Origin: an uncultured Desulfobacteraceae bacterium
Lineage (GTDB): Bacteria; Desulfobacterota; Desulfobacteria; Desulfobacterales; SKZT01
DNA: 64,000 nucleotides
Reading direction: 5' to 3'
Assembly: GCA_964478625.1 (NCBI GenBank)
Contig: CAYZJH010000006.1
Coordinates: 12,543-76,542, forward strand
Shown here: in pieces, positions 1-64,000 of the stretch
How the letters are laid out: each line of letters begins with the position of its first letter
Numbering within the stretch: the stretch's first letter is position 1
Notes under the pieces: model-generated
What the model was told of the DNA's origin: nothing
What the model saw: the letters and a program-made list of their open reading frames with translations, nothing else
Database searches by the model: none
Position numbers and translations under genes: made by a program

Positions 1-2
1 CG

Positions 3-506
3 GATGTCGCACTGCTTAAAGATGTACTGATTGTTGGTGGTATGCCCGAAAAAACTGAAAACCTCAGGTATTTAAGTTTTAATCGCTATGTTCAGACACA
101 AGGAGACAGGACCATCGAATTTTCAGCGGTAGCCGTTCTCAATAACCGAAGGGCCGACCACTGGCGACTGGAAGGATACCATAAAAAAATCAGCCAAATG
201 GTATTCAGTACGCGATGGACTCGTAATCCCCTGGATCTTTTTCTGAACAACCTGAGATGTAACCCTGAACTGATGGACCTTATCGGTTCAGCCGCTTCCC
301 ACTACAGCCTGCTGGGCATTCTTCAAACAGATAACCTGGAAAAAACCGGCTTTTTAAAACGCAAGGTCCGAACAATCCGTCCTGTTGTCGCCATACCCGG
401 TCTTAAGGAGGATGATTTAAACAAAATCATCGCTTTTGAAACCAATAACGAAATTATAAAATCCAAAGTCAGGGGTGTCCTGATGTACCGAAAGGCCGGA
501 CGGTAA
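3..506 (+). CDS. hypothetical protein, C-terminal fragment (5' end lies left of the window)
   Basis: Frame 3 is open from base 3 to the TAA at 504-506. The ORF-track entry 42..506 is only the part after the first in-window Met. No family motif recognised. Confidence 0.4.
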   Translation, partial: DVALLKDVLIVGGMPEKTENLRYLSFNRYVQTQGDRTIEFSAVAVLNNRRADHWRLEGYHKKISQMVFSTRWTRNPLDLFLNNLRCNPELMDLIGSAASHYSLLGILQTDNLEKTGFLKRKVRTIRPVVAIPGLKEDDLNKIIAFETNNEIIKSKVRGVLMYRKAGR

Positions 507-558
507 AACAATTCTGAAAAGAATGATTCAATGTTGATACTGAAAAAGAAATCTTTCT

Positions 559-708
559 CACAAGAAACATGGTTCCGTCACTCCGGCGCAAGCCTGAGTC
601 CAGAATCATTATCCATAGATTCCGGCTTTTGCCGGAATGACGAAAGACAGGAACCACATGAAACCTGTTACTTGTCGGCTGGGGCTCAGCATGCTGAGTG
701 AAACGCTT
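559..708 (+). repeat. modular intergenic repeat (MITE-family fragment); inverted copy of 21771..21942
   Basis: acaagaaacatggttccgtcactccggcg...ccggaatgacgaaagacaggaaccacatgaaacctgttacttgtcggctggggctcagcatgctgagtgaaacgct aligns with the reverse complement of 21771..21942 apart from one inserted module. It ends 1 nt before the rluD stop codon. Confidence 0.85.
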
Positions 709-1659
709 CTAAGGATCTTTTAAACTATCCAGGATTTCTTTCATATCGTCAGGCATTTGCGCCTCAAACACCATCTCTTTTTTTTCAACAGGATGTTCAA
801 ATGCGATTCTCCACGCATGAAGCATTTGCCGCGGGATTTTCTTTTCGGAACCATCTTTTTTTCTAATGGTATTCTGCCTGTTTTTTCCGTAAATTTCATC
901 CCCAAGAATCGGATGGTTTATGGCTGCACAATGGACCCTGATTTGATGGGTACGGCCGGTTTTCAGATCCAGCTCAAGTAAGGAGGCACGGGTAAAAATT
1001 TCCTTGACATGCCACAGGGTTTCCGCGCGACGTCCCCTGAAACTGTTTACCGACATTTTTTTTCTGTCTTTCGGATGCCTTCCGATGGGAAAATCGATTC
1101 TTCCGCTTGCAGAGGGCATGTGACCCCAGACCAATGCAAGATATTCTTTTCTTATCTTTCGTTCCTTGAACTGATAGGACAATTTTTCATGGGCAAGGGA
1201 ACATTTGGCGACCAGAATAACTCCGGAAGTGTCTTTATCGAGACGATGTATGATTCCGGGCCGTTGTACCGCTCCGATATCTTTTACTTCAGGGCAATGA
1301 AACAACAACCCGTTTACCAGGGTCGCACCCGGATGTCCTGGTGCCGGATGAACCACCAGACCCGGAGGTTTGTCCACAGCCATTAGGTAATCATCTTCGA
1401 AAAGAATTCTGAAAGGGACGGGTTCAGGTGAGAACCTTACAGCGCTTGGAGTGGGAATGAAACCGGTGATAATATCTCCCGGCTTCAGCCGATAACCGGC
1501 TTTTCTCTCGGAGCCTTGGACTTTTATGGCTCCGGTTTTAATTAAATTGACTACTGAAGATCGTGAACACTCTTTGAGATAATTTGAAACAACTATATCA
1601 AGACGATTATTGAGATTGCTTTCATCAGCATGGATGGTAAAATCACGATCTTTTACCAT
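709..1659 (-). CDS. rluD: 23S rRNA pseudouridine synthase, RluA/RluD family
   Basis: 316 aa; S4-like N-terminus; RluA-family catalytic motif HRLDKDTSGVILVAK with the conserved Asp. Confidence 0.9.
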   Translation of the reverse strand: MVKDRDFTIHADESNLNNRLDIVVSNYLKECSRSSVVNLIKTGAIKVQGSERKAGYRLKPGDIITGFIPTPSAVRFSPEPVPFRILFEDDYLMAVDKPPGLVVHPAPGHPGATLVNGLLFHCPEVKDIGAVQRPGIIHRLDKDTSGVILVAKCSLAHEKLSYQFKERKIRKEYLALVWGHMPSASGRIDFPIGRHPKDRKKMSVNSFRGRRAETLWHVKEIFTRASLLELDLKTGRTHQIRVHCAAINHPILGDEIYGKNRQNTIRKKDGSEKKIPRQMLHAWRIAFEHPVEKKEMVFEAQMPDDMKEILDSLKDP

Positions 1660-1671
1660 GGTATTGTGAAG

Positions 1672-2223
1672 TTAAGCCTGCTCCTTGGATGGAAAAAGAG
1701 ATTCAATCTCAGACAAAATGGTGGTTTCATCCGAATTCATCGCTGTCGACAACTCTTTGACCAAAAGGAACTGAGCGGTGTCATAAAGTTTTCTTTCCCC
1801 AAAAGACAGATCCTTGTTGAGCTTGAGGAGGTATAGATCTCTGTAGACTTCAGCCACTTCATACAATGACCCGGTCTTGATTTTTTCCATGTAGTCCCTG
1901 TAACGGCGATTCCAGGTCTGGCTGTCCAAAGGAGATTCACGGTCTTTTCTCATGATTTCATATACTTTCGGAATATCACTTTCATTGATAATATCCCGCA
2001 ACCCAACTGAATCTACATTCCACGTGGGAATCATGATGACCATATTATTTTCCAGTACTTTCATAATATAAAAATCATGTTTTTCACCGCTGATCACTTT
2101 ACTTTCGATTGCCTCAATACGGCCCACACCATGAGCGGGATAGACTGCAAGATCCCCAATTTGAAATTCTCGGGTCTTTTTTCCTGGAATATCTTTTTTT
2201 TTGGCGGTCTCTTTTTCTGTCAT
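1672..2223 (-). CDS. carD: CarD/CdnL family RNA-polymerase-binding transcription factor
   Basis: 183 aa; N-terminal CarD/TRCF RNAP-interaction pattern GDLAVYPAHGVGRIEAIE...FYIMKV. Confidence 0.85.
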   Translation of the reverse strand: MTEKETAKKKDIPGKKTREFQIGDLAVYPAHGVGRIEAIESKVISGEKHDFYIMKVLENNMVIMIPTWNVDSVGLRDIINESDIPKVYEIMRKDRESPLDSQTWNRRYRDYMEKIKTGSLYEVAEVYRDLYLLKLNKDLSFGERKLYDTAQFLLVKELSTAMNSDETTILSEIESLFPSKEQA

Positions 2224-2306
2224 ATATTCACCAGTATGATCGTTACAAGGTTAGAGAAACGGCAAGTTTCAATATATATACCAATTTTACCCTGAACAAT
2301 CAATAG

Positions 2307-2350
2307 AAAAAAAGGATTGGCGTGCGTTGGCATCACCAATCCTTTTTTAT
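2307..2350 (-). terminator. rho-independent terminator downstream of hppA (looks bidirectional)
   Basis: Stem aaggattgg (2312-2320) pairs with ccaatcctt (2336-2344). It is flanked by an A-run on one side and a T-run on the other, about 50 nt after the hppA stop. Confidence 0.7.
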
Positions 2351-2392
2351 TTCAACATACTACAGCAAAAGTAACCCTGGTCCCTCTAAATT

Positions 2393-4405
2393 TTACATCA
2401 GGAAGGGCACCATAAGCAGAGCAACAACGTTGAGGATTTTGATCATGGGGTTAACGGCAGGTCCTGCGGTATCTTTGTAGGGGTCGCCTACGGTGTCGCC
2501 AGTAACGGCAGCTTTGTGAGCTTCGCTTCCTTTACCACCCAAATGACCATCTTCAATGTATTTCTTGGCGTTATCCCAGGCTGCTCCACCGGTTGTCATG
2601 GAGATCGCGACAAAAAGACCGGTAACGATACTACCAATCAACAGACCGCCCAAAGCAACTTTGCCCAGCAAAAAGCCGACAAGAATAGGAGTAACAACCG
2701 GAAGCAGAGCCGGAACGATCATTTCCTTGAGTGCAAACTTGGTGACGATGTCAACACAGGTTGCATAATCAGGTTTGGCTGTGCCTTCCATGATTCCGGG
2801 GATTTCACGGAATTGACGGCGAACTTCTTCAACAACAGCACCACCGGCGCTTCCAACGGCTTTCATGGTGATTGAGGCAAACAGGTAAGGAAGAAGACCA
2901 CCGATGAAAAGACCAACGATAACGTTAACATCGCTCAATGAAAAGCTGATTCCGCCGCCGTCACCACCGTGAATCTGGAACTCAAAAATGTAGCAGGCGA
3001 ACAGTACCAGAGCGGCCAGACCAGCTGAACCGATAGCATAACCTTTGGTTACTGCTTTTGTGGTGTTACCAACAGCATCCAGAGGATCGGTTACGGCACG
3101 GACGCTGTCGTCCATTCCGGCCATTTCCGCAATTCCACCCGCATTGTCAGTAATGGGGCCATAAGCATCAATGGCAATAACCATACCGGTCATGGAAAGC
3201 ATGGACATGGCAGCCATTGCGATTCCATAAAGGCCGGCAAAATAGTATGAACTTAAAATAGCGATACAGATAGCGATAACCGGAGCAGCAGTGGCCTGCA
3301 TGCTAATTGCCAGACCGGCGATAATGTTGGTGGCATGGCCGGTGGTGGAAGCTTCGGCAACACCTTTAACAGGTGAATAGATTCCGGTGTAGAATTCAGT
3401 GATAATAACGATAACAACGGTAAGAATAAGACCAACCAATGCTGAATAATAAATGGACATGGGATCCAAATCGGGAATACCGACCATCATCTGCATAGTT
3501 ACATAGTAGAATCCGAATGCGGCAAGAATTGCGGAACCAAACATCCCTTTGTACAAGGCACCCATGATGTACTGACTTTTTCCAAGTCTTACAAAAAATA
3601 CGGCAATAATTGAAGCCAGAATAGAAACAGCACCCAGCACCAGCGGGAATTCGGTGGCAATGGGGTTGTTGGGGAATAACAGGTGGCCCAACAGCATACC
3701 GGCAACAGCGGTCACCGCGTAGGTTTCAAAAAGGTCAGCGGCCATACCGGCGCAGTCACCCACGTTGTCGCCAACGTTATCAGCGATAACAGCCGGGTTT
3801 CTGGGATCGTCTTCGGGAATTCCGGCTTCGACTTTACCCACAAGGTCGGCACCAACATCAGCGCCTTTGGTGAAAATACCACCACCAAGTCGGGCAAAAA
3901 TGGAAATAAGGCTTCCACCAAATCCAAGAGCAACCAGAGCCACAACATCTCCTGTTGCAAAATAGAAACCGGCCACGGAGGTCAGGGCCAAACCGGCAAC
4001 CATCATACCGGTCACCGAGCCGCCTTTAAAAGCCAGTGACAAACCGGCGGCCAAACCTTTTTTGGCAGCTTCGGCCGTTCTGACGTTAGCCAGAACCGAT
4101 ACTCTCATTCCAATATAACCGGCGGCATAAGAGGCAACAGCACCGATAAGGAATCCAACAGCTGTAATCATGCCCATGGTGGCAAAAATAATGACAAAAA
4201 TAACACCACCGGCAATAGCAACACTTTTTAACTGGCGGTTCAGGTAGGCGATAGCACCTTCTGCAATAGCTCCAGAGATTGCCTGCATTTTATCGTCACC
4301 TGCAGGTGCGCCCTTAATAAGCCCTGCAATCAAAATGGCATAAATTACACCCACCACACCGATAAGTGTACATACCAGAGGTATATTGCTCATAAAAAAT
4401 TCCAT
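2393..4405 (-). CDS. hppA: membrane-bound proton-translocating pyrophosphatase (probably the K+-independent type)
   Basis: 670 aa, many TM helices. Signature motifs [21 protein letters not shown] and [20 protein letters not shown] (Lys rather than Ala) is the determinant I recall for K+-independent H+-PPases. Confidence 0.97.
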
Positions 4406-4432
4406 TCTTTTCCCTCCATCTGAAAAATTGCT

Positions 4433-5023
4433 TTAATTAATGGTTTTCAAACGATTAAACCGATTCATCCCTTCCTTTGCGCCTTCACAAAGGATTGTCA
4501 ATGCAGCGTCCATAGCTGTGGGGATTATTTTATCCAGCAGCACTCTTTCTTCCGGACTAAAACGGCCCAGAACGTGATCAACCACGTCCGCACCAGCCTC
4601 AGAACGCCCGATACCTATACGAAGTCTGGTAAAATTGCCTCCGCCAAAGGCATCGATAATGGATCTGATCCCTTTGTGTCCCCCATCCCCTCCTTTCTCT
4701 TTGATTTTTATTCTTCCGAATGTGAGATCTATGTCATCATGAATAACCAGCATATCCTCACATGATATCCTGTAAAAGCCCGCCAGCTTCTGAACCGGCG
4801 GACCACTAAGATTCATAAACATTTGGGGTTTGGCCAGCACGACATCATCACCCTGAATCCTGCCTTTGCCGTAAATGGTATTGAACTTGTTCTTATCCAT
4901 TGAAATTCGAAAAGCATCCGCCAGTTTATCCACCACAATAAATCCGGCATTGTGTCGCGTCATGGCATATTCTTTGCCCGGATTCCCCAGCCCAATGACA
5001 AGCTTTAAAGATGATTGAACCAT
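4433..5023 (-). CDS. pth: peptidyl-tRNA hydrolase
   Basis: 196 aa; N-terminal LVIGLGNPGKEYAMTRHNAGF motif; sits in the conserved pth-ctc-prs order. Confidence 0.95.
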   Translation of the reverse strand: MVQSSLKLVIGLGNPGKEYAMTRHNAGFIVVDKLADAFRISMDKNKFNTIYGKGRIQGDDVVLAKPQMFMNLSGPPVQKLAGFYRISCEDMLVIHDDIDLTFGRIKIKEKGGDGGHKGIRSIIDAFGGGNFTRLRIGIGRSEAGADVVDHVLGRFSPEERVLLDKIIPTAMDAALTILCEGAKEGMNRFNRLKTIN

Positions 5024-5032
5024 GTGTCCGGA

Positions 5033-5671
5033 TTATTCTTCATCACTACCTTCTTCACCGGATACCTCACCTTCTTCCTCAGCCTCGCCTTCTTCGGCCA
5101 CTTCTTCCATCATCGCCCCGGAAACCGTGACCACCGTAAAATTGGTGTCGGCGATGATCTCAAGGGTATCGGATACGGGTATATCTTCGACATGAATCGA
5201 ATCGCCGATTTGCATTTCAGAAACATCAAGGATAATGGATTCGGGAATATCAAGAGGAAAGCAAAGCACATCGATCTCTCTTCTGATCAGCTGAAGTGTT
5301 CCCCCTGCTTCAGTGCCTTTAGCCAGACCGGTCAGCACCACGGGTACTTTGACATAAATTTTTTTGTCCATGGCCACTTCATACAAATCAATATGTAAGA
5401 ATCTTCTGGACACCGGGTGAAGCTGAAGATCCTTGATCATCGCTGTTTTTTTGATCGCTTCACCGTTTTGTAGGGTCAGATTCAATGGGGCCTGGTTGCT
5501 TCCACTGTGTTTCAGTATTTTTTCGATATCCAACGTATTCACTGAAATGGCAATCGGCTCACTTTTAGGACCATAAAGCACACCCGGAATTGATCCTTCT
5601 CTTCTCAAAGCTCTGGAAATCCCTTTACCCCTTGTTTTTCGAATACTTGCCGTGAGTTCTAACAGTTCCAA
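5033..5671 (-). CDS. rplY: 50S ribosomal protein L25 / general stress protein Ctc
   Basis: 212 aa; L25/Ctc two-domain pattern with an acidic C-terminal tail (EEVAEEGEAEEEGE); conserved position between pth and prs. Confidence 0.9.
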   Translation of the reverse strand: MELLELTASIRKTRGKGISRALRREGSIPGVLYGPKSEPIAISVNTLDIEKILKHSGSNQAPLNLTLQNGEAIKKTAMIKDLQLHPVSRRFLHIDLYEVAMDKKIYVKVPVVLTGLAKGTEAGGTLQLIRREIDVLCFPLDIPESIILDVSEMQIGDSIHVEDIPVSDTLEIIADTNFTVVTVSGAMMEEVAEEGEAEEEGEVSGEEGSDEE

Positions 5672-5701
5672 AAAATTTTCCTCCTTACCAACACAAAAAA
5701 A

Positions 5702-6640
5702 TTATACAAACAGGGAAGTCACCGAGTCTCCCCTGTGGCTTCGAATAATGGCCTCTCCAAAAAGCTCTGTTACGGAAAGCACTTCAACCTTACCACATTC
5801 CAGAACTTCAGGTTTAACAGGAATGGTGTCGGCTACGATAACGCTTCGCAAATCCGAACTGCATATGCGGTCGACAGCCGGGCCGGACAGCACAGGATGA
5901 ACACAGCACGCGTAGACTTCTTTCGCCCCCTTATCCAGGATCGCATGGGCGGCTTCCGTCAGGGTTCCTGCAGTATCGACCATATCATCCAAGATAATGG
6001 CCACCTTGTCAGCCACGTCTCCAATAACGGCCATGGCCTGGGAAATATTCGGGGCATCCCTGCGCTTATCCACAACAGCTAGATTGGCATTGAGTCTTTT
6101 TGCAAAAGCGCGGGCCCGTTCGGCACCACCGGCATCCGGTGAAACAATAACCAGATTGCCGCTAAAATTTTCTCTGATATACTCGATTATTTTTGGGGCT
6201 GCAAAAAGGTTGTCCACGGGAATATCAAAATATCCCTGAATCTGACCGGCATGCAAATCCATGGTAATAATTCTTTTTGCACCGGCTTTTTGGAGAAGAT
6301 CGGCCACCAGCTTGGCACTGATCGGAACCCTCGGAGCGACTTTTTTATCCTGGCGGGCATATCCGTAATACGGCATGACCGCTGTAATTCTGGTGGCTGA
6401 TGCCCGCTTTAAGGCATCGATCATGAGCAACAGCTCGACAAGATTATCATTTACCGGTGCACATGTGGATTGGATAACAAAAACATCTCTCAACCGCACA
6501 TTATCATTGATCTCTATTCTGACCTCGCCGTCGCTGAAACGCTTTACCATACATTGGCCCAGAGGCAAGCCAAGATAGTCACATACCTTTTTTGCAAATT
6601 CAGGATTGGAATTTCCGGAGAAAATAATCAGTTCATTCAT
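5702..6640 (-). CDS. prs: ribose-phosphate pyrophosphokinase (PRPP synthetase)
   Basis: 312 aa; motifs DLHAGQIQGYF, VSPDAGG and ILDDMVDTAGT (PRPP-binding loop). Confidence 0.97.
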   Translation of the reverse strand: MNELIIFSGNSNPEFAKKVCDYLGLPLGQCMVKRFSDGEVRIEINDNVRLRDVFVIQSTCAPVNDNLVELLLMIDALKRASATRITAVMPYYGYARQDKKVAPRVPISAKLVADLLQKAGAKRIITMDLHAGQIQGYFDIPVDNLFAAPKIIEYIRENFSGNLVIVSPDAGGAERARAFAKRLNANLAVVDKRRDAPNISQAMAVIGDVADKVAIILDDMVDTAGTLTEAAHAILDKGAKEVYACCVHPVLSGPAVDRICSSDLRSVIVADTIPVKPEVLECGKVEVLSVTELFGEAIIRSHRGDSVTSLFV

Positions 6641-6692
6641 TAACGCACCGGTGATCGCATAACCAAAGCTTTTTTACCCATGTAACCCTTTT

Positions 6693-6767
6693 TGGCTGGG
6701 GCGGGAGGATTCGAACCTCCGAATGCAGGAACCAAAATCCTGTGTCTTACCGCTTGACGACGCCCCA
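6693..6767 (-). tRNA. tRNA-Gln (anticodon UUG), CCA encoded
   Basis: The reverse complement TGGGGCGTCGTCAAGCGGTAAGACACAGGATTTTGGTTCCTGCATTCGGAGGTTCGAATCCTCCCGCCCCAGCCA folds as a cloverleaf. It has a 7-bp acceptor stem, anticodon stem CAGGA/TCCTG with loop TTTTGGT, and a GGTTCGAATCC T-arm. Very similar to E. coli tRNA-Gln. Confidence 0.97.
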
Positions 6768-6847
6768 AAATCGCATTTTTGCCTCAGAACCCGTATTAAC
6801 CTCATATTAAAATCGACTTTTTCCTTTACCCTGAGCCGACCTTGCCC

Positions 6848-7690
6848 TCACAGTAAAAGGTGTGCAAAAAACACTTCCCACAACTTGTTTTCCGATAGCC
6901 TTTTGGCAGCCTCAGGCACTTTTGCCTCATCCATGAAAATCCCAAAAACGGTGGGACCGCTTCCGGTCATCAATGCAGCGTCTGCTCCGGATGAGATCAA
7001 GGCTTTTTTGGCTTCCAATATCTCAGGATGCCATGAAACAGCTACTGTTTCCAAATCGTTGTACAAATTACTACCAAACTCAAAACTCCGGTTTTTAAAA
7101 ATTGGATATTTAGGTTTTTTTTTGGAATTTGTCAATCTTAAATTAAGATTTTTGTAAACCTGCGCTGTGGACACCTTTATTTTCGGATAGATAAGAATCA
7201 CCTTGCAAGCAACCAGACCGGCATAACTTTTAAGTCTTTCACCAACCCCTCTGGCAATGGCCGGTTTGCCCATTACAAAGAAAGGAACATCAGCTCCAAT
7301 GGCAAGGCCCATCTCCATGAGCTGCCATTGTGATAACGGAAACCCATAGAATTGATTCAGCATTTTTAAAACTGCGGCAGCATTACTGGATCCACCTCCA
7401 AGTCCAGCTGCAACAGGTATTTTTTTATCAATTCTGATTACAAGACCCGGCGGAGAATCCCCCATTTTTTTGAAAAACAAAGAGGCTGCCCTGATTGCCA
7501 GGTTTGTCTCATCCTCAGGTACATCCGGATGATTGCATGAAATGGATAATGTTTTTCCTGTAAAATCAAACGTCATTGAATCATAGAGACTGACAGGACA
7601 CATCAGGGAGAAAATATCGTGATAACCATCCGGACGCTTTTTAAGGACCTTCAGGAACAAATTGATTTTTGCTGGCGCTAATATTTCCAT
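6848..7690 (-). CDS. ispE: 4-diphosphocytidyl-2-C-methyl-D-erythritol kinase
   Basis: 280 aa GHMP kinase; N-terminal APAKINLFLKV; ATP loop PVAAGLGGGSSNAAA; conserved neighbourhood with tRNA-Gln and prs. Confidence 0.93.
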   Translation of the reverse strand: MEILAPAKINLFLKVLKKRPDGYHDIFSLMCPVSLYDSMTFDFTGKTLSISCNHPDVPEDETNLAIRAASLFFKKMGDSPPGLVIRIDKKIPVAAGLGGGSSNAAAVLKMLNQFYGFPLSQWQLMEMGLAIGADVPFFVMGKPAIARGVGERLKSYAGLVACKVILIYPKIKVSTAQVYKNLNLRLTNSKKKPKYPIFKNRSFEFGSNLYNDLETVAVSWHPEILEAKKALISSGADAALMTGSGPTVFGIFMDEAKVPEAAKRLSENKLWEVFFAHLLL

Positions 7691-7703
7691 CTTAATTCAT
7701 TAA

Positions 7704-7883
7704 CTTGACAGTACAAAGTTCTCCGTGATGCCGGACTTGATCCGGCATCCAGAAAAACCAGCGTCCTTAATCCAACTGGACAGCGCTGCGCTTCACTTTG
7801 TGCCCGGCCTTCGCCAGAATGACGAACTATTAAAATCGATAAAAATTAATTCCAAGTATTTATGAGAACTTAGTACTGTCAAG
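7704..7883 (+). mobile_element. 180-bp MITE-like element, reference copy of the family
   Basis: Terminal inverted repeats CTTGACAGTACAAAGTTCTC (7704-) and GAGAACTTAGTACTGTCAAG (-7883). Internal hairpin ATGCCGGACTTGATCCGGCAT (7728-7748) and module agcgctgcgcttcactttgtgcccggccttcgcc. Near-twin of 54511..54690. No TSD visible at this copy. Confidence 0.85.
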
Positions 7884-7900
7884 ATCACCAATAAGCCTAT

Positions 7901-7927
7901 AAAAAAAGGGCAGAAAGCCCCTGCCCC
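7901..7927 (-). terminator. rho-independent terminator of the DUF1844 gene
   Basis: On the minus strand, GGGCAG-GGGCTTT-CTGCCC is followed by TTTTTTT, about 30 nt after the stop at 7957. Confidence 0.75.
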
Positions 7928-7956
7928 TTTTTCAAATGAAAGCCTCCGGGAAAAAA

Positions 7957-8391
7957 TCAGCTTATCTCACGCACATACATCATTCTCAAATCATAGAGGA
8001 TATTTTTCAACATCATCTCCTCTTCCTTGTTTAAATTTCCCTTTGTTTTTTCATCGAGCATTCCCAGGATATCGATGGTTTGCTTGGCCAAAGGAAGGTT
8101 TTTTTCCTTGCTGCCTGTCATCGGATCTTCGATAATACCCAGTTGCACCAGAACTGAAGAATTAAGGGAAAGAATAAACGTCTGGAAATTTATCTTGGGA
8201 AGCCGCGTTTCCCTGGTTTTGGCATTTTCCCGGTGTTTTGGTTCATCGGTTTTGGCTTCGGAGGGTTTCGTCCCGGATTCGCCAGCTTTGAGTTCCTCGG
8301 TTTCAGGTTTTTCATCTTTTCCGCTGTCCTGATTTTCGGAAGAAAACCTCCGACGGTCCTTTACTACAAATGTTTTTTTCTCCTCCGACAT
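7957..8391 (-). CDS. DUF1844 domain protein
   Basis: 144 aa; acidic/lysine-rich N-terminus, then the DUF1844 pattern FQTFILSLNSSVLVQLG...PLAKQTIDILGMLDEKTKGNL..EE..L.N.LYDLRM.YV. Confidence 0.75.
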   Translation of the reverse strand: MSEEKKTFVVKDRRRFSSENQDSGKDEKPETEELKAGESGTKPSEAKTDEPKHRENAKTRETRLPKINFQTFILSLNSSVLVQLGIIEDPMTGSKEKNLPLAKQTIDILGMLDEKTKGNLNKEEEMMLKNILYDLRMMYVREIS

Positions 8392-8527
8392 GATCCATCT
8401 CCTTCTTTTGCATCCATTTCAACTTTTTTACAGATTAACACTGACATCAATCTATTTTGATCATCATGTCAATGCTTTTCAATAAAAAAAACATGCGAGC
8501 AAAAGATCTTCCAACAGTTTCAGATTG

Positions 8528-10108
8528 CTAAAGTTCCAAAGGAAGCACCCAGTTCACCAGCGGTAAAGCCTCGATGGCTTCTTTCGCTTCAGGGGTAATG
8601 GGTGTGTCAGTACGCAGAAAGATGATATTGTTGTCTCCTTCTTCTTCCTGCCCCACAGTCATCCGGGAAATGTTAATGTTGTGTTTTCCCAGGGTGGTTC
8701 CGATACTGCCGATCGCACCGGGTTGGTCCAAATTCTGGATAATGGCCGCATGTCCTACGGGATTCATTTCCAAACGAAAATCGTTGATTTTGACAACACG
8801 GGCATCTTTTCTTCCGAATATCGTACCGGACACCGTGCTGGTCATTTCAGTGGTCACGGCCTTTAACGTAATCAGGTTAATATAATCTTCAGGCTCGGCC
8901 TTATTGGTTTCAGTGACTTTTATCCCTCTTTCTTTGGCCAGAACCGGTGCATTCACATAGTTGATATCGTCTTTGACGATCGGAGTCAGAATTCCCTTGA
9001 TGGCGGAAGTGGTAACGGGAGCCAGATCAAGCCCCTGGAAATCCCCGGCATATTCCACGGAAATCTCCTGCAATGCCCCGCAAATAAGTTGAGCTTGCAG
9101 ACACCCCATTCGATCTCCCAAAAACAGGTAAGGCCCAAGCTTTTTCAACAGTTCACCGGTCACCGAGGGAACATTGACCGCATTTCGAATGGTACCGTTT
9201 TTCAAATAATCGATAATCTGCTCAGCCACCTGAACCGCCACGTTGGTCTGTGCTTCCTTAGTGGATGCTCCCAGATGGGGTGTACAGATCACCTGGTCCA
9301 GTTCAAGCAACGGAATCAATCCCGGAGGCTCGGTCTCAAAGACATCCAGGGCGGCCCCGGCCACTTTGCCGGACTTGATGGCCTCATACAGGTCCGCTTC
9401 CTTGACAATTCCTCCGCGGGCGCAGTTGATAATCATCACGCCGTCTTTCATTTTTTCAAAAGACTCTTTGTTGATCAAACCGATCGTTTCTTTCAACTTG
9501 GGGACATGGACTGTAATGTAGTCTGCACGACGATACAATTCGTCAAGGGTAACATTTTCAAATCCGGATTTTTCAATCTGTTCCGGGTTTACAAACGGAT
9601 CATAAATAATAACCTGCATCCTCAGTCCCCGAGCCCGATCCGCCACAATAGAACCGATTTTGCCGAAACCGATCAAGCCGACGACTTTGTTAAAGAGTTC
9701 TTTGCCCTGAAGTTTTTTCTTGTCCCACCGCCCAGCTTTCAATGACAAGGTCCCCTGGGGAATGTTTCTGCTCAGGGAAACCATCATACCGATTGCATGT
9801 TCGGCAGTCGTCACCACATTTCCGGTCGGGGTATTCATGACCACCACGCCCCTTTTGGTAGCCGCCGGAATATCCACATTGTCCAGCCCGATTCCGGCCC
9901 TTCCGACAACCTTCAAATTTTCAGCGGCACTGAGCAAATCTTCCGTGACCTTGGTGGCACTTCGGATCACCAGGCCATCATATTTGCCGATAATTTCCTT
10001 CAATTCCTCAGGGGAAAGGCCTGTTTTGACATCAACCTGAATCCCTTCCTCCTGCTGGAACAATTTGATCCCTTCTTCACCAAGATTATCGCTGACCAAT
10101 ACTCTCAT
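8528..10108 (-). CDS. serA: D-3-phosphoglycerate dehydrogenase (long form with ACT domain)
   Basis: 526 aa; 2-hydroxyacid dehydrogenase NAD loop GLIGFGKIGSIV; catalytic region CTPHLGAST; C-terminal ACT-like regulatory domain. Confidence 0.93.
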   Translation of the reverse strand: MRVLVSDNLGEEGIKLFQQEEGIQVDVKTGLSPEELKEIIGKYDGLVIRSATKVTEDLLSAAENLKVVGRAGIGLDNVDIPAATKRGVVVMNTPTGNVVTTAEHAIGMMVSLSRNIPQGTLSLKAGRWDKKKLQGKELFNKVVGLIGFGKIGSIVADRARGLRMQVIIYDPFVNPEQIEKSGFENVTLDELYRRADYITVHVPKLKETIGLINKESFEKMKDGVMIINCARGGIVKEADLYEAIKSGKVAGAALDVFETEPPGLIPLLELDQVICTPHLGASTKEAQTNVAVQVAEQIIDYLKNGTIRNAVNVPSVTGELLKKLGPYLFLGDRMGCLQAQLICGALQEISVEYAGDFQGLDLAPVTTSAIKGILTPIVKDDINYVNAPVLAKERGIKVTETNKAEPEDYINLITLKAVTTEMTSTVSGTIFGRKDARVVKINDFRLEMNPVGHAAIIQNLDQPGAIGSIGTTLGKHNINISRMTVGQEEEGDNNIIFLRTDTPITPEAKEAIEALPLVNWVLPLEL

Positions 10109-10517
10109 TTTTCTACCCCCTGAACACCTCTTATCAAAATCAGATGGTTAAATCAAAACCCTATACCATTTTTCAACAATTGAATAAAAAGATAAAAGTT
10201 GCATAACATCTAAGTTCATAAATTTTGTCAAGGGTAAAGCTCATTTTTTGTTCAATGAAATCAATTTATTTATTTAACTTGAATTATTTTTTTATATATG
10301 ATTCTCCCACAACAAATAAACCGTTGGCTAAGGCTTTCGAACACCCTGTAGGTATTTTTCCCTTGCTTATCACCTGATTGCCGTATAAAATTTTTCCTGT
10401 CGGAAAATCGGGCGAAACATAAACCTCATTTAATGGATGCGGGCACCCCATTTGGACTTTTCAACAGTCTGTCATGCTTGATTATTTCAATGGTGAACCT
10501 GCCCAAAACGAGCAACT

Positions 10518-11819
10518 ATGACAAGTGATCGACTGCGTGTCTCATCGGGAATCGGAGAGCTGGACCGACTACTCGGAGGACTTTTTATCGGCGATAATGT
10601 GGTCTGGTATGACGATGCCGGAAGCCTTGCTCTGGTTTTTTGTCTCAATTTCATACAAGATTCGCAGTCCCACAACAAACCGATCATTTACGTCAGTTTC
10701 GACAGAAGTCCCAAAAACCTTCTGGAAACACTTGGACCATTGGCACAATATCCTCTGCTCACAATCCTGGACTGCTTTACTCATGGCAAGGGTGAAAGCA
10801 ATGAAGTGTTTTTAAAGTTTTATCAAAACAGGAAAATCAAAGAAACCGGACGCATCATTGCCGTTGAAAATCCGCGAAGCGTGGAAAAAACCATGAACGC
10901 ATTTTATGGAGTCCACGCCAAACTTGAAGGGGATGTCCGGTTCGTTTTTGAAAGCCTTACCGGTATGCAAAAACTCTGGTCAGGGGAAGAGGACATTTTG
11001 AATTTTTACTCCCACTCCTGTCCCCGGCTTTATGAATTAAATACCGTGGCCTATTGGATTATTGAAAAACGTGCTCATTCTTCCAGGCTCAAAGCCCAAA
11101 TCAATCGGGTGGCTCAGGTGGCTGTTGAACTTTCCCTAAAAAGGGGAACAACCACCCTGAGTATTGTAAAAGCTGAAAAGCGACAAACCGACACTCTCAA
11201 TACGCCATTCAAATACTGGACCCAGGATTTATCCATTACGCTTGAATCGGGGAAAAAAAGCACCGGCCGGATCGATCTGGGGACTCGCCTGAAAGATCTT
11301 CGAACCAAAAGAGGATTTTCCCAGACCGAGTTAGCCAAACTGGTGGGAGTGACGCCCTCCAGTATTTCCCAGATCGAAAGCAACCTGATACTCCCCTCCC
11401 TTCCGGCCCTTCTAAAAGTCGCCGAAGTCCTTTCAGTGGAGGTCAGTTCCTTTTTCCAGGACACTCAACATACCACTAACCGGGTAGTTTTTTCCTCATC
11501 CGAATCCATGGATTTCCAACTGAGCGGAATTCCCAAAAACACTGCCATTGCCAAGCGATTGACTCCGGTCGATTTCGACCCAAAGGCAGAACCATTCCTG
11601 ATCGAAATCCCCCCCAAAGAAACATTGCCGTCTCATTTTTTTGTCCACAAAGGTGACGAAATGGGCTACATGCTTACAGGTAACCTGGTGATTAAAATGC
11701 AAAAAACATCCCATACCATCAAGCCCGGAGATCTGATTTACCTGGATTCGGAAATCCCCTTACAATGGAAAAACCCCGGCCCCGGCACTGCAAGAATTCT
11801 TTGGATCAAATTAAAATAA
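10518..11819 (+). CDS. three-domain regulator: KaiC/RecA-like domain lacking a P-loop + XRE-type HTH + C-terminal cupin
   Basis: 433 aa. The N-terminus SGIGELDRLLGGLFIGDNVVWYDDAGSLA resembles the KaiC/RadA entry motif, but GxxGxGKT is absent. The middle LKDLRTKRGFSQTELAKLVGVTPSSISQIESN is an XRE HTH. The end GDEMGYMLTGNLVIKM...PGDLIYLDSEIPLQWKNPG is cupin-like. Confidence 0.7.
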   Translation: MTSDRLRVSSGIGELDRLLGGLFIGDNVVWYDDAGSLALVFCLNFIQDSQSHNKPIIYVSFDRSPKNLLETLGPLAQYPLLTILDCFTHGKGESNEVFLKFYQNRKIKETGRIIAVENPRSVEKTMNAFYGVHAKLEGDVRFVFESLTGMQKLWSGEEDILNFYSHSCPRLYELNTVAYWIIEKRAHSSRLKAQINRVAQVAVELSLKRGTTTLSIVKAEKRQTDTLNTPFKYWTQDLSITLESGKKSTGRIDLGTRLKDLRTKRGFSQTELAKLVGVTPSSISQIESNLILPSLPALLKVAEVLSVEVSSFFQDTQHTTNRVVFSSSESMDFQLSGIPKNTAIAKRLTPVDFDPKAEPFLIEIPPKETLPSHFFVHKGDEMGYMLTGNLVIKMQKTSHTIKPGDLIYLDSEIPLQWKNPGPGTARILWIKLK

Positions 11820-11852
11820 GCCAGGATCAGACAGGAAAATAAACTGATCGAT

Positions 11853-12056
11853 TTGACAATGACACTTTTTTAATTGGTGACCGGCAGCCTTAACCTGACC
11901 CCGATGGGCAAAGCCTGTCCCGGGCATGAACCGGTAGAGCCGGGCACGAAGTGAAGCCTTCAGGAACTATCCATAAGCTGAAACCATCCGGCTGGATGCC
12001 GGCTCCCGGTTTATGCCCGGGACAAGCTTCGCCGGTATGATGTTAAGAACTTTCTC
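11853..12056. repeat. MITE-family composite repeat
   Basis: Contains family modules cctgtcccgggcatgaaccggtagagccgggcacgaagtgaagcc and, inverted, ggctcccggtttatgcccgggacaagcttcgccgg. Boundaries approximate. Confidence 0.7.
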
Positions 12057-12532
12057 CATTTTAAACACATCAATTCAGATGGAAGCTTTTTTCATCCAAA
12101 TTCGCTGATTTTTGTTTTTTAAGAGGTCACAGAGTGCTTATGACAGCTTGTCGGCTAAAAGATCTCACAGATCCCTAACCGGCCATTTTCTTGCTGATCC
12201 TCAGGAGCCAAAGGCTGAGTGCCTGCTTGATGCCAACCAGTCTAACCATATAATATCAATAGAAAATTTCTATCATTATCCCTTATTAACTATTGACAAC
12301 TCAATAGATCAAAGCATAAAACGGAATCGTCCACTAACATGGATTCGGACTGCAAGCAAAAGCAGCCGCAGGGGGAGTTCTGATCTCCATACCGGTATAA
12401 CTCAATTTAGATATTTATAAACGATTCCTTCTTTTTCTAAGGGCAGGGATCGATTCGAGTCTTTTGTAAAATTGATACCATACAAAATAAAATGACGAAG
12501 CCTAACGGTTTCATTGAACCCATTTAAGGCGA

Positions 12533-14608
12533 TTGATGGACAGTTTTCAGGAAATTGGCCGCCTGGCGGATAACAATATTTTGGAAAACAGGCTGGAAAA
12601 AGGCCACAAAATTCACAGGCAATATCTGGTCAATATTTTGAATTACATCAACTTTCAAGACCGGGCGATCCTGATTAAATTTAAACATAAAAAATACAAT
12701 ACCCTGTTCTCACTGGAGGCCGAACCGCTTCCATGTATCAATGAAAAACTGGAATGCTCCTTTTTCGGCTCACCTGAGTTTTTGATGGAGATCCATTTTT
12801 ATGAACTGTTGCACCTGTTGATCAACAATGACCAGAAGATGATCATTGTAAAGCCTGAAATCGAATTGATCACTGAAAACAGAATCCATTTTATTCTCCC
12901 CCAATCCTGCCATGAATTGAATTTCCGCAAAGCACCAAGATATTCTAGCCGTAATATCCATGTCGAATTGATTCAAAACGGTGTATCATTTCGTGGTATT
13001 CTAATCGATTTCAGTTATATTTCCTTTTCTATGAAGCTATTTCCGGATCCATCCCAATCCTTTCAATGGATCAATCCCAGTGCGGTGGTCATGGTCATTT
13101 TCAAACGTGCCCAAGATATTATCTATTCCGGAACCTGTCATGTAATACGTCAGGAACAGGACCATGAATCCATGAAAATTGTCCTCGCACCTGTCGCCGA
13201 CGAAATATCCAGGTTTAAGCCTAAAATGTTCCGGAGTTTCCAGCAAAACCTGATCCCATCCCCAAATATTGTTTTTCGTCATCCTTTGACTGAAAAAACC
13301 ATCAGCATGGATGTATCCGGCCTGTCATGTGCGGACCTGTCATGTGAGGAATACCTTTCAGGAGCATCATTGTTTACGGGATTGATTATTCCCGGCCTAG
13401 ATATCGAGTTTGCACCAAATTTTAAAATCCGATGCCGCGCCCAGGTGGTCAAACGACACACTGAAGGTTCAATGAATCAAAATTCCCTGATTCGATGGGA
13501 TATTTCATTCATAGACATGAATATTCAGGACCAGGTTCAACTCTCCAATTTAATTTACCAGGCAGGAAACCGAAAGACTTATGTGTGTAATCGGCTGGAT
13601 ATGGATGCGCTTTGGAAATTCTTTTTTGATACCGGCTTTTTTTATCCTGAAAAATATTCCCATATCCAGATCAATAAAAATCAGTTCAAGAAGGTATATG
13701 AACGGCTCTATAATCATCACCCCGAAATCGCCCATCATTTTGTATTTCAGGATAAAGGTTCCATATATGGTCACATTGCCATGATCCGTTTTTACGATAA
13801 AACGTGGCTGATCCATCATCATGCAGCCAAAGGTCCGTCCCTGAAAAAAGCCGGGCTTATGGTGTTGAATCAAATCGGCCGGTATATCAACGATTTTTCC
13901 TGGCTGCACTCAACCCACATGCAATATGTCATGTGTTATTACCGCCCTGAAAACAAATTTCCGAACCGTATTTTCGGGGGGTTTGCGCTCTATTTGAACA
14001 ATCCGGGAAGATGTTCCGTTGATGAACTGGCCTATTGCTATTTTCCTGAAACCCATGGTTCACCGGATTCTCTTGAATCTTTTTTGGCGGATTCCGCAAC
14101 CAGCATTGAAAAAACTTGCATTGATGATATTCTTGCCCTGAACAATTTCTATCAAGGGATATCAGGCGGGCTTTTGCTGGATGCCCTGGACCTTAAACCC
14201 GGATCCTTCAACAAAAATGACCTTGGGCAAAAATACCGGCAACTTCATTTCAAACGGGAAAAATATGTGTTCTCTCTGAAGATCGACCGGCGATTGAACG
14301 CAGTGATTATGTTGACCTTGTCGGATATCGGTTTGAATTTATCCAACCTGACCAATTGTTTCCATGTAATCGTAATGGATTCGGAGACCCTTTCTGCCGA
14401 TATTTTGGTTTCCTCATTGCAGTTATTGGCAATGAATTATTCCTGTGCAGCCATGCAAAGCACTCCGGTGCTGATATATCCTGAAAGGTATGCGCAGAAT
14501 AAACGGCTTTTACAGGACAAATCCTACAAGGTTTGGGTTTTTGATATCCGTTATAGTGATCAATATTTTCAGTATATGGCTGATATTTACCCTTCCCATT
14601 CAGCTTGA
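12533..14608 (+). CDS. large hypothetical protein with two degenerate PilZ-like segments and an unassigned C-terminal half
   Basis: 691 aa. RKAPR (RxxxR) is followed 22 residues later by DFSYIS. A second DVSGLS lies about 100 residues downstream. Both have Ser where canonical PilZ has Gly in D/NxSxxG. Sits 29 bp upstream of the HD-GYP gene. Confidence 0.5.
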   Translation: MMDSFQEIGRLADNNILENRLEKGHKIHRQYLVNILNYINFQDRAILIKFKHKKYNTLFSLEAEPLPCINEKLECSFFGSPEFLMEIHFYELLHLLINNDQKMIIVKPEIELITENRIHFILPQSCHELNFRKAPRYSSRNIHVELIQNGVSFRGILIDFSYISFSMKLFPDPSQSFQWINPSAVVMVIFKRAQDIIYSGTCHVIRQEQDHESMKIVLAPVADEISRFKPKMFRSFQQNLIPSPNIVFRHPLTEKTISMDVSGLSCADLSCEEYLSGASLFTGLIIPGLDIEFAPNFKIRCRAQVVKRHTEGSMNQNSLIRWDISFIDMNIQDQVQLSNLIYQAGNRKTYVCNRLDMDALWKFFFDTGFFYPEKYSHIQINKNQFKKVYERLYNHHPEIAHHFVFQDKGSIYGHIAMIRFYDKTWLIHHHAAKGPSLKKAGLMVLNQIGRYINDFSWLHSTHMQYVMCYYRPENKFPNRIFGGFALYLNNPGRCSVDELAYCYFPETHGSPDSLESFLADSATSIEKTCIDDILALNNFYQGISGGLLLDALDLKPGSFNKNDLGQKYRQLHFKREKYVFSLKIDRRLNAVIMLTLSDIGLNLSNLTNCFHVIVMDSETLSADILVSSLQLLAMNYSCAAMQSTPVLIYPERYAQNKRLLQDKSYKVWVFDIRYSDQYFQYMADIYPSHSA

Positions 14609-14637
14609 ATAGGGTTTTCGGGATAAGGTGAAGCAAG

Positions 14638-16668
14638 ATGGAATCTATCGATGATCAACCCCTGTACAGCAGCAGAATCATTAATACCTATATCAAATTG
14701 CTTAAAAAGCGATACAGCTTTATTAATGTGGGAGAGCTGTTAAAAAAATCTGAAATGAAATCGTATCAGGTAGAAGATGAAGGTCACTGGTTTACCCAGA
14801 AACAGGTTGATCTTTTTTATGAAAATGTCAAAAATCTCACCCGCAATAAAAAAATAGCCAGAGAAGCCGGCCGTTATGCTGCTTCACCCGAAGCTTTGGG
14901 AATAATGCGTCATTTTATTCTCGGATGCGTGGAGCCTGCGACCGCCTATCTGATGCTTGAAAAAGCGGTTCCCAATTTTACCAAATCCTCCACCTTTAAA
15001 GTGAACCAAATCAATTCTTCAGCAGTGGAAATTATCGTTGAAACCATAAACGGATTCTGTGAAAAACCCTACCAGTGTGAAAACCGAATTGGCTACATCG
15101 AAGCCGTATCGCTGATATTCAACTATCGTTTGCCCAACGTGAAGCATCCTGAATGCATGTTTAACGGAGGAAAAGTCTGCAGATATATCGTGTCATGGAA
15201 AAGATCCCGTTCTGCAATTTGTAAAAGAATCAGAAACGGTGTCACCATCCCGATGCTGACCGTATGTGCGGCAACGGTTTTTATGCTTCCGGATGTCGCA
15301 TTACCCCTTGTATTGAGTTCCCTTTTTATTTTTCTATTGCTTTCCCTTCGTGCCGAATGTTTAAAAAAAAATGAATACCAATTTGCGTTAAACTGTCTGA
15401 TGGGCTCCAGCGACAAACTGTTAAACCAGATCAACATCAATTATAACAATGCCATGCTGGCCAATGAACTTGGCCAGTCCATCAATAAAAAACTGAGTGT
15501 CGAGGGTGTTGCCAACGAAGTCATTCAGGTAATCCAAAAACGGCTGGATTTTGACCGGGGGATCATCTGGATGGTGGATAAAGCCCAAAATAAACTGGTT
15601 TTCCAGTCCGGGTTCGGTTACACGGAAAAACAGCTGGATACGCTGATCAAAACAGAGTTTCATCTGGATAATCCGAAATCTAAAGGTGTTTTCGTCCTTT
15701 GTGTTCTGAAAAAAAGACCTTTTCTGATCAACAATGTGGATGATATCGCAGAATCGCTTTCCCCCAAGAGCCTGGAATATCTGAAACTATTGGAAAGCAC
15801 CTCCTTTATCTGCTGTCCCATTATCTATGAAGGTGAGGCCTTGGGGATTTTTGCAGTGGACAATGTTAAAAACAAAAGACCATTGTATCAAAGCGATATG
15901 AGTCTTCTGATGGGAATCGCTCCGGAAATCGGAATCAGTATCCATAACGCCACCCTGATTGAGTCCAAAGAGCGCCAGTTCAAATCGATCCTGCAAACAC
16001 TCGCTGCCAGCATTGATGCACGTGACCCTCTGACGGCCGGTCATTCCGAACGCGTCACACAATACTCACTTGGTATATGCCAGGAAATGAATCTTGCCGA
16101 AACCTTTTGTGAAACCATCAAAGTGGCCGCATTGCTTCATGACTATGGAAAAATCGGTATCAGTGATTCAATCCTGAAAAAGAAAGAAGCCCTGACCCCC
16201 GAAGAATATCGGCAAATTCAGACCCATGCTGAAAAATCGAGACGAATCCTGGAACAAATTAACTTTGAAGGCATCTACAGTGCGGTTCCGGATATAGCCG
16301 GATCCCATCATGAAAAATTTGATGGATCCGGATATCCCCATAACCTCAAAGGAGATGAGATCCCCTTAGGTTCCAGAATCATTGCCGTTGCTGATGTTTT
16401 CGAAGCCATCACATCCAAACGCCACTATCGGAATCCCATGCCGGAAGATATCGCTTTGGGCATCATTGCCCACCAGAGTGGAAAGCATTTTGACGGCGAA
16501 ATTGTACAGGCCTTTTTCCGGCATTACAATAAATTGAGAACAGGAGAAAACCGCCAGATTGATCTTTCAGTCAACCTGGAAAAAATAAGAAATGGAGGCG
16601 ATTTATCCAAAAGGCTTACGACCTTTGCATATAATCAGCGGAGTATAGGTAAATCTTCCGGGGTCTGA
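14638..16668 (+). CDS. membrane-anchored GAF / HD-GYP c-di-GMP phosphodiesterase with an N-terminal sensor-like domain
   Basis: 676 aa. The N-terminal ~190 aa is an unassigned domain ending HPECMFNGGKVCRYIV. Then a hydrophobic stretch (TIPMLTVCAATVFMLPDVALPLVLSSLFIFLLLSL), a GAF-like region, and HD-GYP motifs HDYGKI and HHEKFDGSGYP. Confidence 0.85.
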   Translation: MESIDDQPLYSSRIINTYIKLLKKRYSFINVGELLKKSEMKSYQVEDEGHWFTQKQVDLFYENVKNLTRNKKIAREAGRYAASPEALGIMRHFILGCVEPATAYLMLEKAVPNFTKSSTFKVNQINSSAVEIIVETINGFCEKPYQCENRIGYIEAVSLIFNYRLPNVKHPECMFNGGKVCRYIVSWKRSRSAICKRIRNGVTIPMLTVCAATVFMLPDVALPLVLSSLFIFLLLSLRAECLKKNEYQFALNCLMGSSDKLLNQININYNNAMLANELGQSINKKLSVEGVANEVIQVIQKRLDFDRGIIWMVDKAQNKLVFQSGFGYTEKQLDTLIKTEFHLDNPKSKGVFVLCVLKKRPFLINNVDDIAESLSPKSLEYLKLLESTSFICCPIIYEGEALGIFAVDNVKNKRPLYQSDMSLLMGIAPEIGISIHNATLIESKERQFKSILQTLAASIDARDPLTAGHSERVTQYSLGICQEMNLAETFCETIKVAALLHDYGKIGISDSILKKKEALTPEEYRQIQTHAEKSRRILEQINFEGIYSAVPDIAGSHHEKFDGSGYPHNLKGDEIPLGSRIIAVADVFEAITSKRHYRNPMPEDIALGIIAHQSGKHFDGEIVQAFFRHYNKLRTGENRQIDLSVNLEKIRNGGDLSKRLTTFAYNQRSIGKSSGV

Positions 16669-17433
16669 AAAAAACCGGTTGAATTCAAAAAGAAATTCAT
16701 CATAACCCTTTTCATATTCATCAAAGCGATAGCCGATTTTTTGAGAGGCCACCTCAATCTTTTTACCCCAATTATAGGCATCCTTCTGGTGTAACTGGCC
16801 GAAAATCAAATGGTGCGCCGTTATTTTCACATCAATATCCATAAACCCCAACCGATAGAGGTGGGAATATAATTTGCGACCCGCAAACGGATCAAAGTCA
16901 CTGCAATTTTCCAGGGATGTCATGAGCGAAAACACTGTCTTTTCAAGTCTTTTCGGAAGACCATAATGACTGAGGCAATTATGGTCCAAATCGATAAGGC
17001 AAAGAATTCCACCCGGCTTCACAAGCTTCGATAGATTGTTTACAATGTCAAAGGATGTTTTTCTGAAATATTCCAACATGAACCTGACCCACACAAAATC
17101 AAACACCCCCAAATCGGTCAGATCTTTTCGGATATCCCTGCAAAAAAATTGTAAACCGTTTTTTCCGTAGGTTCTTTCAGCGTATTCGATTCGATCTTGT
17201 GACAAATCGATACCGACAACCGCTCCATCAGGACTGACAAGATTATGGAGCGCATGGGTGGTTTTTCCTGAACCACAACCGATATCGGCAACCTGCATTC
17301 CTGTCCGGATACCCGCCCATACGGCCTGATCAGCAACAGACCGGCAATCCGTTTTGATGTTCAAGCGGGTTATCTCTTCCATGTTTTCCATGAGATATTC
17401 ATTCTGAAACATTTTGAAAGATCCCTCTACCAT
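16603..17433 (-). CDS. class I SAM-dependent methyltransferase
   Basis: 276 aa; SAM motif I VADIGCGSGKTT and downstream VVGIDLS. The 3' end overlaps the convergent HD-GYP gene by 66 bp. Confidence 0.8.
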   Translation of the reverse strand: MVEGSFKMFQNEYLMENMEEITRLNIKTDCRSVADQAVWAGIRTGMQVADIGCGSGKTTHALHNLVSPDGAVVGIDLSQDRIEYAERTYGKNGLQFFCRDIRKDLTDLGVFDFVWVRFMLEYFRKTSFDIVNNLSKLVKPGGILCLIDLDHNCLSHYGLPKRLEKTVFSLMTSLENCSDFDPFAGRKLYSHLYRLGFMDIDVKITAHHLIFGQLHQKDAYNWGKKIEVASQKIGYRFDEYEKGYDEFLFEFNRFFSDPGRFTYTPLIICKGRKPFG

Positions 17434-17605
17434 TTTGAATTGTCCAATCTCGACTGTGTCATGTATAGGCCATTGCCTCTGTGACTTCCCTAATAATTCG
17501 CTAAATCGTGGCTGAATGAAAACTTTCTGGTATGATTATCCTTTTTCCTGTTTTTCCCCCTTCAGGTAGTGGAAATAAAAGGCTTTTCAATACGGCACTG
17601 ATAAA

Positions 17606-17824
17606 CTTGACAGTCTTAAGTTCCCATAACTCCTTGAAATGAATTATTGCCGATTTTATTGTTTCGTCATTCCGGCGGAAGCCGGTATCCAGTCTCCATC
17701 ATTTCGGCGGAACTTGTCCCGTACTTGAACCGGGAGCCGGTATCCACCCCACGTGAATTCAGGAACTCGGTTTTCCTGGATGCCTGATCAAGTCCGGCAT
17801 GACGGAGAACTTTGTAGTGTCAAG
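17606..17824 (-). mobile_element. 219-bp MITE-family element with a 7-bp target-site duplication
   Basis: TIRs CTTGACAGTCTTAAGTTCCC (left) and GGAGAACTTTGTAGTGTCAAG (right). Hairpin module at 17780-17800. Flanked by identical TGATAAA at 17599-17605 and 17825-17831. Confidence 0.9.
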
Positions 17825-18123
17825 TGATAAACTGTCCGCATTCATATCATGTTCAGAAACCATAATGTTTCCGTTAACCATCTTCCGATCCTGAATCCAA
17901 TACCGATCATTCATCTTTTGACCGGTGTTCATTTTCTTAATCATCCTATGACAAAATCGATAGTACCTGTCAATTATTTGTTTTCATTAATCAATCACCG
18001 AATCATCCGGTACAATTCCCGGCCCTATGGCTACCACAGGATATTGATGTAGCCTCCGGGGATGGGGGGATATATATTGTGGTTGACCCTCGGACAAACT
18101 TTTTTTCCCCATAAAATTTTTCT

Positions 18124-19194
18124 TCATAGCAATCCGCCGGACCCGATCGCTTCATTGTAGACAATTCCCCGAAGAAGCCTTCCCAGAATATCAGATCCGG
18201 TGATGACCCTTTTTTCCTCACCCCAGAAAATAATGATATCCTCATCAATGACATCATCATCGCTTCGTTCAGGATTCACCTTAAATTTGGGAATCGTTTC
18301 CCCAAGACGTATCCGCTTGTCCCTGATAATAATGGGACGATGACAATGTTTATAGGGGTTGAAACCGGAATAATTGAACAGGGCATCTCTGAGGAAACTG
18401 TCGGAATTTAAGGTCATTTTGGGTTCACCGGTTGAATCGACCACAATAATCCATTTTTTACCGGAAACATGGATGCGGTTCAAAAAATCATCGGATCCAG
18501 AGGGTGTGATCTTTGGAAAAACCGGTTTACCGCCTTTAAATTCCATCATGATGATGCTTTTCGGATCGATGATCTCACCTTCTTCCGTCACGGGAAGATC
18601 GTCAATGGCCAGAAAATTGAGCGCTCCCCTTCCCTCCACACGGTCGATATCGGTATCTGCCGAATAGACATGCATGCTGATCAGTTTGCGAAAATCCTTT
18701 TCCTTAAAATAGGTAATGGCCTCCGCACCCAACAACTTGTCGAGAACAAGGGCCGTGGGTTTTGCCACCGGAAAAAGCAGAATTTGATAAAACCGGATCA
18801 TCGGAACCAGCAAGGATGCCACTTTTAGAGCATTACGAGAAAAGTAGGCCTGAGGCAGAATTTCACCTACAATGGTAATAAGGACTGTCGAAAACAAAAA
18901 GGCCATCGTACCGGTCAGTACTGATCCGGAGAGCAAGGCCAGAAGCACATTGACCGATACGTTTCCCCAAAGAATGGTGACCAGCAAAAAATTTGCATCC
19001 TGCCTCAAAGCCAAAACTCTGCGAGCGTGTTTGTTGTTTTTTGACACCTCGATTTCAAGACGCAGTTTCGTCACCATAAAAAAGGCCAGATTTGATCCCG
19101 AAAATACAGCAGACTGCAAAATACAAAGGGCGATCCCGGCCCATACAACGATTGTCATAAGAAGACCCCTTGAGTATTCATTGTAAATCCGCAA
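18124..19194 (-). CDS. DUF21/CNNM-family membrane protein (CorC/TlyC-like) with a CBS-like C-terminal region
   Basis: 356 aa; N-terminal four-TM DUF21 pattern (FSGSNLAFFMV...LVTILWGNVSVNVLLALL), then a soluble CBS-pair-like part. Confidence 0.75.
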   Translation of the reverse strand: MRIYNEYSRGLLMTIVVWAGIALCILQSAVFSGSNLAFFMVTKLRLEIEVSKNNKHARRVLALRQDANFLLVTILWGNVSVNVLLALLSGSVLTGTMAFLFSTVLITIVGEILPQAYFSRNALKVASLLVPMIRFYQILLFPVAKPTALVLDKLLGAEAITYFKEKDFRKLISMHVYSADTDIDRVEGRGALNFLAIDDLPVTEEGEIIDPKSIIMMEFKGGKPVFPKITPSGSDDFLNRIHVSGKKWIIVVDSTGEPKMTLNSDSFLRDALFNYSGFNPYKHCHRPIIIRDKRIRLGETIPKFKVNPERSDDDVIDEDIIIFWGEEKRVITGSDILGRLLRGIVYNEAIGSGGLL

Positions 19195-19247
19195 GTCCCC
19201 AAAAAGGATGCGGCCTCATTCCCCAGATTTTTGCGACTTTACAGTCT

Positions 19248-20222
19248 TCAGGTACCCCCCCGGACAGATACTATCAAGAATGCCACATACCCTATATAAG
19301 AGGTTAACAGGATCCCTCCCTCGACCCGATTGATTCTGCCCGGCCCGCGAAAACCGTATCCAACAACAAAAATCGAAAAAGTCAAAAGGGTCATCCATAA
19401 AAAATCTCGCCTTAAAATTTCCGGAGGAATACTTATCGGATGGATTACAGAGGCAATACCCACAACGGCCAGGGTGTTGAAAAGATTAGACCCGATCACA
19501 TTGCCCACAGCAATATCATGTTCTTTTCTGCGGGCAGCAACCGCCGACGAGGCCAGCTCCGGAAGAGATGTACCTAAAGCCACAATGGTCAGACCGATAA
19601 TCAGGTCACCGACACCAAAACCCTGCGCAATCTCCACAGCACCCCACACCAGCATGCGGGAACTGATCACCAACAGGGCAAATCCACCGAAAAGCCACAG
19701 GACCGCCAATTTCAGTGAAATCGTATATGCATTGAGTTTGCTTTGCATTTCAGTATGAAGATGATCCGTGGGCTTGCGAATCCCTTGCACGATGGTCCAT
19801 ACCATCAGCAGACCAAAAAATGACAGCAAAAACCATCCATCCATTCTGTTTAACTCACCATCCAATAGCTGGAACCCGGCAACCAGCGTGAGCCCAAATA
19901 AAATGGGGAGTTCTCTGGCAAGCACCCTTGAATTCACTGCAATCGGACTGATAACCGCCGTCAGTCCAAGAATCAGCGCGATATTGGCAATATTGGATCC
20001 ATAGGCATTCCCAAGGGCAATGCCCGGATTTCCCTGGAATGCGGCCAAGGCCGAAACCACCATTTCCGGGGCCGAAGTTCCAAATCCTACAATGACCATC
20101 CCGATAAGCAACGGAGGCATCCCTGCATAACGTGCCACTGCAGCCGAACCTTCAACAAACCGGTCAGCACCGTAAACCAACATCACCAATCCCGCAACAA
20201 CAGCAATTCCGGCTAAAATCAC
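19248..20222 (-). CDS. Ca2+/Na+ antiporter, CaCA (YrbG) family
   Basis: 324 aa, about 10 TM; duplicated alpha-repeat motifs GTSAPEMVVS and GTSLPELASS. Confidence 0.9.
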   Translation of the reverse strand: MILAGIAVVAGLVMLVYGADRFVEGSAAVARYAGMPPLLIGMVIVGFGTSAPEMVVSALAAFQGNPGIALGNAYGSNIANIALILGLTAVISPIAVNSRVLARELPILFGLTLVAGFQLLDGELNRMDGWFLLSFFGLLMVWTIVQGIRKPTDHLHTEMQSKLNAYTISLKLAVLWLFGGFALLVISSRMLVWGAVEIAQGFGVGDLIIGLTIVALGTSLPELASSAVAARRKEHDIAVGNVIGSNLFNTLAVVGIASVIHPISIPPEILRRDFLWMTLLTFSIFVVGYGFRGPGRINRVEGGILLTSYIGYVAFLIVSVRGGT

Positions 20223-20342
20223 CGCTACGTTCTCCTTTTGGATATCCTCTCCGGGTTTCAGTCCAACTCACACCGTAAGCTGTCGAACATTTTATCCCTT
20301 CGGCAGTTTTTTCATCCCATTCGCCAATTGTTGACGAGATAA

Positions 20343-20945
20343 TGTGACAGAACAAAGTTCTGAGTCATACCGGGCTTGATCCCTGGGTGAACCTTTTAGG
20401 TAGACAATATCTTTCCAGCTGTCCGAAGTTCACCGTCATGCCGGACTTGATCCGGCATCGGGGAAAAACAGGTACCAGAATTCACCACGATAGCGCTGCG
20501 CTTCTTTTCGTGCCCGGCCTTCGCCCATTGGTAATCAAGTTAAAGTCCTGCCTGATCCCAGCATCAGAGGCCGAAAACGGTTTCCTGCATGTCATTCTAA
20601 GGAAGCGACTCACAACAGCTTGGTTCTTGAAATAAATATTTCCCATTCAGATGGATTGAAACCACGGCGACCGACGAATCTCTATTTGCGAGCCCGCACG
20701 GATCATCGAATCTGACTCAAAGTTTAAACACAAGAAGCCGGGCCGGCATGAAAGATATGTTTTTTGCCGGCCGTTGAGCACTCGCCATCTACCCTTTTAC
20801 GATATCGGCCTCGCCAGAACCACATCCTTTTAATATATGGCCGGAAACCCTGACTTGGCACCAATGTTGCCCTCGCCGGAAAGGCGTTACAATAAAATCG
20901 ATATCGATTAATTCCAAACACTTATGATACCTTATGACTGTCAAG
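20343..20945. mobile_element. ~600-bp compound MITE-family element
   Basis: Left end gtgacagaacaaagttctgag; right end cttatgactgtcaagg. Contains the hairpin module (20438-20458), the agcgctgcgcttc...gtgcccggccttcgcc module, and a ~150-bp module shared (inverted) with 28440..28540 and 57990..58150. The small ORFs inside are repeat-derived. Confidence 0.75.
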
Positions 20946-20964
20946 GAATTAAAGATTCGCTCAT

Positions 20965-21285
20965 TTATTTAGACCTGATCAGGATGAGCAGCATCTTAAA
21001 CCTTTCAACTGCTTTTAATGCATGGGGTTCATTAGCCGGCATTACAATCATCTCTCCCTGTTTCAGATGATAGGGATTGCCGGAAATCCTGATTTCAACT
21101 TCTCCGTCCAAAACATGCACCATGGCATCAAATGGAGCCGTATGCTCACTTAATCCCTGTCCCTGATCGAATGCAAATAAAGTTACCGTCCCGGTAGTTT
21201 TTTCAATCAGGGTTTTGCTGACAATCGCCTCTTTTTGGTATTCCACCAAATCCGCCAAAACAACGGGTTTTAATTCAGATTTCAT
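20965..21285 (-). CDS. small cupin-domain protein
   Basis: ATG at 21285 is preferred over the TTG at 21333. Cupin motifs GLSEHTAPFDAMVHVLDGEVEI and GEMIVMPANEPHAL. Confidence 0.8.
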   Translation of the reverse strand: MKSELKPVVLADLVEYQKEAIVSKTLIEKTTGTVTLFAFDQGQGLSEHTAPFDAMVHVLDGEVEIRISGNPYHLKQGEMIVMPANEPHALKAVERFKMLLILIRSK

Positions 21286-21349
21286 GGTCAAGCCCTTTCT
21301 CTGGAAGTTTAATGTAGCATAATTCTTACCCAAACTGATCGATTCAGCA

Positions 21350-21950
21350 GGATAGTATCAGTCATTTCGGTGAAGCCTTTCCCAAGCACAAAACGTGAGC
21401 CGGTACCCACGTCAATTCAGGAACCTGTTTTTCCCGGATGCCGGATCAAGTCCGGCATGACGGAGAACACCGGGCTGTCAGGTAAATTTATCCGATACGA
21501 AATTTAAACAATAATGATCCATGGTGGGATTGTCAAAGCAGCTTTCAGATTCCGGTGAAATTCAAAATATGAACCTACCGCAAGACCTAATATCACGTTC
21601 AATCACGGCCGGTTCCTGCCGGAATCACCAGAGGAATTGAGTTTGAACTGCTCCCCCCCTTTTAATGAAAAAGGGGGGCGGGGGGACTTAACGTGAACCG
21701 ATACCGTTTTTAAAATCCCCCTGAATCCCCTTTTTTCATTAAAAGGGGGACTTGCGGTGAGTTACTTAGGAGCGTTTCACTCAGCATGCTGAGCCTTAGC
21801 CGACAAGTAATAGGTTTCATGTGGTTCCTGTTCTTTCGTCATTCCGGCGAAGCCTGTCCCGGGCTTGAACCGGGAGCCGGAATCCAGGGATAGTGGTTCT
21901 AAGCCTCGGCCTTCGCCGGAGTGACGGAACCATGTTACTTGTAAAATCAC
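21350..21950. repeat. compound repeat region (MITE modules plus C/G-tract hairpins)
   Basis: Hairpin module at 21438-21458 with a TIR-like ggagaacaccgggctgtcagg. Two oppositely oriented hairpins ccccccttttaatgaaaaagggggg (21653-21678) and ccccttttttcattaaaaggggg (21727-21749). 21771..21942 is the inverted copy of 559..708. Confidence 0.75.
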
Positions 21951-21966
21951 AACCCTTTAGGGCTGC

Positions 21967-23508
21967 TTAAAGCATGTTGATCGTGTCCTTGTATGTTTGA
22001 GCCTGGTTGAACAGCTCATGCCGGGTGGTGTCCTTCATTTTTTCCAGGATTCGGTACATCATGGCCATTCGCGGGTTTTTTGCGAGTTTATCCCGGTGGC
22101 GGTGGAGAAAATCCCAATAGAGACTGTTGAAAGGGCAGCAACGGTCTCCGGTACTGTTATCCGGTCTGTAAAAGCAGTCATTGCAGTAATCACTCAACTT
22201 GCGGATATAATTGGCCGTGGAAACATATGGCTTGGTGGCCACGATGCCTCCATCGGCAAACTGGCTCATTCCCCTGGTGTTGACGATCTCCACCCACTGA
22301 ATCGCATCCATGTAAACGCCCAGGTACCAGGAATCCACCTCGTCGGGATGCACACCGGAAAGCAGAGCGAAATTGCCGGTGACCATCAACCGTTGGATAT
22401 GATGGGCATAGGCATGATTAAGAGACTGAGTAATTGCCTTGTGCATGCAGTTCATGCGGGTTTTGCCGGTCCAGTAATAATCCGGAAGACTCTCTTTGTG
22501 ATCAAAATGGTTCAGAGTTTCATATTCGGGCATGTAAGCCCAGTAAATTCCCCGTACATATTCCCGCCACCCAAGGATCTGACGGACAAATCCCTCAAGT
22601 TGTTCGATGGATATCTTTTGGTCCGATGAGCTTTGAGCTTGTGTAACAGCCGCCTGAATCACTTCCATGGGGTGAAGCATTTTGGTATTAAGAGCAAATG
22701 AAAGCCGCGAATGAAACATGGACCAGCTTTCCGAGGTCATGGCATCCTGGTAGGTGCCGAAATACGGAAGACGTGTCCGGACAAAATCATTCAGCTGTTC
22801 CAAAGCCTGGCTGCGACTCACGGGCCATATGAAATTGCGGGGGTCTATTTCTCCAAAGGTTTTTACACCGCACAGAGAAATCATCTCGACAATATTGGAG
22901 ACATCATTTTTAAAAACCTTTGCCGGAGGAACAGGTACTTCCTTGTCGTAGCGGTTGCGGTTGAGCTGATCGTAATTCCATTTTCCGCCCACAGGTTTAC
23001 CCTCTTTGAGGATTATGTCGTATTTTTTGCGCATATAACGATAAAAAGACTCCATGAGATACCGTTTTTTACCCTTGAAAAACCGTTGGACTTCTTCCCT
23101 GCCGGTCAGAAAATGTTCCGAATCCATTGCCGAGGACCGAATTCTGAGACGTGACACAATCCTTTTTAACTGATTATCCAGCCGGTATTCATCAGGGTAC
23201 AAATACTCGAACCGGGTAATGTTTTCTTTCCTGATTATTTTTAAGAGGTTTTGTTCAATATCCTGTTCGTTTTCCGGGTCATCCAGACGAATATAGATCA
23301 CGCGATGACCCCGGCCCGAAATCTCCCGGGCAAAACGGCGCATGCACGCGAAAAAGCCGGTCACCTTCTGAATATGGTGCTTGACATAATCGGTCTCCTG
23401 ACGCACTTCCATCATGGTGTAGACCGTGTCTTTCCGGCTCGATGCGAACCACCCGTGCAAAATATTGAGCTGATCGCCCAGAATCAGGCGAAGGGTTCTT
23501 TCTGCCAT
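21967..23508 (-). CDS. cryptochrome/photolyase-family protein of the Fe-S CryB/PhrB (FeS-BCP, (6-4)-photolyase-like) class
   Basis: 513 aa. N-terminus LRLILGDQLN is typical of the 'photolyase-related' family. Cys ligand pattern MNCMHKA...DYCNDCFYRPDNSTGDRCCPFNSLYWDF is consistent with a 4Fe-4S cluster. Confidence 0.8.
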   Translation of the reverse strand: MAERTLRLILGDQLNILHGWFASSRKDTVYTMMEVRQETDYVKHHIQKVTGFFACMRRFAREISGRGHRVIYIRLDDPENEQDIEQNLLKIIRKENITRFEYLYPDEYRLDNQLKRIVSRLRIRSSAMDSEHFLTGREEVQRFFKGKKRYLMESFYRYMRKKYDIILKEGKPVGGKWNYDQLNRNRYDKEVPVPPAKVFKNDVSNIVEMISLCGVKTFGEIDPRNFIWPVSRSQALEQLNDFVRTRLPYFGTYQDAMTSESWSMFHSRLSFALNTKMLHPMEVIQAAVTQAQSSSDQKISIEQLEGFVRQILGWREYVRGIYWAYMPEYETLNHFDHKESLPDYYWTGKTRMNCMHKAITQSLNHAYAHHIQRLMVTGNFALLSGVHPDEVDSWYLGVYMDAIQWVEIVNTRGMSQFADGGIVATKPYVSTANYIRKLSDYCNDCFYRPDNSTGDRCCPFNSLYWDFLHRHRDKLAKNPRMAMMYRILEKMKDTTRHELFNQAQTYKDTINML

Positions 23509-23996
23509 GACCGTGCTCCATTTTCTTCAGTAAAAAGTTTCATATTTCACCCCGATTTGAAATCCATCGGCCGGATGCGGGACCATTGAACCAGTTTACC
23601 CAAACCGGTGGAGATGAACCCTTTTATGGCCGGAACGGCATGCTCCGGCTCTCTTTTCAGAATATCACGATGGGAATTATGCCGACAAGGCTGCCGCTGT
23701 TTTTTTCTCAACACCGAACCGGTCATGGAGAATCTTTCCGACGGAGTATATCAACGATCCCATGGATACGTGTAACAACTCACTTACGGAGGTATGCATT
23801 GCTTATAGTCAAAAAGCCTGACAGTCTTTTTGAAAAGATTTAATTTTTAAAACAGACACGATTGGGATAATCTTATCCATCTTGTTTTGATCTGGAAGAA
23901 GCGGTCACTTACCAGGTAACTATGCCAAGTAGTGATGAGCGGCAAAAGCATCGCTTTTGCCCTCTTGTCGAAAAAATTCCCCTGGACCCTTCCGGC

Positions 23997-24130
23997 TAAT
24001 ACCTAATACCTTATACCTTATTCCTTATACCTTATACCTTATACCTTTTCTTCCTGAACACTGAACACTGGAACCCAACTTCCGCCGGGATGTCGGTTTA
24101 AGATCGTGCCCGGATGACAATAAAATGCGC
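23997..24130 (+). repeat. heptamer array (TTATACC-type x7) followed by MITE-family modules
   Basis: taatacc taatacc ttatacc ttattcc ttatacc ttatacc ttatacc (23997-24045), then ttcttcctgaacactgaacactgg...ccgccgggatg...atcgtgcccggatgac. The same arrangement recurs at 28662..28800. Confidence 0.85.
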
Positions 24131-24280
24131 AACGGGATGACGGTATAAGCAAACAGAGTTGCTATTCTGCACCTCTCCTGTCGCTTTTTTGCAACCCTTT
24201 CAGGTTGGACGAAAATGGAATCAATATGTAACATCTCGATTTATTTGATCATACATATTTAGTCTCATTTCTTAAACCCT

Positions 24281-24296
24281 TGGCACATATCCTGCT
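24281..24296 (+). promoter_or_regulatory. sigma54 (-24/-12) promoter candidate
   Basis: TGGCACatatcCTGCT matches TGGCAC-N5-TTGC in spacing and in the GG/GC dinucleotides. It lies 29 nt upstream of ATG 24325, with SD aggagg at 24309-24314. Confidence 0.6.
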
Positions 24297-24324
24297 AACC
24301 TATCGGACAAGGAGGCATAGCCGG

Positions 24325-24930
24325 ATGAAAATCGCACTTACGGCTTGGGAAGACAGAATATCACCTGTTTTTGATGCTGCCAGAACTCTTCTGATCGCCC
24401 ATATCGAAAATGACCGGATTGTCGGCAGACACTATGAGCCTTTTAACCCCGGGGCAGTTGCCCGTTTGGTCGATTTTTTAAAAGCCCTGGAAATTGACGT
24501 GTTCATATGCGGGGCCATTTCCCAAACGCCATCGATCATTATCGAAGCCGGCGGTATCCGACTCATTTCTTTTATCGGAGGCAAAATCGACGACATTCTG
24601 GAATCCTGCACCAAGGACCTCAGGATCGTGGCAAAATTTTCAATGCCGGGGTGCGGAAGGCAGAATCGACATCAACAAAGAAGACGAAATGAATATTTAA
24701 AGGAAAACAAGGAGGTGAGCCATATGCCGAGAGGTGATGGAACAGGCCCCCAGAGACAGGGGGGAGGTCAGAAAGGCAAAGGCGGATGCAAGACCGGCCG
24801 GCGCGGACAGGGCGGTGGAAGCGGTAAGGGTTCCGGCCAGGGCTGCGGTAAAGGCCAGGGAAAAAGCCAGGGTCAGGGCAGAGGACAAAAACCGGGGGGA
24901 AAACAACCCCAAAATCAAAGTGGGGAATAA
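24325..24930 (+). CDS. NifX/NifB-C-terminal-like (FeMo-cofactor-binding fold) protein fused in frame to a DUF5320-like Gly/Gln/Lys-rich tail
   Basis: ATG 24325 with an SD is preferred over the TTG at 24280, which would overlap the promoter. N-terminus MKIALTAWEDRISPVFDAARTLLIA...VFICGAIS. The C-terminus starts MPRGDGTGPQRQGGG (DUF5320 N-terminal motif), preceded by its own SD and ATG at 24724. Confidence 0.75.
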   Translation: MKIALTAWEDRISPVFDAARTLLIAHIENDRIVGRHYEPFNPGAVARLVDFLKALEIDVFICGAISQTPSIIIEAGGIRLISFIGGKIDDILESCTKDLRIVAKFSMPGCGRQNRHQQRRRNEYLKENKEVSHMPRGDGTGPQRQGGGQKGKGGCKTGRRGQGGGSGKGSGQGCGKGQGKSQGQGRGQKPGGKQPQNQSGE

Positions 24931-24962
24931 AACAGGTTTTAATTCAACCAAAGGAGGACACC

Positions 24963-25280
24963 ATGCCTGGATTTGATGGAAACGGACCCATGGGCGAAGG
25001 TCCGATGACAGGAGGCGCCCGGGGATACTGCAATCGGCCGGAAACCGGATATGCAGGTCCGTACGGTTTTCGCTCAATGATGGCCTATGGTCGTGGTTAC
25101 AGAAAAGGCCTTGGCATGCGAAGAGGTTTCGGACGTTCTTGGAAAAGAGGCTTTGGAGCCTATGCACCGGAAAATTCCCTGACAGCCGAAAAAGAACTGG
25201 CCGTGCTTAAAAAGCAGGCGGATTCGGTCAGAGCCACTCTGGATTCAATCACCCAAAGAATCGCCGAAATTGAAAAGTAA
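24963..25280 (+). CDS. DUF5320 family protein
   Basis: 105 aa; MPGFDGNGPMGEGPMTGGARGYC N-terminal motif, RG-rich middle, and a C-terminal coiled-coil-like LAVLKKQADSVRATLDSITQRIAEIEK. Confidence 0.8.
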   Translation: MPGFDGNGPMGEGPMTGGARGYCNRPETGYAGPYGFRSMMAYGRGYRKGLGMRRGFGRSWKRGFGAYAPENSLTAEKELAVLKKQADSVRATLDSITQRIAEIEK

Positions 25281-25300
25281 AAACCCGCGGTTTAGAACCC

Positions 25301-25344
25301 ATCTTTGCGATCATACCGGGTCTTTCCGGTATGATCGCAAAGAT
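25301..25344 (+). promoter_or_regulatory. perfect 19-bp stem / 6-nt loop hairpin between cluster genes
   Basis: atctttgcgatcataccgg (25301-25319) and ccggtatgatcgcaaagat (25326-25344) are exact reverse complements. No U-tract follows. Confidence 0.6.
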
Positions 25345-25392
25345 GTCCCAAAGAGGAGTTGCTCAACCGATCATTATTTAAGGAGAAATTTT

Positions 25393-25647
25393 ATGCCGTT
25401 GTTTGATTATTTATGCGAACATTGCGGAAAAACAACCGAAATTCTAATATCGGGATCCCAGCCTGTTCTGGAATGCAGCAATTGCGGAAGCCGGAATTTA
25501 AAAAAACTGCTCTCTGCTCATTCATCCTATTTTGGAAATTCAAAACATAGAGTTCCAGGGCCGAAAGATACCGCCTGCTGCGGTTCAGCTCCGGGGCAGG
25601 CGTCAGGTTGCGCCGGTCCGGGAAGCTGCTGTGGAAAAAATTTCTAA
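25393..25647 (+). CDS. FmdB-family zinc-ribbon protein (CxxC..CxxC) with a Cys-rich tail
   Basis: 84 aa from ATG 25393 (SD aggaga). MPLFDYLCEHCGKTTE...LECSNCGS is the FmdB/CxxC_CxxC_SSSS pattern. Tail CCGSAPGQASGCAGPGSCCG. Confidence 0.8.
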   Translation: MPLFDYLCEHCGKTTEILISGSQPVLECSNCGSRNLKKLLSAHSSYFGNSKHRVPGPKDTACCGSAPGQASGCAGPGSCCGKNF

Positions 25648-25681
25648 AATCGATAAAGTTTATTGAAAGGGAGGTTCCCTT

Positions 25682-26149
25682 ATGAAAGTAGCCGTCAGTT
25701 CGACAGGAAAAGACCTTAATTCCCAGGTCGATCCCCATTTCGGCAGATGTGGGTTCTATATGATCGTCGAAACAGACGATATGAGTTTTCAAAGCTTTGA
25801 CAATGAGAACAGGGCTTCAAGCGGAGGAGCAGGGATCCAGGCCGCGGGTTTTTTATCCTCCCAGGGGGTCAAGGCCGTTTTAACCGGCAACTGTGGCCCC
25901 AATGCCATGAAAACGTTTTCTGCAGCCGGAGTTCTGGTTTTTACCGGAATTACAGGTACGGTAGCTGAAGCAGTTGAACAGTTTAAGCACGGAAGTCTGA
26001 CTCCTTCCGTTAAAGCAACCGTTTCAGAAAAAACAGGTACGAGGCCATTGGAAACGACAGGAAAGGGTATGGCCAAAGACGGCCTAGGCCGATGTGCGGG
26101 TGGGACCGGTCGCGGATTGGGCGGAGGCCGCAGGATGGGTGGAAGGTAA
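25682..26149 (+). CDS. NifX/NifB-like dinitrogenase FeMo-cofactor-binding-fold protein with a Gly/Arg tail
   Basis: 155 aa; MKVAVSSTGKDLNSQVDPHFGRCGFYMIVE...AVLTGNCGPNA pattern; tail GRCAGGTGRGLGGGRRMGGR. Confidence 0.8.
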   Translation: MKVAVSSTGKDLNSQVDPHFGRCGFYMIVETDDMSFQSFDNENRASSGGAGIQAAGFLSSQGVKAVLTGNCGPNAMKTFSAAGVLVFTGITGTVAEAVEQFKHGSLTPSVKATVSEKTGTRPLETTGKGMAKDGLGRCAGGTGRGLGGGRRMGGR

Positions 26150-26171
26150 CAAAAAAATATGAAAACCGGAT

Positions 26172-27125
26172 TCAGCACTTCCTGGGAACGGATCCCTCTT
26201 CTTTTAAGTGGGCATAAAATTTGGCAAAATCGATTTGATAATTGAAATCATCCCGTTCCCGGAACCGCTGACCTTTGATGTCCATGTTTCGGACCAGAAT
26301 CAATTCTTCGGTAATATTGGATGCCTGAACAATTTTCATTCCCGAAGGGGCCCAAATACCGCTTCCTCCCCAGAAATAGTCCCCGGTGACCCCATGACGT
26401 CCCACCATGTTTGCACCCAGGCTCCACACCTGATTGTAGGCAGCTTTGGAAGCATTCATCAGGTCCCAGAGAAAACCATAGTAATGGTCGCTCATGACAT
26501 TCATGCTCGGATATTCCCGTAGTGCCTCCGACCGCCAGTTCGCCATGGTAACGATGGCATCCACATGGTCACGAAACGCATAATTTCTCGACAGTTCCAC
26601 AAAGCAAAGGTCATAACAGATCAAAAATCCAAACCGCCCCCATTTGGTGTCTATGGTCAGGCGTCTGTCCGACCCGCGCCGGAAATAGGGCTGTTCTAGG
26701 GGAGGAAGAAACACTTTGTCATAAATATATTTTTCGTCCCGGTAATCGATACTTTTGCTCAGAATGAATGTGGAATTATAAAACTCACCGTTTTTTTTAC
26801 GTACGTTATTGTAAAATACATATTCAAGCCCCTTGCCGTCATCGCAAAGGCTTTCACGGATGCGCCCAAGTGTTGGTGCAATGTTTCCATTTTCACCTTC
26901 TTCAAGAAGTTCCTTAACCTCATGACCGTTGTTCTCATTCCAAACATATCCGGTGACAGTAAGCTCTGGAAAGATCGCCATGTTGGCCCCTTTCTCATGA
27001 GCTGTCTGAACCACTTCCTCCATTCGATTCAGATTGGTCTTTATGTCTGATGCCAGGTTCAGATTGGCAATCAGAATGCTCGGACAATCTTCCTTGTCGG
27101 AAAAATCCCTCTCTACCAGTCGCAT
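26172..27125 (-). CDS. carbon-nitrogen hydrolase (nitrilase superfamily) protein
   Basis: 317 aa; Glu in FPELTVTGY, Lys in YDKVFLPP and Cys in FLICYDLCF fit the E-K-C catalytic triad. Confidence 0.85.
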   Translation of the reverse strand: MRLVERDFSDKEDCPSILIANLNLASDIKTNLNRMEEVVQTAHEKGANMAIFPELTVTGYVWNENNGHEVKELLEEGENGNIAPTLGRIRESLCDDGKGLEYVFYNNVRKKNGEFYNSTFILSKSIDYRDEKYIYDKVFLPPLEQPYFRRGSDRRLTIDTKWGRFGFLICYDLCFVELSRNYAFRDHVDAIVTMANWRSEALREYPSMNVMSDHYYGFLWDLMNASKAAYNQVWSLGANMVGRHGVTGDYFWGGSGIWAPSGMKIVQASNITEELILVRNMDIKGQRFRERDDFNYQIDFAKFYAHLKEEGSVPRKC

Positions 27126-27164
27126 GATGTTTATCTCCTAAATGTTGCTGGTTTGGTTGATAGT

Positions 27165-28070
27165 TTAAAAAGGAACAAAAAATGGATAATTTTTTGTAAA
27201 TTGCAGAAAAGCCCGGGCTGCCGCTGTAATGGGTACTTTTTCCAGTCTGATCATTTTGAATGTTCTTGACCGGGTCATTTTCGGCACACTCAAAATGATG
27301 ACCGATCCTTCCCGAACCTCTTTGAATACGGACCATTTGGAAACCACCGACAGACCAATGCCGTATTTGACCATTTCGATAGCCAGATTCTGACTTTCGG
27401 TGGTCATGACGATAGTGAGTGATCCGGGATCAACGGCCATATTCTGAAAAAAAGTGTCGCCAACCCCCGGCATATCCTTTCCTGAGGAAACAAGCACCAC
27501 AGGGTGTTTGTACAAGTCTTTGGGTAAAATCGGATTTTTTTCGGCCAAAGGATGATTTTCCGGACCGATCAGGACCACCTCGTCTTCGACAAGTTCTTCT
27601 TCAAACCCAAAATTTCCGGGCATCGGCTCCGGTGTTACGGCAAAATCGATACGGGCATTATTCAGGTCCCGAATCATTTTCTCTGGATCCTGAACCAAAA
27701 CATGGAGAACCACATCGGTATAGTTAAGGTTGAATTGATAAAGGAGTTGGGGCAGAAGATCATGCGCAGCCGTGGCATCGGCCCCGATATGCAAAGCCCC
27801 TTTCACCTGATGCAGCAATTCAAGAATGTCTTCGGTTAATTGTGTATATCCGGAAAGAATCCTTTTGGCATGGTGATAGAAAATGGCTCCTGCCGGAGTT
27901 GGTCTGACTGCACGGGTATGCCGGTACACCAGGGGAGTTCCCAAATCCTTTTCAAGACCTTTAATCAGATGACTGATGGCCGACTGGGTCAGGCATTTGG
28001 ATTCAGCAGCCCTGGAAAAACTTTCATGTTCGATGACAGCGCAAAAGACCTGTAATTTGTGATCTTCCAT
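27165..28070 (-). CDS. LysR-family transcriptional regulator
   Basis: 301 aa; N-terminal HTH FSRAAESKCLTQSAISHLIKGLEKDLG; LysR substrate-binding-type C-terminus. Confidence 0.9.
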   Translation of the reverse strand: MEDHKLQVFCAVIEHESFSRAAESKCLTQSAISHLIKGLEKDLGTPLVYRHTRAVRPTPAGAIFYHHAKRILSGYTQLTEDILELLHQVKGALHIGADATAAHDLLPQLLYQFNLNYTDVVLHVLVQDPEKMIRDLNNARIDFAVTPEPMPGNFGFEEELVEDEVVLIGPENHPLAEKNPILPKDLYKHPVVLVSSGKDMPGVGDTFFQNMAVDPGSLTIVMTTESQNLAIEMVKYGIGLSVVSKWSVFKEVREGSVIILSVPKMTRSRTFKMIRLEKVPITAAARAFLQFTKNYPFFVPF

Positions 28071-28119
28071 AAGCCTCTATTCAGTTTTTTTTTAAATTCC
28101 AAAGTAAGCGGCTTTGAAA

Positions 28120-28890
28120 CATAAAAGCTTCCGACGTCTTTCCAGCGGAACCGGTCCCGGGCATGAACCGGGAGCAGGAATCCATTTTTGCAGCTGCACT
28201 CCATGGATAGCGCCTGAAGGCTTCACTTCGTGCCCGGTGTTCTTCGTTATGCCGGACTTGATCCGGCATCCACGAAAAACAGGTGCCTCAATCCGCATGG
28301 ATTCCGGTTTCAACCCATTGGCGCCGGGTTAAGGAATGAAAAAGCTATTTTAATTGTCATTCTGAGGAGGCCAACATGGTACGCGGTTATATGGCACACG
28401 ATCAGTGGCCGACGAAGAATCTATCCTCCATGCCGGCACGGTCTCTTGTGTTTAAACTCCAAGTCAGTACCGATGATCCTTCCGGGCTCGGGCAGATAGA
28501 TTCTTCGGTCGCTAACGCTCCCTCAGAATGACAAGTTCCAGGCAAGCTTCCTGAACCCTGAACACCTAATACCTAAAACCCGATCTTTCATGTTTCCGGT
28601 TCCCGGTTCAGGCCCGGGACAGGCCCCGCCGGAAAGACAGTACACTATCTCCTAAACACGTGAATACCTAAAACCTTAAACCTAATACCTTATACCTTAT
28701 ACCTCACACCTGAAACCTTTCCTTCCTGAACACTGGATCCCGACTCCCGGTTCAGGCCCGGGACAGGCCCCGCCGGGATGACGGCATAAAATCGTGCCGG
28801 GATAGCCATACGATCAGCCGCAATAACGTCAAAATAAACCGAGAGCACCTGATACCAGGCACTTATGAGATTTTTGGACAATCAAGAAAC
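28120..28890. mobile_element. ~770-bp compound of MITE-family modules and heptamer arrays
   Basis: Contains ggtcccgggcatgaaccgggagc, the hairpin module (28249-28269), the gttatatggcac...cttgtgtttaaactccaagtcag module shared with 57945..58030, NNNNACC heptamer runs (about 28555-28580 and 28662-28717), and two ccggttcaggcccgggacaggccccgccgg copies. The right end cacttatgagatttttggacaatc is a degenerate TIR. Confidence 0.75.
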
Positions 28891-28999
28891 AATATACCAT
28901 GAAAATATTTCATGCGAAATAGTAAAAAAATGAATTTGATTTCATAGAGGATGGGATGATAGAAATTTGACCTTGAAAACAAAGAAGGAGACCCGTCTG

Positions 29000-29767
29000 A
29001 TGAGTGGTGATCATAAGAAAATAATCCGGATCGCTTCCACCACCAGTGTCCAGAATTCGGGCCTGATGGATGTTTTGATACCTGAGTATGAAAAAAACAC
29101 CTGTTATCCTGTGTGTGTGGAACTGAAAGCGGTCGGTACCGGAAAAGCGATTCGTCTGGCCAAAAAAGGTCAGGCGGATCTGATTTTTGTCCATGATCCG
29201 TTCAGGGAAGAAAAATTTGTGGCCACGGGTTATGGGGTCAACCGCAGGACTGTCATGTACAATGAATTTTTGATCATCGGGCCTGAAAACGATCCTGCCC
29301 ATATCAGGCAGGCCTCAAGTGCTGAGGAGGCATTTGAAGCCATTGCGAAAAAATCAGCCCCTTTTGTTTCCCGGGGAGATGATTCCGGAACCAACTTCAG
29401 GGAGATGGATTTGTGGGAGGACATCGGAATCAATCCTGTGGGGAAAGGATGGTATTTCGTAACAGGAGCCGGTATGGGGCAAACATTGCTGGCGGCCAAC
29501 AATAAAAAAGCATACACCCTGGTGGACAGCGGCACTTTCCTTTTCTGTCAAAAGCAGATCGGCCTTTTGGAACTTTTCAGAAACGATCCGATCCTGAAAA
29601 ATGATTACAGCCTGATTGCAGTCAATCCTGCGAATGATCCGGAAGTAAACTATCGTGAAAGCATGGATTTTATCGCTTTTGCCACCTCGCCGGAAGGTCA
29701 GAAAGTCATTGCCGGATATACTCGCGACGGTGTTGTCTTATTTAATCCGGCGGCGGTCCCAGTTTGA
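29000..29767 (+). CDS. TupA-like tungstate/molybdate-binding protein paralog without a signal peptide
   Basis: 255 aa from ATG 29000 (SD aaggag). Shares ASTTS..NSGL, GTG.AI and SRGD.SGT motifs with the downstream TupA. The N-terminus MSGDHKKIIRIASTTS has no hydrophobic leader, and neither does the longer TTG-28967 version. Confidence 0.75.
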   Translation: MSGDHKKIIRIASTTSVQNSGLMDVLIPEYEKNTCYPVCVELKAVGTGKAIRLAKKGQADLIFVHDPFREEKFVATGYGVNRRTVMYNEFLIIGPENDPAHIRQASSAEEAFEAIAKKSAPFVSRGDDSGTNFREMDLWEDIGINPVGKGWYFVTGAGMGQTLLAANNKKAYTLVDSGTFLFCQKQIGLLELFRNDPILKNDYSLIAVNPANDPEVNYRESMDFIAFATSPEGQKVIAGYTRDGVVLFNPAAVPV

Positions 29768-29921
29768 CCCCATCCTTCGTACCGTGGAAAGAAATCATAG
29801 GGTTTCCTGAAAAAAAACAGGTCGTCTATTTTTCAAACCACCCGTGTTCAAGGTAAAGGAGTGGTTCCGGACTGTTGGATCGCCTTTTTGAACACCGACC
29901 ACTTTTTTTAAATAAGGAGAA

Positions 29922-30740
29922 ATGAAGATGAGAAGATTTTTCAGGTTTGGAAGTGTTGGATGTTTTCTGATTCTGCTGGTCTCGGGAACGGTTTATGCCG
30001 ACAGTATCATTTGTGCTTCCACCACCAGCACGGAAAATTCCGGATTGTTCGGCCACATTTTGCCGATGTTTGAAAAAGAGACGGGTATCGCAGTCAAAGT
30101 GGTGGCCCGGGGAACCGGTGCAGCCATTGAAATGGGGCGTCGAGGGGATGCGGATGTGGTGTTTGTGCATGCCAGGGAACAGGAATTGCAAGCGGTGGCC
30201 GAAGGGTTTTTTGTGAATCGCCATGATGTCATGTACAATGATTTTGTCATTATCGGTCCACCTGATGACCCGGCTTCCATTAAAGGGGTGGTTTCCGTGG
30301 TGGAAGGTTTTAAAAAAATTGCCGACCAACAGGCTTCCTATGTATCCCGGGGGGATCAATCCGGCACTCACACCAAAGAGCTTGCCATATGGAAACAGGC
30401 GGGTATTCATCCGACCGGACAGAAATGGTACCTGGAGGTGGGCCAGGGAATGGAAAAAACCCAACGGATCGGAAATGAAAAACGGGCCTATGTTCTGACC
30501 GACCGGGGAACCTGGCTGGCCACAAAAGATCAACTGGAAATGGACATTCTTCTGGAAGGCGATCCGGCTCTGTTCAATCAGTATGGCATTATGGCGGTTA
30601 ATCCCGAAAAACATGCTCATGTGAAATATGATCAAGCCATGAAGTTTATCGACTGGATCATTTCCGACAAAGGTCAGGCAGCCATTGACAGCTTCAGGGA
30701 CAAGCAGGGCAATCCCTTGTTTGTCCCAAATGCGAAATAA
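29922..30740 (+). CDS. tupA: periplasmic tungstate-binding protein of the ABC transporter
   Basis: 272 aa; signal peptide MKMRRFFRFGSVGCFLILLVSGTVYA; TupA-type motifs CASTTSTENSGL and SRGDQSGT; followed by permease and ATPase genes. Confidence 0.85.
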   Translation: MKMRRFFRFGSVGCFLILLVSGTVYADSIICASTTSTENSGLFGHILPMFEKETGIAVKVVARGTGAAIEMGRRGDADVVFVHAREQELQAVAEGFFVNRHDVMYNDFVIIGPPDDPASIKGVVSVVEGFKKIADQQASYVSRGDQSGTHTKELAIWKQAGIHPTGQKWYLEVGQGMEKTQRIGNEKRAYVLTDRGTWLATKDQLEMDILLEGDPALFNQYGIMAVNPEKHAHVKYDQAMKFIDWIISDKGQAAIDSFRDKQGNPLFVPNAK

Positions 30741-30748
30741 AAAACACC

Positions 30749-31453
30749 ATGGGATTTGTTATTGAGAGTTTTCACAACGCGTTGATTCTCATTTTCCGTC
30801 TGGATCCGGAACTGTTGAGCATTATGGTGCTGTCGCTAAAAGTATCCGGATCAGCGCTTTTGCTGGCCACCATTTTGGGAGTTCCGCCAGCGGCACTTTT
30901 CGGGTTGACCCGGATACCTCTGAAAGGATTTTTTTTAAACCTGATGAACACCTGCATGGGACTTCCTCCGGTGGTGGTAGGGCTTTTTATCTACCTGATG
31001 CTTTCCCGAAGCGGTCCACTGGGATTTATGGGGCTTCTCTATACGCCGACAGCCATGATTATTGCCCAATTTGTCCTTGCCTGGCCCATTATCGTGGCAC
31101 TATGCCATTCCGCCATCGTAAGCGTGGACCCGGTAATCCGTCAGGCAGCCGTCACCCTGGGAGCGACCCAAAGACAGGCATCCCTTACGGTGATTGTCGA
31201 AGCCCGTTATGGCATTATTTCAGCAATTATTGCGGGATTCGGCCGACTGATGGCCGAGGTGGGAGCCATCTTAATTGTCGGAGGAAACATTGCAGGGTAT
31301 ACAAGGGTCATGACAACAACGATCGCTCTGGAAGCCGACAAGGGAAACTTTGAGCTTGCGCTGGCCCTTGGAATTATTCTACTGGCAATGGCTTTAATGA
31401 TCAACTCGTTGCTGCTTGTTTTCCAGCGAAGAGGATTTGCCGAAAAATCATGA
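30749..31453 (+). CDS. tupB: tungstate ABC transporter permease
   Basis: 234 aa, about 5-6 TM; ABC permease (BPD_transp_1-like) region; 4-bp overlap with the ATPase gene. Confidence 0.85.
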   Translation: MGFVIESFHNALILIFRLDPELLSIMVLSLKVSGSALLLATILGVPPAALFGLTRIPLKGFFLNLMNTCMGLPPVVVGLFIYLMLSRSGPLGFMGLLYTPTAMIIAQFVLAWPIIVALCHSAIVSVDPVIRQAAVTLGATQRQASLTVIVEARYGIISAIIAGFGRLMAEVGAILIVGGNIAGYTRVMTTTIALEADKGNFELALALGIILLAMALMINSLLLVFQRRGFAEKS

Positions 31454-32100
31454 GTATCATTTTAGAAATTGAAAATATCACCAAGACTTATAACGGCAAA
31501 CCGGTTCTCAAAAACTGTTCTTTCAGGTTTGATCGGAAGGGGATTTATGTTTTACGGGGGTCCAACGGCACCGGCAAATCCACATTGCTCAGGATATGTG
31601 CGATGCTTGAGAGGCCTGATGAGGGTACTATCTCATATTATTCAAACGGTGAGCGGTTGCCGAAAAATATCGGCCTTCAAAGACAGATCAGCCTGGTACT
31701 ACCGAAAGTAGGCGTATTTAACCGAAGTGTCGCCGCCAATGTGGCGTATCCCCTTAAATTAAGGCATATTCCACGGGATGAGACAGCCGGGCGGGTGGCT
31801 AAAATACTTGAACTGGTGGGATTGTCCCATAAAAAAAATCAGCCGGCTCTGACCCTTTCAAGCGGTGAGACCCAGCGAATGGGGATGGCCCGGGCTCTGG
31901 TGATCGAACCTGAAATTCTTTTCCTCGATGAACCCACGGCTTCCATTGATGACCAAAATACCCTGATCATTGAGAATCTTTTAAAAACTCTGAAACAAAA
32001 CGGCCGCACAACCATTATCATGACCACCCATGACACAGTACAGGCCGGCCGGGTGGGCGATTATGTCCTGTGGCTCAAAAACGGACAAATCACGACGTAA
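31450..32100 (+). CDS. tupC: tungstate ABC transporter ATP-binding protein
   Basis: 216 aa; Walker A GSNGTGKST, signature LSSGETQR, Walker B ILFLDEP. Confidence 0.88.
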   Translation: MSIILEIENITKTYNGKPVLKNCSFRFDRKGIYVLRGSNGTGKSTLLRICAMLERPDEGTISYYSNGERLPKNIGLQRQISLVLPKVGVFNRSVAANVAYPLKLRHIPRDETAGRVAKILELVGLSHKKNQPALTLSSGETQRMGMARALVIEPEILFLDEPTASIDDQNTLIIENLLKTLKQNGRTTIIMTTHDTVQAGRVGDYVLWLKNGQITT

Positions 32101-32181
32101 TTTGGAAAACAAGACAGAATCAATTCCCCCGGATGATCCGCAGCACCAGATTGGATCCTGTCCTGGTTTTGATATGAACCT

Positions 32182-33339
32182 TCATGAAAGACGGGTCTTG
32201 TAGTCTTCATAACCAAAACTTCGAACCACAGAGAATCGACCGGATTCAGGCCGATATCGCGCGATGGATGGAAGATTCACTCCATTGAATGTGGTGGTTT
32301 TGACCATGCTGTAAATGGCCATATCCAGAAATGCCAGTCGGTCGCCGGGTTTCAATGGACTGTCAAAGGAATATTCACCGATCACATCCCCTGCCAGGCA
32401 TGATTTTCCCGCCAACCGACAGGTCCACTGTTTTTCACCGGCAAGGCCGGCCCCGATGATTTCAGGGCGGTAGGGCATTTCAAGCACATCCGGCATGTGG
32501 CACGACGCGGAAGTGTCCAGAATAGCCACCGGCATATCGGCGGTGATTATATCCAACACCGTGCTGACAAGAATACCGGCATTCAAAGCGACCGCCTCAC
32601 CGGGTTCAAGATAGACCTGGACGTCATATCGATGGCGGATCCGGTCGATACAGCGGCACAGACGGTCGATATCATAATCGTTTCGGGTGATATGATGGCC
32701 GCCTCCCATATTGAGCCATTTCATTTTCAGGATATGGGTTCCGAATTTTTTTTCAACCACCTCTAGAGTGCGATCAAGGGCATCGGCATTCTGCTGGCAG
32801 AGGGTGTGAAAGTGAAGTCCGGTGATATTGTCCAGGGAATCGGGTTCAAATTGCCCTATCCGAACCCCCAATCTGGATCCGACGGAACAGGGATCATAAA
32901 TGGGGACGGTCCCTTCGGAATGTTCCGGATTGATTCGAATTCCCATCTGAATGGGTCTTTCTGATTTCGATATTACAGGGCAAAACCGGCGATACTGATC
33001 AAACGAGTTAAATATGATATGGTCTGCAACCTCGACAAGCGCTTCCATTTCCGAATCCGAATAAGCCGGAGAGAAGACATGCACCTGTTTTCCGAATTCT
33101 TCGCGACCCAGCCGGGCCTCATGAATGCCACTGGCGCAAGTTCCATGCAATACCGGTCGTATCAACGGAAAAAGGCTGAACATGGCAAAGCCTTTCAACG
33201 CCAGTAAGATTTTTGCACCGGTACGCTGCTGGACGGAATTTAAAATACGCAGGTTTTTTTCGATCAGGGATTCATCCACCACAAAGCATGGGGATGGAAC
33301 ACGGTCCAGGTTTAACCGTTCCAGATAATTTCGGTCCAT
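32182..33339 (-). CDS. nspC: carboxynorspermidine/carboxyspermidine decarboxylase
   Basis: Alanine-racemase-fold PLP decarboxylase pattern (SPCFVVDE...ILLALKGFAMF...GGGHH...). Start chosen at MDRNY (33339); the track start 33420 would overlap the upstream gene by more than 100 bp. Confidence 0.85.
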   Translation of the reverse strand: MDRNYLERLNLDRVPSPCFVVDESLIEKNLRILNSVQQRTGAKILLALKGFAMFSLFPLIRPVLHGTCASGIHEARLGREEFGKQVHVFSPAYSDSEMEALVEVADHIIFNSFDQYRRFCPVISKSERPIQMGIRINPEHSEGTVPIYDPCSVGSRLGVRIGQFEPDSLDNITGLHFHTLCQQNADALDRTLEVVEKKFGTHILKMKWLNMGGGHHITRNDYDIDRLCRCIDRIRHRYDVQVYLEPGEAVALNAGILVSTVLDIITADMPVAILDTSASCHMPDVLEMPYRPEIIGAGLAGEKQWTCRLAGKSCLAGDVIGEYSFDSPLKPGDRLAFLDMAIYSMVKTTTFNGVNLPSIARYRPESGRFSVVRSFGYEDYKTRLS

Positions 33340-34508
33340 GGCAAGCCGTAAACATTCAATTTTTCCATAAACGGGTCGGGATCGAATTGCTCCATATTGA
33401 AAACCCCTTTTCCCCGCCATTTTCCGGTAAGCATCATCATAGCGCCGATCATGGCCGGTACGCCTGTCGTGTAGGAGATGGCCTGAGCTCCGACCTCCCT
33501 AAAGGCCTTCTGGTGATCGCAGATGTTGTAGATATAGTATTTTATTTGTTTACCGTTTTTTAGCCCTTTGATCAGGCAACCGATGCATGTCCGTCCTTTT
33601 GTGACAGGTCCTAATGATGCCGGGTCCGGAAGCAACGCTTTGAGAAATTGAATCGGGACGATTTCAATCCCTTTATAACATACGGGATCAATGCGGGTCA
33701 TCCCGACATTCCGGAGAACTTCCAGATGGTTGAGGTAATTGTCGCTGAAAGTCATCCAGAATCGCGCTTTTTTAAGACCCTTTAAATGTTTTACCAGCGA
33801 CTCCAATTCTTCATGATACAACAGGTAACACTTTTTAGGGCCGATACCTTCGGGAAAATCAAATGTCATGGATTCGGCAAGGGGTTCGGTTTCCACCCAG
33901 TTTCCATTCTCCCAATAGCGACCCTTTGCGGTGACCTCACGAATATTGATTTCCGGATTGAAATTGGTGGCAAATGGATGGCCGTGGTCTCCGGCATTGC
34001 AGTCGATAATGTCCAGTTCATGAATTTCATCAAACCGGTGTTTGAGAGCATGGGCACAGAAAACATTGGTGACTCCGGGGTCAAAGCCGCTTCCCAGAAG
34101 CGCCATAATCCCTTTGTCTCTGAAACGCTCATGATAAGCCCATTGCTGTTTATATTCAAATTTGGCTTCATCAGGATGTTCATAATTGGCCGTATCCAGA
34201 TAATCCACTCCTGTTTGAAGACAGGATTCCATGATGGCCAGGTCCTGGTAGGGAAGCGCCACGTTAATCACCAATTCAGGTTTAAAAAAACGGATAAGAT
34301 CAATGGTTTCCGATGTATTGTCGGCATCGACCTGCCGGGTATGAACAGTTCTGCCGGTCCTGGACTTCACACCTTCAGCGATGGTATGGCATTTGCTTAT
34401 ACTTCGGCTAGCCAGCATGATTTCGGAAAAAACCGAGGGGACCTGTGCGCATTTATTAACAACCACATTTCCGACCCCTCCTGCACCGATAATCAATACA
34501 CGGGACAT
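33312..34508 (-). CDS. carboxynorspermidine/carboxyspermidine synthase (saccharopine-dehydrogenase-like)
   Basis: Rossmann N-terminus MSRVLIIGAGGVGNVV. Full-length saccharopine-dehydrogenase-like pattern directly upstream of nspC. ATG 34508 with an SD is preferred over GTG 34526. Confidence 0.85.
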   Translation of the reverse strand: MSRVLIIGAGGVGNVVVNKCAQVPSVFSEIMLASRSISKCHTIAEGVKSRTGRTVHTRQVDADNTSETIDLIRFFKPELVINVALPYQDLAIMESCLQTGVDYLDTANYEHPDEAKFEYKQQWAYHERFRDKGIMALLGSGFDPGVTNVFCAHALKHRFDEIHELDIIDCNAGDHGHPFATNFNPEINIREVTAKGRYWENGNWVETEPLAESMTFDFPEGIGPKKCYLLYHEELESLVKHLKGLKKARFWMTFSDNYLNHLEVLRNVGMTRIDPVCYKGIEIVPIQFLKALLPDPASLGPVTKGRTCIGCLIKGLKNGKQIKYYIYNICDHQKAFREVGAQAISYTTGVPAMIGAMMMLTGKWRGKGVFNMEQFDPDPFMEKLNVYGLPWTEIIWNG

Positions 34509-34808
34509 ACGGCGGTTTCCTTTCACAAATTGTCAGAAGCGTTCGTTTTTTTTGAATTTTGGATATTAGCGGTCTCTATGGCCAATAACAAGAGCAAGGC
34601 GGTGAACAAAGGCCATGAAACAAAGCTTTTCATGGGCAAAATTATATGCCAAATGTTCAAGGATGTGTCAACATCGTTTCAAAAAGGATAATCCTTGACG
34701 CCATTTTCCAAATTTTGCATAGTAAACAGTGATTTATATAGAACTGACTTAACAGCATACTATCCATGCAAAGGAATCCATTTACAACATTATCAGGGGG
34801 GTAATGGG

Positions 34809-35660
34809 ATGGTACAGTCAGAATCAGCTGTTTCCAAGATAGTCAAAATACTGCTTGCTGAAGACAACCCGGTCAATCAGGAGGTTATTTCTGAAATGCT
34901 CACTTCCATAGGCTGTCAGGTGCAAGTCGTGTCCAACGGTCAACAGGCGTTGGACACTTTGAACCATGAATCGTTTGATTTGATTTTGATGGACTGCCAG
35001 ATGCCGATTATGGACGGCCATGAGGCGGCTCATCATATCCGTTCACTCGAACGGCAAAAAGGGCGTAAATTAATCCCGATTATTGGTATTACGGGCCGTT
35101 CTGTCCGGGACAATTATGAAAAAGGGGAAAAAGCATTCATGGATGACCTGCTTGACAAGCCATTCACCATCGATCAACTCAAAGACACGATTTTGAAATG
35201 GACCGGGGTTCATTTAGAAGAGAATATCGAACAGCACGAACAAACGACCATTTCAGATCCATATCAGTCCTTGGCTGATTCAGACAGCAGCAGTTCGAAT
35301 CGCCTGGATATTATGGCTTTGAAATCGATTTCAAAATTGGAATCCGGATCGACACGGTTTTTGAAAAAAATAGTGAGCATCTATTTCAGGGACTCTGCAA
35401 AACTAATTTCTGAAATCAATATGGGGATTCAGGAGAAAAACACGGTAAAAATATCCCGGGCGGCCCATAGCCTGAAGTCCATCAGTGCCAGTGTGGGAGC
35501 AACAACATTATCGATGTTGTGCGCACAACTGGAAGACATTGCGGGCCGGGAAATAATGGATGATATTGTATTCCGACTTACCGGAATTGAGTCTGAATAC
35601 GCGATGGTGATCGACGCTCTCAACTGCTTTGTCAATGATGTCGATCAGTTACCGTCATAA
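34809..35660 (+). CDS. response-regulator receiver + HPt phosphotransfer protein
   Basis: Start at ATG 34809. Receiver KILLAEDNPVNQ...DLILMDCQMPIMDG...KP. C-terminal HPt with RAAHSLKSISASVGA. Confidence 0.85.
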   Translation: MVQSESAVSKIVKILLAEDNPVNQEVISEMLTSIGCQVQVVSNGQQALDTLNHESFDLILMDCQMPIMDGHEAAHHIRSLERQKGRKLIPIIGITGRSVRDNYEKGEKAFMDDLLDKPFTIDQLKDTILKWTGVHLEENIEQHEQTTISDPYQSLADSDSSSSNRLDIMALKSISKLESGSTRFLKKIVSIYFRDSAKLISEINMGIQEKNTVKISRAAHSLKSISASVGATTLSMLCAQLEDIAGREIMDDIVFRLTGIESEYAMVIDALNCFVNDVDQLPS

Positions 35661-35689
35661 GTTGATTGATTCCTAAACCAGGAGATACC

Positions 35690-37843
35690 ATGACAGAAAC
35701 CGACACCCGGGATAATCCTTTCATTGCCCTGTTGGCGGATGACGATGAAATGATGCGGATTTTGATGCGTTCCTCTTTGGAAAAATCGGGTTTTTGGGTC
35801 AAGGAAGTGGAGGATGGGGCATCGGCCCTGAAGGAATATAAATCACTTTTGCCGGATGTTGTACTGCTGGATCTCATGATGCCCGGCATAAACGGGTTTG
35901 AGGTATGCAAGGAAATTCGCAAACTGCCCGAAGCCCTGTTTACGCCCATTCTGGTCATCACCGGATTATCCGACATCAAATCCATTGAAAGGGCTTACGA
36001 AGCGGGTGCCACGGATTTTATCACCAAACCGGTCAATTGGGACACTCTCGGGCACCATGTTCGTTACTTGCTGCGATCCGGCCAGATCGCCGAACAACTT
36101 CACAAAAACAAAGAAGCACTCCGCAAAAGCGAAGAGCGTTACGCCCTGGCGGCCCAAGGGGCTAATGACGGTTTATGGGATTGGGATCTGCACACGGGAA
36201 ATCTTTTTTTTTCGGAGCGTTGGCAAAAGATTCTGGGATATGATTACGGGACGTTCGGAAATACACTGGAGGATTGGTTCGACCATATCCACAAGGATGA
36301 CCTTCCAGATGTTGAAGTGGCCTTGAGCAACCATCTGGAGGGTTTAACCGAACATTTCGAACATGAGCATCGAATGCGTTACAAAGATCAGGAGTATATA
36401 TGGGTTCTGGTCAGGGGGCTAGCCATTCGGGATCCTGATGGAACCCCCTACCGGATGGCGGGGTCCCTTACGGATATTACCAGACGCAAAAAAACAGAAG
36501 AACAACTCATTCATAATGCTCTTTACGACAGTCTTACGCGCCTTGCCAACCGAACCCTGTTTTCCAACCGGCTGTCCCACGCCCTGCAACGTCTTAAACG
36601 AAATCACGACTCTGCATTTGCGATTCTTTTCCTGGATCTGGATCGTTTCAAGGTGATCAATGACAGCCTCGGGCACCAGACTGGAGATGAAATACTCAAA
36701 ACCATTGCTCGTCGTCTTGAATTGTGTATTCGACCGGGTGACACAGTGGCACGACTGGGAGGAGATGAATTCGTCATTTTGCTGGAAGGGATTCAGGATA
36801 TCCATGATGCGGAGAGAGTGGTGGAAAGAGTAAAAGCCAGGTTTAAGGAACCGATACAGCTTCAACACCATGAAGTCATCTACACCAGCGCCAGTATCGG
36901 CATTGTGATGGGATCATTGGATTACAACCGCCCGGAGGAACTGCTCAGGGATGCGGATACGGCCATGTATCGGGCCAAGTCCAAGGGCTTGGGCCGTTTT
37001 GAGAAATTTGATCCGTCCATGCACCACCATGTGGTCAGCCAGCTTCAACTCGAAAATGACCTGAGACGGTCTCTGGATACCCATGATTTCATTATCCACT
37101 ATCAGCCGATTGTTTCCTTGTTAACGGGTAAAATAACTGCCTTGGAAGCCCTGGTTCGCTGGAATCACCCCAAAAAAGGGCTTTTGCAGCCCGCCGATTT
37201 TATCTGGCTGGCCGAGGAAACCGGATTGATCGTTCCTTTAGGACATTGGATATTGCGTACCGTATGTCAACAGATCAGTCAATGGGAAGAGGCGGGAATG
37301 AACAAAATTCGTGTCGCCGTCAACATTTCCGCACGGCAACTTCTTTTTGACGGATTTGTGGATTCAGTATCCCAAATTATCAAACAGACCAATATCAATC
37401 CCGGGGTTTTAGAATTGGAAATCACCGAATCCGTGGTAATGGAAAATCTTCAACACGCCAAAGAGGCATTGCAGCGGCTCAGCCAAATCGGTGTGCAACT
37501 GGCACTGGATGATTTCGGGACGGGCTACTCCTCCCTGAGTTATCTGCATCACTTTCCGGTCAATAAAATTAAAATAGACCGCTCTTTTATTCATCAGGCA
37601 GGCTCAAATGCAGAGAGCAAGGACCTGGTGAATGCCATCATCAATATCGCCAAAAGCCTGTCCATGGATCTGGTGGCCGAGGGGGTAGAAACAAAAGATC
37701 AACTGGAGTGGCTTCAGAACAAACATTGCCAGTCGGCCCAGGGATTTTTGTTCTCCCACCCTTTGAGCGCTGTGGATATCGAAAAAATGTTAATGTCAGA
37801 GCAAAACCTTCTGGACCATGAACAATTGAAACGGTGCAGCTGA
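35690..37843 (+). CDS. response-regulator receiver / PAS / GGDEF / EAL c-di-GMP turnover protein
   Basis: ATG 35690 with SD aggaga. Receiver DVVLLDLMMPGINGFE. PAS region. RPGD I-site five residues before GGDEF. EAL-domain motifs EALVRW, DDFGTGYSSL, KIDRSF, EGVET and QGFLFSHP. Confidence 0.92.
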   Translation: MTETDTRDNPFIALLADDDEMMRILMRSSLEKSGFWVKEVEDGASALKEYKSLLPDVVLLDLMMPGINGFEVCKEIRKLPEALFTPILVITGLSDIKSIERAYEAGATDFITKPVNWDTLGHHVRYLLRSGQIAEQLHKNKEALRKSEERYALAAQGANDGLWDWDLHTGNLFFSERWQKILGYDYGTFGNTLEDWFDHIHKDDLPDVEVALSNHLEGLTEHFEHEHRMRYKDQEYIWVLVRGLAIRDPDGTPYRMAGSLTDITRRKKTEEQLIHNALYDSLTRLANRTLFSNRLSHALQRLKRNHDSAFAILFLDLDRFKVINDSLGHQTGDEILKTIARRLELCIRPGDTVARLGGDEFVILLEGIQDIHDAERVVERVKARFKEPIQLQHHEVIYTSASIGIVMGSLDYNRPEELLRDADTAMYRAKSKGLGRFEKFDPSMHHHVVSQLQLENDLRRSLDTHDFIIHYQPIVSLLTGKITALEALVRWNHPKKGLLQPADFIWLAEETGLIVPLGHWILRTVCQQISQWEEAGMNKIRVAVNISARQLLFDGFVDSVSQIIKQTNINPGVLELEITESVVMENLQHAKEALQRLSQIGVQLALDDFGTGYSSLSYLHHFPVNKIKIDRSFIHQAGSNAESKDLVNAIINIAKSLSMDLVAEGVETKDQLEWLQNKHCQSAQGFLFSHPLSAVDIEKMLMSEQNLLDHEQLKRCS

Positions 37844-37904
37844 CATTTCAAACATACCGGCCTTCACCGGTATGACGACAATAGATTCTCCCAAATAAAA
37901 TCAC

Positions 37905-38642
37905 TCACTTTAGCTCTGAATCACTTAGGGGTTCGGGTATGGCCCTAGACTCGGGGCGACGTTTTATCAACACGAGAACACGGGATTGATTCAGGAAAGG
38001 AAGTTGATATTTTCGGGTTGAAATACTCCAGTGGGAAACTGAAATCCTTTCATTTTCTCTCAGATTTTGAATTTCATCTATTTCTGTTTCAACCGGTTTT
38101 CCCTTATACGCCAGAAGGAAACCCTTTTCAGAGAGCAGAGGACCGGCCATCTCTACAAAAGATTTCAAATCTGTCAACGCCCTGCATACGATCACATCAA
38201 AAAGATTCTTAAATTCCGAATCGTGTGTCAAATTTTCGGCTCGGACATGGCGTGCGAACATATCAGGAAGTTTCATCAACCGAATCAGATGATTTAAAAA
38301 GGCAACCTTTTTTCTCGAAGCATCAATGAGAAACATCGGATTGGAGACAAGCATGATTTTCAGGGGGATTCCGGGGAAACCGGCACCTGAACCGATATCC
38401 AATATTCTTTTACCTGAACCGATTTCAGGAACTGCGGCAATGGAATCCAGAAAGTGTTTCACAGCGATTTCCATCGGGTCGGTAATGGCGGTCAGGTTTA
38501 CTTTCCGGTTCCAGACCAATAATTCCGAAGCATGAAGCGCAAAGAGTTCAGCCTGCTCTGAACTTATCCGGATTCCCAACAATTGAGCTCCGTCCCTAAT
38601 AGTTTTTTTCCACTCTAAAAAATCAATCTTTCCCACTTGCAC
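37905..38642 (-). CDS. rsmG: 16S rRNA (guanine527-N7)-methyltransferase
   Basis: 245 aa (GTG start, uncertain); WNRKVNLTAI, HFLDS and SAM loop DIGSGAGFPGIPLKI. Confidence 0.88.
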   Translation of the reverse strand: MQVGKIDFLEWKKTIRDGAQLLGIRISSEQAELFALHASELLVWNRKVNLTAITDPMEIAVKHFLDSIAAVPEIGSGKRILDIGSGAGFPGIPLKIMLVSNPMFLIDASRKKVAFLNHLIRLMKLPDMFARHVRAENLTHDSEFKNLFDVIVCRALTDLKSFVEMAGPLLSEKGFLLAYKGKPVETEIDEIQNLRENERISVSHWSISTRKYQLPFLNQSRVLVLIKRRPESRAIPEPLSDSELK

Positions 38643-40543
38643 TCTTTATCGCTTTCGGAATGATCCGGTGAATTTTCGAAATCGATCAGGAATTTGATTT
38701 CATTGTCTTTGATATTAAACACTTTTGCATCCGGATAATGGTCGTTAAATATTTTTTGCATGGCCTTATTTTCAGGAAGAACCGATGCTGAAAACCCTGT
38801 ATAATTATTTTCTTTGGCAATTTTTTCAAGCATTTTCAGCAGGTATGAGCCGATACCCAGATTCTGGTAATCTTCCCGAACCACAAAAGCCACCTCTGCC
38901 CTATTGTCATCTGCCTGAGCATAACTTCCGATAGCAATTATTTCCTTGCCCCCCAGTTTTTGCACCTTGCCGATAATGGACAGGTTTTTTTTATAATCCA
39001 TGGATGCCCAGTGTTTCTGAATGACTTCATGGGAAAAGAGTTTAACCCGGTGGAAAAACCGGGAATAAATGGTTTTTTCCTGAAGAGAGTAAAAAAAGTT
39101 TCTGTATTCGAATTCATCGGATGGAAACAGCGGCTGGAATTCCACCGTTTTTCCGCTTTGAAGCCTGAAGGTATCCTTATATTTTTCCACAAATATCAGA
39201 TCATGCTGAAGGGGGGGGAGCTGATCAGGGAATATATAACGATGTTTTTTAGCTTCGTTGACCAATTGCTCCCGGAATTTGGGATGGGCAATTTGGGCCA
39301 GTTCCATAACCCGCTGATAAATACTTTTGCCCTGCAATTCTGCGATGCCGTATTCGGTGACCACGAAATTGATATCCCCCCTCGTGGTCGCCGTCCCCGC
39401 TCCTTCACTCAGGTGGGAAACGATTCGGGAAATTTTACCATCCTGGGCTGTTGAGGGCAGAGCAATAATGGAAAAGCCGCCTTTGGACATGGCGCTTCCT
39501 CGAATAAAATCAACCTGATCACCGATACCGCTGTAAAACCGATAACCCACCGAGTCGGTGCAGACCTGGCCGGTTAAATCCACTTCAAGCGCACTGGAGA
39601 TAGAAATCAGGTGATCGTTTCTGGCAATAACCGTGGGATCGTTGACAAAATCGGAAGCCCTGAAATAGAATCCGGGATTGCCATTGATATAATGATAAAG
39701 TTTTTCAGATCCCATGCAAAGGGATGCAACGGTTCTTCCACGAAGATAATTTTTTCGTTTATTGGTAATGACTTTCTGGGTAAACAGCGGCAAAAAGGCA
39801 TCGGTAATGACCTGGGTATGAACCCCCAGATCTTTTTTGGCATCCAGATATTTCAAAATGGCATTGGGAAGATGTCCGAACCCGATCTGGATAGTGGCAC
39901 CGTCATCCACAAGTTGCGACACATACCGCCCTATTCTTTCGGAAATCTCATTTTCCTTTTTGATCGGCGTACTTTCCACCAGAGGCTCATCATGGTAAAC
40001 CAGATAATCGATATCATCCACATGTACAAAAGAATTTCCACCGGTTCTGGGCATCCTGGGATTTACCTGAGCAATGGTCAGTGCGGCATTTTCCATTCCC
40101 GAGCGGGTGATATCCACGGATACCCCAAGGCTGCAATATCCGAAACCATCAGGAGGACTCACCTGTATCAGAGCCACATCCAACCCGATACGATGGCTGG
40201 AAAAAAGTTTGGGAATTTGTGACAGGTATGTGGGGATGTAGTCGATCTTTCCTTCAAACGCCGCTTCCCGGATATCTCTGGAAATAAAAAACAACTTCAG
40301 AAGAAATCGTTTATGAAAATCCGGGTCGTCCACATAACGGGCCAGCGTAAAAGAAAGCATCTGATAGATCATGATATCCTGAAGCCCGGGATCTTTGACC
40401 ATGGCTCTTATTAAATGTTGCGGCTCACCGCATCCGGTACCGATAAACACACGGCTTCCCTGCCGGATTCCGGATATGGCCTCCTTTGCCGAAACTACCT
40501 TATCAGGATAAATTTCAGACAGTTTGTTTTTTTCACTGGTCAT
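38615..40543 (-). CDS. acetyl-CoA hydrolase/transferase-family domain fused to a C-terminal GNAT acetyltransferase domain
   Basis: 642 aa. The N-terminal ~430 aa is CoA-transferase-like (VSAKEAISGIRQGSRVFIGTGCGEPQHL...). The C-terminal GNAT motif A is FVVREDYQNLGIGSYLLKMLEKIA. Confidence 0.8.
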   Translation of the reverse strand: MTSEKNKLSEIYPDKVVSAKEAISGIRQGSRVFIGTGCGEPQHLIRAMVKDPGLQDIMIYQMLSFTLARYVDDPDFHKRFLLKLFFISRDIREAAFEGKIDYIPTYLSQIPKLFSSHRIGLDVALIQVSPPDGFGYCSLGVSVDITRSGMENAALTIAQVNPRMPRTGGNSFVHVDDIDYLVYHDEPLVESTPIKKENEISERIGRYVSQLVDDGATIQIGFGHLPNAILKYLDAKKDLGVHTQVITDAFLPLFTQKVITNKRKNYLRGRTVASLCMGSEKLYHYINGNPGFYFRASDFVNDPTVIARNDHLISISSALEVDLTGQVCTDSVGYRFYSGIGDQVDFIRGSAMSKGGFSIIALPSTAQDGKISRIVSHLSEGAGTATTRGDINFVVTEYGIAELQGKSIYQRVMELAQIAHPKFREQLVNEAKKHRYIFPDQLPPLQHDLIFVEKYKDTFRLQSGKTVEFQPLFPSDEFEYRNFFYSLQEKTIYSRFFHRVKLFSHEVIQKHWASMDYKKNLSIIGKVQKLGGKEIIAIGSYAQADDNRAEVAFVVREDYQNLGIGSYLLKMLEKIAKENNYTGFSASVLPENKAMQKIFNDHYPDAKVFNIKDNEIKFLIDFENSPDHSESDKECKWERLIF

Positions 40544-40581
40544 TATTTTTTCCTCGACTCAATTGACCCTGGAAATAACTC

Positions 40582-43500
40582 TTAAGGGGTCTTTTCCTGT
40601 TTTCTGATTCCATCGGTTGATTTTTCCTGTCCGAATTTGTTACGGATATATTGCATAAACGGTTTGATCACTCGAATGCGCTGCGGCGGTTTTTCCTTAA
40701 AAATCTCTTCAAGAGACAAATGGGGATCACTGATCGGGTTTCTCAGATATTTCCTTATGGCCTCCAGGCGATTTTTAATTTCTTTTTCAAACCGGACCGT
40801 TAACATATTTTTCATCTCCTGAATTTCTTCTTGCATATTTTCAGGGGATTTAACTCCCTGATAAGCCGATAACTTGTAATGAATCCTCATGCTGATCAAT
40901 TTCTGAAGGATTTTTTCATAGTCTTTATCGAGGCAGACCACCTCGGGAACCAGATCCCCAAAATGGGTCACGGCAAGAATATCCTTGTCCTGGGCCCAGT
41001 AATTGGCCAAAAACTCAGGTTCCAGGTCCTTGTAGTTTTGAAGCGGCATATACATGCGCCTGAGGTACATCAGAACCTTTTCGGCCTTTTTTTTATGCCC
41101 TCCGATAATGACCGAACCCCCTACTTCACCACTTTTAACCCCTTTAGTCCATGGAGCGCCCGTGATTCCGAAATCATTATAGATGGGAATATGGAGCAGT
41201 GCGGATAAGGTGTTCAAGGCCAGCGCATAACCGGCAGAGGGACCGCCGACATGATAGGAAGCCGATAACAACTGATGGTGAAGGGTGTATTTATCCAGAA
41301 ATTCTCCCAGTAGCTTGGGAATGCTCACTTTGTGATCCATGCTCTGAAAATAATTTTTGATCATGGTGAGCGCTTCTTTTGCCGACTGCTGGGTCATCTG
41401 GACCGCCATATCCAATTCCGCCGCACCCGGACTTGACGTGGACACAGCGCCGGTCACCAGTACTTTTTCAGGTGAAAGACTGTAAGTGAGGCTCGTGGCT
41501 ATCGGCAGCAACACACCGGTCACATCGTTTGCACCCACCCCGATGATAAAACCGACCTGAGGTTCCTGGCTGAGTTCCGCTTCGAGAAACTCATCCAGTT
41601 GAACTTTTCCCTTTCGTATGGGACTTCCGGAAATTTCGCTTCTGGCCGATAACAAATGTGAAGGCATCAACGGATAAGTTTCCATGTCATGGACTGTTGA
41701 AAACATATCGACAATCCGGTCAAAACGCTCCAGAAATTCGTTCGGGTCGTTTCGAACCTCATTTCTCAATGATTCCGGAGCATTAATGGCATCCAGGATT
41801 CCGATCAAGGTTTTAAAATTGAACTTGACAAAATTTTCTCGCTTCCCAACGGGCTGGTTCAGATAGGTTCTTGCACGCAAAAGGACTTCATACTCCGTGC
41901 TTCGAAGACTTCGCGCTTTTTCCACAAATGCGGTGTAATCGGCCGGAGTATTGCACACTCCTCTGGCTTTTTCAATGATTACCGGAACATCGATTCCCTC
42001 GGCCATGGGCACGCCATATAAACATTGGTCAACAATTCTTTCAATATCATCCTTGCTTAAATGCCCTGATACCTCGAGCACTTTGAGTCTTTTGGATCGA
42101 ATCAGGGCAGGGTCTAAAATGTCCAGCCGGTTGGTGGTCAGTGTGGTAAAAACCCTGTGCAAGGGAATTTCACCGTCAATAATGTTTAAAAATTTATTGG
42201 TCAGTTTGTCCGAAGGTGAACCTCCTGACTGACTTCGCTTCGGGGCCAGGGCATCCCCTTCATCAAAAAACACCACGGTCGGGGCAATCATCTTGGCAAT
42301 ATCATAAATTTTTTCGAGATTTTCCACCGCACCGTCAATGGGATTCACCGGATCCTGAAGCGCTACCGGATTGGTGGATATATCATGGACATCTTTGTTT
42401 TCACTCAACCACGCCCGTGCCAGAAAGGTTTTGCCTGAGCCCGGGGGTCCATTTAACACCACTCCTTTTTCTTCACTGACACCATAAAAAAGGCAGTTGT
42501 TGGCCATTTCCGAGAAAACATCCTTAATGTTGCCAATGTATTCATCCCATCTAACCTGACGATCCAGACGGCCGACCACCTTATCAAAAAGATCGCCGTA
42601 AGAATTTTTTGCCACCAGCTCGAAAGCCTTTCGCACAAGAAGGGAATCATCAAGGTATTCCGGTTTGAATTCGCTCTTGATTTCAATAATGGATCGAACC
42701 AACTTTCGAACATAAGCCGGCGTTATTTTTAGCGTTCTCTCCTGAAAAATCCGGTAAATTTTATCCACACCCGAATCAAGAAATTCGGGAGGAATACACG
42801 ATATGGATCTGTGGCATCGATGGTCCAATTTTTCTGCAACCCGTATATCACTCCGGTTTAATTCGATTCTGACAATTTCCTTGAGGTTATCGGGATTTTT
42901 CCAGTATTCTGAAATATCGACGATTTTTCCTTTTTCTACAAACCGTCTGTAAATCGTGTTATCAAAACGCTCCGGCTTGTCGGTAGTGGCGATAAGCAAA
43001 CAATCCCTTTTGCCGGTAATAATTTCATCGATGACAATATTGGCCGTATCAATCAGTGTGCGCTGTTGTCTTTCAACTCCACTGTCGCGGCCCTCTGATT
43101 TTCCGAACGCACTGTGGGCTTCTTCGATATGCCTTATGGTCGGTTTTCGGGAATCACCAAGGGCTTTTTTAAAATAATTTCCCGGCTCCCCTGCCAGGGC
43201 TGTCTGATAATCATTGGGGGTCACCATGGAATAGTCAACCATCAGACCGGGCTCCTCCAGTTCCGAAAGGTTCCTTCCGATTCTCTTCTTGAAGATTCTT
43301 CGTAACAAAGGAATTCTGGACATGATTTTGTAAAACCGGATTTTTTTGCGACGCTCCATCTCCATCGCCAAAGTAGGATCGATGTTTTCAATGGATTTCC
43401 AGAACGGTTCGGAGGCAAGCAGTTCTTCTTTTTTAAGTTTTAGATCTATTTCCGGAAGAACCCGGTCGCCGAAAATCACATTTTCGATAGCCTGGTTGAC

Positions 43501-44016
43501 CGTTGCGGTTTTTCCACTGCCTGAGGGGCCGACAACAAGAAGAAGCGCCGCTTTCGGGACACCGGGATCGGATATGTATTCCTTCCGAAGATGTGCTCTG
43601 TACACTTTTTCAAACAAGGCATCCAACTCCCATGGAACATGGACATCCGTGAGTTCATCGTCTAACAGGGAAAGCAGGTAGGCATAATCTTTGGCAGACA
43701 ACTCTTTTTCAAGAATCTTGCTCCAGGCCTCCTGAGGGTCTGTTTGACCCGATATTTCAAACCGCCTTTGCCAGTCGGTCAAAATATCCGGATCTTTTAG
43801 TATGGAGAAATTTTTTTCCGGTGATTCATAAAAAAATGAGAGGAAAGATTCCAGCAGGGTGTTGAGGATATCGGACCTGGGTTTATACTGGAGAAAACGG
43901 GCACGCATGAAAGCCTTGGTTTCATAAGGCCAAAGTGAAACCAGTTCTTCGATTTCCCGGATTCGCTTTTCAGAAAGCCTGATGTATTTGACCGCCTTTG
44001 TAAATCTTCGGGCCAT
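40582..44016 (-). CDS. 1144-aa double P-loop/AAA protein with a C-terminal Lon (S16)-like Ser-Lys protease domain
   Basis: First P-loop VVGPSGSGKT. Second module GPPGSGKT + VVFFDEGDAL + TTNRLDILDPALIRSKRL (classical AAA second region of homology). C-terminal YHVGGPSAGYALAL...IIGGHKKKAEK resembles the Lon catalytic Ser and Lys motifs. No hydrophobic TM segment seen. Confidence 0.8.
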   Translation of the reverse strand: MARRFTKAVKYIRLSEKRIREIEELVSLWPYETKAFMRARFLQYKPRSDILNTLLESFLSFFYESPEKNFSILKDPDILTDWQRRFEISGQTDPQEAWSKILEKELSAKDYAYLLSLLDDELTDVHVPWELDALFEKVYRAHLRKEYISDPGVPKAALLLVVGPSGSGKTATVNQAIENVIFGDRVLPEIDLKLKKEELLASEPFWKSIENIDPTLAMEMERRKKIRFYKIMSRIPLLRRIFKKRIGRNLSELEEPGLMVDYSMVTPNDYQTALAGEPGNYFKKALGDSRKPTIRHIEEAHSAFGKSEGRDSGVERQQRTLIDTANIVIDEIITGKRDCLLIATTDKPERFDNTIYRRFVEKGKIVDISEYWKNPDNLKEIVRIELNRSDIRVAEKLDHRCHRSISCIPPEFLDSGVDKIYRIFQERTLKITPAYVRKLVRSIIEIKSEFKPEYLDDSLLVRKAFELVAKNSYGDLFDKVVGRLDRQVRWDEYIGNIKDVFSEMANNCLFYGVSEEKGVVLNGPPGSGKTFLARAWLSENKDVHDISTNPVALQDPVNPIDGAVENLEKIYDIAKMIAPTVVFFDEGDALAPKRSQSGGSPSDKLTNKFLNIIDGEIPLHRVFTTLTTNRLDILDPALIRSKRLKVLEVSGHLSKDDIERIVDQCLYGVPMAEGIDVPVIIEKARGVCNTPADYTAFVEKARSLRSTEYEVLLRARTYLNQPVGKRENFVKFNFKTLIGILDAINAPESLRNEVRNDPNEFLERFDRIVDMFSTVHDMETYPLMPSHLLSARSEISGSPIRKGKVQLDEFLEAELSQEPQVGFIIGVGANDVTGVLLPIATSLTYSLSPEKVLVTGAVSTSSPGAAELDMAVQMTQQSAKEALTMIKNYFQSMDHKVSIPKLLGEFLDKYTLHHQLLSASYHVGGPSAGYALALNTLSALLHIPIYNDFGITGAPWTKGVKSGEVGGSVIIGGHKKKAEKVLMYLRRMYMPLQNYKDLEPEFLANYWAQDKDILAVTHFGDLVPEVVCLDKDYEKILQKLISMRIHYKLSAYQGVKSPENMQEEIQEMKNMLTVRFEKEIKNRLEAIRKYLRNPISDPHLSLEEIFKEKPPQRIRVIKPFMQYIRNKFGQEKSTDGIRKQEKTP

Positions 44017-44979
44017 TTACTTCTCCTTTACACTTTCTTTCTGGGAAATCCCTTTAGCCGAGGCATCCGGTACCGGTATCGTCAGGGCCGGACCCGGTCC
44101 CGCGGTGTTTTGAATCACCACCGTGCTTTGTGCCGACTGATTTTTCTCATAAGCCGTGGCCCATTTTTGCTGTGCCAAAAACTGGAACAAAGCGGCATCC
44201 GTTGCCCCATCAGGTCTTCCCACACTTTTTTGCAATGCCTGAATACTGTCCACATATGCCGCATACAGTTTTCGGATCCGACTTGCCTCCTGGTCTGCTG
44301 CATAGTTCTCCGCCTCGGCAATCAATTCTCTTCGCTTTTTTTCTTCAGTGGCCTCCACCAGTTTGTCTCCAAACCGGGTCTCCTTGAGCACAAAACTGAC
44401 CACTTCAATCCCGTATTTTTGTTCGAGGGTCGGACCTCCCTCGTTGATGGGGCGCGATTTCAGGGCCCTGAAAATTTCTTCCTTAATATCTTCTCTCAGA
44501 CTGACCAGTTCTCCCACTTTTTTGGCCTGAAGAATATCCTTGACAATACCGTCGTAATCTCCCTGCAGAAGATTCATGGGATCAAGGTTTTCAATGGCCC
44601 AGATTTTCAAATCATTAATTCTGTAAGTTAGCACCGCCGAAGTCCACAGGGCTACATTTTCCTGAGAAATAATCCGGTTGGGTTCTGTTTGCCCGCTTAA
44701 AAACATCGCCTGGTTCATCAGGGGAACTTCCTGTTCAATCCGGGTAAAAAAGGGCAACCGCATATGCCATCCCTGTTCGGTAACCGGCACACGTTTTCCT
44801 CCAAATTTCTCCAGCACGATGGCATAATTCATTTTGACTTTGTAAATGGTCTTGGTGGCATATACCATGGCTACCAAACCATAAACGATTCCCACAACCA
44901 GGGCCAAGGCGAAAATCCTTCGCAAAAAAGTCTTCACAAAGGCTCGTCTGAATATTTTCCTCGAAAGCTCTTCCGTCAT
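44017..44979 (-). CDS. SPFH/band-7 (stomatin/prohibitin/HflC-like) membrane protein
   Basis: 320 aa; N-terminal TM FALALVVGIVYGLVAMVYA; SPFH core (YAIVLEKFGGKRV...LTYRI...); coiled-coil-like region EEKKRRELIAEAENYAADQEASRIRK. Its stop codon directly abuts the ATG of the AAA/Lon gene. Confidence 0.85.
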   Translation of the reverse strand: MTEELSRKIFRRAFVKTFLRRIFALALVVGIVYGLVAMVYATKTIYKVKMNYAIVLEKFGGKRVPVTEQGWHMRLPFFTRIEQEVPLMNQAMFLSGQTEPNRIISQENVALWTSAVLTYRINDLKIWAIENLDPMNLLQGDYDGIVKDILQAKKVGELVSLREDIKEEIFRALKSRPINEGGPTLEQKYGIEVVSFVLKETRFGDKLVEATEEKKRRELIAEAENYAADQEASRIRKLYAAYVDSIQALQKSVGRPDGATDAALFQFLAQQKWATAYEKNQSAQSTVVIQNTAGPGPALTIPVPDASAKGISQKESVKEK

Positions 44980-45722
44980 GACATTGAACTCCTTTCAAAT
45001 CCCTTGCGAAACCAATCGGCAGCCATTCGGAGAAACTCTTCCTGATGGGCCATGTGGGTCATCCGATGGTCACCATTTTTCTGAATCACCAGTTTTTTGG
45101 GTTTCCCGACCAATTGATAGATTTTAAAAGCCTCTGAAACCGGAACCACTTCATCATTATTTCCATGAATCACCAGTATATCTTTAATATAAGAAAGGTG
45201 TTTTTCAATGTCGAAAGACAGGTTGTTGATTAATTCCGTCAGTTGGATCACCGGGGTCTCATGTCTCTGCATGGAATCCAACAGGCAGTTGCTGTTTACC
45301 GGTGCGGCAAAAGTGACCAGTGCTGCAGGTCGAATTATGGCTGAAACCCGGCATGCCACCGCTCCGCCAAGACTGCTTCCAAAAAAGGCAATACTATTTC
45401 CAGTATCACTTCTTTTCCTCAGGGTTTCACACGCCATGACAAGATCCCGACACCGGCCTTCAAAAGAAATCAACTCTCTTTCTCCACCTTCACTCCGGCC
45501 GCACCCTCTGTGATCAAAGCGGAAAAAAGCCATGCCCGACAAATTGCAGGCATGAGCCAATGCCAGTTGTTTGGGTGATTCCTGTGTGGCAAACAATCCG
45601 TGGGAGCCGATAATGACAGGCGGATTTATTCCTGAAGGAAGATGAAGATGACCTTCGAGTCGATAACCATCGCAAAAAAAACAGAGTTTTTTACAAACAA
45701 GATTCACTGTTAATTCCGCCAT
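44976..45722 (-). CDS. alpha/beta-fold serine hydrolase
   Basis: 248 aa; nucleophile elbow FGSSLGG; C-terminal GDHRMTH (catalytic His candidate); ATGA overlap with the SPFH gene. Confidence 0.8.
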   Translation of the reverse strand: MAELTVNLVCKKLCFFCDGYRLEGHLHLPSGINPPVIIGSHGLFATQESPKQLALAHACNLSGMAFFRFDHRGCGRSEGGERELISFEGRCRDLVMACETLRKRSDTGNSIAFFGSSLGGAVACRVSAIIRPAALVTFAAPVNSNCLLDSMQRHETPVIQLTELINNLSFDIEKHLSYIKDILVIHGNNDEVVPVSEAFKIYQLVGKPKKLVIQKNGDHRMTHMAHQEEFLRMAADWFRKGFERSSMS

Positions 45723-45847
45723 AACATACGGCTTATTTTGTATTTTTTTGTGCTTGTGCTATGCTCAATGTGTGATAAGGTTGATATTTTAATTGAGTAT
45801 ACCATAAATCATTTAAAAGCATATACCATATATTTTAAAGTTCTAAA

Positions 45848-47239
45848 ATGTCACTGAAAAAAGGAAATGTATATGAGGTAAATATTTCGGATCTGGCATT
45901 CGGAGGCAAAGGCTTTGCCAAAATCGATGGGTTTGCCGTTTTCGTAGACCAGGCTGCTCCCGGAGATGTCGTAATGGCTCGGGTGATCCGGAAGAAAAAA
46001 AATTACGCCGAAGCCCGGATCGTTGAGATGATATCGCCTTCGCCGCTGAGAATCGATGCTCCCTGTCCCTACAGCGGTGTCTGCGGAGGCTGCAAATGGC
46101 AATATTTGCCTTATAAATTACAACTGGAATACAAGCAACGGCACGTGAAAGAGACTCTGGAACATATCGGTGATATCCGCAACACCCCGATCAATCCGAC
46201 CTTGCCCTCTCCAGACATTTTTGAGTATCGGAACAAAATGGAATTTTCCTGTTCGGATCGAAAATGGCTGATGCCTGATCAGATGACCGGTGAAGAGGTC
46301 GATACCGGTTTTGCAATCGGGCTTCATGTGCCCGGTACTTTTTATAAAGTGCTTGATATTCGGGCATGCCTGCTCCAGCCAGACCAGGGAAACCAAATAC
46401 TGGATGATGTTCGCTGTTTTATCGGAGATTCCGGATTACCGGTCTATGGATTGAAAAGCCATGAAGGTTTCTGGCGTTTTTTGATGCTTCGTCACTCCGT
46501 ATCGGAAGATCAATGGATGGTCAATATGATCACCGCCTCTGAACAACATGATGCAATTTCTTCGCTGGCCGGCATTCTTATGGAAAAATATCCGAATATC
46601 GTGTCGGTGGTCAATAATGTGACAGCCCGAAAAGCGGGTATCGCCGTGGGAGAATATGAGATTCCCATCGCAGGAAAAGCATCTATAAAAGATGCCATTG
46701 GGCCATTTGTTTTTGAAATTTCCGCCAACTCGTTTTTTCAGACCAACAGCCGGGCCGCAAAGATTCTCTATGACACGGTGGCCAGGTATGCGCAATTGAC
46801 CGGAAAAGAGACGGTCCTGGATCTATACAGCGGAACCGGAACGATTCCCATTTATCTTTCACAACAGGCCTCCCGGATAGTAGGAATGGAAATTGTCGAC
46901 AGCGCCATCTCAGATGCTGAAAACAACTGTCGTTTAAATCAGGTGGACAATTGCCGCTTTATCAGCGGTGATATCCGGACGTCTTTGACCCGGATTGATT
47001 TCAAACCCCAGGTGATGATCATTGATCCACCCCGAGATGGCATGCACAAGGATGTTGTCAAACAGGTCCTGGATATGGGACCTGAGCGGATCGTTTATGT
47101 TTCGTGCAATCCGGCAACCCTGGCCAGAGATCTGGCTCTTATGAAAGAATTTTACCATGTGACCGAGGTTCAGCCTGTGGATATGTTTCCGCATACCTTT
47201 CATATCGAATCGGTGGCTTGCCTCAGAAAGGGTTCTTAA
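45848..47239 (+). CDS. rlmD: 23S rRNA (uracil-C5)-methyltransferase, RlmD/RumA family
   Basis: 463 aa; TRAM N-terminus; Fe-S cysteines CPYSGVCGGCKWQ; SAM motif LDLYSGTGT; catalytic VSCNPAT. Confidence 0.9.
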   Translation: MSLKKGNVYEVNISDLAFGGKGFAKIDGFAVFVDQAAPGDVVMARVIRKKKNYAEARIVEMISPSPLRIDAPCPYSGVCGGCKWQYLPYKLQLEYKQRHVKETLEHIGDIRNTPINPTLPSPDIFEYRNKMEFSCSDRKWLMPDQMTGEEVDTGFAIGLHVPGTFYKVLDIRACLLQPDQGNQILDDVRCFIGDSGLPVYGLKSHEGFWRFLMLRHSVSEDQWMVNMITASEQHDAISSLAGILMEKYPNIVSVVNNVTARKAGIAVGEYEIPIAGKASIKDAIGPFVFEISANSFFQTNSRAAKILYDTVARYAQLTGKETVLDLYSGTGTIPIYLSQQASRIVGMEIVDSAISDAENNCRLNQVDNCRFISGDIRTSLTRIDFKPQVMIIDPPRDGMHKDVVKQVLDMGPERIVYVSCNPATLARDLALMKEFYHVTEVQPVDMFPHTFHIESVACLRKGS

Positions 47240-47242
47240 ATT

Positions 47243-48154
47243 ATGCCGACCGCCGCCTGCGGAATCAACTGCGATGTGTGCAAATTAAAGGTCATGGGGA
47301 TCTGTTCCACTTGCGGGGATGGACTGAGCCACGAAGCCAGGTTAAAAATCGAAGCTCAAATCAGGTTGCTGGGGCAACCCTGCCCTATCCTGGCCTGTGC
47401 CGAAATGAATCACGTGGGATACTGCCTGAGAGATTGCCACCATTTTCCCTGTGACAATTTCAATATGGGATCTTATCCCTTTAGCCAAGGATTTTTGAGC
47501 ATGCAGCAACGAAGGCGACAACAAAAACCGCCGGCAAGAAATCCACAGGGAAACCCTTTTACCGTGCCGGAACAATTCTGGGATGAAATCTGTCGTAAAG
47601 ACCTGAAGGTCCTTTCGGGAATTTCTCTTTGCCGGCAAGATCCTGAAGGCGCTTTACTAATCCCTCATCTTGGAAAAAATTTTCTTTTGGATATCAACAA
47701 ACGCTGTATTTTTCAGTCAGATGACGGACAGGAGCGGGAAAAGACCGATTATCCGCTTTTGGAACTGATGATTCTGGTTTACCTGTTGAATGTGAAAGGC
47801 GATCCGGTTCAAAATCATATGATCAGTGTATCTGAACTCAGGGATGCCCATTTTTTTCAGGGACCTCACGCACTGAAAATCAATCCGCTTCTGGAACGGT
47901 TTGGAAACGACCTTCAGGGATTCAAAAACGCTGCTCAACGGCTGGCGGGCCAGAGCAAGGACCTGGCAGATATGGCTTTTAAGTTTTATCCCTTTCCCAA
48001 GATTCCCTTATACTACCTTTTGTGGGAAGGCGATGATGAATTCGGCCCTGATCTTAAAATTCTTTTTGATCGATCTATCGAAGCGCACCTTTCGGCCGAT
48101 GCCATTTGGGGCGTAGTCAACCTTGTTTCCGACGCTCTTTTAATGGCGGGCTGA
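47243..48154 (+). CDS. Cys-rich DUF3795-like N-terminus + DUF3786-like protein
   Basis: 303 aa; ACGINCDVCKL..GICSTCG...CPILACAEMNHVGYCLRDCHHFPCDNF. The C-terminal ~200 aa resembles DUF3786. Starts 4 nt after the rlmD stop. Confidence 0.6.
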   Translation: MPTAACGINCDVCKLKVMGICSTCGDGLSHEARLKIEAQIRLLGQPCPILACAEMNHVGYCLRDCHHFPCDNFNMGSYPFSQGFLSMQQRRRQQKPPARNPQGNPFTVPEQFWDEICRKDLKVLSGISLCRQDPEGALLIPHLGKNFLLDINKRCIFQSDDGQEREKTDYPLLELMILVYLLNVKGDPVQNHMISVSELRDAHFFQGPHALKINPLLERFGNDLQGFKNAAQRLAGQSKDLADMAFKFYPFPKIPLYYLLWEGDDEFGPDLKILFDRSIEAHLSADAIWGVVNLVSDALLMAG

Positions 48155-48625
48155 TTACCGTACCACCCAGATGGTACAGTTTTCAGCATGATTTACGATT
48201 TTACTGGATATGCTTCCGAATAAAAATTCCTCGCTTCGCGAAACCCCCTGTCGTCCGACCACGATGGTGTCAAAGAGGGTTTCATCACGCTCGGCAAGAA
48301 TGCACTCGGCCATGGAAGGACAATATCGCAGGGTGGATCTCACCGAGACGGAATCCTCCGGGAAACCCTTTTCGATCAGAATTTCCCTGTAGTTTGCCAG
48401 CATGGTGTCCACCTTTTCTTTAGTACGCGCCAGCCAGCTATCCTTTTCTTTCTGCTCTGAAAAATAATCTTCTTCAGGATCAGGGATCACATGCAACACG
48501 GTAACCTTGAACCCCGGAAGTCCACCCAGCAGTTGACCGACGTAGGATACCGCACGCCTGGCATTTTCCGATTCATCAACTGCAATCAGTATGTTTTTAT
48601 TGATTTTGAATTCAGCCTCAGCCAT
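48155..48625 (-). CDS. universal stress protein (UspA family)
   Basis: 156 aa; ILIAVDESE N-terminus and ATP-type motif VVGRQGVSRSEEFLFGSISSKIV. Confidence 0.88.
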   Translation of the reverse strand: MAEAEFKINKNILIAVDESENARRAVSYVGQLLGGLPGFKVTVLHVIPDPEEDYFSEQKEKDSWLARTKEKVDTMLANYREILIEKGFPEDSVSVRSTLRYCPSMAECILAERDETLFDTIVVGRQGVSRSEEFLFGSISSKIVNHAENCTIWVVR

Positions 48626-48655
48626 GCCTTTTCCCCTATGGTTTCGGATAAAATT

Positions 48656-49630
48656 CTAGATGTCTCTTTGGGCATCCTGCAAATCTTCAAGCAATTGCGA
48701 TGTATGCTCGTAGTACCAGTTGGCACCCAGTGAAAAGTGCAACATAACCCGATTGAGTCGTTCTGGAATGTACGGGTAAACTTTTCGCAGGTTAGCCAAA
48801 CGGTTTCTGAAAACAATATTGACATCCCCTTCAATGAGCTTGTCCACCACGTCGGGTCGTTGGCGTTTCAGGTCCTGCAGAAGAACATCGCCTTTGCCCG
48901 CCAAAAACATCAGGATGTTTCCTAACCCGAAAAGATCGTACCCGTAAATATTTTCTCTATGGCGGTAATTATAGTCGAAATCAATCCATCGATATTTTTT
49001 GCTTTCCCTGTCCACAAAAATATGATCACGACGGATATCCCCGTGCTTTTCGCCATGATCGTGGAGAAATCGGATTGCATCAATGCATTCAATAAAATTT
49101 TTTAAGATCTCAGGAAAATGTTCGAAAAAATATCGGCGATGATCCACGTTAAAATTTTCGACTACCTGAGATAAAGGACGTCCATGAATGAAATCCAGTA
49201 TGCGGATGAGGTTGTCCTTTTCATCCTTCACACTGAAACCATGCATAAAATTCGGGTGGTCTTTTACCAGATCCAGAATTCTGGCTTCTTTTTTGGGGCT
49301 GCGAAAACATTCAAACTCGATATGACCAATAGTGGTCATAAATTTTTCATAAAATACCAGCTTGATCACCTTGAATTTTTCGGTTTCAAGATCAATGGAA
49401 CGTTTGACCCATTGCTTGACTTCATCATCCAGGCCAAAACGCCCTTCTTTTGCGTTGTTCCGGATCAGGTAGGCTTTTTCTCCCAACTGAACGACATCGT
49501 TGTACTGAACCTTGAAAAAATCGGTCGTATCGGTAACAATCTTAACCGGCTTTTTACCGTCATGGTTCGGAATCCAACGGGAAACCCGCTCTAGTATCTT
49601 TTCTCTGTCAAAATAAAGGGTCGTGTTCAT
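48656..49630 (-). CDS. atypical protein-kinase-like fold protein (RIO/LPS-kinase-like)
   Basis: Start taken at ATG 49630. Catalytic-loop-like HGDIRRDHIFVD and WIDFDYNY (a DFD in place of DFG). No obvious Gly-rich loop. Confidence 0.6.
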   Translation of the reverse strand: MNTTLYFDREKILERVSRWIPNHDGKKPVKIVTDTTDFFKVQYNDVVQLGEKAYLIRNNAKEGRFGLDDEVKQWVKRSIDLETEKFKVIKLVFYEKFMTTIGHIEFECFRSPKKEARILDLVKDHPNFMHGFSVKDEKDNLIRILDFIHGRPLSQVVENFNVDHRRYFFEHFPEILKNFIECIDAIRFLHDHGEKHGDIRRDHIFVDRESKKYRWIDFDYNYRHRENIYGYDLFGLGNILMFLAGKGDVLLQDLKRQRPDVVDKLIEGDVNIVFRNRLANLRKVYPYIPERLNRVMLHFSLGANWYYEHTSQLLEDLQDAQRDI

Positions 49631-49673
49631 GAGGGAAACTATGGCAATAAATCGGTTATGTGTCAATATGGAT

Positions 49674-51158
49674 CTAATTTTTGGGAAGTAAAAAGCAATA
49701 TCCGAAACATAGGATTGAAACAGCAAAAATAATCCAGAAAACAAGAGAAAGACTTGATAATGCCGTTATCCTCAGCACCTCCAGCGTGTCATCGGAAAAT
49801 TTTGAAAGCATTTCCGGATTCAATATATTTTCAATCTGCTGATGGGCATTTCCACGTGTCATGATTTCCGACAGATGATCAGAGGAGAGTTTATCCAGTT
49901 CCATGGACAATCGAGCCGTGAAAAGTCCTCCGCAAATGCCTATTCCCAAGGTGCCGCCCAGGGTTCTTGCAAACTGATGCGATGATGTTGCAACTCCGAT
50001 ATCCTCGGATTTCAGGCTGTTTTGAACGACCAGAAGGGTTGCCAGTGTTACAAAACCCATTCCCAGACCGGCAAGAAGAAACGTCCCGAAACAAATCACC
50101 ATGGTCGTTTCCATGGTAAACAACAGGGTGATTCCGGTACCTGCCGCCAGAAAAGCAGCACCAGCCATTGCTGAAGCTTTTTTTTCCATGCGATGGATAA
50201 ATTGTCCAAGCATCATTGAACCCACCGACCATCCAAGACTCAGTGACAACATGGCCATTCCGACTTCCATGGGTGTTTTGAGCAAAACGCCCTGGATAAA
50301 TAACGGAGCATAGGCAAATAACGAGAAAATAACAAAACTGCTGAAAAATACCGCGAGGTTTCCGTTGCGAAATCCTTTAAACCGAAAAAAATCCAAAGAC
50401 AGAATCGGTTCGGGGGCACGTTTTTCAGCCCAATAAAATCCGATTGAAAATACAAGGGTGATCAGGCAAAGTCCCAGGATTTCATAAGAAATCCATGAAT
50501 ATCTCCGGCCTCCTACCAAAAAAATTGTCAGAAGGCTTAGAATTGATACAGATAGAGTGATAACCCCTGCAAAGTCCAAATAGACCTTTTTTTTCTTTTC
50601 CCGGATTTCAATGAGATAAAAATACACCCCGCCAAGGGAAAGAATTCCGAGAGGGATATTCATAAAAAAAATCCATCTCCAGGAAAAATAAGTCACAATC
50701 AGACCGCCCAACGTGGGACCCAATAAGCTGGCGATCCCCCATATAAAACTTGCAAAACCCAGAGTTTTTCCACGCTGGTCAGGTGAGGAAACATCGGTCA
50801 GAAGGACATAGACCAGTGCAAAATTACCGCCGGCGCCGATCCCTTGGATGACTCTCGCAAAAATCAAAAACCCCATACTGGTCGATGAACCGGCCAGGAT
50901 CGACGCAACGAGAAATATGGTCGTGGAAATCATGAAAAGAGATTTGGTTTTAAACAGGTCGGAGAGTTTTCCGAAAATCGGCAGAGCCACCGTACGAGAT
51001 AACAATGCGGCAGAATAGACCCAGCTGTAAAGGGTTAATCCGCCAAGATCTGCAACGATGGTCGGCATGGCAGCAGCCATGATCAGAGCATCCAGTGCAC
51101 TCAGGAATAACACCAGCAATGCCGCCGCGATTACCGGAAAGCGTTTGAAATTTTCCAC
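49674..51158 (-). CDS. MFS transporter, 14-TM DHA2 (EmrB/QacA)-like
   Basis: 494 aa; about 14 hydrophobic segments; MFS motif-A-like region FGKLSDLFKTK. Confidence 0.85.
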   Translation of the reverse strand: MENFKRFPVIAAALLVLFLSALDALIMAAAMPTIVADLGGLTLYSWVYSAALLSRTVALPIFGKLSDLFKTKSLFMISTTIFLVASILAGSSTSMGFLIFARVIQGIGAGGNFALVYVLLTDVSSPDQRGKTLGFASFIWGIASLLGPTLGGLIVTYFSWRWIFFMNIPLGILSLGGVYFYLIEIREKKKKVYLDFAGVITLSVSILSLLTIFLVGGRRYSWISYEILGLCLITLVFSIGFYWAEKRAPEPILSLDFFRFKGFRNGNLAVFFSSFVIFSLFAYAPLFIQGVLLKTPMEVGMAMLSLSLGWSVGSMMLGQFIHRMEKKASAMAGAAFLAAGTGITLLFTMETTMVICFGTFLLAGLGMGFVTLATLLVVQNSLKSEDIGVATSSHQFARTLGGTLGIGICGGLFTARLSMELDKLSSDHLSEIMTRGNAHQQIENILNPEMLSKFSDDTLEVLRITALSSLSLVFWIIFAVSILCFGYCFLLPKN

Positions 51159-51293
51159 TGTTTCCTCTTCTGGTTTTCATGATTGACATCAATTTGTCGT
51201 TTTATATATTGATGGATCAGTTATCTTATAACAATCAAGCAGAAAGAACAGGATGAAAAATTTAAATATTAACCCAAAATTCATGAGGTTCAT

Positions 51294-51710
51294 ATGAAAA
51301 GCTACAGAAAAGAACTTTGGTTTGAAGTACCTACCAGGAGGGCATTTATCAATATTACACCCCAAGTGGAGAAATGCCTGATTGAAAGCGGAATTCAGGA
51401 GGGACTGATTCTGGTCAATGCCATGCACATTACCGCATCCGTTTTTATCAATGATGATGAATCGGGTCTTCACCACGATTATGAAGTATGGCTGGAAAAA
51501 CTGGCTCCTCATGCTCCTGTGGATCAGTATCGCCACAATGTCGGTGAGGACAACGCAGATGCCCATATGAAAAGACAGATCATGGGCCGGGAAGTCGTGG
51601 TGGCTGTTACAAACGGAAAGCTCGATTTCGGCACCTGGGAACGAATTTTCTACGGAGAATTTGACGGGCGCCGCCGAAAGAGGGTTCTGGTCAAAATTAT
51701 CGGGGAGTAA
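51294..51710 (+). CDS. yjbQ: YjbQ/UPF0047 family (secondary thiamine-phosphate synthase) protein
   Basis: 138 aa; pattern FINITPQVE...[31 protein letters not shown]...[19 protein letters not shown]. Confidence 0.85.
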
Positions 51711-51800
51711 AGGTTTTGCAATATAATCTCAGGCAACTAATGAATTTTTCATCCGAGGCAAAAGTGCGTCTTTCCTTTTGGAACCTCTTTCCATAAGATT

Positions 51801-52982
51801 CTAATACGCCTTTTTCAAAATTGCTAACGCATCGTCATAATCAAGCTCTTCCGGATTGAATATGAGAGATCCGTCGTTAATGGCATGCCTGGCGATAGGT
51901 TCCAGCACCGTTTGGGAAACCCCGGCTTCCTTGAGTGACCTTGGAAGTCCGCAAATATCATAAAGGTTTTGCTGCAATCTTCTGATTAACGCTATGGTCT
52001 TTTCAGCCCGATTGTTTTTGGCTGTTTGGACGAATTCTTCCTGACCTCCCAAGGGAAGGAGCAATTCACCGACAAAAGGTCTTGTTTTGTTTAGATTATA
52101 TTCAAGGCCAAAAGGAAGAAAAATTGACATGACCATACCATGGTGCAGATTGCACAATGCCCCGACCGCATGCCCGAGTGAATGCACCATCCCTACCATT
52201 GAATTTGAAAAAGCAATGCCGGCCATAGTGGATGCATTGGCCATGGCCATACGAGCTTCAATATTTTTACCATCGGTTACAGCTTTGATCAGATGGTTGC
52301 CAATCAATTGAACAGCGGCAAAAGCATAGGCATCGCTGACAGGATTTTTCTGGAGACAGGTGTAAGCCTCCATCGCATGGGTGAGAGCATCCATGCCGGT
52401 GGCGGCGGTAATAAAGGGTGGCATGGTTTGTGTCATTCTGGGATCTAAAATCGCTAGCCTGGGAAACAAAAGATGAGAAGCAAAACTCATTTTAACCTTT
52501 TTTTCCTCATCTTTGATTACCGCCACAAAAGTGACTTCAGATCCGGTTCCTGCTGTTGTTGGGACAACAATCAAAGGTTTTACCTCTGCTTTCAACCGAT
52601 CGGCACCTTCATATTTTTTTAAATCATCCGAATTTTCAGATAATATGATGTTGGCAGCTTTGGCCGTATCGATGGGAGAGCCTCCACCAACGGCCACAAG
52701 TGAATCACATCGGTTTTGTCTAAAGACTTCGGCGACCCGGCGAACCACCTCAACGGACGAATCAGAAGGCACATCATCGAAAATGGCACCGATCATTATG
52801 TCTGAACTGTCAAAAGCTTTTTTCACATGGACTATAAGGCCGGAGTTGACCACTCCGGAATCGGTAATGATCAGGGGGCGCCGAACACCCATTTGGTCAA
52901 GCTCAAAAGGAAGGTTTTCCAGGGCCTTGTTTCCGGAAATAATTTTAACCGGACTGAAAAATTCATAATAAGCGGGCAGCAT
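51801..52982 (-). CDS. iron-containing (group III) alcohol dehydrogenase
   Basis: 393 aa; VAVGGGSPIDTAKA NAD-binding motif and His-rich metal site (HAMEAY, HSLGHAVG, HHG). Confidence 0.9.
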   Translation of the reverse strand: MLPAYYEFFSPVKIISGNKALENLPFELDQMGVRRPLIITDSGVVNSGLIVHVKKAFDSSDIMIGAIFDDVPSDSSVEVVRRVAEVFRQNRCDSLVAVGGGSPIDTAKAANIILSENSDDLKKYEGADRLKAEVKPLIVVPTTAGTGSEVTFVAVIKDEEKKVKMSFASHLLFPRLAILDPRMTQTMPPFITAATGMDALTHAMEAYTCLQKNPVSDAYAFAAVQLIGNHLIKAVTDGKNIEARMAMANASTMAGIAFSNSMVGMVHSLGHAVGALCNLHHGMVMSIFLPFGLEYNLNKTRPFVGELLLPLGGQEEFVQTAKNNRAEKTIALIRRLQQNLYDICGLPRSLKEAGVSQTVLEPIARHAINDGSLIFNPEELDYDDALAILKKAY

Positions 52983-53145
52983 CGCTTGCTCCTTATTAAA
53001 AGCAACATATGTCTAAAGTGAGTGATTTCATATGGAAGAGTCTATTGTCGTCATTCTTGCGAATACTTCCTGGTTAAATCGATCCGTTTGGGATAAATTC
53101 ACGTGCTGTTGTTCAGAGAACAAATTGGAGTCTTCCGCCAACAAA

Positions 53146-53175
53146 CCCGGCAAAAAACTCTGCTTTTTTGCCGGG
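53146..53175. terminator. bidirectional rho-independent terminator
   Basis: cccggcaaaaaa (53146-53157) and ttttttgccggg (53164-53175) around loop ctctgc, about 60 nt downstream of the minus-strand gene ending at 53236. Confidence 0.7.
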
Positions 53176-53235
53176 TTTGATCTTAGTCATGGTAGATAAA
53201 ACTGTTTATTCCATAACATGATTGCTATAAAGCCC

Positions 53236-53841
53236 TTAAAATCCGAAAGGAATGCCTGCCGCATAAATAATGATCCGGGTAAGCTGTTTTTCCAGCGGCA
53301 TTGCCGGTACCCGTTTCAGCAACTGCTTGCTTATGGATTTCGGATAAAGGTATGCGATCATTATATTTAAACACCGTGTAAAAATCATGGCATCGGCCAA
53401 GTTGCCGGTGACCGTCATTCGCCTTTGGGCAAATGCCTGAGCAGGTCCGATTTGCGGGGTCAGCACCATGAAAGCACATTCAATGTTTTTAAAATGGATT
53501 ACCAGATTGCTTTTGACGGCAATATTTCTCTTATACGTTAGTTGGTAGCCGGTTTTTTCAAGAACCATTCGGGGACCTTGGGGTAACACATTCATCATGA
53601 TCGTGAAGCTTTCCGGCCAGACGGCAATTTCCTTTTGAATTTCAGGATCATGCCGGGACCCCGATTGAAAAGCCCTTCCCAATACGATAAATATAATTTT
53701 TACCACCAGTTCTTTAAACCATTTTTTTCCGGGTGTTATGGACGGATATTTTTTCCCACACGAAATAGAGTTAAACTTCAGGCGGTCGGCAGTATTTATC
53801 AGCAGTTTTTTTAATCTCTCAACTATCATAGGCAATTGCAC
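53236..53841 (-). CDS. hypothetical protein (possibly SCP2-like lipid-binding C-terminus)
   Basis: 201 aa. Only weak resemblance of GPAQAFAQRRMTVTGNLADAMIFTRCLN to SCP2-type helices. The coding call rests on ORF length and the downstream terminator. Confidence 0.45.
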   Translation of the reverse strand: MQLPMIVERLKKLLINTADRLKFNSISCGKKYPSITPGKKWFKELVVKIIFIVLGRAFQSGSRHDPEIQKEIAVWPESFTIMMNVLPQGPRMVLEKTGYQLTYKRNIAVKSNLVIHFKNIECAFMVLTPQIGPAQAFAQRRMTVTGNLADAMIFTRCLNIMIAYLYPKSISKQLLKRVPAMPLEKQLTRIIIYAAGIPFGF

Positions 53842-53898
53842 GACTTATAGGGTTCCGACAAAAGTATCCTGTTGAATTTTTATCAATTTTTTATTTAA

Positions 53899-54453
53899 AT
53901 GGAAACTGATATTTATGGGACCCCAAAAGGGAAATCGTGTCTGATGCAGATAATTAAATTAAGTCATGAGTTAAAAAATACCAAGGGCACATATATTATC
54001 TTTACTTGCCTGAAAACTGAAAAATATATCCGGATTGGAAAACTTGGGACTTTTTGCTTTTATCCGGGGTATTATGGTTACGTGGGAAGCGCATTCGGTC
54101 CGGGAGGGATTTCATCCCGTGTCGGACACCATCTTCATACAGCATCCGAGCCTCACTGGCATATGGACTATTTTCGCAAAGAAATCTTGATCGAGGAGAT
54201 ATGGATCTGCAACGATGAAAAGCCCCTTGAGCATGTTTTTGCAGATCTTTTTCTCCGGATGGTTGGTACATCCATACCGGTCAAGGGATTCGGGAGTTCC
54301 GATTGCCGATGTGTTTCCCATCTTTTTTATTTTCAGAGGGTTCCGGATGCAATTGAGTTTGAAAAGAAACTTGGCCAAGAAGGTATCATGTGTCGGGTGT
54401 CGGTTTTAAGTTTGTGGAATGAAAGCACAGAGGTTTTTCAGGATTCCGGCTGA
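53899..54453 (+). CDS. DUF123 / GIY-YIG-superfamily (Uri-like) protein
   Basis: 184 aa; GTYIIF...IRIGKLGTFCFYPGYYGYVGSAFGPGGISSRVGHHL...PHWHMDYF matches the DUF123 pattern as I recall it. Confidence 0.7.
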   Translation: METDIYGTPKGKSCLMQIIKLSHELKNTKGTYIIFTCLKTEKYIRIGKLGTFCFYPGYYGYVGSAFGPGGISSRVGHHLHTASEPHWHMDYFRKEILIEEIWICNDEKPLEHVFADLFLRMVGTSIPVKGFGSSDCRCVSHLFYFQRVPDAIEFEKKLGQEGIMCRVSVLSLWNESTEVFQDSG

Positions 54454-54510
54454 AAGCAAAACACATGAACAATGGAACCCAATACATGTTAATATCGGTT
54501 TTCCTGGAAT

Positions 54511-54690
54511 CTTAACAGTACAAAGTTCTCCGTCATGCCGGACTTGATCCGACATCCAGAAAAACCAGCTTCCTTAATTCACCTGGATAGCGCTGCGCTT
54601 CACTTTGTGCCCGGCCTTCGCCGGAATGACGATACAATAAATTTGATATTATTGAATTCCAGGTACTTATAAAAACTTAAGACTGTCAAG
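54511..54690 (+). mobile_element. 180-bp MITE, near-twin of 7704..7883, with a 7-bp target-site duplication
   Basis: TIRs CTTAACAGTACAAAGTTCTC and AAAAACTTAAGACTGTCAAG. Hairpin module at 54535-54555. Flanked by CTGGAAT at 54504-54510 and 54691-54697. Lies 40 bp upstream of the tryptophanase-family gene. Confidence 0.9.
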
Positions 54691-54729
54691 CTGGAATAAT
54701 GGTTTATACATATACAAGCAGGAGTTGAA

Positions 54730-56103
54730 ATGAAAACAATCATCGAACCGTTCCGGATTAAAATGACCGAACCTGTCCGGTTTACCACCCGTGAACAGCG
54801 ATTGGATAAACTTGAAAAAGCCCATTACAATGTTTTTTATCTGGATGCTGAAGATTGCATGATTGATCTTCTAACCGACAGCGGAACCGGTGCGATGTCT
54901 TCCAATCAATGGGCTGCGCTCATGCTGGCCGATGAGAGTTATGCCGGAAGCCGTTCATGGAAAAAATTTGAACATACCGTCAAAAATATCACCGGTTTTA
55001 AACATATTTTTCCGACCCATCAGGGAAGAGCCGCCGAAGGAATCCTAGCACAAGCATTATTGAAAAAAGGAGACGTGGTTCCCAACAACAGCCACTTTGA
55101 TACCACACGGGCCAACATCGAATTTGTGGGGGCCAATGCAGTGGATTTGCTGTGTCAGGAATGCTACCGGACCCAGGAAAGAATCCCTTTCAAGGGGAAC
55201 ATGGATCTTAAAAAGCTTCAGAAATGTATCAAAGATCATGGACCCGCCAGAATTCCGTTCGCAATGATCACCATTACCAACAATACCGGAGGAGGTCAGC
55301 CCGTATCCCTCGAAAATTTAGAGGCGGTCAAGGAAATTCTCAATAAACATAACATCCCGCTAATCATTGATGCTTGCCGCTTTGCCGAGAACGCATTTTT
55401 CATTCGTGAAAGAGAGCCATCCTACGAAAATATGCCGCTGATCGATATTGCCGGGAAAATATTTTCCTTTGCCGATGGTGCCACCATGAGCTGTAAAAAA
55501 GACGGGCTTGCCAATATCGGAGGATTTCTTGCGTGCAATGACGACCAGTGGGCCGAAAAGTTCAGAAATTTGCTTATTCTTCGGGAAGGATTCCCTACTT
55601 ATGGAGGATTGGCCGGAAGAGACCTGGAAGCTATCGCCGTGGGCTTGATGGAAGCCCTGGAATATGAATATCAGGTATATCGCCATGCCACAGTCCGTTA
55701 TATGGGTAGAAAATTAGAATCTCTTCAAATACCTTTTGTCAAGCCTGTGGGCGGACATGCCGTCTTTTTGGATGCCAGGGCATTTTTACCTCACATTCCC
55801 ATAGAGCATTATCCTGGTATAGGCCTGGTCAATGCCTTGTATATTGAAGGCGGTATCCGCAGCGTTGAGCTTGGTAGTGTCATGTTTGGCAAAAAGAATC
55901 CAAATGGCAAAGAAATACCATCTCCTCTGGAATTGGTAAGACTGGCCTTTCCCCGGCGTGTTTATACCCAGAGCCATTTTGATTATGTGGTGGAAACTTT
56001 GGAAGCGGTTTGGGATAAAAGAGAAAAAATCCCGGGCTACCAGATTACCTACCAGCCGGAATTTTTAAGGCATTTTACCTGCCATTTTCAGCCTCTATCA
56101 TAA
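54730..56103 (+). CDS. beta-eliminating lyase: tryptophanase / tyrosine phenol-lyase family
   Basis: 457 aa; EPFRIKMTEP...IDLLTDSGTGAMS, PTHQGRAAE, PLP-lysine region SCKKDGLANIGG, FPTYGGLAGRD. I cannot distinguish Trp from Tyr specificity by eye. Confidence 0.9.
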   Translation: MKTIIEPFRIKMTEPVRFTTREQRLDKLEKAHYNVFYLDAEDCMIDLLTDSGTGAMSSNQWAALMLADESYAGSRSWKKFEHTVKNITGFKHIFPTHQGRAAEGILAQALLKKGDVVPNNSHFDTTRANIEFVGANAVDLLCQECYRTQERIPFKGNMDLKKLQKCIKDHGPARIPFAMITITNNTGGGQPVSLENLEAVKEILNKHNIPLIIDACRFAENAFFIREREPSYENMPLIDIAGKIFSFADGATMSCKKDGLANIGGFLACNDDQWAEKFRNLLILREGFPTYGGLAGRDLEAIAVGLMEALEYEYQVYRHATVRYMGRKLESLQIPFVKPVGGHAVFLDARAFLPHIPIEHYPGIGLVNALYIEGGIRSVELGSVMFGKKNPNGKEIPSPLELVRLAFPRRVYTQSHFDYVVETLEAVWDKREKIPGYQITYQPEFLRHFTCHFQPLS

Positions 56104-56228
56104 ATTGATGTCACAGCATCCCAAATTAACAACAAACAAAAAAAAATGAAAAACACAGCGCAATTTTTAAAAATCTCTGATATAGTTGAAAAACAATTTT
56201 TGATCGAATCCATAACAGGAGAGCTGGT

Positions 56229-56930
56229 ATGTGCGCCTATCAGGTTGAGTATGTTTTCACTTATCCAGATGGTAAAAAAGAAAAATTCCATTATTGTTTT
56301 AATGATAATCCTTTTGAACTGATCCAAAAGCCCATAGACAATCCACCTGAATGGATAAAGCTGGAATTTCATCAGTGCACCAACTGCAGTCTCAGCCCGG
56401 ATGAAACCCCGTATTGTCCTCAGGCTGCCAATCTTTTACCCTTGATCGAAAAATTTGGTGATGTGGTGTCCTATGAACCCGTGCATCTTGAAGTCATAAC
56501 AAATCACAGAACAATTATTCAGGATACCACTGTGGCACGGGGGGTGAGTTCCCTGATGGGATTACTGATCGCAACTTGCGGATGTCCGGCCACCCGGTTT
56601 TTTATTCCCATGGGCCGGTTTCACCTTCCTTTGGCAAGCCATGAAGAAACAATGTTTCGGGCAGCAGCCACCTTCCTTTTAAACCAGTACTTCCTGAAAA
56701 AAGACGGCCATCCGGCAGGTGTCGAACTGGACGGCCTTCTGAAAGTATACAAAGAGATACAGGCGGTCAACAACGCCATACTGAAGCGACTCAGAACGGC
56801 TGTCCAGACGGACTCCGCCGTCAATGCCCTGATATTGTTGGATGTATACGCGAAATTTGCCCTCATTGACATTGATGACTGTTTAGATGAAATCCGCTAC
56901 TTGTTTCAGCCATTCCTGGATAGTATTTAA
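56229..56930 (+). CDS. hypothetical Cys-containing protein
   Basis: 233 aa; HQCTNCS, PYCPQA and ATCGCPATRF cysteine motifs; no family recognised; 125 bp downstream of the lyase gene on the same strand. Confidence 0.55.
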   Translation: MCAYQVEYVFTYPDGKKEKFHYCFNDNPFELIQKPIDNPPEWIKLEFHQCTNCSLSPDETPYCPQAANLLPLIEKFGDVVSYEPVHLEVITNHRTIIQDTTVARGVSSLMGLLIATCGCPATRFFIPMGRFHLPLASHEETMFRAAATFLLNQYFLKKDGHPAGVELDGLLKVYKEIQAVNNAILKRLRTAVQTDSAVNALILLDVYAKFALIDIDDCLDEIRYLFQPFLDSI

Positions 56931-56992
56931 TATGCAAGCCCAATCGAATTCAGATACCCAAAGCTTTCATCTCAAATAAGGGATTACCCTGA

Positions 56993-57022
56993 TTGACAGA
57001 TTCTCTCACTTTGCCCTATAAA
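56993..57022 (+). promoter_or_regulatory. sigma70-type promoter candidate
   Basis: TTGACA (56993-56998), 18-nt spacer, TATAAA (57017-57022). This would give a ~200-nt leader before the PilZ gene. Confidence 0.45.
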
Positions 57023-57229
57023 ATATGATCGTAGGTATTTTTTTATAATGGTTCAAAGAAAATCCCCGCATACCTTTTCCGGAAAGGAAGTTATATGGAA
57101 GTGACAGATCCTAGCAGCAGATGATCTGCCAATTCTCCGTATTTTCCCTGCCGGTAAATGAGTTTCGTTAACGCCGCTAATTTCGGAAAAATCACCTCCG
57201 GTTAGTTTTGATGGTCGAAGGAGGAAAAA

Positions 57230-57721
57230 ATGTATGAGTCCAATTATATTCCACGCGTGCACTCTCGATATTCTATAGAGACGCCCATCAGGTTTGCCCG
57301 GCAAGACACAAAAAATTTATTACCGGCGCATATGCGAAATATTAGTGACGGAGGCATGTATTTCGAATCCCGCCATCCGGTAACACCTCATTCGGATGTA
57401 TTTATCTGGTTACAGAAAAAGCTGCCCAAAAACCAAAATAAAATTCAAATTTATGATTTTTATCGTTCGAAGGTGCTTTGGTGCCGGGAAATCAACAAGG
57501 GAAAAGCCATGGGTATAGGAGTCAAGCATATTAACAAAACTCTATGGGCATTAGGTCCCGAGTTCAACTGCAGTATTTGTGAGGATAGAATTCCTTTGGG
57601 CAAAGTTCATTTTCTTAAAGATTTTGTATATCTGTGCTCAGACTGTTATCATGGGATGGAAAATTGTTCTAAAACCAGCAAGGATGAAATTCTCAGATTT
57701 TTGGAAGGAAACGTCTTTTAG
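57230..57721 (+). CDS. PilZ-domain protein with a C-terminal CxxC..CxxC zinc-ribbon
   Basis: 163 aa; canonical c-di-GMP motifs RVHSR (RxxxR) and NISDGG (D/NxSxxG); C-terminal CSICEDR...CSDCYHG. Confidence 0.85.
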   Translation: MYESNYIPRVHSRYSIETPIRFARQDTKNLLPAHMRNISDGGMYFESRHPVTPHSDVFIWLQKKLPKNQNKIQIYDFYRSKVLWCREINKGKAMGIGVKHINKTLWALGPEFNCSICEDRIPLGKVHFLKDFVYLCSDCYHGMENCSKTSKDEILRFLEGNVF

Positions 57722-57807
57722 GGTTAAATAGATCGGTGAAATGAGCCACCTTTATCGCCTCCTGAACCCCTTGAATTCCGTTATTTGCTGAAAAATCCTT
57801 TCAGCCC

Positions 57808-58250
57808 AGAATTCTCATAAGTACCTGGAATCAATGATTATCGATTTTTTTTTGCATCGTCATTCCGGCGAAAGCCCATTGCCGTCGAGTTCAGGAACTG
57901 ATAGGGAATTCAAGGTTGTCATCCTGAGGGGACCAACCTGGTAGACGGTTATATGGCACGCGTTCAAGGGCAGCCGAAGAATCTTTCCTTCACACCGCCA
58001 CAATTTCTTGTGTTTAAACTCCAAGTCAGATTCGATGATCGGTCAGGGCTGGGGAATAGAGATTCTTCGGTTGCCGTGGTTTCAATCCACTTCATGGGAA
58101 ATATTTTTTCAAGTATTAAGACGTTGCGAGTCGCTCCCTCAGAATGCCATGCAAGAAACCGTTTTCGGCCCCTGATGCCGGTATCAAGATAGGACCTTAA
58201 CTTGACGCCAGTGACAATGACCCCTGGCCGGAACAACAGGTTTGTCAATT
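57808..58250. mobile_element. ~440-bp compound MITE-family element
   Basis: Left end agaattctcataagtacctggaat is the inverted version of the 7850-7875 and 54655-54680 sub-terminal sequence. Contains gtcattccggcgaaagcc, the gttatatggcacgcg...cttgtgtttaaactccaagtcag module, and the module shared with 20590-20730. Ends about 9 bp from the etfA stop. Confidence 0.7.
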
Positions 58251-58258
58251 AAACCTTT

Positions 58259-59245
58259 TCAGCCTTTGATCTCCTGAATTTTTTGGGTCAGTTCCGGCAC
58301 AAATTCAAGAATATCCGCCACGATGCCCACGTCCGCCACCTGGAAAATGGGCGCTTTGGGGTTTTTATTGACGGCCACGATAAACGGTGAGCCTTTAATG
58401 CCTCCCAGGTGTTGGAATGACCCGCTGATACCCAATGCAAGGTATACTTTCGGTTTTACGGTTTTACCCGATGTTCCTACCTGACGTGATTTATCAAGCC
58501 ACTTAGCATCCACAATGGGTCTTGAACAGGAGACATCCCCTCCTATAGCCGCTGCCAGTTCATGAATAATATCCATGTTATCCTGGTCTTCGATACCCCG
58601 CCCCACGGATACCAGGATATCGGATTTGGTGATATCCACATCACCGACTTCAGCTTCAATGACTTCCAAATACCGGCGTTTCATTCCTGAAGAAACGCCT
58701 TTGAGGGCTTCGGATGTCTTGTCAAGAACTTGACCTGCTCCTGATTTGGATTCTTCCGGTTTAAAAGCTCCGGCCCGAACAGAAATGACCGCTCCCTGGG
58801 ATAGGTCGCATTCCACATGGGTACTGACTTGTCCGGTGAACTCTTCACGGACCAACTTTATTTTCTGATCTTTAATCTCTTCAAAGTCGATGGCATCCGA
58901 GACAAATGTGGAACCCATTTTTATAGAAAGACCCGGGGCAAGATCCATACCGAAATGTTCATGGGGAAGAAGAACAATACTTCCTTTGGGAATGATTCGT
59001 GCCAGCATGGGACGAATAGTCTCGGCTATGATATATGAGAGGCTTTCGTGATCAATTTTCCATACCTCGTTAAATAAGGGGGAAATCTGTGTGACCGCTT
59101 TTTCAAGTTCATCTCCGAATCCTGCCACAAGTGCGGTGACGGAAGCATTGGGATCTATTTTTTTGGCTGCGGATAACAACTCCAGAGCGGTGTCATCGGC
59201 AACACCCTGTTTGTGGAGAATATAGGCGAAAATTTTTCCGGACAT
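58259..59245 (-). CDS. etfA: electron transfer flavoprotein, alpha subunit
   Basis: 328 aa; C-terminal FAD domain VYLALGISGSFQHLGGIKGSPFIVAVNKNPKAPIF. Confidence 0.95.
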   Translation of the reverse strand: MSGKIFAYILHKQGVADDTALELLSAAKKIDPNASVTALVAGFGDELEKAVTQISPLFNEVWKIDHESLSYIIAETIRPMLARIIPKGSIVLLPHEHFGMDLAPGLSIKMGSTFVSDAIDFEEIKDQKIKLVREEFTGQVSTHVECDLSQGAVISVRAGAFKPEESKSGAGQVLDKTSEALKGVSSGMKRRYLEVIEAEVGDVDITKSDILVSVGRGIEDQDNMDIIHELAAAIGGDVSCSRPIVDAKWLDKSRQVGTSGKTVKPKVYLALGISGSFQHLGGIKGSPFIVAVNKNPKAPIFQVADVGIVADILEFVPELTQKIQEIKG

Positions 59246-60036
59246 TATTTGATACCTCCTTTGGATTTGAGGATTTCAACGAGTTTTTCCAGGATTTCTT
59301 CGGTGCTCCCTTCCAGCATCTCCGCACCTTCTCCCGGATCAGGCACAAAATAATCCAGACGGTTAACCTTGGCTCCGATTTTTCCGACCATATCCGGAGA
59401 AAGCCCTAAATCGCCCGAGCTATGAACTGGAATATCTGCTGAAGCAACTTTCCGAATCCCCCTGATTCCAACATAGCGCGGTTCATTAATACCTGTCTGA
59501 ATGGACAATACACAAGGCAAGTCCATTTCATTCATTTCCTGGTTGCCCCCGGCAATTTCACGACCGACACAAATTGTTTTGTCATCAATAACCTCTATTT
59601 TGTTGACCAGCGATGCAAATGGCCATTTGAGCAGTTCCGCAAGCATTCCGCCCACCTGTCCAGCACCATCATCAGCCTGTGCCCCGGTTAAGACAAGATC
59701 GTATTTGCCCTTCTCGATTTCGGCTTTCAGAATAGTGGCAATCCCTTTGCCGTCGGAACCTTCAAAAACATCATCACTCAACAAAATACCCCTATCCGCC
59801 CCCATGGCCATTTCACGCCGGATCACCTCCTCTGCATTCTCATCGCCTACGGAAACTACGGTAACATTTCCCCCGACTTTGTCTTTGATCTGAATAGCCT
59901 CTTCAACGGCGTAATTATCCCATTCATTTACCGAATAAACAAGATCATCACGCTCAATATCCGTGCCATCCCGGTTAACAACAATTTCATTTTCCGCAGT
60001 ATCCGGAACCCGTTTTATGCAGACTAAAATTTCCAT
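59245..60036 (-). CDS. etfB: electron transfer flavoprotein, beta subunit
   Basis: Start at ATG 60036 (SD aggagg 6 nt upstream), giving MEILVCIKRVPD. The track start 60132 would overlap the upstream gene. One-nt stop/start overlap with etfA. Confidence 0.93.
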   Translation of the reverse strand: MEILVCIKRVPDTAENEIVVNRDGTDIERDDLVYSVNEWDNYAVEEAIQIKDKVGGNVTVVSVGDENAEEVIRREMAMGADRGILLSDDVFEGSDGKGIATILKAEIEKGKYDLVLTGAQADDGAGQVGGMLAELLKWPFASLVNKIEVIDDKTICVGREIAGGNQEMNEMDLPCVLSIQTGINEPRYVGIRGIRKVASADIPVHSSGDLGLSPDMVGKIGAKVNRLDYFVPDPGEGAEMLEGSTEEILEKLVEILKSKGGIK

Positions 60037-60091
60037 ATATTCCTCCTGTTCTTCTTCGGAGTGCGAAAGCCCTGTTTCGCATTGACAGAAT

Positions 60092-62167
60092 TTATATTTC
60101 CAATTGACGATCCACCAGTTCAACCAAATCAATCACCTCCATTTTCCCCTCCATTCCGCTGGTCTTTACAGCATCCTCCAGATTGATCATACAAAATGGA
60201 CATGCGGTAACAATAACATTCGCACCGGCTTCGGCAGCCATTTCAACTCTGACCTGCCCCATGCGTTTCTCTTCAATAGGCTCATAAAACAGATAAAGTC
60301 CCCCACCGCCACAACAAAATGATCGGTCCCTGCACCTTTTGCCCATCTCAACACGAACAATTCCCTGGATAGAATCGATAACCTTCCGGGGAACATCGTA
60401 AAGTCCGTTATGACGCCCCAGATAGCAGGGATCATGGTATGTAAACACTTTTCCCTTCTCGGTGAAGGGTTTTAACCTGATTTTTTGAATGGAAATTGCG
60501 CGTGCAATCAACTGACTGACATGTTGAACTTCAGGAATTCCTGTGTAATCATTTTTTAATGCATTATAAGCGTGCGGGTCAGCTGTAACAAGGCTTTTTG
60601 CTCCGCTGGCCGATATCGCCTCAATATTCTTGTCTCTTAACTGCTGAAACAGCATTTCCTCTCCAAAACGACGCACCTCATGGCCTGAATCCATCTCAGC
60701 AGGCCCAAGAATCCCAAAATCAATTCCGGATGCTTTCAGAACCCTGGCGGTTGACCGGCCGATCTGCTGGATACGATCATCATAAGAAGTTACACTGTCA
60801 ACGAAATAAAGGGTATCCGCCTTTACCTGATCACCCAGAACCTTGACTCTGCATCGATCTTCAAAATTCTTCTCCTTTATCCAGTCCGCTCTTTTTCGTT
60901 CCATTTTTCCATAAGGGTTTCCACGTTTTTCCAGCGCACCCAGTGGTTTTTGAAGAGACTGAGGAACCATACCTTCCTCAACCATGTATCTGCGAAGGTC
61001 CACGACCTTATCGATGTATTCGATCATTACCGGGCATTCTTCTTCACAGGCCCCGCATGTGGTGCAGGACCAGATTTCATGTTCCTCAAGGATAGACCCG
61101 ATCAACGGTTCATGACTGATTTTAAAATCGCCCAATAGCGAATAATGATTGAATGAATAATCCCGGGATTTAATAGTGATAAACCTGGGCGAAAGGGGTC
61201 TTCCGACCGCATTGGCCGGACAATGATCACTGCATCTACCGCAATCGGCACAGGAATAAAAATCGAGCATATGTTTCCAGGTAAAATCCTCGTATTTTCC
61301 AACACCAAAATTTTTAAGCTCATCCAAGCGGCTGTCTGGAACTCCCCATCGAACCGGTTTGACAGTGCCTTTGTCCAATTTCAGCATAAACACATTGGGA
61401 AGAGACGTGATAATGTGAAAATGCTTTCCCAATGGCAAATAACAGAGGAAAAAGAAAAAAATCAATTCATGAGAAAAATAGGCCCCGATATGAATATGTT
61501 GAAGACTTTCAAGTGAAACACCGGATATCAGTCGAGCGGCAATCCATGGAGTGGTTCCAAAAATCATTGACTCCGGAGGCATCCCTTTTTGGATCCGGGC
61601 TGCGGCAAGGCTTCCTTCAAAAAAAGAATCCGAAATCAGCAAGCCTGAGATCAGCGCCAGCACAAAAACAGCTTCTTTGGTGTGATCTTTCCCGTACTTT
61701 GGCGGCACGGCATATCGTTCCGGTTTCACAATTCCCCTGCGGATCATCGCCGCAATAGCCACAATCAGCATCACAGTCACGGTAATATCCTTTAAGATGT
61801 CATATGCCGTGCCCAGCTCACCACCGAATCCCGGAAGATGATACCCTTCGGATATGCCTAGCAACACCAGTGTGATGGATCGCAGGGAAATGATAAAAAA
61901 ACCTGCAAAAAGAAGAATATGGATAATTCCTGCAGTCATGTACCGGGGATGTTTATATTGGCCGAAGTAATATTTCAATACTGCGGCGAGTCGCTTGGCG
62001 GGACGGTCCATCCGTTCATCCGGCAAAGCCCTTACCAGAGGCGCCATGCGCTTTGCCATAATGTAGGCAAACACGGCGACTCCGACTACCGGAATGATCA
62101 GGGAAAAGATAACGGTGGGAATTCCGAGGAATGCTGCTTTTGCTGGTGAAATCAGCGCTGTTTCCAT
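60092..62167 (-). CDS. membrane Fe-S oxidoreductase: NarI/DsrM-like heme-b TM domain + 2x[4Fe-4S] ferredoxin + HdrD/GlpC-like CCG domains (Etf-associated)
   Basis: 691 aa; N-terminal ~6 TM with conserved His; CADCGRCSDHCP and CTTCGACEEECP ferredoxin motifs; CCG-type motifs YHDPCYLGRH and FCCGGGG...CPFC. Confidence 0.88.
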   Translation of the reverse strand: METALISPAKAAFLGIPTVIFSLIIPVVGVAVFAYIMAKRMAPLVRALPDERMDRPAKRLAAVLKYYFGQYKHPRYMTAGIIHILLFAGFFIISLRSITLVLLGISEGYHLPGFGGELGTAYDILKDITVTVMLIVAIAAMIRRGIVKPERYAVPPKYGKDHTKEAVFVLALISGLLISDSFFEGSLAAARIQKGMPPESMIFGTTPWIAARLISGVSLESLQHIHIGAYFSHELIFFFFLCYLPLGKHFHIITSLPNVFMLKLDKGTVKPVRWGVPDSRLDELKNFGVGKYEDFTWKHMLDFYSCADCGRCSDHCPANAVGRPLSPRFITIKSRDYSFNHYSLLGDFKISHEPLIGSILEEHEIWSCTTCGACEEECPVMIEYIDKVVDLRRYMVEEGMVPQSLQKPLGALEKRGNPYGKMERKRADWIKEKNFEDRCRVKVLGDQVKADTLYFVDSVTSYDDRIQQIGRSTARVLKASGIDFGILGPAEMDSGHEVRRFGEEMLFQQLRDKNIEAISASGAKSLVTADPHAYNALKNDYTGIPEVQHVSQLIARAISIQKIRLKPFTEKGKVFTYHDPCYLGRHNGLYDVPRKVIDSIQGIVRVEMGKRCRDRSFCCGGGGLYLFYEPIEEKRMGQVRVEMAAEAGANVIVTACPFCMINLEDAVKTSGMEGKMEVIDLVELVDRQLEI

Positions 62168-62214
62168 TGGTTCTCCTTGCTGTTTTTTTAAATTGAGACG
62201 GAAAACTGGAGTAA

Positions 62215-62236
62215 ACTGAATGAATATTCATTCAGT
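62215..62236. promoter_or_regulatory. perfect 22-bp palindrome, candidate operator in the divergent etf / fadD control region
   Basis: ACTGAATGAAT|ATTCATTCAGT. Lies 48 bp upstream of the Fe-S oxidoreductase start and 219 bp upstream of the fadD GTG. Confidence 0.55.
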
Positions 62237-62454
62237 ATCAAAAAACACCTTCGACTGTCAAGAAAAAAAGCGATAATTTCATGAATAACAATTTGCAATA
62301 GCTGCCAGAATTCAGGCTTTTAACCACCGGTTCACATCCCCTATTGACTTTCAGTTCAATACATCATAAGTAGTATTTAAATCAAAAATCCTCTATTCCC
62401 ACTCCTTGAAAAGAGAAAATCAGGATGGGGCAATATAATATAAGGAGGTTTTTC

Positions 62455-64000
62455 GTGTCACCAGAAATCAGCTATCAGAATAAGCCATGGCTTGCACATT
62501 ACGAAAAAAATGTGCCCGAATTTATCGATTATGAAGAAATCTGTATTCCGGATTTTCTTGAACGGACCGCAAAAAACTTCCCGGATCGCATGGCCCTCTC
62601 CTTTCAAGGTTATGAAGTCACCTATCAGGGACTTAAAGATATGGTAGACAGGTTTGCTGCCTGTCTGGCCGATTTCGGTATCCAAAAAGGGGATCGTGTC
62701 GCAATTTTGCTTCCGAACCTTATTCCATGCGTTGCCGCTTATTTCGCGATATTAAAAATCGGCGGCATTGTTGTCATGAACAATCCTCTTTATTCAGACC
62801 GGGAACTTGAACATCAGTTTAACGACTCAAATTCCAAAGTATTGATCACCCTTGACCTGCTGGCTAATCGAATGATCGACCTGAGAAATAAAACCAGCAT
62901 CCGGGAAATTGTGGTCACATCCATCGGAGACTACCTTCCCTTTCCCAAAAACCTTTTATTTCCTCTAGTAGGCAAAAGAAAAAAACTGGCGGCATCGGTC
63001 AAGAGTGCCGATCATGTTTATCGGTGGAAGGAATTGATCAAAAAATATCCGCCTGATCCGCCTCGGGTTGACCTCAGTTTCACTGACACTGCCCAGTATC
63101 AGTATACCGGAGGAACTACCGGGGTTTCAAAAGGGGTTATGCTCACCCATGCCAATTTAAGTAAACAGGTTCAGCAAATCGGGGCATGGCTGCCGACCCT
63201 TCGGAAAAATCATGAAATTATGCTGGGAGCCTTGCCCTTTTTTCATGTGTTCGGATTGTCGGTCGCCATGAACTTTGCCATTTACACCTGCTGGGGCATT
63301 GTTCTGGTTCCTAAACCTCAGCCTCAGCCACTTCTTGAAGCCATTGCCAAGTACAAGCCGACTTTTGCGCCTCTGGTTCCCACGATGTATATCGGGATGC
63401 TCAACCACAAAGATATCGAAAAAACAGATATGACCTGTTTGAAAGGGTGTTTTTCGGGAAGCGCACCACTTCCGGTAGAAGTCATCCGGGAGTTTGAAAG
63501 CAAAACAGGTGCGATCATTATTGAGGGCTACGGCCTGACGGAATCATCACCGGTGACTCATGTCAATCCTTTCCTGGGGCAGCGAAAAGTTGGAAGTATA
63601 GGCATACCGGTTCCGGACACTCAATGCCGGGTGGTGAGCCTTGAAGACGGAAAAACCGATGTTCCGGTAGGAGAACCCGGAGAAATTGCCATAAAAGGCC
63701 CCCAGGTCATGAAAGGGTACTGGAACATGCCCAATGAAACCGATGCCGTACTTAGTGACGGGTGGCTTTTGACCGGTGACATCGGTAAAATGGATGAGGA
63801 AGGTTACTTTTATATTGTTGACCGAAAAAAGGATTTAATCATTTCCGGAGGATTAAATGTTTATCCGAGAGATATTGATGAAGTCCTTTTTGAACACCCC
63901 AAAATCCAGGAAGCGTGCGCCATTGGAATTCCTCATCCGACACGGGGGGAGGCTGTCAAAGTTTTTGTTGTCCTCAAAGAGGGAGAAAGAGCAACCCCGG
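62455..64000 (+). CDS. fadD: long-chain-fatty-acid--CoA ligase (AMP-forming), 3' end beyond the window
   Basis: Not in the ORF track because it runs off the window. GTG 62455 sits 7 nt after SD aaggagg. Frame open to the end. Motifs YTGGTTGVSKGVMLTH (AMP-binding), GYGLTE and TGDIGKMDEEGYFYIVDRKKD. Confidence 0.9.
   Translation, partial: MSPEISYQNKPWLAHYEKNVPEFIDYEEICIPDFLERTAKNFPDRMALSFQGYEVTYQGLKDMVDRFAACLADFGIQKGDRVAILLPNLIPCVAAYFAILKIGGIVVMNNPLYSDRELEHQFNDSNSKVLITLDLLANRMIDLRNKTSIREIVVTSIGDYLPFPKNLLFPLVGKRKKLAASVKSADHVYRWKELIKKYPPDPPRVDLSFTDTAQYQYTGGTTGVSKGVMLTHANLSKQVQQIGAWLPTLRKNHEIMLGALPFFHVFGLSVAMNFAIYTCWGIVLVPKPQPQPLLEAIAKYKPTFAPLVPTMYIGMLNHKDIEKTDMTCLKGCFSGSAPLPVEVIREFESKTGAIIIEGYGLTESSPVTHVNPFLGQRKVGSIGIPVPDTQCRVVSLEDGKTDVPVGEPGEIAIKGPQVMKGYWNMPNETDAVLSDGWLLTGDIGKMDEEGYFYIVDRKKDLIISGGLNVYPRDIDEVLFEHPKIQEACAIGIPHPTRGEAVKVFVVLKEGERATP

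What the first reader, a model, noticed from the sequence alone, without database searches (positions are those of the whole stretch)
40582..45722. Translationally coupled alpha/beta-hydrolase, SPFH and double-AAA/Lon-protease operon: candidate SPFH-associated protease system of a new type
Seen in sequence: three minus-strand genes are packed without spacers. There is an ATGA overlap at 44976-44979, and the SPFH TAA at 44017-19 directly abuts the ATG at 44014-16. The products are a serine alpha/beta hydrolase (GSSLGG), a single-TM SPFH/band-7 protein, and a soluble 1144-aa protein carrying AAA modules and a Lon-type Ser-Lys protease domain.

Established knowledge: SPFH proteins HflK/C form a membrane cage around the AAA protease FtsH, and stomatin operons pair with the NfeD serine protease.

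Inference: here the SPFH scaffold may recruit a soluble AAA-Lon chimera, and perhaps the second hydrolase, to the membrane. That would be an FtsH/HflKC analogue built from different parts. I know of no characterised example.
Basis: partly seen in the sequence, partly recalled or inferred. Interest (0 to 1): 0.75.

Follow-up and report, generated by a model that had tools for sequence, protein, structure and literature searches.

The report
SPFH scaffold paired with Cdc48-Lon protease
A membrane-anchored SPFH (stomatin/HflK-like) gene is always found overlapping or abutting a gene for an undescribed ATP-dependent protease made of two Cdc48-type AAA rings fused to a Lon-type protease domain, and because the pair is kept together in sulfate-reducing bacteria and in distant archaeal relatives, it is probably a new form of the known partnership between SPFH scaffolds and proteases.

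Summary
Three minus-strand ORFs (248, 320 and 1144 aa) are joined by an ATGA overlap and a TAA/ATG abutment. Profile searches confirm an alpha/beta hydrolase, a Band_7/SPFH protein with one N-terminal hydrophobic segment, and a soluble protein with AAA and Lon_C domains.

Three refinements:
- **AAA type.** The ATPase part is a tandem classic-clade (Cdc48/p97-like) D1-D2, not a Lon-type AAA+ module. The Lon domain keeps an invariant Ser927-Lys977 dyad.
- **Conserved unit.** The unit is the SPFH + AAA-Lon pair. SPFH lies directly upstream in 77/77 usable bacterial loci and in 5/8 distant, mostly archaeal contexts. The hydrolase is present in only 30/75 loci.
- **Open points.** Neither AAA ring has an aromatic pore loop in this clade. 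The positive-inside rule places the SPFH domain outside the cytoplasm, so a cage around the protease is doubtful.

Best reading: a dedicated two-gene membrane proteolysis module, analogous to HflK/C-FtsH or stomatin-NfeD. No description was found in the searched literature or in the PADLOC and NCBIfam libraries. I rate it a new variant of a known kind, with moderately high interest. The physical interaction and the substrates are untested.

The parts
44017..44979 (-). SPFH/Band_7 membrane protein (320 aa); core component 1
   Evidence: Pfam Band_7 4.1e-18, residues 47-232. The closest solved relatives are weak: QmcA E 0.0035 and stomatin E 0.003 with a profile. Orthologues are 74-88% identical across Desulfobacterales. 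The gene lies directly upstream of the AAA-Lon gene in 77/77 bacterial loci.
44917..44979 (-). SPFH N-terminal basic amphipathic tail (residues 1-21, MTEELSRKIFRRAFVKTFLRR)
   Evidence: The 15 residues before the hydrophobic segment carry 5-7 K/R in all bacterial orthologues, and R12, A13, K16 and R20 are invariant. The positive-inside rule predicts this tail is cytoplasmic. Its role as a docking or initiation site is inference.
44854..44916 (-). SPFH hydrophobic membrane segment (residues 22-42)
   Evidence: Kyte-Doolittle 19-residue mean of 2.53. It is the only such segment in the three proteins.
44065..44373 (-). SPFH coiled-coil helix (203-253) and conserved C-terminal helix/strand (262-305, including 'TVVIQNT' and 'ALTIPVP')
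   Evidence: Secondary structure from the AF2 model, which is low confidence (pLDDT 46). The alignment shows strong conservation. This layout is typical of oligomerising SPFH proteins (established knowledge); oligomerisation here is inferred.
40582..44016 (-). AAA-Lon protein (1144 aa): N-domain, D1, D2, helical linker, Lon protease domain, helical tail; core component 2
   Evidence: Pfam AAA and Lon_C. PDB phmmer best hits are p97/VCP/Cdc48 at 1e-38. The AF2 model has pLDDT 74.8. Foldseek aligns more than 700 columns to p97/Cdc48 protomers at E 5e-19. There is no transmembrane segment.
43582..44016 (-). N-terminal domain (residues 1-145), no known family
   Evidence: No Pfam hit at E<=1. AF2 shows strand 8-14, helices 16-28 and 31-43, then a helical bundle. 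The domain is conserved from bacteria to the distant clades.
42577..43569 (-). D1 AAA domain (about 150-480): Walker A GPSGSGKT (43507-43530), Walker B IRHIEE (43120-43137), pore loop TALAGEPG (43180-43203), basic helical insertion 183-258 (43243-43470)
   Evidence: G163, G168, K169, T172 and E299 are invariant across all clades. A weak spastin alignment covers the Walker B to SRH region. D1 aligns to p97 D1 in the Foldseek result. Pore loop 1 is L-A in this clade and W-Y or Y-Y in most distant clades.
41857..42504 (-). D2 AAA domain (about 505-720): Walker A GPPGSGKT (42427-42450), Walker B VVFFDE (42259-42276), SRH TTNRLDILDPALIRSKRL (42085-42138), non-aromatic pore loop LQDPVNPIDG (42331-42360)
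   Evidence: Pfam AAA residues 519-645. NCBIfam CDC48, PAN and FtsH hits cover 507-703. K529, E586, N629, R640 and R643 are invariant.
40942..41580 (-). Lon-type S16 protease domain (about 813-1025) with catalytic Ser927 (41236-41238) and Lys977 (41086-41088)
   Evidence: Pfam Lon_C is above its gathering score. NCBIfam LonB and Lon models match only this region. phmmer to solved Lon protease domains aligns GPSAG and IGG...K. GGPSAG and K977 are invariant in all clades.
40585..40941 (-). C-terminal helical extension (1026-1144), no known family
   Evidence: AF2 shows long helices at 1031-1052 and 1061-1092. No significant Pfam hit. E1077, I1080 and R1083 are invariant.
44976..45722 (-). Alpha/beta hydrolase (248 aa), a clade-specific accessory gene rather than part of the conserved core
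   Evidence: Pfam Hydrolase_4 1.3e-16. The candidate triad is GSSLGG Ser, HGNNDE Asp and GDH His. The nearest solved relatives are generic esterases. An orthologue lies upstream in only 30/75 bacterial loci, and none was seen in the distant contexts.
44023..44028 (-). Shine-Dalgarno AAGGAG for the AAA-Lon gene, lying inside the end of the SPFH gene
44989..44994 (-). Shine-Dalgarno AAGGAG for the SPFH gene, lying inside the end of the hydrolase gene

Best explanation
The real unit is a two-gene module.

**Gene 1** encodes a membrane-anchored SPFH protein. It has a basic N-tail, one hydrophobic segment, an SPFH domain, a coiled coil and a conserved C-terminal strand. By analogy with other SPFH proteins it would assemble into a ring or cage that marks out a patch of membrane.

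**Gene 2** encodes a soluble cytoplasmic ATP-dependent protease of a type not yet described. It has a novel N-domain, two Cdc48/p97-like classic AAA domains (D1 and D2) and a LonB-like Ser-Lys protease domain. It presumably forms a stacked hexamer.

**Shown here:** the domain composition, the intact ATPase and protease catalytic residues, and the obligate, translationally coupled gene pairing across bacteria and archaea.

**Inferred:** the two proteins act together at the cytoplasmic membrane. The SPFH assembly would recruit or regulate the protease, most plausibly through its roughly 21-residue cytoplasmic basic tail if the SPFH domain faces outward. The protease would then remove or process membrane-associated proteins. 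This would be a functional analogue of HflK/C-FtsH in which the protease has no membrane anchor of its own. The alpha/beta hydrolase in this window is an optional, lineage-specific addition.
For: - **Domains:**
- **Catalytic residues:** the Walker A Lys of both rings, the Walker B Glu residues E299 and E586, sensor-1 N629, arginine fingers R640 and R643, and Lon S927 and K977 are all invariant down to 33% identity.
- **Adjacency in bacteria:** an SPFH orthologue lies directly upstream on the same strand in 77/77 loci with room. The junction is within -29 to +17 nt in 73/75 and overlapping in 47. The reciprocal look-up from an SPFH orthologue finds the large gene 2 nt downstream.
- **Flanks differ while the pair persists:**
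- **Adjacency in distant relatives:** in clades only 33-40% identical, an SPFH orthologue of the same subfamily is directly upstream in L115, L118, L120, L123 and L124. P0124 is named Candidatus Woesearchaeota, and several contexts carry archaeal marker genes.
- **Alternative membrane partner:** two clades without SPFH instead have a conserved downstream pair that includes a putative 2-TM protein. This fits a need for a membrane partner.
- **Localisation:** the SPFH protein has one hydrophobic segment and the AAA-Lon protein has none.
- **Precedent (established knowledge):** HflK/C-FtsH, prohibitin with the m-AAA protease, and stomatin-NfeD all pair SPFH scaffolds with proteases. The operon literature is reviewed in PMC2636767.
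Against: - There is no direct evidence of a physical interaction, and no complex prediction was possible with the tools available.
- The positive-inside rule puts the SPFH domain on the extracytoplasmic side, away from the ATP-dependent protease. That leaves only a short tail for contact. Against this, the nearest solved relatives, weakly, are stomatin and QmcA, whose SPFH domains face the cytoplasm according to my recollection of the literature. Topology is therefore unresolved.
- In this bacterial clade pore loop 1 of D1 is L-A and that of D2 is 'NPID', with no aromatic residue. Processive unfolding may be weak or absent.
- The Lon domain is only partly confident in the AF2 model, and its Pfam score is modest at 26 bits.
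- Three of the eight distant contexts lack an adjacent SPFH gene.
- Hexamer formation is assumed from the family, not shown.
Confidence: 0.5

Rival explanations
1. The SPFH protein is the substrate rather than the scaffold. The AAA-Lon protein engages the SPFH protein, either by its roughly 21-residue cytoplasmic N-tail or by its conserved C-terminal tail, and then extracts, trims or degrades it. This would control assembly or turnover of the SPFH microdomain, as the NfeD protease does when it cleaves stomatin in Pyrococcus.
For: - The gene-pair conservation is the same as for the main model and does not separate partner from substrate.
- The precedent is an operon-encoded Ser-Lys protease, 1510-N, that cleaves its stomatin partner (PMC3795559, listed).
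- The SPFH N-tail and the C-terminal 'ALTLPxP' region are conserved.
- Cdc48-type ATPases are known as membrane-protein extractors (established knowledge).
Against: - A 128-kDa double-ring ATPase-protease is a costly way to process one partner. NfeD needs no ATPase.
- Both proteins are under very strong purifying selection, at 63-91% and 74-88% identity across an order. That fits a stoichiometric complex at least as well as an enzyme-substrate pair.
- No cleavage data exist.
Confidence: 0.25
2. The large protein is mainly a remodelling or segregase ATPase, or a site-specific processing protease, and not a processive degradation machine. It would work with the SPFH assembly in membrane remodelling or stress repair, like PspA/ESCRT-type systems that use classic AAA ATPases.
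For: - There is no aromatic pore-loop-1 residue in either ring in the bacterial clade.
- In the Desulfosarcina clade the pair sits beside a second SPFH module (Band_7_1 with a zinc ribbon), and in D. ovata it sits near PspA, vWA and DjlA/TerB genes.
- Associations of Band-7 and classic AAA proteins with PspA are described in PMC11237479.
- Some Lon-like proteases lack unfolding activity (PMC3391209, listed).
Against: - The Lon Ser-Lys dyad and both ATPase sites are invariant across bacterial and distant clades. This argues that proteolysis coupled to ATP hydrolysis is the selected function.
- Most distant relatives keep a canonical W-Y pore loop in D1.
- The PspA neighbourhood is seen in only one clade.
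Confidence: 0.15
3. The pair, or the trio, is an anti-phage or abortive-infection defence system with a membrane sensor and a protease effector.
For: The only hits are weak AAA-domain matches to IetA, TRIP13 and mad8 models in PADLOC and to IteA in NCBIfam. Lon-domain effectors do occur in BREX and CRISPR accessory systems (papers listed).
Against: - The SPFH protein and the hydrolase have no PADLOC hit, and the AAA hits are generic.
- The family is highly conserved (63-91% identity) and the flanks are housekeeping genes such as tRNA/rRNA methyltransferases, RsgA and metabolic enzymes. This is unlike patchy, fast-evolving defence islands.
Confidence: 0.05
4. The adjacency is inherited synteny with no functional link. 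The three genes act independently.
For: Most bacterial loci come from one order, so shared ancestry inflates the 77/77 count. The promoter and terminator scans are uninformative.
Against: - The flanking genes are reshuffled while the pair and its overlapping junction persist.
- The pairing recurs in relatives at 33-40% identity in another domain of life, in wholly different neighbourhoods.
Confidence: 0.03

Closest known systems
HflK/HflC-FtsH (bacteria) and prohibitin with the m-AAA protease (mitochondria)
   Same: A membrane-anchored SPFH scaffold is partnered with a classic-clade AAA ATPase fused to a protease. The D2 domain here scores against FtsH and PAN models. If the positive-inside prediction is right, the SPFH protein has the same N-in/C-out orientation as HflK/C.
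   Different: - The protease domain is a Ser-Lys Lon (S16) type, not the M41 zinc metalloprotease.
- There are two AAA rings instead of one.
- The protease has no transmembrane anchor or periplasmic domain, so it cannot sit inside an extracytoplasmic cage as FtsH does.
- There is a single SPFH gene rather than an HflK/HflC heteropair.
- The two genes are translationally coupled here.
Stomatin-NfeD operons (for example Pyrococcus PH1511/PH1510, E. coli QmcA/YbbJ)
   Same: An SPFH gene sits in a conserved two-gene operon with a Ser-Lys dyad serine protease. The nearest solved SPFH sequences to this one are stomatin and QmcA, though only weakly.
   Different: The partner is not NfeD: no ClpP-fold or OB-fold NfeD domain was found. 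Instead it is a 1144-aa ATP-dependent machine, and it is soluble rather than membrane-embedded.
Cdc48/p97/VAT type II AAA ATPases
   Same: The protein has tandem D1-D2 classic AAA domains. These give the best sequence and fold matches. The D2 SRH has two arginine fingers, and the D1 pore loop 'LAGE' resembles p97 D1 (the comparison with p97 is from my memory of its sequence).
   Different: - There is no CDC48_N double-psi-barrel N-domain.
- D2 lacks the aromatic pore loop.
- D1 carries a 75-residue basic helical insertion.
- A protease is fused covalently, whereas Cdc48/VAT hand substrates to a separate 20S proteasome.
Lon proteases (LonA, archaeal LonB, LonC)
   Same: The C-terminal S16 domain has the GPSAG Ser and the IGG-x3-K Lys. 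The closest solved relatives are LonB-type protease domains.
   Different: The Lon-specific AAA+ module (HCLR clade) is absent. It is replaced by two classic-clade AAA domains. There is no LonB membrane insertion and no LonA N-domain.

Membership tests
Lon protease family (MEROPS S16) | Lon_C proteolytic domain with a Ser-Lys catalytic dyad | tested here: met
   Pfam Lon_C scores 26.4 bits against a cut-off of 21.1. GPSAG and IGG...K align to solved Lon domains. S927 and K977 are invariant in all clades.
Lon protease family (MEROPS S16) | A single Lon-type AAA+ module (HCLR clade) directly N-terminal to the protease | tested here: not met
   NCBIfam Lon and LonB models match only residues 808-1040. 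The ATPase region matches CDC48, PAN and FtsH models and p97 structures instead.
Lon protease family (MEROPS S16) | LonB-type membrane anchor inserted in the ATPase | tested here: not met
   No hydrophobic window reaches transmembrane level. The maximum is 1.66, within Lon-domain beta-strands.
Cdc48/p97/VAT type II AAA | Tandem classic AAA domains D1-D2 with Walker A/B and an SRH | tested here: met
   Pfam AAA matches in 2 stretches. phmmer finds 2 stretches against p97 at 1e-38. Foldseek gives 700+ aligned columns. Motifs are located. D1 is strongly divergent.
Cdc48/p97/VAT type II AAA | CDC48_N (double-psi barrel plus beta-clam) N-domain | tested here: not met
   No CDC48_N Pfam hit. The AF2 N-domain is one strand plus helices.
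Cdc48/p97/VAT type II AAA | Aromatic pore loop 1 in the D2 ring | tested here: not met
   The D2 loop is 'LQDPVNPIDG', with no aromatic residue in any clade.
HflK/C-FtsH-type SPFH-AAA protease supercomplex | Membrane-anchored SPFH protein with a coiled-coil/oligomerisation region | tested here: met
   Band_7 4.1e-18. The hydrophobic segment is at residues 22-42. A long helix at 203-253 and a conserved C-terminal strand are present, from a low-confidence model and the alignment.
HflK/C-FtsH-type SPFH-AAA protease supercomplex | Membrane-embedded AAA protease with an M41 metalloprotease domain | tested here: not met
   There is no transmembrane segment and no Peptidase_M41 hit. The protease is Lon_C.
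HflK/C-FtsH-type SPFH-AAA protease supercomplex | Physical complex of the SPFH cage with the protease | not testable with these tools
   Only genomic coupling could be assessed. No multimer prediction tool was available.
Stomatin-NfeD operon | NfeD partner (ClpP-fold protease and/or OB-fold domain, membrane-embedded) | tested here: not met
   None of the three proteins gives an NfeD Pfam hit.
Stomatin-NfeD operon | Stomatin-type (SPFH1) subfamily membership of the SPFH protein | tested here: inconclusive
   The best solved relatives are stomatin (E 0.003) and QmcA (E 0.0035), both weak. NCBIfam gives only a weak HflC match, 20 bits against a cut-off of 134.
Known anti-phage defence systems (PADLOC) | Component proteins matching a defence-system model set | tested here: not met
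   Only generic AAA-domain hits to IetA, TRIP13 and mad8. The SPFH protein and the hydrolase give no hits.

The most novel reading that the evidence does not exclude
This is a previously unrecognised class of energy-dependent protease: a Cdc48-type double AAA ring fused to a LonB-type protease. It works only together with a dedicated SPFH scaffold, or in some archaeal lineages with an alternative small membrane protein. Because it has no anchor of its own, it is tethered to the membrane in trans, and it carries out FtsH-like surveillance of membrane proteins. The module has been exchanged between DPANN-type archaea and Desulfobacterota.
Probability: 0.35. Interest if true: 0.8.

Novelty: new variant of a known kind. 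Interest (0 to 1): 0.66.

Why it matters
SPFH proteins (stomatin, prohibitin, flotillin, HflK/C) occur throughout life, yet how they work is still debated. The clearest mechanistic handle has been their partnership with proteases. This module would add a third, independent solution alongside FtsH/m-AAA and NfeD. Its partner protease combines two well-studied building blocks, a Cdc48-like unfoldase and a Lon peptidase, in an arrangement I did not find described.

The pairing is obligate and translationally coupled, and it is conserved between bacteria and archaea. That makes it a clean genetic and structural system for asking what an SPFH scaffold actually does for a protease: recruitment, gating, substrate selection, or serving as the substrate itself. 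It also bears on how AAA proteases evolved by domain shuffling.

The family is rare. Only about ten full-length clusters at 50% identity appear among 1.84 billion representative proteins. It is nevertheless widespread and strongly conserved in Desulfobacterales, including Desulfosarcina species represented by named isolate genomes (D. ovata, D. variabilis), which may be usable for experiments.

Tried and rejected
1. **Metagenome scan.** The scan with the distant-clade alignment was largely wasted.
2. **Structure of the SPFH protein.** The AF2 model was too poor to use for fold search (pLDDT 46). The alignment was too shallow.
3. **AFDB50 fold search.** The library was unavailable.
4. **N-terminus as ribbon-helix-helix.** Residues 8-43 have a strand-helix-helix pattern that resembles this motif. 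Pfam at E<=1 and a profile search of PDB sequences gave no support, so it stays an unverified lead.
5. **D1 alone against the PDB.** This gave only marginal hits. D1 is assigned from conserved motifs and the Foldseek superposition of the whole protein.
6. **Promoter and terminator scans.** Counts were no higher than in shuffled sequence, so operon boundaries cannot be set this way. The downstream acetyl-CoA hydrolase/GNAT gene lies 38 nt away on the same strand and may be co-transcribed, but it was not found at this position in the other loci examined in detail, nor among the recurrent neighbours.
7. **Defence-system reading.** Rejected on the PADLOC result and the genomic context.
8. **Trio as the functional unit.** Rejected on 30/75 occurrence.
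9. **Literature.** Nine full-text searches found no description of the pair or of the AAA-AAA-Lon architecture. The library is incomplete, so this is weak evidence of novelty.

Full report
**1. Observation**

ORF listing and direct reading of the minus strand confirm three consecutive genes: 44976..45722 (248 aa), 44017..44979 (320 aa) and 40582..44016 (1144 aa). The hydrolase TGA overlaps the SPFH ATG, giving ATGA at 44979-44976. The SPFH TAA at 44019-44017 is followed directly by the ATG at 44016-44014. AAGGAG ribosome-binding motifs lie 9 and 6 nt upstream of the second and third start codons, inside the preceding genes.

**2. Domain content**

- **Hydrolase.** Pfam gives Hydrolase_4/Abhydrolase (1.3e-16) for the 248-aa protein. 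It has a plausible Ser/Asp/His triad in GSSLGG, HGNNDE and GDH. Its solved relatives are only generic esterases.
- **SPFH protein.** Pfam gives Band_7 (4.1e-18) for the 320-aa protein. It has one strongly hydrophobic segment at residues 22-42, preceded by a very basic 21-residue tail. After the SPFH domain come a long helix and a conserved C-terminal helix and strand. This is the usual layout of oligomerising SPFH proteins.
- **Large protein.** Pfam gives AAA (1.9e-28, two stretches) plus Lon_C (26.4 bits, cut-off 21.1) for the 1144-aa protein. It has no transmembrane segment and no signal-like N-terminus.

**3. What kind of AAA-Lon protein this is**

The ATPase part is not the AAA+ module of Lon.

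- NCBIfam Lon and LonB models match only residues about 808-1040. Residues 507-703 match CDC48, PAN and FtsH models.
- The best solved sequences are p97/VCP/Cdc48 and archaeal VAT, at about 1e-38 with two matched stretches.
- An AF2 model (pLDDT 74.8) superposes on p97/Cdc48 protomers over more than 700 columns (Foldseek E 5e-19).

The architecture is as follows:

| Region | Residues | Notes |
|---|---|---|
| N-domain | 1-145 | No known family |
| D1 | about 150-480 | Very divergent; 75-residue basic helical insertion at 183-258 |
| D2 | about 505-720 | Canonical classic AAA with SRH |
| Helical linker | 721-812 | |
| Lon S16 domain | 813-1025 | |
| Helical tail | 1026-1144 | |

An alignment spanning 33-79% identity shows these residues are invariant:

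- both Walker A lysines;
- the Walker B glutamates E299 (D1, motif IRHIEE) and E586 (D2, VVFFDE);
- sensor-1 N629 and arginine fingers R640 and R643;
- the Lon dyad Ser927 (GGPSAG) and Lys977 (IIGG-x3-K), which align with the catalytic motifs of solved LonB-type domains.

Both ATPase sites and the protease site are therefore under selection.

One caveat concerns the pore loops. In this bacterial clade, pore loop 1 of D1 is T-A-L-A-G-E, which resembles p97 D1. In most distant relatives it is T-M-W-Y-G-E. The D2 loop (LQDPVNPIDG) has no aromatic residue in any clade. Strong, processive substrate threading cannot be taken for granted in the Desulfobacterales proteins.

**4. How rare and how conserved the family is**

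- A scan without a word index of 1.84 billion representative proteins found only about ten full-length clusters at 50% identity. Beyond them come generic Cdc48-like ATPases.
- The close family is abundant in Desulfobacterales and related Thermodesulfobacteriota, at 63-91% identity. Members include Desulfosarcina ovata, D. variabilis and the Olavius symbionts, and are annotated only as 'AAA family ATPase'.
- In the species-level genome collection, 340 stretches encode a relative. I could inspect only the best 80.
- The SPFH partner is even more conserved, at 74-88% identity.

**5. Gene-neighbourhood test**

*Bacterial loci.* In 83 bacterial loci, every one with enough upstream sequence (77/77) has an orthologue of this SPFH protein directly upstream on the same strand. 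The six exceptions are cut off by the contig end. The junction lies within -29 to +17 nt in 73/75 and overlaps in 47. A reverse look-up from an SPFH orthologue finds the large gene 2 nt downstream. The flanks differ between lineages, and other recurrent neighbours are clade-specific. The pair therefore persists through rearrangement.

*Hydrolase.* It occurs upstream in only 30/75 loci, with gaps up to 386 nt, and was not seen beside the pair in the distant contexts. It is an accessory gene of one sub-lineage, not part of the conserved unit.

*Distant relatives.* These are 33-40% identical and come largely from archaea. One is named Candidatus Woesearchaeota. Several contigs carry archaeal markers: Cbf5, Trm112, ribosomal S3Ae, Arc_Cdc45, RpoL and a TFIIS-type zinc ribbon.

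- Among eight such contexts, five have an SPFH orthologue of the same subfamily immediately upstream: L115, L118, L120, L123 and L124.
- In two of these five the precomputed Pfam annotation missed the SPFH gene. A family-specific HMM detected it at E 2e-20 and 1e-11.
- Two clades (L116/L117 and L122) lack SPFH. They share instead two conserved downstream genes, one of them a putative 2-TM protein.
- One context (L119) has neither.

Conservation of the pair across domains of life, in unrelated neighbourhoods, is strong evidence of a functional link.

**6. Topology problem**

- The 15 residues before the hydrophobic segment carry 5-7 K/R in bacterial orthologues and 3-5 in archaeal ones. The 15 residues after it carry 3-4 in bacterial orthologues and 0-1 in archaeal ones.
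- The positive-inside rule therefore predicts N-in/C-out. The SPFH domain would be extracytoplasmic, as in HflK/C.
- The ATP-dependent protease must be cytoplasmic. If the prediction holds, only the conserved basic amphipathic N-tail (RRAFVKTFLRR) is available for contact.
- Against this, the nearest solved SPFH relatives are, weakly, stomatin and QmcA. From my knowledge of the literature, their SPFH domains face the cytoplasm.
- Also from memory, the simple charge rule mispredicts E. coli HflC.

I treat topology as unresolved. It is the most important open point.

**7. Most likely mechanism**

*Shown.* This is a translationally coupled, evolutionarily obligate pair. One gene encodes a membrane SPFH protein. 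The other encodes a soluble protein with two intact classic AAA sites and an intact Lon Ser-Lys site.

*Inferred.* The large protein forms a stacked hexamer with D1, D2 and Lon rings. The SPFH oligomer localises or regulates it at the inner face of the membrane, where it removes or processes membrane-associated proteins. This would be a functional analogue of HflK/C-FtsH in which the membrane anchor is supplied in trans. I put this at about 0.5.

*Rivals.*

- The SPFH protein is itself the substrate, as in stomatin-NfeD (about 0.25).
- The machine is a remodelling or processing enzyme rather than a degrader, given the non-aromatic pore loops and, in one clade, the PspA and Band_7_1 neighbours (about 0.15).
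- Defence-system and accidental-synteny readings are poorly supported.

**8. Comparison with known systems**

The module works like the SPFH-protease partnerships HflK/C-FtsH, prohibitin with the m-AAA protease, and stomatin-NfeD. It is a member of none of them.

- It has no M41 domain and no transmembrane anchor, so it is not FtsH.
- It has no NfeD domain.
- The protease belongs to family S16 by its catalytic domain, but it fails the Lon definition on the ATPase module.
- The ATPase is Cdc48-like, but it lacks the Cdc48 N-domain and the aromatic D2 pore loop.

Neither PADLOC nor NCBIfam has a specific model for any component. The 2009 classification of prokaryotic SPFH operons lists no such partner (PMC2636767). 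Nine literature searches found nothing. The literature collection is incomplete.

**9. Verdict**

The core idea of an SPFH-associated AAA-Lon protease system survives a strong comparative test, and the evidence now extends it to archaea. Three points change: the unit is a pair rather than a trio, the ATPase is Cdc48-type, and the proposed geometry is doubtful. I rate it a new variant of a known kind, with interest 0.66.

Noticed in passing
window 43180-43203 (D1 pore loop) and 42331-42360 (D2 pore loop): In the Desulfobacterales clade pore loop 1 of D1 is 'TALAGE', with no aromatic residue. Most distant, mostly archaeal relatives have 'TMWYGE' or 'TMYYGE'. The D2 loop 'LQDPVNPIDG' has no aromatic residue in any clade. 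This is the reverse of Cdc48, where D2 carries the aromatic loop, and it suggests reduced threading ability in the bacterial proteins.
   Followed up: partly
window 43888-43995 (AAA-Lon residues 8-43): The extreme N-terminus is predicted as strand-helix-helix. Its sequence pattern (xxVxYIRLSEKRIREIEELV...) is reminiscent of ribbon-helix-helix domains. Pfam and a profile search against PDB sequences gave no significant support.
   Followed up: partly
window 43243-43470 (AAA-Lon residues 183-258): D1 carries a 75-residue helical insertion between helix alpha1 and strand beta2. It is rich in basic and hydrophobic residues (RRKKIRFYKIMSRIPLLRRIFKKRIGRNL) and is conserved in character in the distant clades. 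It could be a membrane- or partner-binding element.
   Followed up: no
L001 4181-6551 (Desulfosarcina ovata), recurring in 16-17 loci: In one sub-clade a second SPFH-type module lies directly upstream of the pair. It consists of a Band_7_1 protein with zinc ribbons (about 380 aa) and a 410-421-aa protein with no Pfam hit. In D. ovata, PspA, vWA and DjlA/TerB genes are also within 8 kb.
   Followed up: partly
L116 6715-8833, L117 4741-6859, L122 6386-8465: The distant clades that lack an adjacent SPFH gene share two conserved genes immediately downstream of the AAA-Lon gene. One is a 229-250-aa protein with two moderately hydrophobic segments. The other is a 449-454-aa protein with no Pfam hit. 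The proteins from different clades match each other at E 1e-40 and 1e-45. They may be an alternative membrane partner.
   Followed up: partly
window 38615-40543 (-): An acetyl-CoA hydrolase/transferase fused to a C-terminal GNAT acetyltransferase domain (642 aa) starts 38 nt downstream of the AAA-Lon stop on the same strand. It may be co-transcribed. It was not found downstream of the pair in the loci examined in detail (L001-L003), nor among the recurrent neighbours across loci.
   Followed up: partly
window 45848-48154 (+): A TRAM-domain RNA uracil-5-methyltransferase (463 aa) and a DUF3786 protein with a weak DUF3795 match (303 aa) are transcribed divergently from the hydrolase gene. The methyltransferase recurs as a neighbour in 19 loci, and both genes are present in the 79%-identity locus L002.
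   Followed up: partly
L122 9460-12376: The contig carrying the distant homologue P0127 has two adjacent Pup_ligase-family (PafA/Dop-like) genes about 3 kb downstream. The taxonomic origin of this contig is unclear, so not all distant clades can be assumed to be archaeal.
   Followed up: no
L118 5533-8854: Here the AAA-Lon gene appears split into 341-aa and 755-aa ORFs. The break coincides with a run of X/N in the assembly, so it is an assembly gap and not a true split gene.
   Followed up: yes

What the first reader, a model, noticed from the sequence alone, without database searches (positions are those of the whole stretch)
40582..44016. Chimeric architecture of the 1144-aa protein: insertion-bearing P-loop module, FtsH/Cdc48-type AAA module without an aromatic pore loop, and a Lon S16 domain
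Seen in sequence:
- **Module 1** has Walker A GPSGSGKT. About 130 residues (basic, helix-like, e.g. RRKKIRFYKIMSRIPLLRRIFKKRIGR) separate it from a weak Walker-B-like IRHIEE.
- **Module 2** has GPPGSGKT, VVFFDEGD and a classical second region of homology, TTNRLDILDPALIRSKRL.
- **Pore-loop position.** Where FtsH-type AAA proteins carry the aromatic pore loop, this protein reads ALQDPVNPIDGAVE, with no aromatic residue.
- **Lon part.** It keeps GGPSAG (Ser) and GGHKKK (Lys).

Inference: the ATPase may act as a switch or assembly factor rather than a threading unfoldase, or substrates may be delivered differently.
Basis: partly seen in the sequence, partly recalled or inferred. Interest (0 to 1): 0.6.

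Follow-up and report, generated by a model that had tools for sequence, protein, structure and literature searches.

The report
Cdc48-like/Lon protease paired with SPFH
This gene encodes an uncharacterised ATP-driven protease that joins two Cdc48-type motor domains to a Lon-type cutting domain. It is almost always encoded right after a membrane-scaffold (SPFH) gene, in sulfate-reducing bacteria and in some tiny archaea, so it looks like a new variant of the membrane-associated quality-control proteases.

Summary
A 1144-aa ORF on the minus strand (40582..44016) carries every quoted motif.

**Architecture**
- Module 1 is more than a stray P-loop. It is a divergent classical-AAA D1 domain with a helical insert between helix α1 and strand β2. 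It has its own Walker B (IRHIEE) and its own pore loop (L-A-G, as in p97 D1).
- Module 2 is a complete Cdc48-D2-like ATPase.
- The C-terminal part has the Lon S16 fold, with Ser927 and Lys977 invariant down to 33-40% identity.

**Pore loops**
- This protein has no aromatic pore-loop residue in either ring.
- However, 17 of 121 close orthologues carry Trp or Tyr at the D2 site.
- Distant relatives, several on archaeal contigs, carry a canonical W-Y-G in D1.
- The "switch, not unfoldase" reading is therefore not supported.

**Context**
- An SPFH/Band-7 gene with one transmembrane helix lies directly upstream, apparently translationally coupled.
- This holds in all 13 bacterial loci and in 3 of 5 archaeal loci examined.

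**Best reading:** a hexameric, ATP-dependent Lon-type protease driven by a Cdc48-like tandem motor, working with an SPFH scaffold in the way FtsH works with HflK/C. I found no curated family model and no paper for it. I rate it a new variant of a known kind.

The parts
40582..44016 (-). Whole gene, 1144 aa plus stop. Order of parts: N domain, D1 AAA, D2 AAA, helical linker, Lon S16 domain, C-terminal helices.
   Evidence: ORF list and translation. Full-length homologues. AF2 model with mean pLDDT 78.6.
43597..44016 (-). N-terminal domain, residues 1-140. Short beta-hairpin followed by helices. Specific to this family.
   Evidence: No Pfam family even at E<=1. Conserved in distant members; R85 is invariant. 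Secondary structure from the model. It is not a Cdc48 N domain.
42577..43569 (-). D1, a divergent classical-AAA domain, residues 150-480.
   Evidence: Profile A4 against PDB puts Cdc48/p97 on top (E 1.4e-8), aligned to both Cdc48 D1 279-365 and D2 546-643. hhalign of D1 against D2 gives 74% probability. Foldseek matches the model to Cdc48 over about 720 columns. The single sequence alone is not significant against PDB.
43507..43530 (-). D1 Walker A, GPSGSGKT (163-170).
   Evidence: G163, G168, K169 and T172 are invariant in 27 diverse members. Also conserved in 121 close orthologues.
43243..43470 (-). Helical, basic insert in D1 between helix alpha-1 and strand beta-2, residues 183-258.
   Evidence: Model helices 192-253. 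Length varies between members and the insert is absent in P0132. No transmembrane-grade hydrophobicity: the highest 19-residue Kyte-Doolittle mean in the whole protein is 1.66, and it lies elsewhere. No Pfam match.
43171..43209 (-). D1 pore-loop-1 segment, YQTALAGEPGNYF (270-282). L274-A275-G276 sits at the aromatic-hydrophobic-Gly site.
   Evidence: Nearly invariant in 121 close orthologues. Distant members read T-M-W-Y-G-E-T-G. The profile aligns this segment to Cdc48 D1 'SKMAGESESNL' and D2 'SMWYGESESNI'.
43120..43137 (-). D1 Walker B, IRHIEE (294-299).
   Evidence: E299 is present in at least 90% of the 27 diverse members and in all 121 close orthologues. The first acidic position varies (E/D/L/V). 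Aligned to Cdc48 'IIFIDEID'.
41866..42549 (-). D2, a classical AAA domain of Cdc48-D2 type, residues 490-717.
   Evidence: Pfam AAA at 1.9e-28. NCBIfam CDC48, PAN and FtsH models match. PDB p97/VAT D2 at E about 1e-38.
42427..42450 (-). D2 Walker A, GPPGSGKT (523-530).
42319..42363 (-). D2 pore-loop-1 region, ALQDPVNPIDGAVEN (552-566). I560-D561-G562 sits at the aromatic-hydrophobic-Gly site and the loop is three residues longer than in p97.
   Evidence: Aligned to p97 D2 'LLTMWFGESEAN'. Position 560 is I 72, V 31, W 15, Y 2, L 1 of 121; position 561 is D or E; G562 is invariant in these close orthologues. Distant members have I/V/L followed by D/E/N/A.
42253..42276 (-). D2 Walker B, VVFFDEGD (581-588).
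   Evidence: E586 is invariant. D585 is kept in all 121 close orthologues but is Asn or Gln in five distant clusters: P0125, P0126, P0130, P0131, P0133.
42085..42138 (-). D2 second region of homology, TTNRLDILDPALIRSKRL (627-644). Contains sensor-1 N629 and Arg fingers R640 and R643.
   Evidence: N629, R640 and R643 are invariant in 27 diverse members.
41578..41865 (-). Helical linker between D2 and the protease domain, residues 718-813.
   Evidence: Model helices 723-813. No Pfam family reaches its cut-off.
40927..41577 (-). Lon (S16) proteolytic domain, residues 814-1030.
   Evidence: Pfam Lon_C is above its gathering score. Profile A5 against PDB: B. subtilis LonBA P domain 4.6e-12, M. jannaschii LonB 6.4e-11. 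Foldseek on the 715-1144 model returns only Lon P domains at the top; E. coli Lon gives target-normalised TM about 0.8 and rmsd 3.2 A.
41230..41247 (-). GGPSAG (924-929) with the catalytic Ser927. Pro precedes Ser, which is the LonA-type centre.
   Evidence: Invariant in 121 close and all distant members. The rule that A-type centres have Pro and B-type have Asp comes from PMC9569914.
41086..41103 (-). GGHKKK (972-977). K977 is the catalytic Lys equivalent.
   Evidence: K977 is invariant, whereas K975 and K976 vary. K977 aligns to the Lys of M. jannaschii LonB 'GGvneK'. Ser and Lys are 50 positions apart, against 43 in LonA and LonB (PMC9569914).
40585..40926 (-). C-terminal helical extension, residues 1031-1144. 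Two long helices followed by a low-confidence basic tail.
   Evidence: Model helices 1031-1052 and 1061-1092. The helices are conserved in distant members and the tail is not. No Pfam family.
44017..44979 (-). Partner gene: 320-aa SPFH/Band-7 protein with one N-terminal transmembrane helix (about residues 22-40).
   Evidence: Pfam Band_7 at 4e-18. The hydrophobic segment has a Kyte-Doolittle mean of 2.53. Its TAA stop directly abuts the ATG of the protease gene, with AAGGAG 7 nt upstream. An orthologous gene lies directly upstream in all 13 bacterial loci and in 3 archaeal loci. The closest solved chain is E. coli QmcA.
44976..45722 (-). Alpha/beta-hydrolase gene (248 aa) whose stop overlaps the SPFH start (ATGA). 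A lineage-specific neighbour, not part of the conserved core.
   Evidence: Pfam Hydrolase_4. Overlap and Shine-Dalgarno sequence. A homologue is nearby only in L002 and L009 among the related loci.

Best explanation
**What it is.** The gene encodes a self-compartmentalising, ATP-dependent serine protease of an undescribed architecture. A family-specific N domain is followed by two classical (Cdc48/p97-like) AAA domains, D1 and D2. A helical linker then leads to a Lon-type S16 peptidase domain with a Ser927-Lys977 dyad.

**How it most likely works.** By analogy with Cdc48 and Lon, it most likely forms a hexamer. The stacked ATPase rings would feed polypeptide into a Lon-like proteolytic chamber.
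- In this bacterial lineage D2 is the complete ATPase site, with canonical Walker A/B, sensor-1 Asn and two Arg fingers.
- D1 looks partly degenerate. Its Walker B reads E-E, and its sensor-1 and Arg-finger positions are variable. It is probably a nucleotide-binding assembly or regulatory ring.
- In this protein both pore-loop-1 sites are aliphatic: L-A-G in D1 and I-D-G in D2.

**Partner.** The protease is co-expressed, apparently by translational coupling, with a single-pass membrane SPFH/Band-7 protein. The inferred function is membrane-proximal protein quality control or regulated turnover on an SPFH scaffold, the same logic as HflK/C-FtsH, prohibitin-m-AAA and stomatin-STOPP.

**Shown versus inferred.**
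- Shown: the domain identities, the motif conservation and the gene linkage.
- Inferred: hexamer formation, substrate threading, a physical SPFH interaction and the substrates.
For: **Architecture**
- D2 matches Pfam AAA and NCBIfam CDC48/PAN/FtsH models. Its PDB best hits are p97/VAT D2 at about 1e-38.
- D1 is supported by a profile hit to Cdc48 D1 and D2 (E 1.4e-8), by hhalign of D1 against D2, and by Foldseek of the model to Cdc48 across about 720 columns.
- The Lon fold is supported.

**Signs of catalytic competence**
- S927, K977 and T952 are invariant in members down to 33% identity. So are D2 residues K529, E586, N629, R640 and R643.
- The pore-loop sites are under constraint. The D1 segment is almost invariant in 121 close orthologues, and D2 keeps NP[IVW][DE]G there.

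**Linkage to SPFH**
- The stop of the SPFH gene abuts the ATG of the protease gene, with an AAGGAG Shine-Dalgarno sequence.
- An orthologous SPFH gene lies directly upstream in 13 of 13 bacterial loci: the window and L001, L002, L007-L016. These include Desulfosarcina, Desulfobacula, Desulfofustis, Deferrisomatales and SAR324.
- The same holds in archaeal loci L003, L006 and L052 (Woesearchaeota).
- Other neighbours are not conserved.

**Precedent.** HflK/C regulates FtsH, and QmcA is an SPFH protein facing the cytoplasm (PMC10434171).
Against: - There is no experimental evidence for this family.
- No aromatic pore-loop residue is present in either ring of this protein.
- An acidic residue occupies the normally hydrophobic second pore-loop position of D2.
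- The protease has no transmembrane segment.
- The SPFH partner's N-terminal tail is strongly basic (net +5 before the helix by my count). By the positive-inside rule this could place the SPFH domain outside the cytoplasm. Contact would then be limited to that short tail.
- Two archaeal loci from one subclade lack the SPFH neighbour: L004/L005 and L051.
- The D2 Walker B Asp is Asn or Gln in five distant clusters, so D2 may not be the motor in every member.
- D1 is so divergent that the window sequence alone finds no significant PDB match.
- The Lon N-terminal strands are modelled at low confidence.
Confidence: 0.6

Rival explanations
1. The ATPase is a nucleotide-dependent switch or assembly/remodelling factor that does not thread substrate. 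The Lon domain would receive substrates some other way, or cut only exposed loops.
For: - This protein has no aromatic residue in either pore loop 1: D1 reads L-A-G and D2 reads I-D-G.
- The D2 pore loop is acidic and three residues longer than in p97.
- The D1 sensor-1 and Arg-finger positions are variable.
Against: - The D2 catalytic set and both Arg fingers are invariant.
- The pore-loop Gly and its flanks are conserved in close orthologues.
- 17 of 121 close orthologues carry Trp or Tyr at the D2 site.
- 8 of 9 distant clusters carry W-Y-G in D1, so the pore is used in the family.
- Eukaryotic Cdc48/p97 D1 also lacks aromatic residues (PMC7226402).
- A fused, invariant protease dyad downstream of a ring ATPase is the hallmark of threading proteases.
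Confidence: 0.15
2. The SPFH partner is itself the main substrate. The machine would disassemble and trim or degrade SPFH cages. This resembles the archaeal stomatin-specific protease (STOPP/NfeD, PH1510) cleaving stomatin PH1511, or Vps4 disassembling ESCRT-III.
For: - The two genes form a tight, conserved, apparently translationally coupled pair.
- The SPFH N-terminal tail carries a basic motif conserved in the bacterial orthologues ([FL]xRRAFVKxxLRR). It could serve as a handle.
- The STOPP precedent, a Ser-Lys protease encoded next to stomatin, is from my own knowledge of the literature.
Against: - No cleavage-site or degron evidence exists.
- Stoichiometric co-expression of a scaffold with its own destroyer is unusual unless it is regulated.
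- One archaeal subclade lacks the SPFH neighbour.
Confidence: 0.2
3. The pair is an anti-phage or conflict system in which an AAA ATPase and a Lon-like protease act as effector, comparable to BrxL in BREX or IetA/IetS.
For: - PADLOC gives IetA (E 3.9e-11), TRIP13 and mad8 (E 5.9e-9, residues 152-253) matches.
- Lon-like proteases do occur in defence systems.
Against: - The IetA and TRIP13 matches cover only D2 (residues 507-667), and the mad8 match covers only the D1 Walker A region (152-253).
- There is no BrxL or other Lon-type defence model hit, and the SPFH partner has no PADLOC hit.
- The gene sits among housekeeping genes (rsmG, rlmD) with no mobile-element genes nearby.
- It is conserved at about 70% identity across Desulfobacterales with the same partner. 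That pattern suggests vertical inheritance, not a patchy defence island.
Confidence: 0.04

Closest known systems
Cdc48/p97/VAT (type II classical AAA unfoldases)
   Same: - Tandem D1-D2 classical AAA domains.
- D2 carries Walker A/B, sensor-1 Asn and a second region of homology with two Arg fingers.
- Best sequence and fold matches are to this family.
- The D1 pore loop L-A-G-E matches the p97/Cdc48 D1 K-L/M-A-G-E.
- Distant, archaeal-type relatives have W-Y-G-E, identical to the yeast Cdc48 D2 loop.
   Different: - No Cdc48 N domain (no Pfam hit, and the N domain is helical in the model).
- A helical insert of about 75 residues in D1.
- The D2 pore loop is I-D-G in a longer, acidic loop instead of W-F/Y-G.
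- It is covalently fused to a Lon peptidase domain, whereas archaeal Cdc48 docks onto the 20S proteasome.
Lon proteases (MEROPS S16: LonA, LonB, LonBA, LonC)
   Same: - C-terminal P-domain fold.
- Ser-Lys dyad in G-P-S-A-G ... G-G-x-x-x-K.
- Pro precedes the Ser, as in A-type centres.
- The conserved N-terminal EPQVG strand is shared with B. subtilis LonBA.
- Evidence: PMC9569914.
   Different: - The ATPase is not the Lon-type AAA+ module. Lon models match only residues 808-1023.
- There are two ATPase domains instead of one.
- Ser and Lys are 50 positions apart, against 43.
- There is an extra helix (865-893) in the P domain, a roughly 95-residue helical linker and a roughly 110-residue C-terminal extension.
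- There is no LON N domain and no LonB membrane anchor.
FtsH with HflK/C (also m-AAA protease with prohibitins; QmcA)
   Same: - A classical-clade AAA motor fused to a peptidase.
- A functional association of an AAA protease with an SPFH-family membrane scaffold (PMC10434171).
- The SPFH partner's closest solved relative is QmcA.
   Different: - The peptidase is a Ser-Lys S16 domain, not an M41 zinc metalloprotease.
- There are two AAA domains.
- The protease has no transmembrane helices.
- The SPFH gene is a fixed operon partner.
Stomatin with STOPP/NfeD protease pairs (for example Pyrococcus PH1511/PH1510)
   Same: An SPFH gene forms a conserved operon with a Ser-Lys serine protease gene. 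This precedent is from my own knowledge and was not tested here.
   Different: The STOPP protease is a membrane-bound, ATP-independent ClpP-fold enzyme. Here the protease has the Lon fold, is soluble, and is fused to a tandem AAA motor.

Membership tests
Classical AAA clade, type II (Cdc48/p97-like) | Walker A, Walker B, sensor-1 Asn and a second region of homology with two Arg fingers in the active ring | tested here: met
   D2 has GPPGSGKT, FFDE, N629, R640 and R643. These are invariant across 27 diverse members, except that Walker B Asp585 is Asn or Gln in five distant clusters.
Classical AAA clade, type II (Cdc48/p97-like) | Two tandem AAA domains (D1 and D2) | tested here: met
   Foldseek aligns about 720 columns to Cdc48/p97 D1+D2 chains. 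Profile A4 hits Cdc48 D1 and D2 (E 1.4e-8). hhalign of D1 against D2 gives 74% probability.
Classical AAA clade, type II (Cdc48/p97-like) | Aromatic-hydrophobic-Gly pore loop 1 in at least the translocating ring | tested here: not met
   The window protein has L-A-G in D1 and I-D-G in D2. The feature is met in some relatives: W or Y in D2 of 17 of 121 close orthologues, and W-Y-G in D1 of 8 of 9 distant clusters.
Classical AAA clade, type II (Cdc48/p97-like) | Cdc48-type N domain (double-psi barrel, Pfam CDC48_N / CDC48_2) | tested here: not met
   Residues 1-150 hit no Pfam family at E<=1. The model there is a short hairpin followed by helices.
Lon protease family (MEROPS S16) | Lon proteolytic-domain fold | tested here: met
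   Pfam Lon_C is above its gathering score. Profile against PDB Lon P domains reaches 4.6e-12. Foldseek top 50 are all Lon P domains, with target-normalised TM up to 0.84.
Lon protease family (MEROPS S16) | Catalytic Ser-Lys dyad conserved | tested here: met
   S927 and K977 are invariant in 121 close and all distant members. K977 aligns to the M. jannaschii LonB Lys.
Lon protease family (MEROPS S16) | Ser and Lys separated by exactly 42 residues (LonA and LonB, per PMC9569914) | tested here: not met
   49 residues lie between S927 and K977. The alignment to B. subtilis LonBA shows a 7-residue insertion.
Lon protease family (MEROPS S16) | A single Lon-type AAA+ module immediately upstream of the P domain | tested here: not met
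   NCBIfam Lon, LonB and LonC models align only to residues 808-1040. The ATPase region is matched by CDC48, PAN and FtsH models instead. A roughly 95-residue helical linker intervenes.
LonB subfamily | Membrane-anchoring insertion with transmembrane helices between Walker A and Walker B; Asp before the catalytic Ser | tested here: not met
   An insert exists at the analogous place in D1, but nothing in the protein reaches transmembrane-grade hydrophobicity (maximum 1.66). The residue before Ser is Pro.
FtsH | M41 zinc-metalloprotease domain and N-terminal transmembrane helices | tested here: not met
   There is no Peptidase_M41 hit. FtsH NCBIfam models match only the AAA part, far below cut-off. 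There are no transmembrane helices.
SPFH-associated protease systems (HflK/C-FtsH, stomatin-STOPP) | Conserved genetic linkage of the protease with an SPFH/Band-7 membrane protein | tested here: met
   An orthologous Band_7 gene lies directly upstream in 13 of 13 bacterial and 3 of 5 archaeal loci. The junction in the window has the signature of translational coupling.
SPFH-associated protease systems (HflK/C-FtsH, stomatin-STOPP) | Physical complex of protease and SPFH assembly, with modulation of proteolysis | not testable with these tools
   No multimer prediction or experiment is available. SPFH topology is ambiguous from charge distribution.
Defence-system Lon-like proteases (BrxL and others) | Match to a defence-system Lon model and location in a defence locus | tested here: not met
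   PADLOC returns IetA and TRIP13 matches that cover only D2, plus a mad8 match to the D1 Walker A region (residues 152-253). No BrxL model is hit. Neighbours are housekeeping genes.

The most novel reading that the evidence does not exclude
This would be a previously unrecognised class of AAA+ protease: a Cdc48-type tandem motor fused to a Lon chamber. It would be dedicated to SPFH membrane microdomains and shared between Desulfobacterota/SAR324 and DPANN archaea. The substrate-gripping ring appears to have shifted or been re-tooled during evolution. Distant, archaeal-type members carry aromatic W-Y-G in D1. The bacterial clade has aliphatic or acidic loops in both rings. The bacterial enzyme would therefore translocate, or extract membrane-associated clients, by a non-canonical grip without aromatic residues.
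Probability: 0.35. Interest if true: 0.75.

Novelty: new variant of a known kind. Interest (0 to 1): 0.6.

Why it matters
- **A new way to build an AAA+ protease.** By my own knowledge of the field, only a handful of architectures are known: Lon, FtsH, ClpXP/ClpAP, HslUV and the proteasome with PAN/Mpa/Cdc48. A conserved fusion of a Cdc48-like double-ring motor to a Lon peptidase would add another. It would show that the Lon chamber can be driven by a motor from a different AAA+ clade.
- **A tractable SPFH model.** The fixed pairing with an SPFH scaffold, in bacteria and archaea alike, offers a simple two-gene system for an open question: what SPFH cages do for AAA proteases.
- **A natural pore-loop experiment.** Variation across orthologues (W-Y-G, L-A-G, I-D-G or W-E-G) allows tests of how much translocation depends on aromatic paddles.
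- **Possible importance in DPANN archaea.** In these reduced genomes the enzyme may be a major housekeeping protease.

Tried and rejected
1. **LonB/LonC-style Lon ATPase in module 1.** I considered that module 1 might be a Lon-type AAA+ module with an insertion between Walker A and B. I rejected this. Profile and fold comparisons place it with Cdc48 D1/D2, and Lon models do not touch it.
2. **Membrane-binding helix in the insert.** I tested whether the basic insert forms a membrane-binding amphipathic or transmembrane helix. It is not among the top hydrophobic-moment windows, and it has no transmembrane-grade hydrophobicity. The idea remains unsupported.
3. **Defence-system reading.** PADLOC and PHROGs gave D2-only (IetA, TRIP13) and D1 Walker A (mad8) matches, and generic ATPase matches.
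4. **A third conserved component.** The alpha/beta hydrolase, a Band_7_1/zinc-ribbon protein and the two 421-aa proteins occur in only a few loci. The two 421-aa proteins in L001 and L002 are unrelated to each other.
5. **Promoter and terminator scan.** Counts equalled those of shuffled sequence, so the scan was uninformative.
6. **Two profile searches of the 5.8-billion-protein index.** Both were swamped by generic P-loop words and added few members.
7. **GTDB genome scan.** It recovered bacterial members but no archaeal ones.
8. **afdb50 fold library.** It was unavailable.
9. **Literature.** Eight searches found no description of this architecture or pairing.
10. **Other regions.** Pfam scans of the N domain, insert, linker and C-terminal extension found nothing above cut-off.

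Full report

Yes. The window holds an uninterrupted 1144-codon ORF with an ATG start on the minus strand at 40582..44016.

| Motif | Residues |
|---|---|
| GPSGSGKT | 163-170 |
| Basic helical stretch | within 183-258 |
| IRHIEE | 294-299 |
| GPPGSGKT | 523-530 |
| ALQDPVNPIDGAVEN | 552-566 |
| VVFFDEGD | 581-588 |
| TTNRLDILDPALIRSKRL | 627-644 |
| GGPSAG | 924-929 |
| GGHKKK | 972-977 |

- Pfam matches AAA at 519-645 (E 1.9e-28) and Lon_C at 813-999, above its gathering score.
- The protein is not an orphan. Hundreds of proteins of about 1130-1145 aa share 69-91% identity, named where named as Desulfobacterales, Desulfosarcina or Thermodesulfobacteriota.
- A scan of 1.8 billion 50%-identity representatives finds about ten further full-length clusters at 33-40% identity. 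After that only generic Cdc48-like ATPases appear.

**2. Module 2 (D2) is a complete Cdc48-type AAA domain.**

- NCBIfam CDC48, PAN and FtsH models match residues 507-703, whereas Lon models match only 808-1040.
- The best solved relatives are p97, VAT and Cdc48 D2 at E about 1e-38.
- In an alignment of 27 members down to 33% identity, K529, E586, sensor-1 N629 and Arg fingers R640 and R643 are invariant.
- The Walker B Asp585 is kept in all 121 close orthologues. It is Asn or Gln in five distant clusters.

**3. Module 1 is a real but very divergent D1 AAA domain.**

- The window's D1 sequence alone finds nothing significant in the PDB (best E 0.07).
- A profile of the N-terminal halves of seven distant members hits Cdc48/p97 at E 1.4e-8. 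It aligns strand β2, pore loop, helix α2, Walker B and strand β4 to both Cdc48 D1 (279-365) and Cdc48 D2 (546-643).
- hhalign of the family's D1 against its own D2 gives 74% probability over the Walker B to second-region-of-homology stretch.
- The full-length AF2 model (pLDDT 78.6) aligns to Cdc48/p97 D1+D2 chains over about 720 columns (E 4e-20).
- IRHIEE is therefore the D1 Walker B. E299 is present in at least 90% of the 27 diverse members and in all 121 close orthologues. The first acidic position varies (E/D/L/V).
- The roughly 75-residue insert (183-258) lies between helix α1 and strand β2. It is helical, variable in length and missing in one member.
- The D1 positions equivalent to sensor 1 (D346) and the Arg finger (R356/R357) vary among members. 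D1 is probably a weak or non-hydrolysing ring, as in several other type II AAA proteins. This last step is inference.

**4. Pore loops.**

*D2.* HMMER aligns 'ALQDPVNPIDGAVEN' to p97 D2 'LLTMWFGESEAN' with a three-residue insertion.
- In 121 close orthologues, position 560 is Ile 72, Val 31, Trp 15, Tyr 2 and Leu 1. The next residue is always Asp or Glu, and Gly562 is invariant.
- Distant members have I/V/L followed by D/E/N/A.

*D1.* After the insert, D1 has its own canonical pore-loop segment, which is a new finding.
- The window protein reads Y-Q-T-A-L-A-G-E-P-G-N-Y-F (270-282). This closely resembles the Cdc48 D1 'SKMAGESESNLRKAF' to which the profile aligns. It is almost invariant in the bacterial clade.
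- In 8 of 9 distant clusters the same site reads T-M/K-W/Y-Y-G-E-T/G-G. The profile aligns this to yeast Cdc48 D2 'SMWYGESESNI'.

So the family does use canonical aromatic paddles, but in D1 and mainly in the distant, archaeal-type branch. The bacterial branch, including this protein, has aliphatic residues in both rings.

Loss of aromatic D1 loops is already known in eukaryotic Cdc48/p97, whose D1 loops still form a staircase around substrate (PMC7226402). The absence of an aromatic residue is therefore weak evidence against threading.

**5. The Lon part.**

- Residues 800-1030 alone hit Lon P domains: B. subtilis LonBA at 2e-5 and M. jannaschii LonB at 2.6e-5.
- A family profile raises this to 4.6e-12 and 6.4e-11 and covers the whole P domain from the shared 'EPQVG' strand.
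- A separate AF2 model of 715-1144 (pLDDT 75) retrieves only Lon P domains. E. coli Lon gives target-normalised TM about 0.8 and rmsd about 3.2 A.
- GGPSAG is invariant in all members, as is K977. K975 and K976 vary.
- K977 aligns to the Lys of M. jannaschii LonB 'GGvneK'. By my own count it corresponds to E. coli K722 in 'GGLKEK'.
- Pro precedes the Ser, which marks the A-type centre. The Ser-Lys spacing is 50 positions, against the 43 reported as constant in LonA and LonB (PMC9569914).

**6. Other regions.**

The N domain (1-140), the insert, the helical linker (718-813) and the C-terminal helices (1031-1144) match no Pfam family. The protein has no transmembrane-grade segment.

**7. Context: a conserved SPFH partner.**

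- Directly upstream on the same strand lies a 320-aa Band_7/SPFH protein (Pfam 4e-18) with one N-terminal transmembrane helix.
- Its TAA stop is immediately followed by the ATG of the protease gene, with AAGGAG 7 nt upstream.
- An alpha/beta-hydrolase gene overlaps the SPFH start by ATGA. A homologue of that hydrolase is nearby only in L002 and L009 among the related loci.
- The SPFH gene is found directly upstream in every bacterial locus examined: the window, L001 (Desulfosarcina ovata), L002 and L007-L016. These include Deferrisomatales, Desulfofustis, Desulfatirhabdium, Desulfobacula and SAR324.
- Three distant loci also have it. L003 and L006 carry archaeal-type neighbour genes such as S3Ae and Arc_Cdc45, and L052 comes from a Woesearchaeota assembly.
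- Two loci of one archaeal subclade lack it: L004/L005 and L051.
- The SPFH partner's closest solved relative is E. coli QmcA. QmcA faces the cytoplasm, whereas HflK/C faces the periplasm and regulates FtsH (PMC10434171).
- Topology of the present SPFH is uncertain. By my count, its conserved basic N-terminal tail (net +5) competes with a +3 flank after the helix.

**8. Mechanism.**

*Shown:*
- a type II classical-AAA motor;
- an intact Lon Ser-Lys peptidase domain;
- constraint on both pore-loop sites;
- fixed, apparently translationally coupled linkage to a membrane SPFH protein.

*Inferred:* the protein forms a hexamer whose D1/D2 rings deliver polypeptide to a Lon-like chamber. The SPFH assembly would recruit it to the membrane or present clients to it, as in HflK/C-FtsH and prohibitin-m-AAA.

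*Alternatives:*
- The SPFH protein is itself the substrate, as with stomatin and STOPP.
- The pair is a defence system.

The defence reading is unlikely. PADLOC hits are confined to D2 or to the D1 Walker A region, the neighbours are housekeeping genes, and the pair looks vertically inherited.

**9. Comparison with known families, and novelty.**

- It works like a Lon or FtsH-type fused AAA protease, and its motor is Cdc48-like.
- It is not a member of LonA, LonB, LonBA or LonC. The ATPase clade is wrong, there are two ATPase domains, and the Ser-Lys spacing differs.
- It is not FtsH, because it has no M41 domain and no transmembrane helices.
- It is not Cdc48 proper, because it has no Cdc48 N domain and carries a fused peptidase.
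- Databases label it only 'AAA family ATPase', 'transitional endoplasmic reticulum ATPase' or 'SpoVK/Ycf46/Vps4 family'.
- No NCBIfam model reaches its cut-off, and eight literature searches found no description.
- I rate it a new variant of a known kind, with moderate to high interest.

**10. Limits.**

- Everything functional is inference from sequence, models and gene order.
- The phyletic survey is partial. Two index searches and the genome scan were saturated by P-loop matches.
- D1 homology rests on profile and model comparisons, not on the window sequence alone.
- The first strands of the Lon domain are modelled at low confidence.

Noticed in passing
window 38615-40543 (- strand): A 642-aa fusion lies 38 nt downstream of the protease gene on the same strand. 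It joins an acetyl-CoA hydrolase/transferase (N and C domains) to a C-terminal GNAT acetyltransferase. The GNAT part resembles Pat-type protein acetyltransferases (NCBIfam NF058543, E 2.9e-15). It may be co-transcribed, but it is not conserved next to the protease in other loci.
   Followed up: partly
window 44976-45722 (- strand): An alpha/beta-hydrolase gene (Hydrolase_4) has a stop that overlaps the SPFH start codon (ATGA), with a GAAAGGAG Shine-Dalgarno sequence. A homologue is nearby only in L002 and L009 among the related loci, so it is a lineage-specific addition to the operon.
   Followed up: yes
L001 (Desulfosarcina ovata AP021879.1) 2181-4551 and 13800-15435; L011 34-2429: In these two genomes the SPFH and protease pair is preceded by a second SPFH protein with zinc ribbons (Band_7_1, YdjI-like) and a 421-aa unknown protein. 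In D. ovata, VWA and PspA/IM30 genes follow. This looks like a membrane-stress neighbourhood.
   Followed up: partly
window protein residues 152-253 (window 43258-43563): The PADLOC model mad8 (a MADS system component) matches the D1 Walker A region plus the start of the insert at E 5.9e-9. That is stronger than a bare P-loop match usually gives. Its meaning is unknown.
   Followed up: no
distant family members P0125, P0126, P0130, P0131, P0133: In five distant clusters the D2 Walker B Asp is Asn or Gln. Four of them (all but P0130) also keep an aromatic W/Y-Y-G pore loop in D1. This suggests the working ring may differ between branches of the family.
   Followed up: partly
L006 4947-8268: The homologue appears split into 341-aa and 755-aa genes. 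The break coincides with a run of undetermined bases (X in the translation), so it is probably an assembly artefact and not a genuinely split gene.
   Followed up: partly
bacterial SPFH partners, N-terminal 20 residues (window 44920-44979): The short tail before the SPFH transmembrane helix carries a basic motif conserved in the bacterial orthologues ([FL]xRRAFVKxxLRR). That is more conservation than a simple membrane flank would need. It may be a docking site or a degron.
   Followed up: partly
window 35666-37843 (+ strand): A gene encodes a response-regulator receiver, PAS, GGDEF and EAL protein (c-di-GMP turnover). It sits just beyond rsmG on the strand opposite to the protease operon.
   Followed up: no
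window 6693-6767 (- strand): A single tRNA-Gln (anticodon TTG) is the only RNA gene found in the window by ARAGORN and Rfam.
   Followed up: yes
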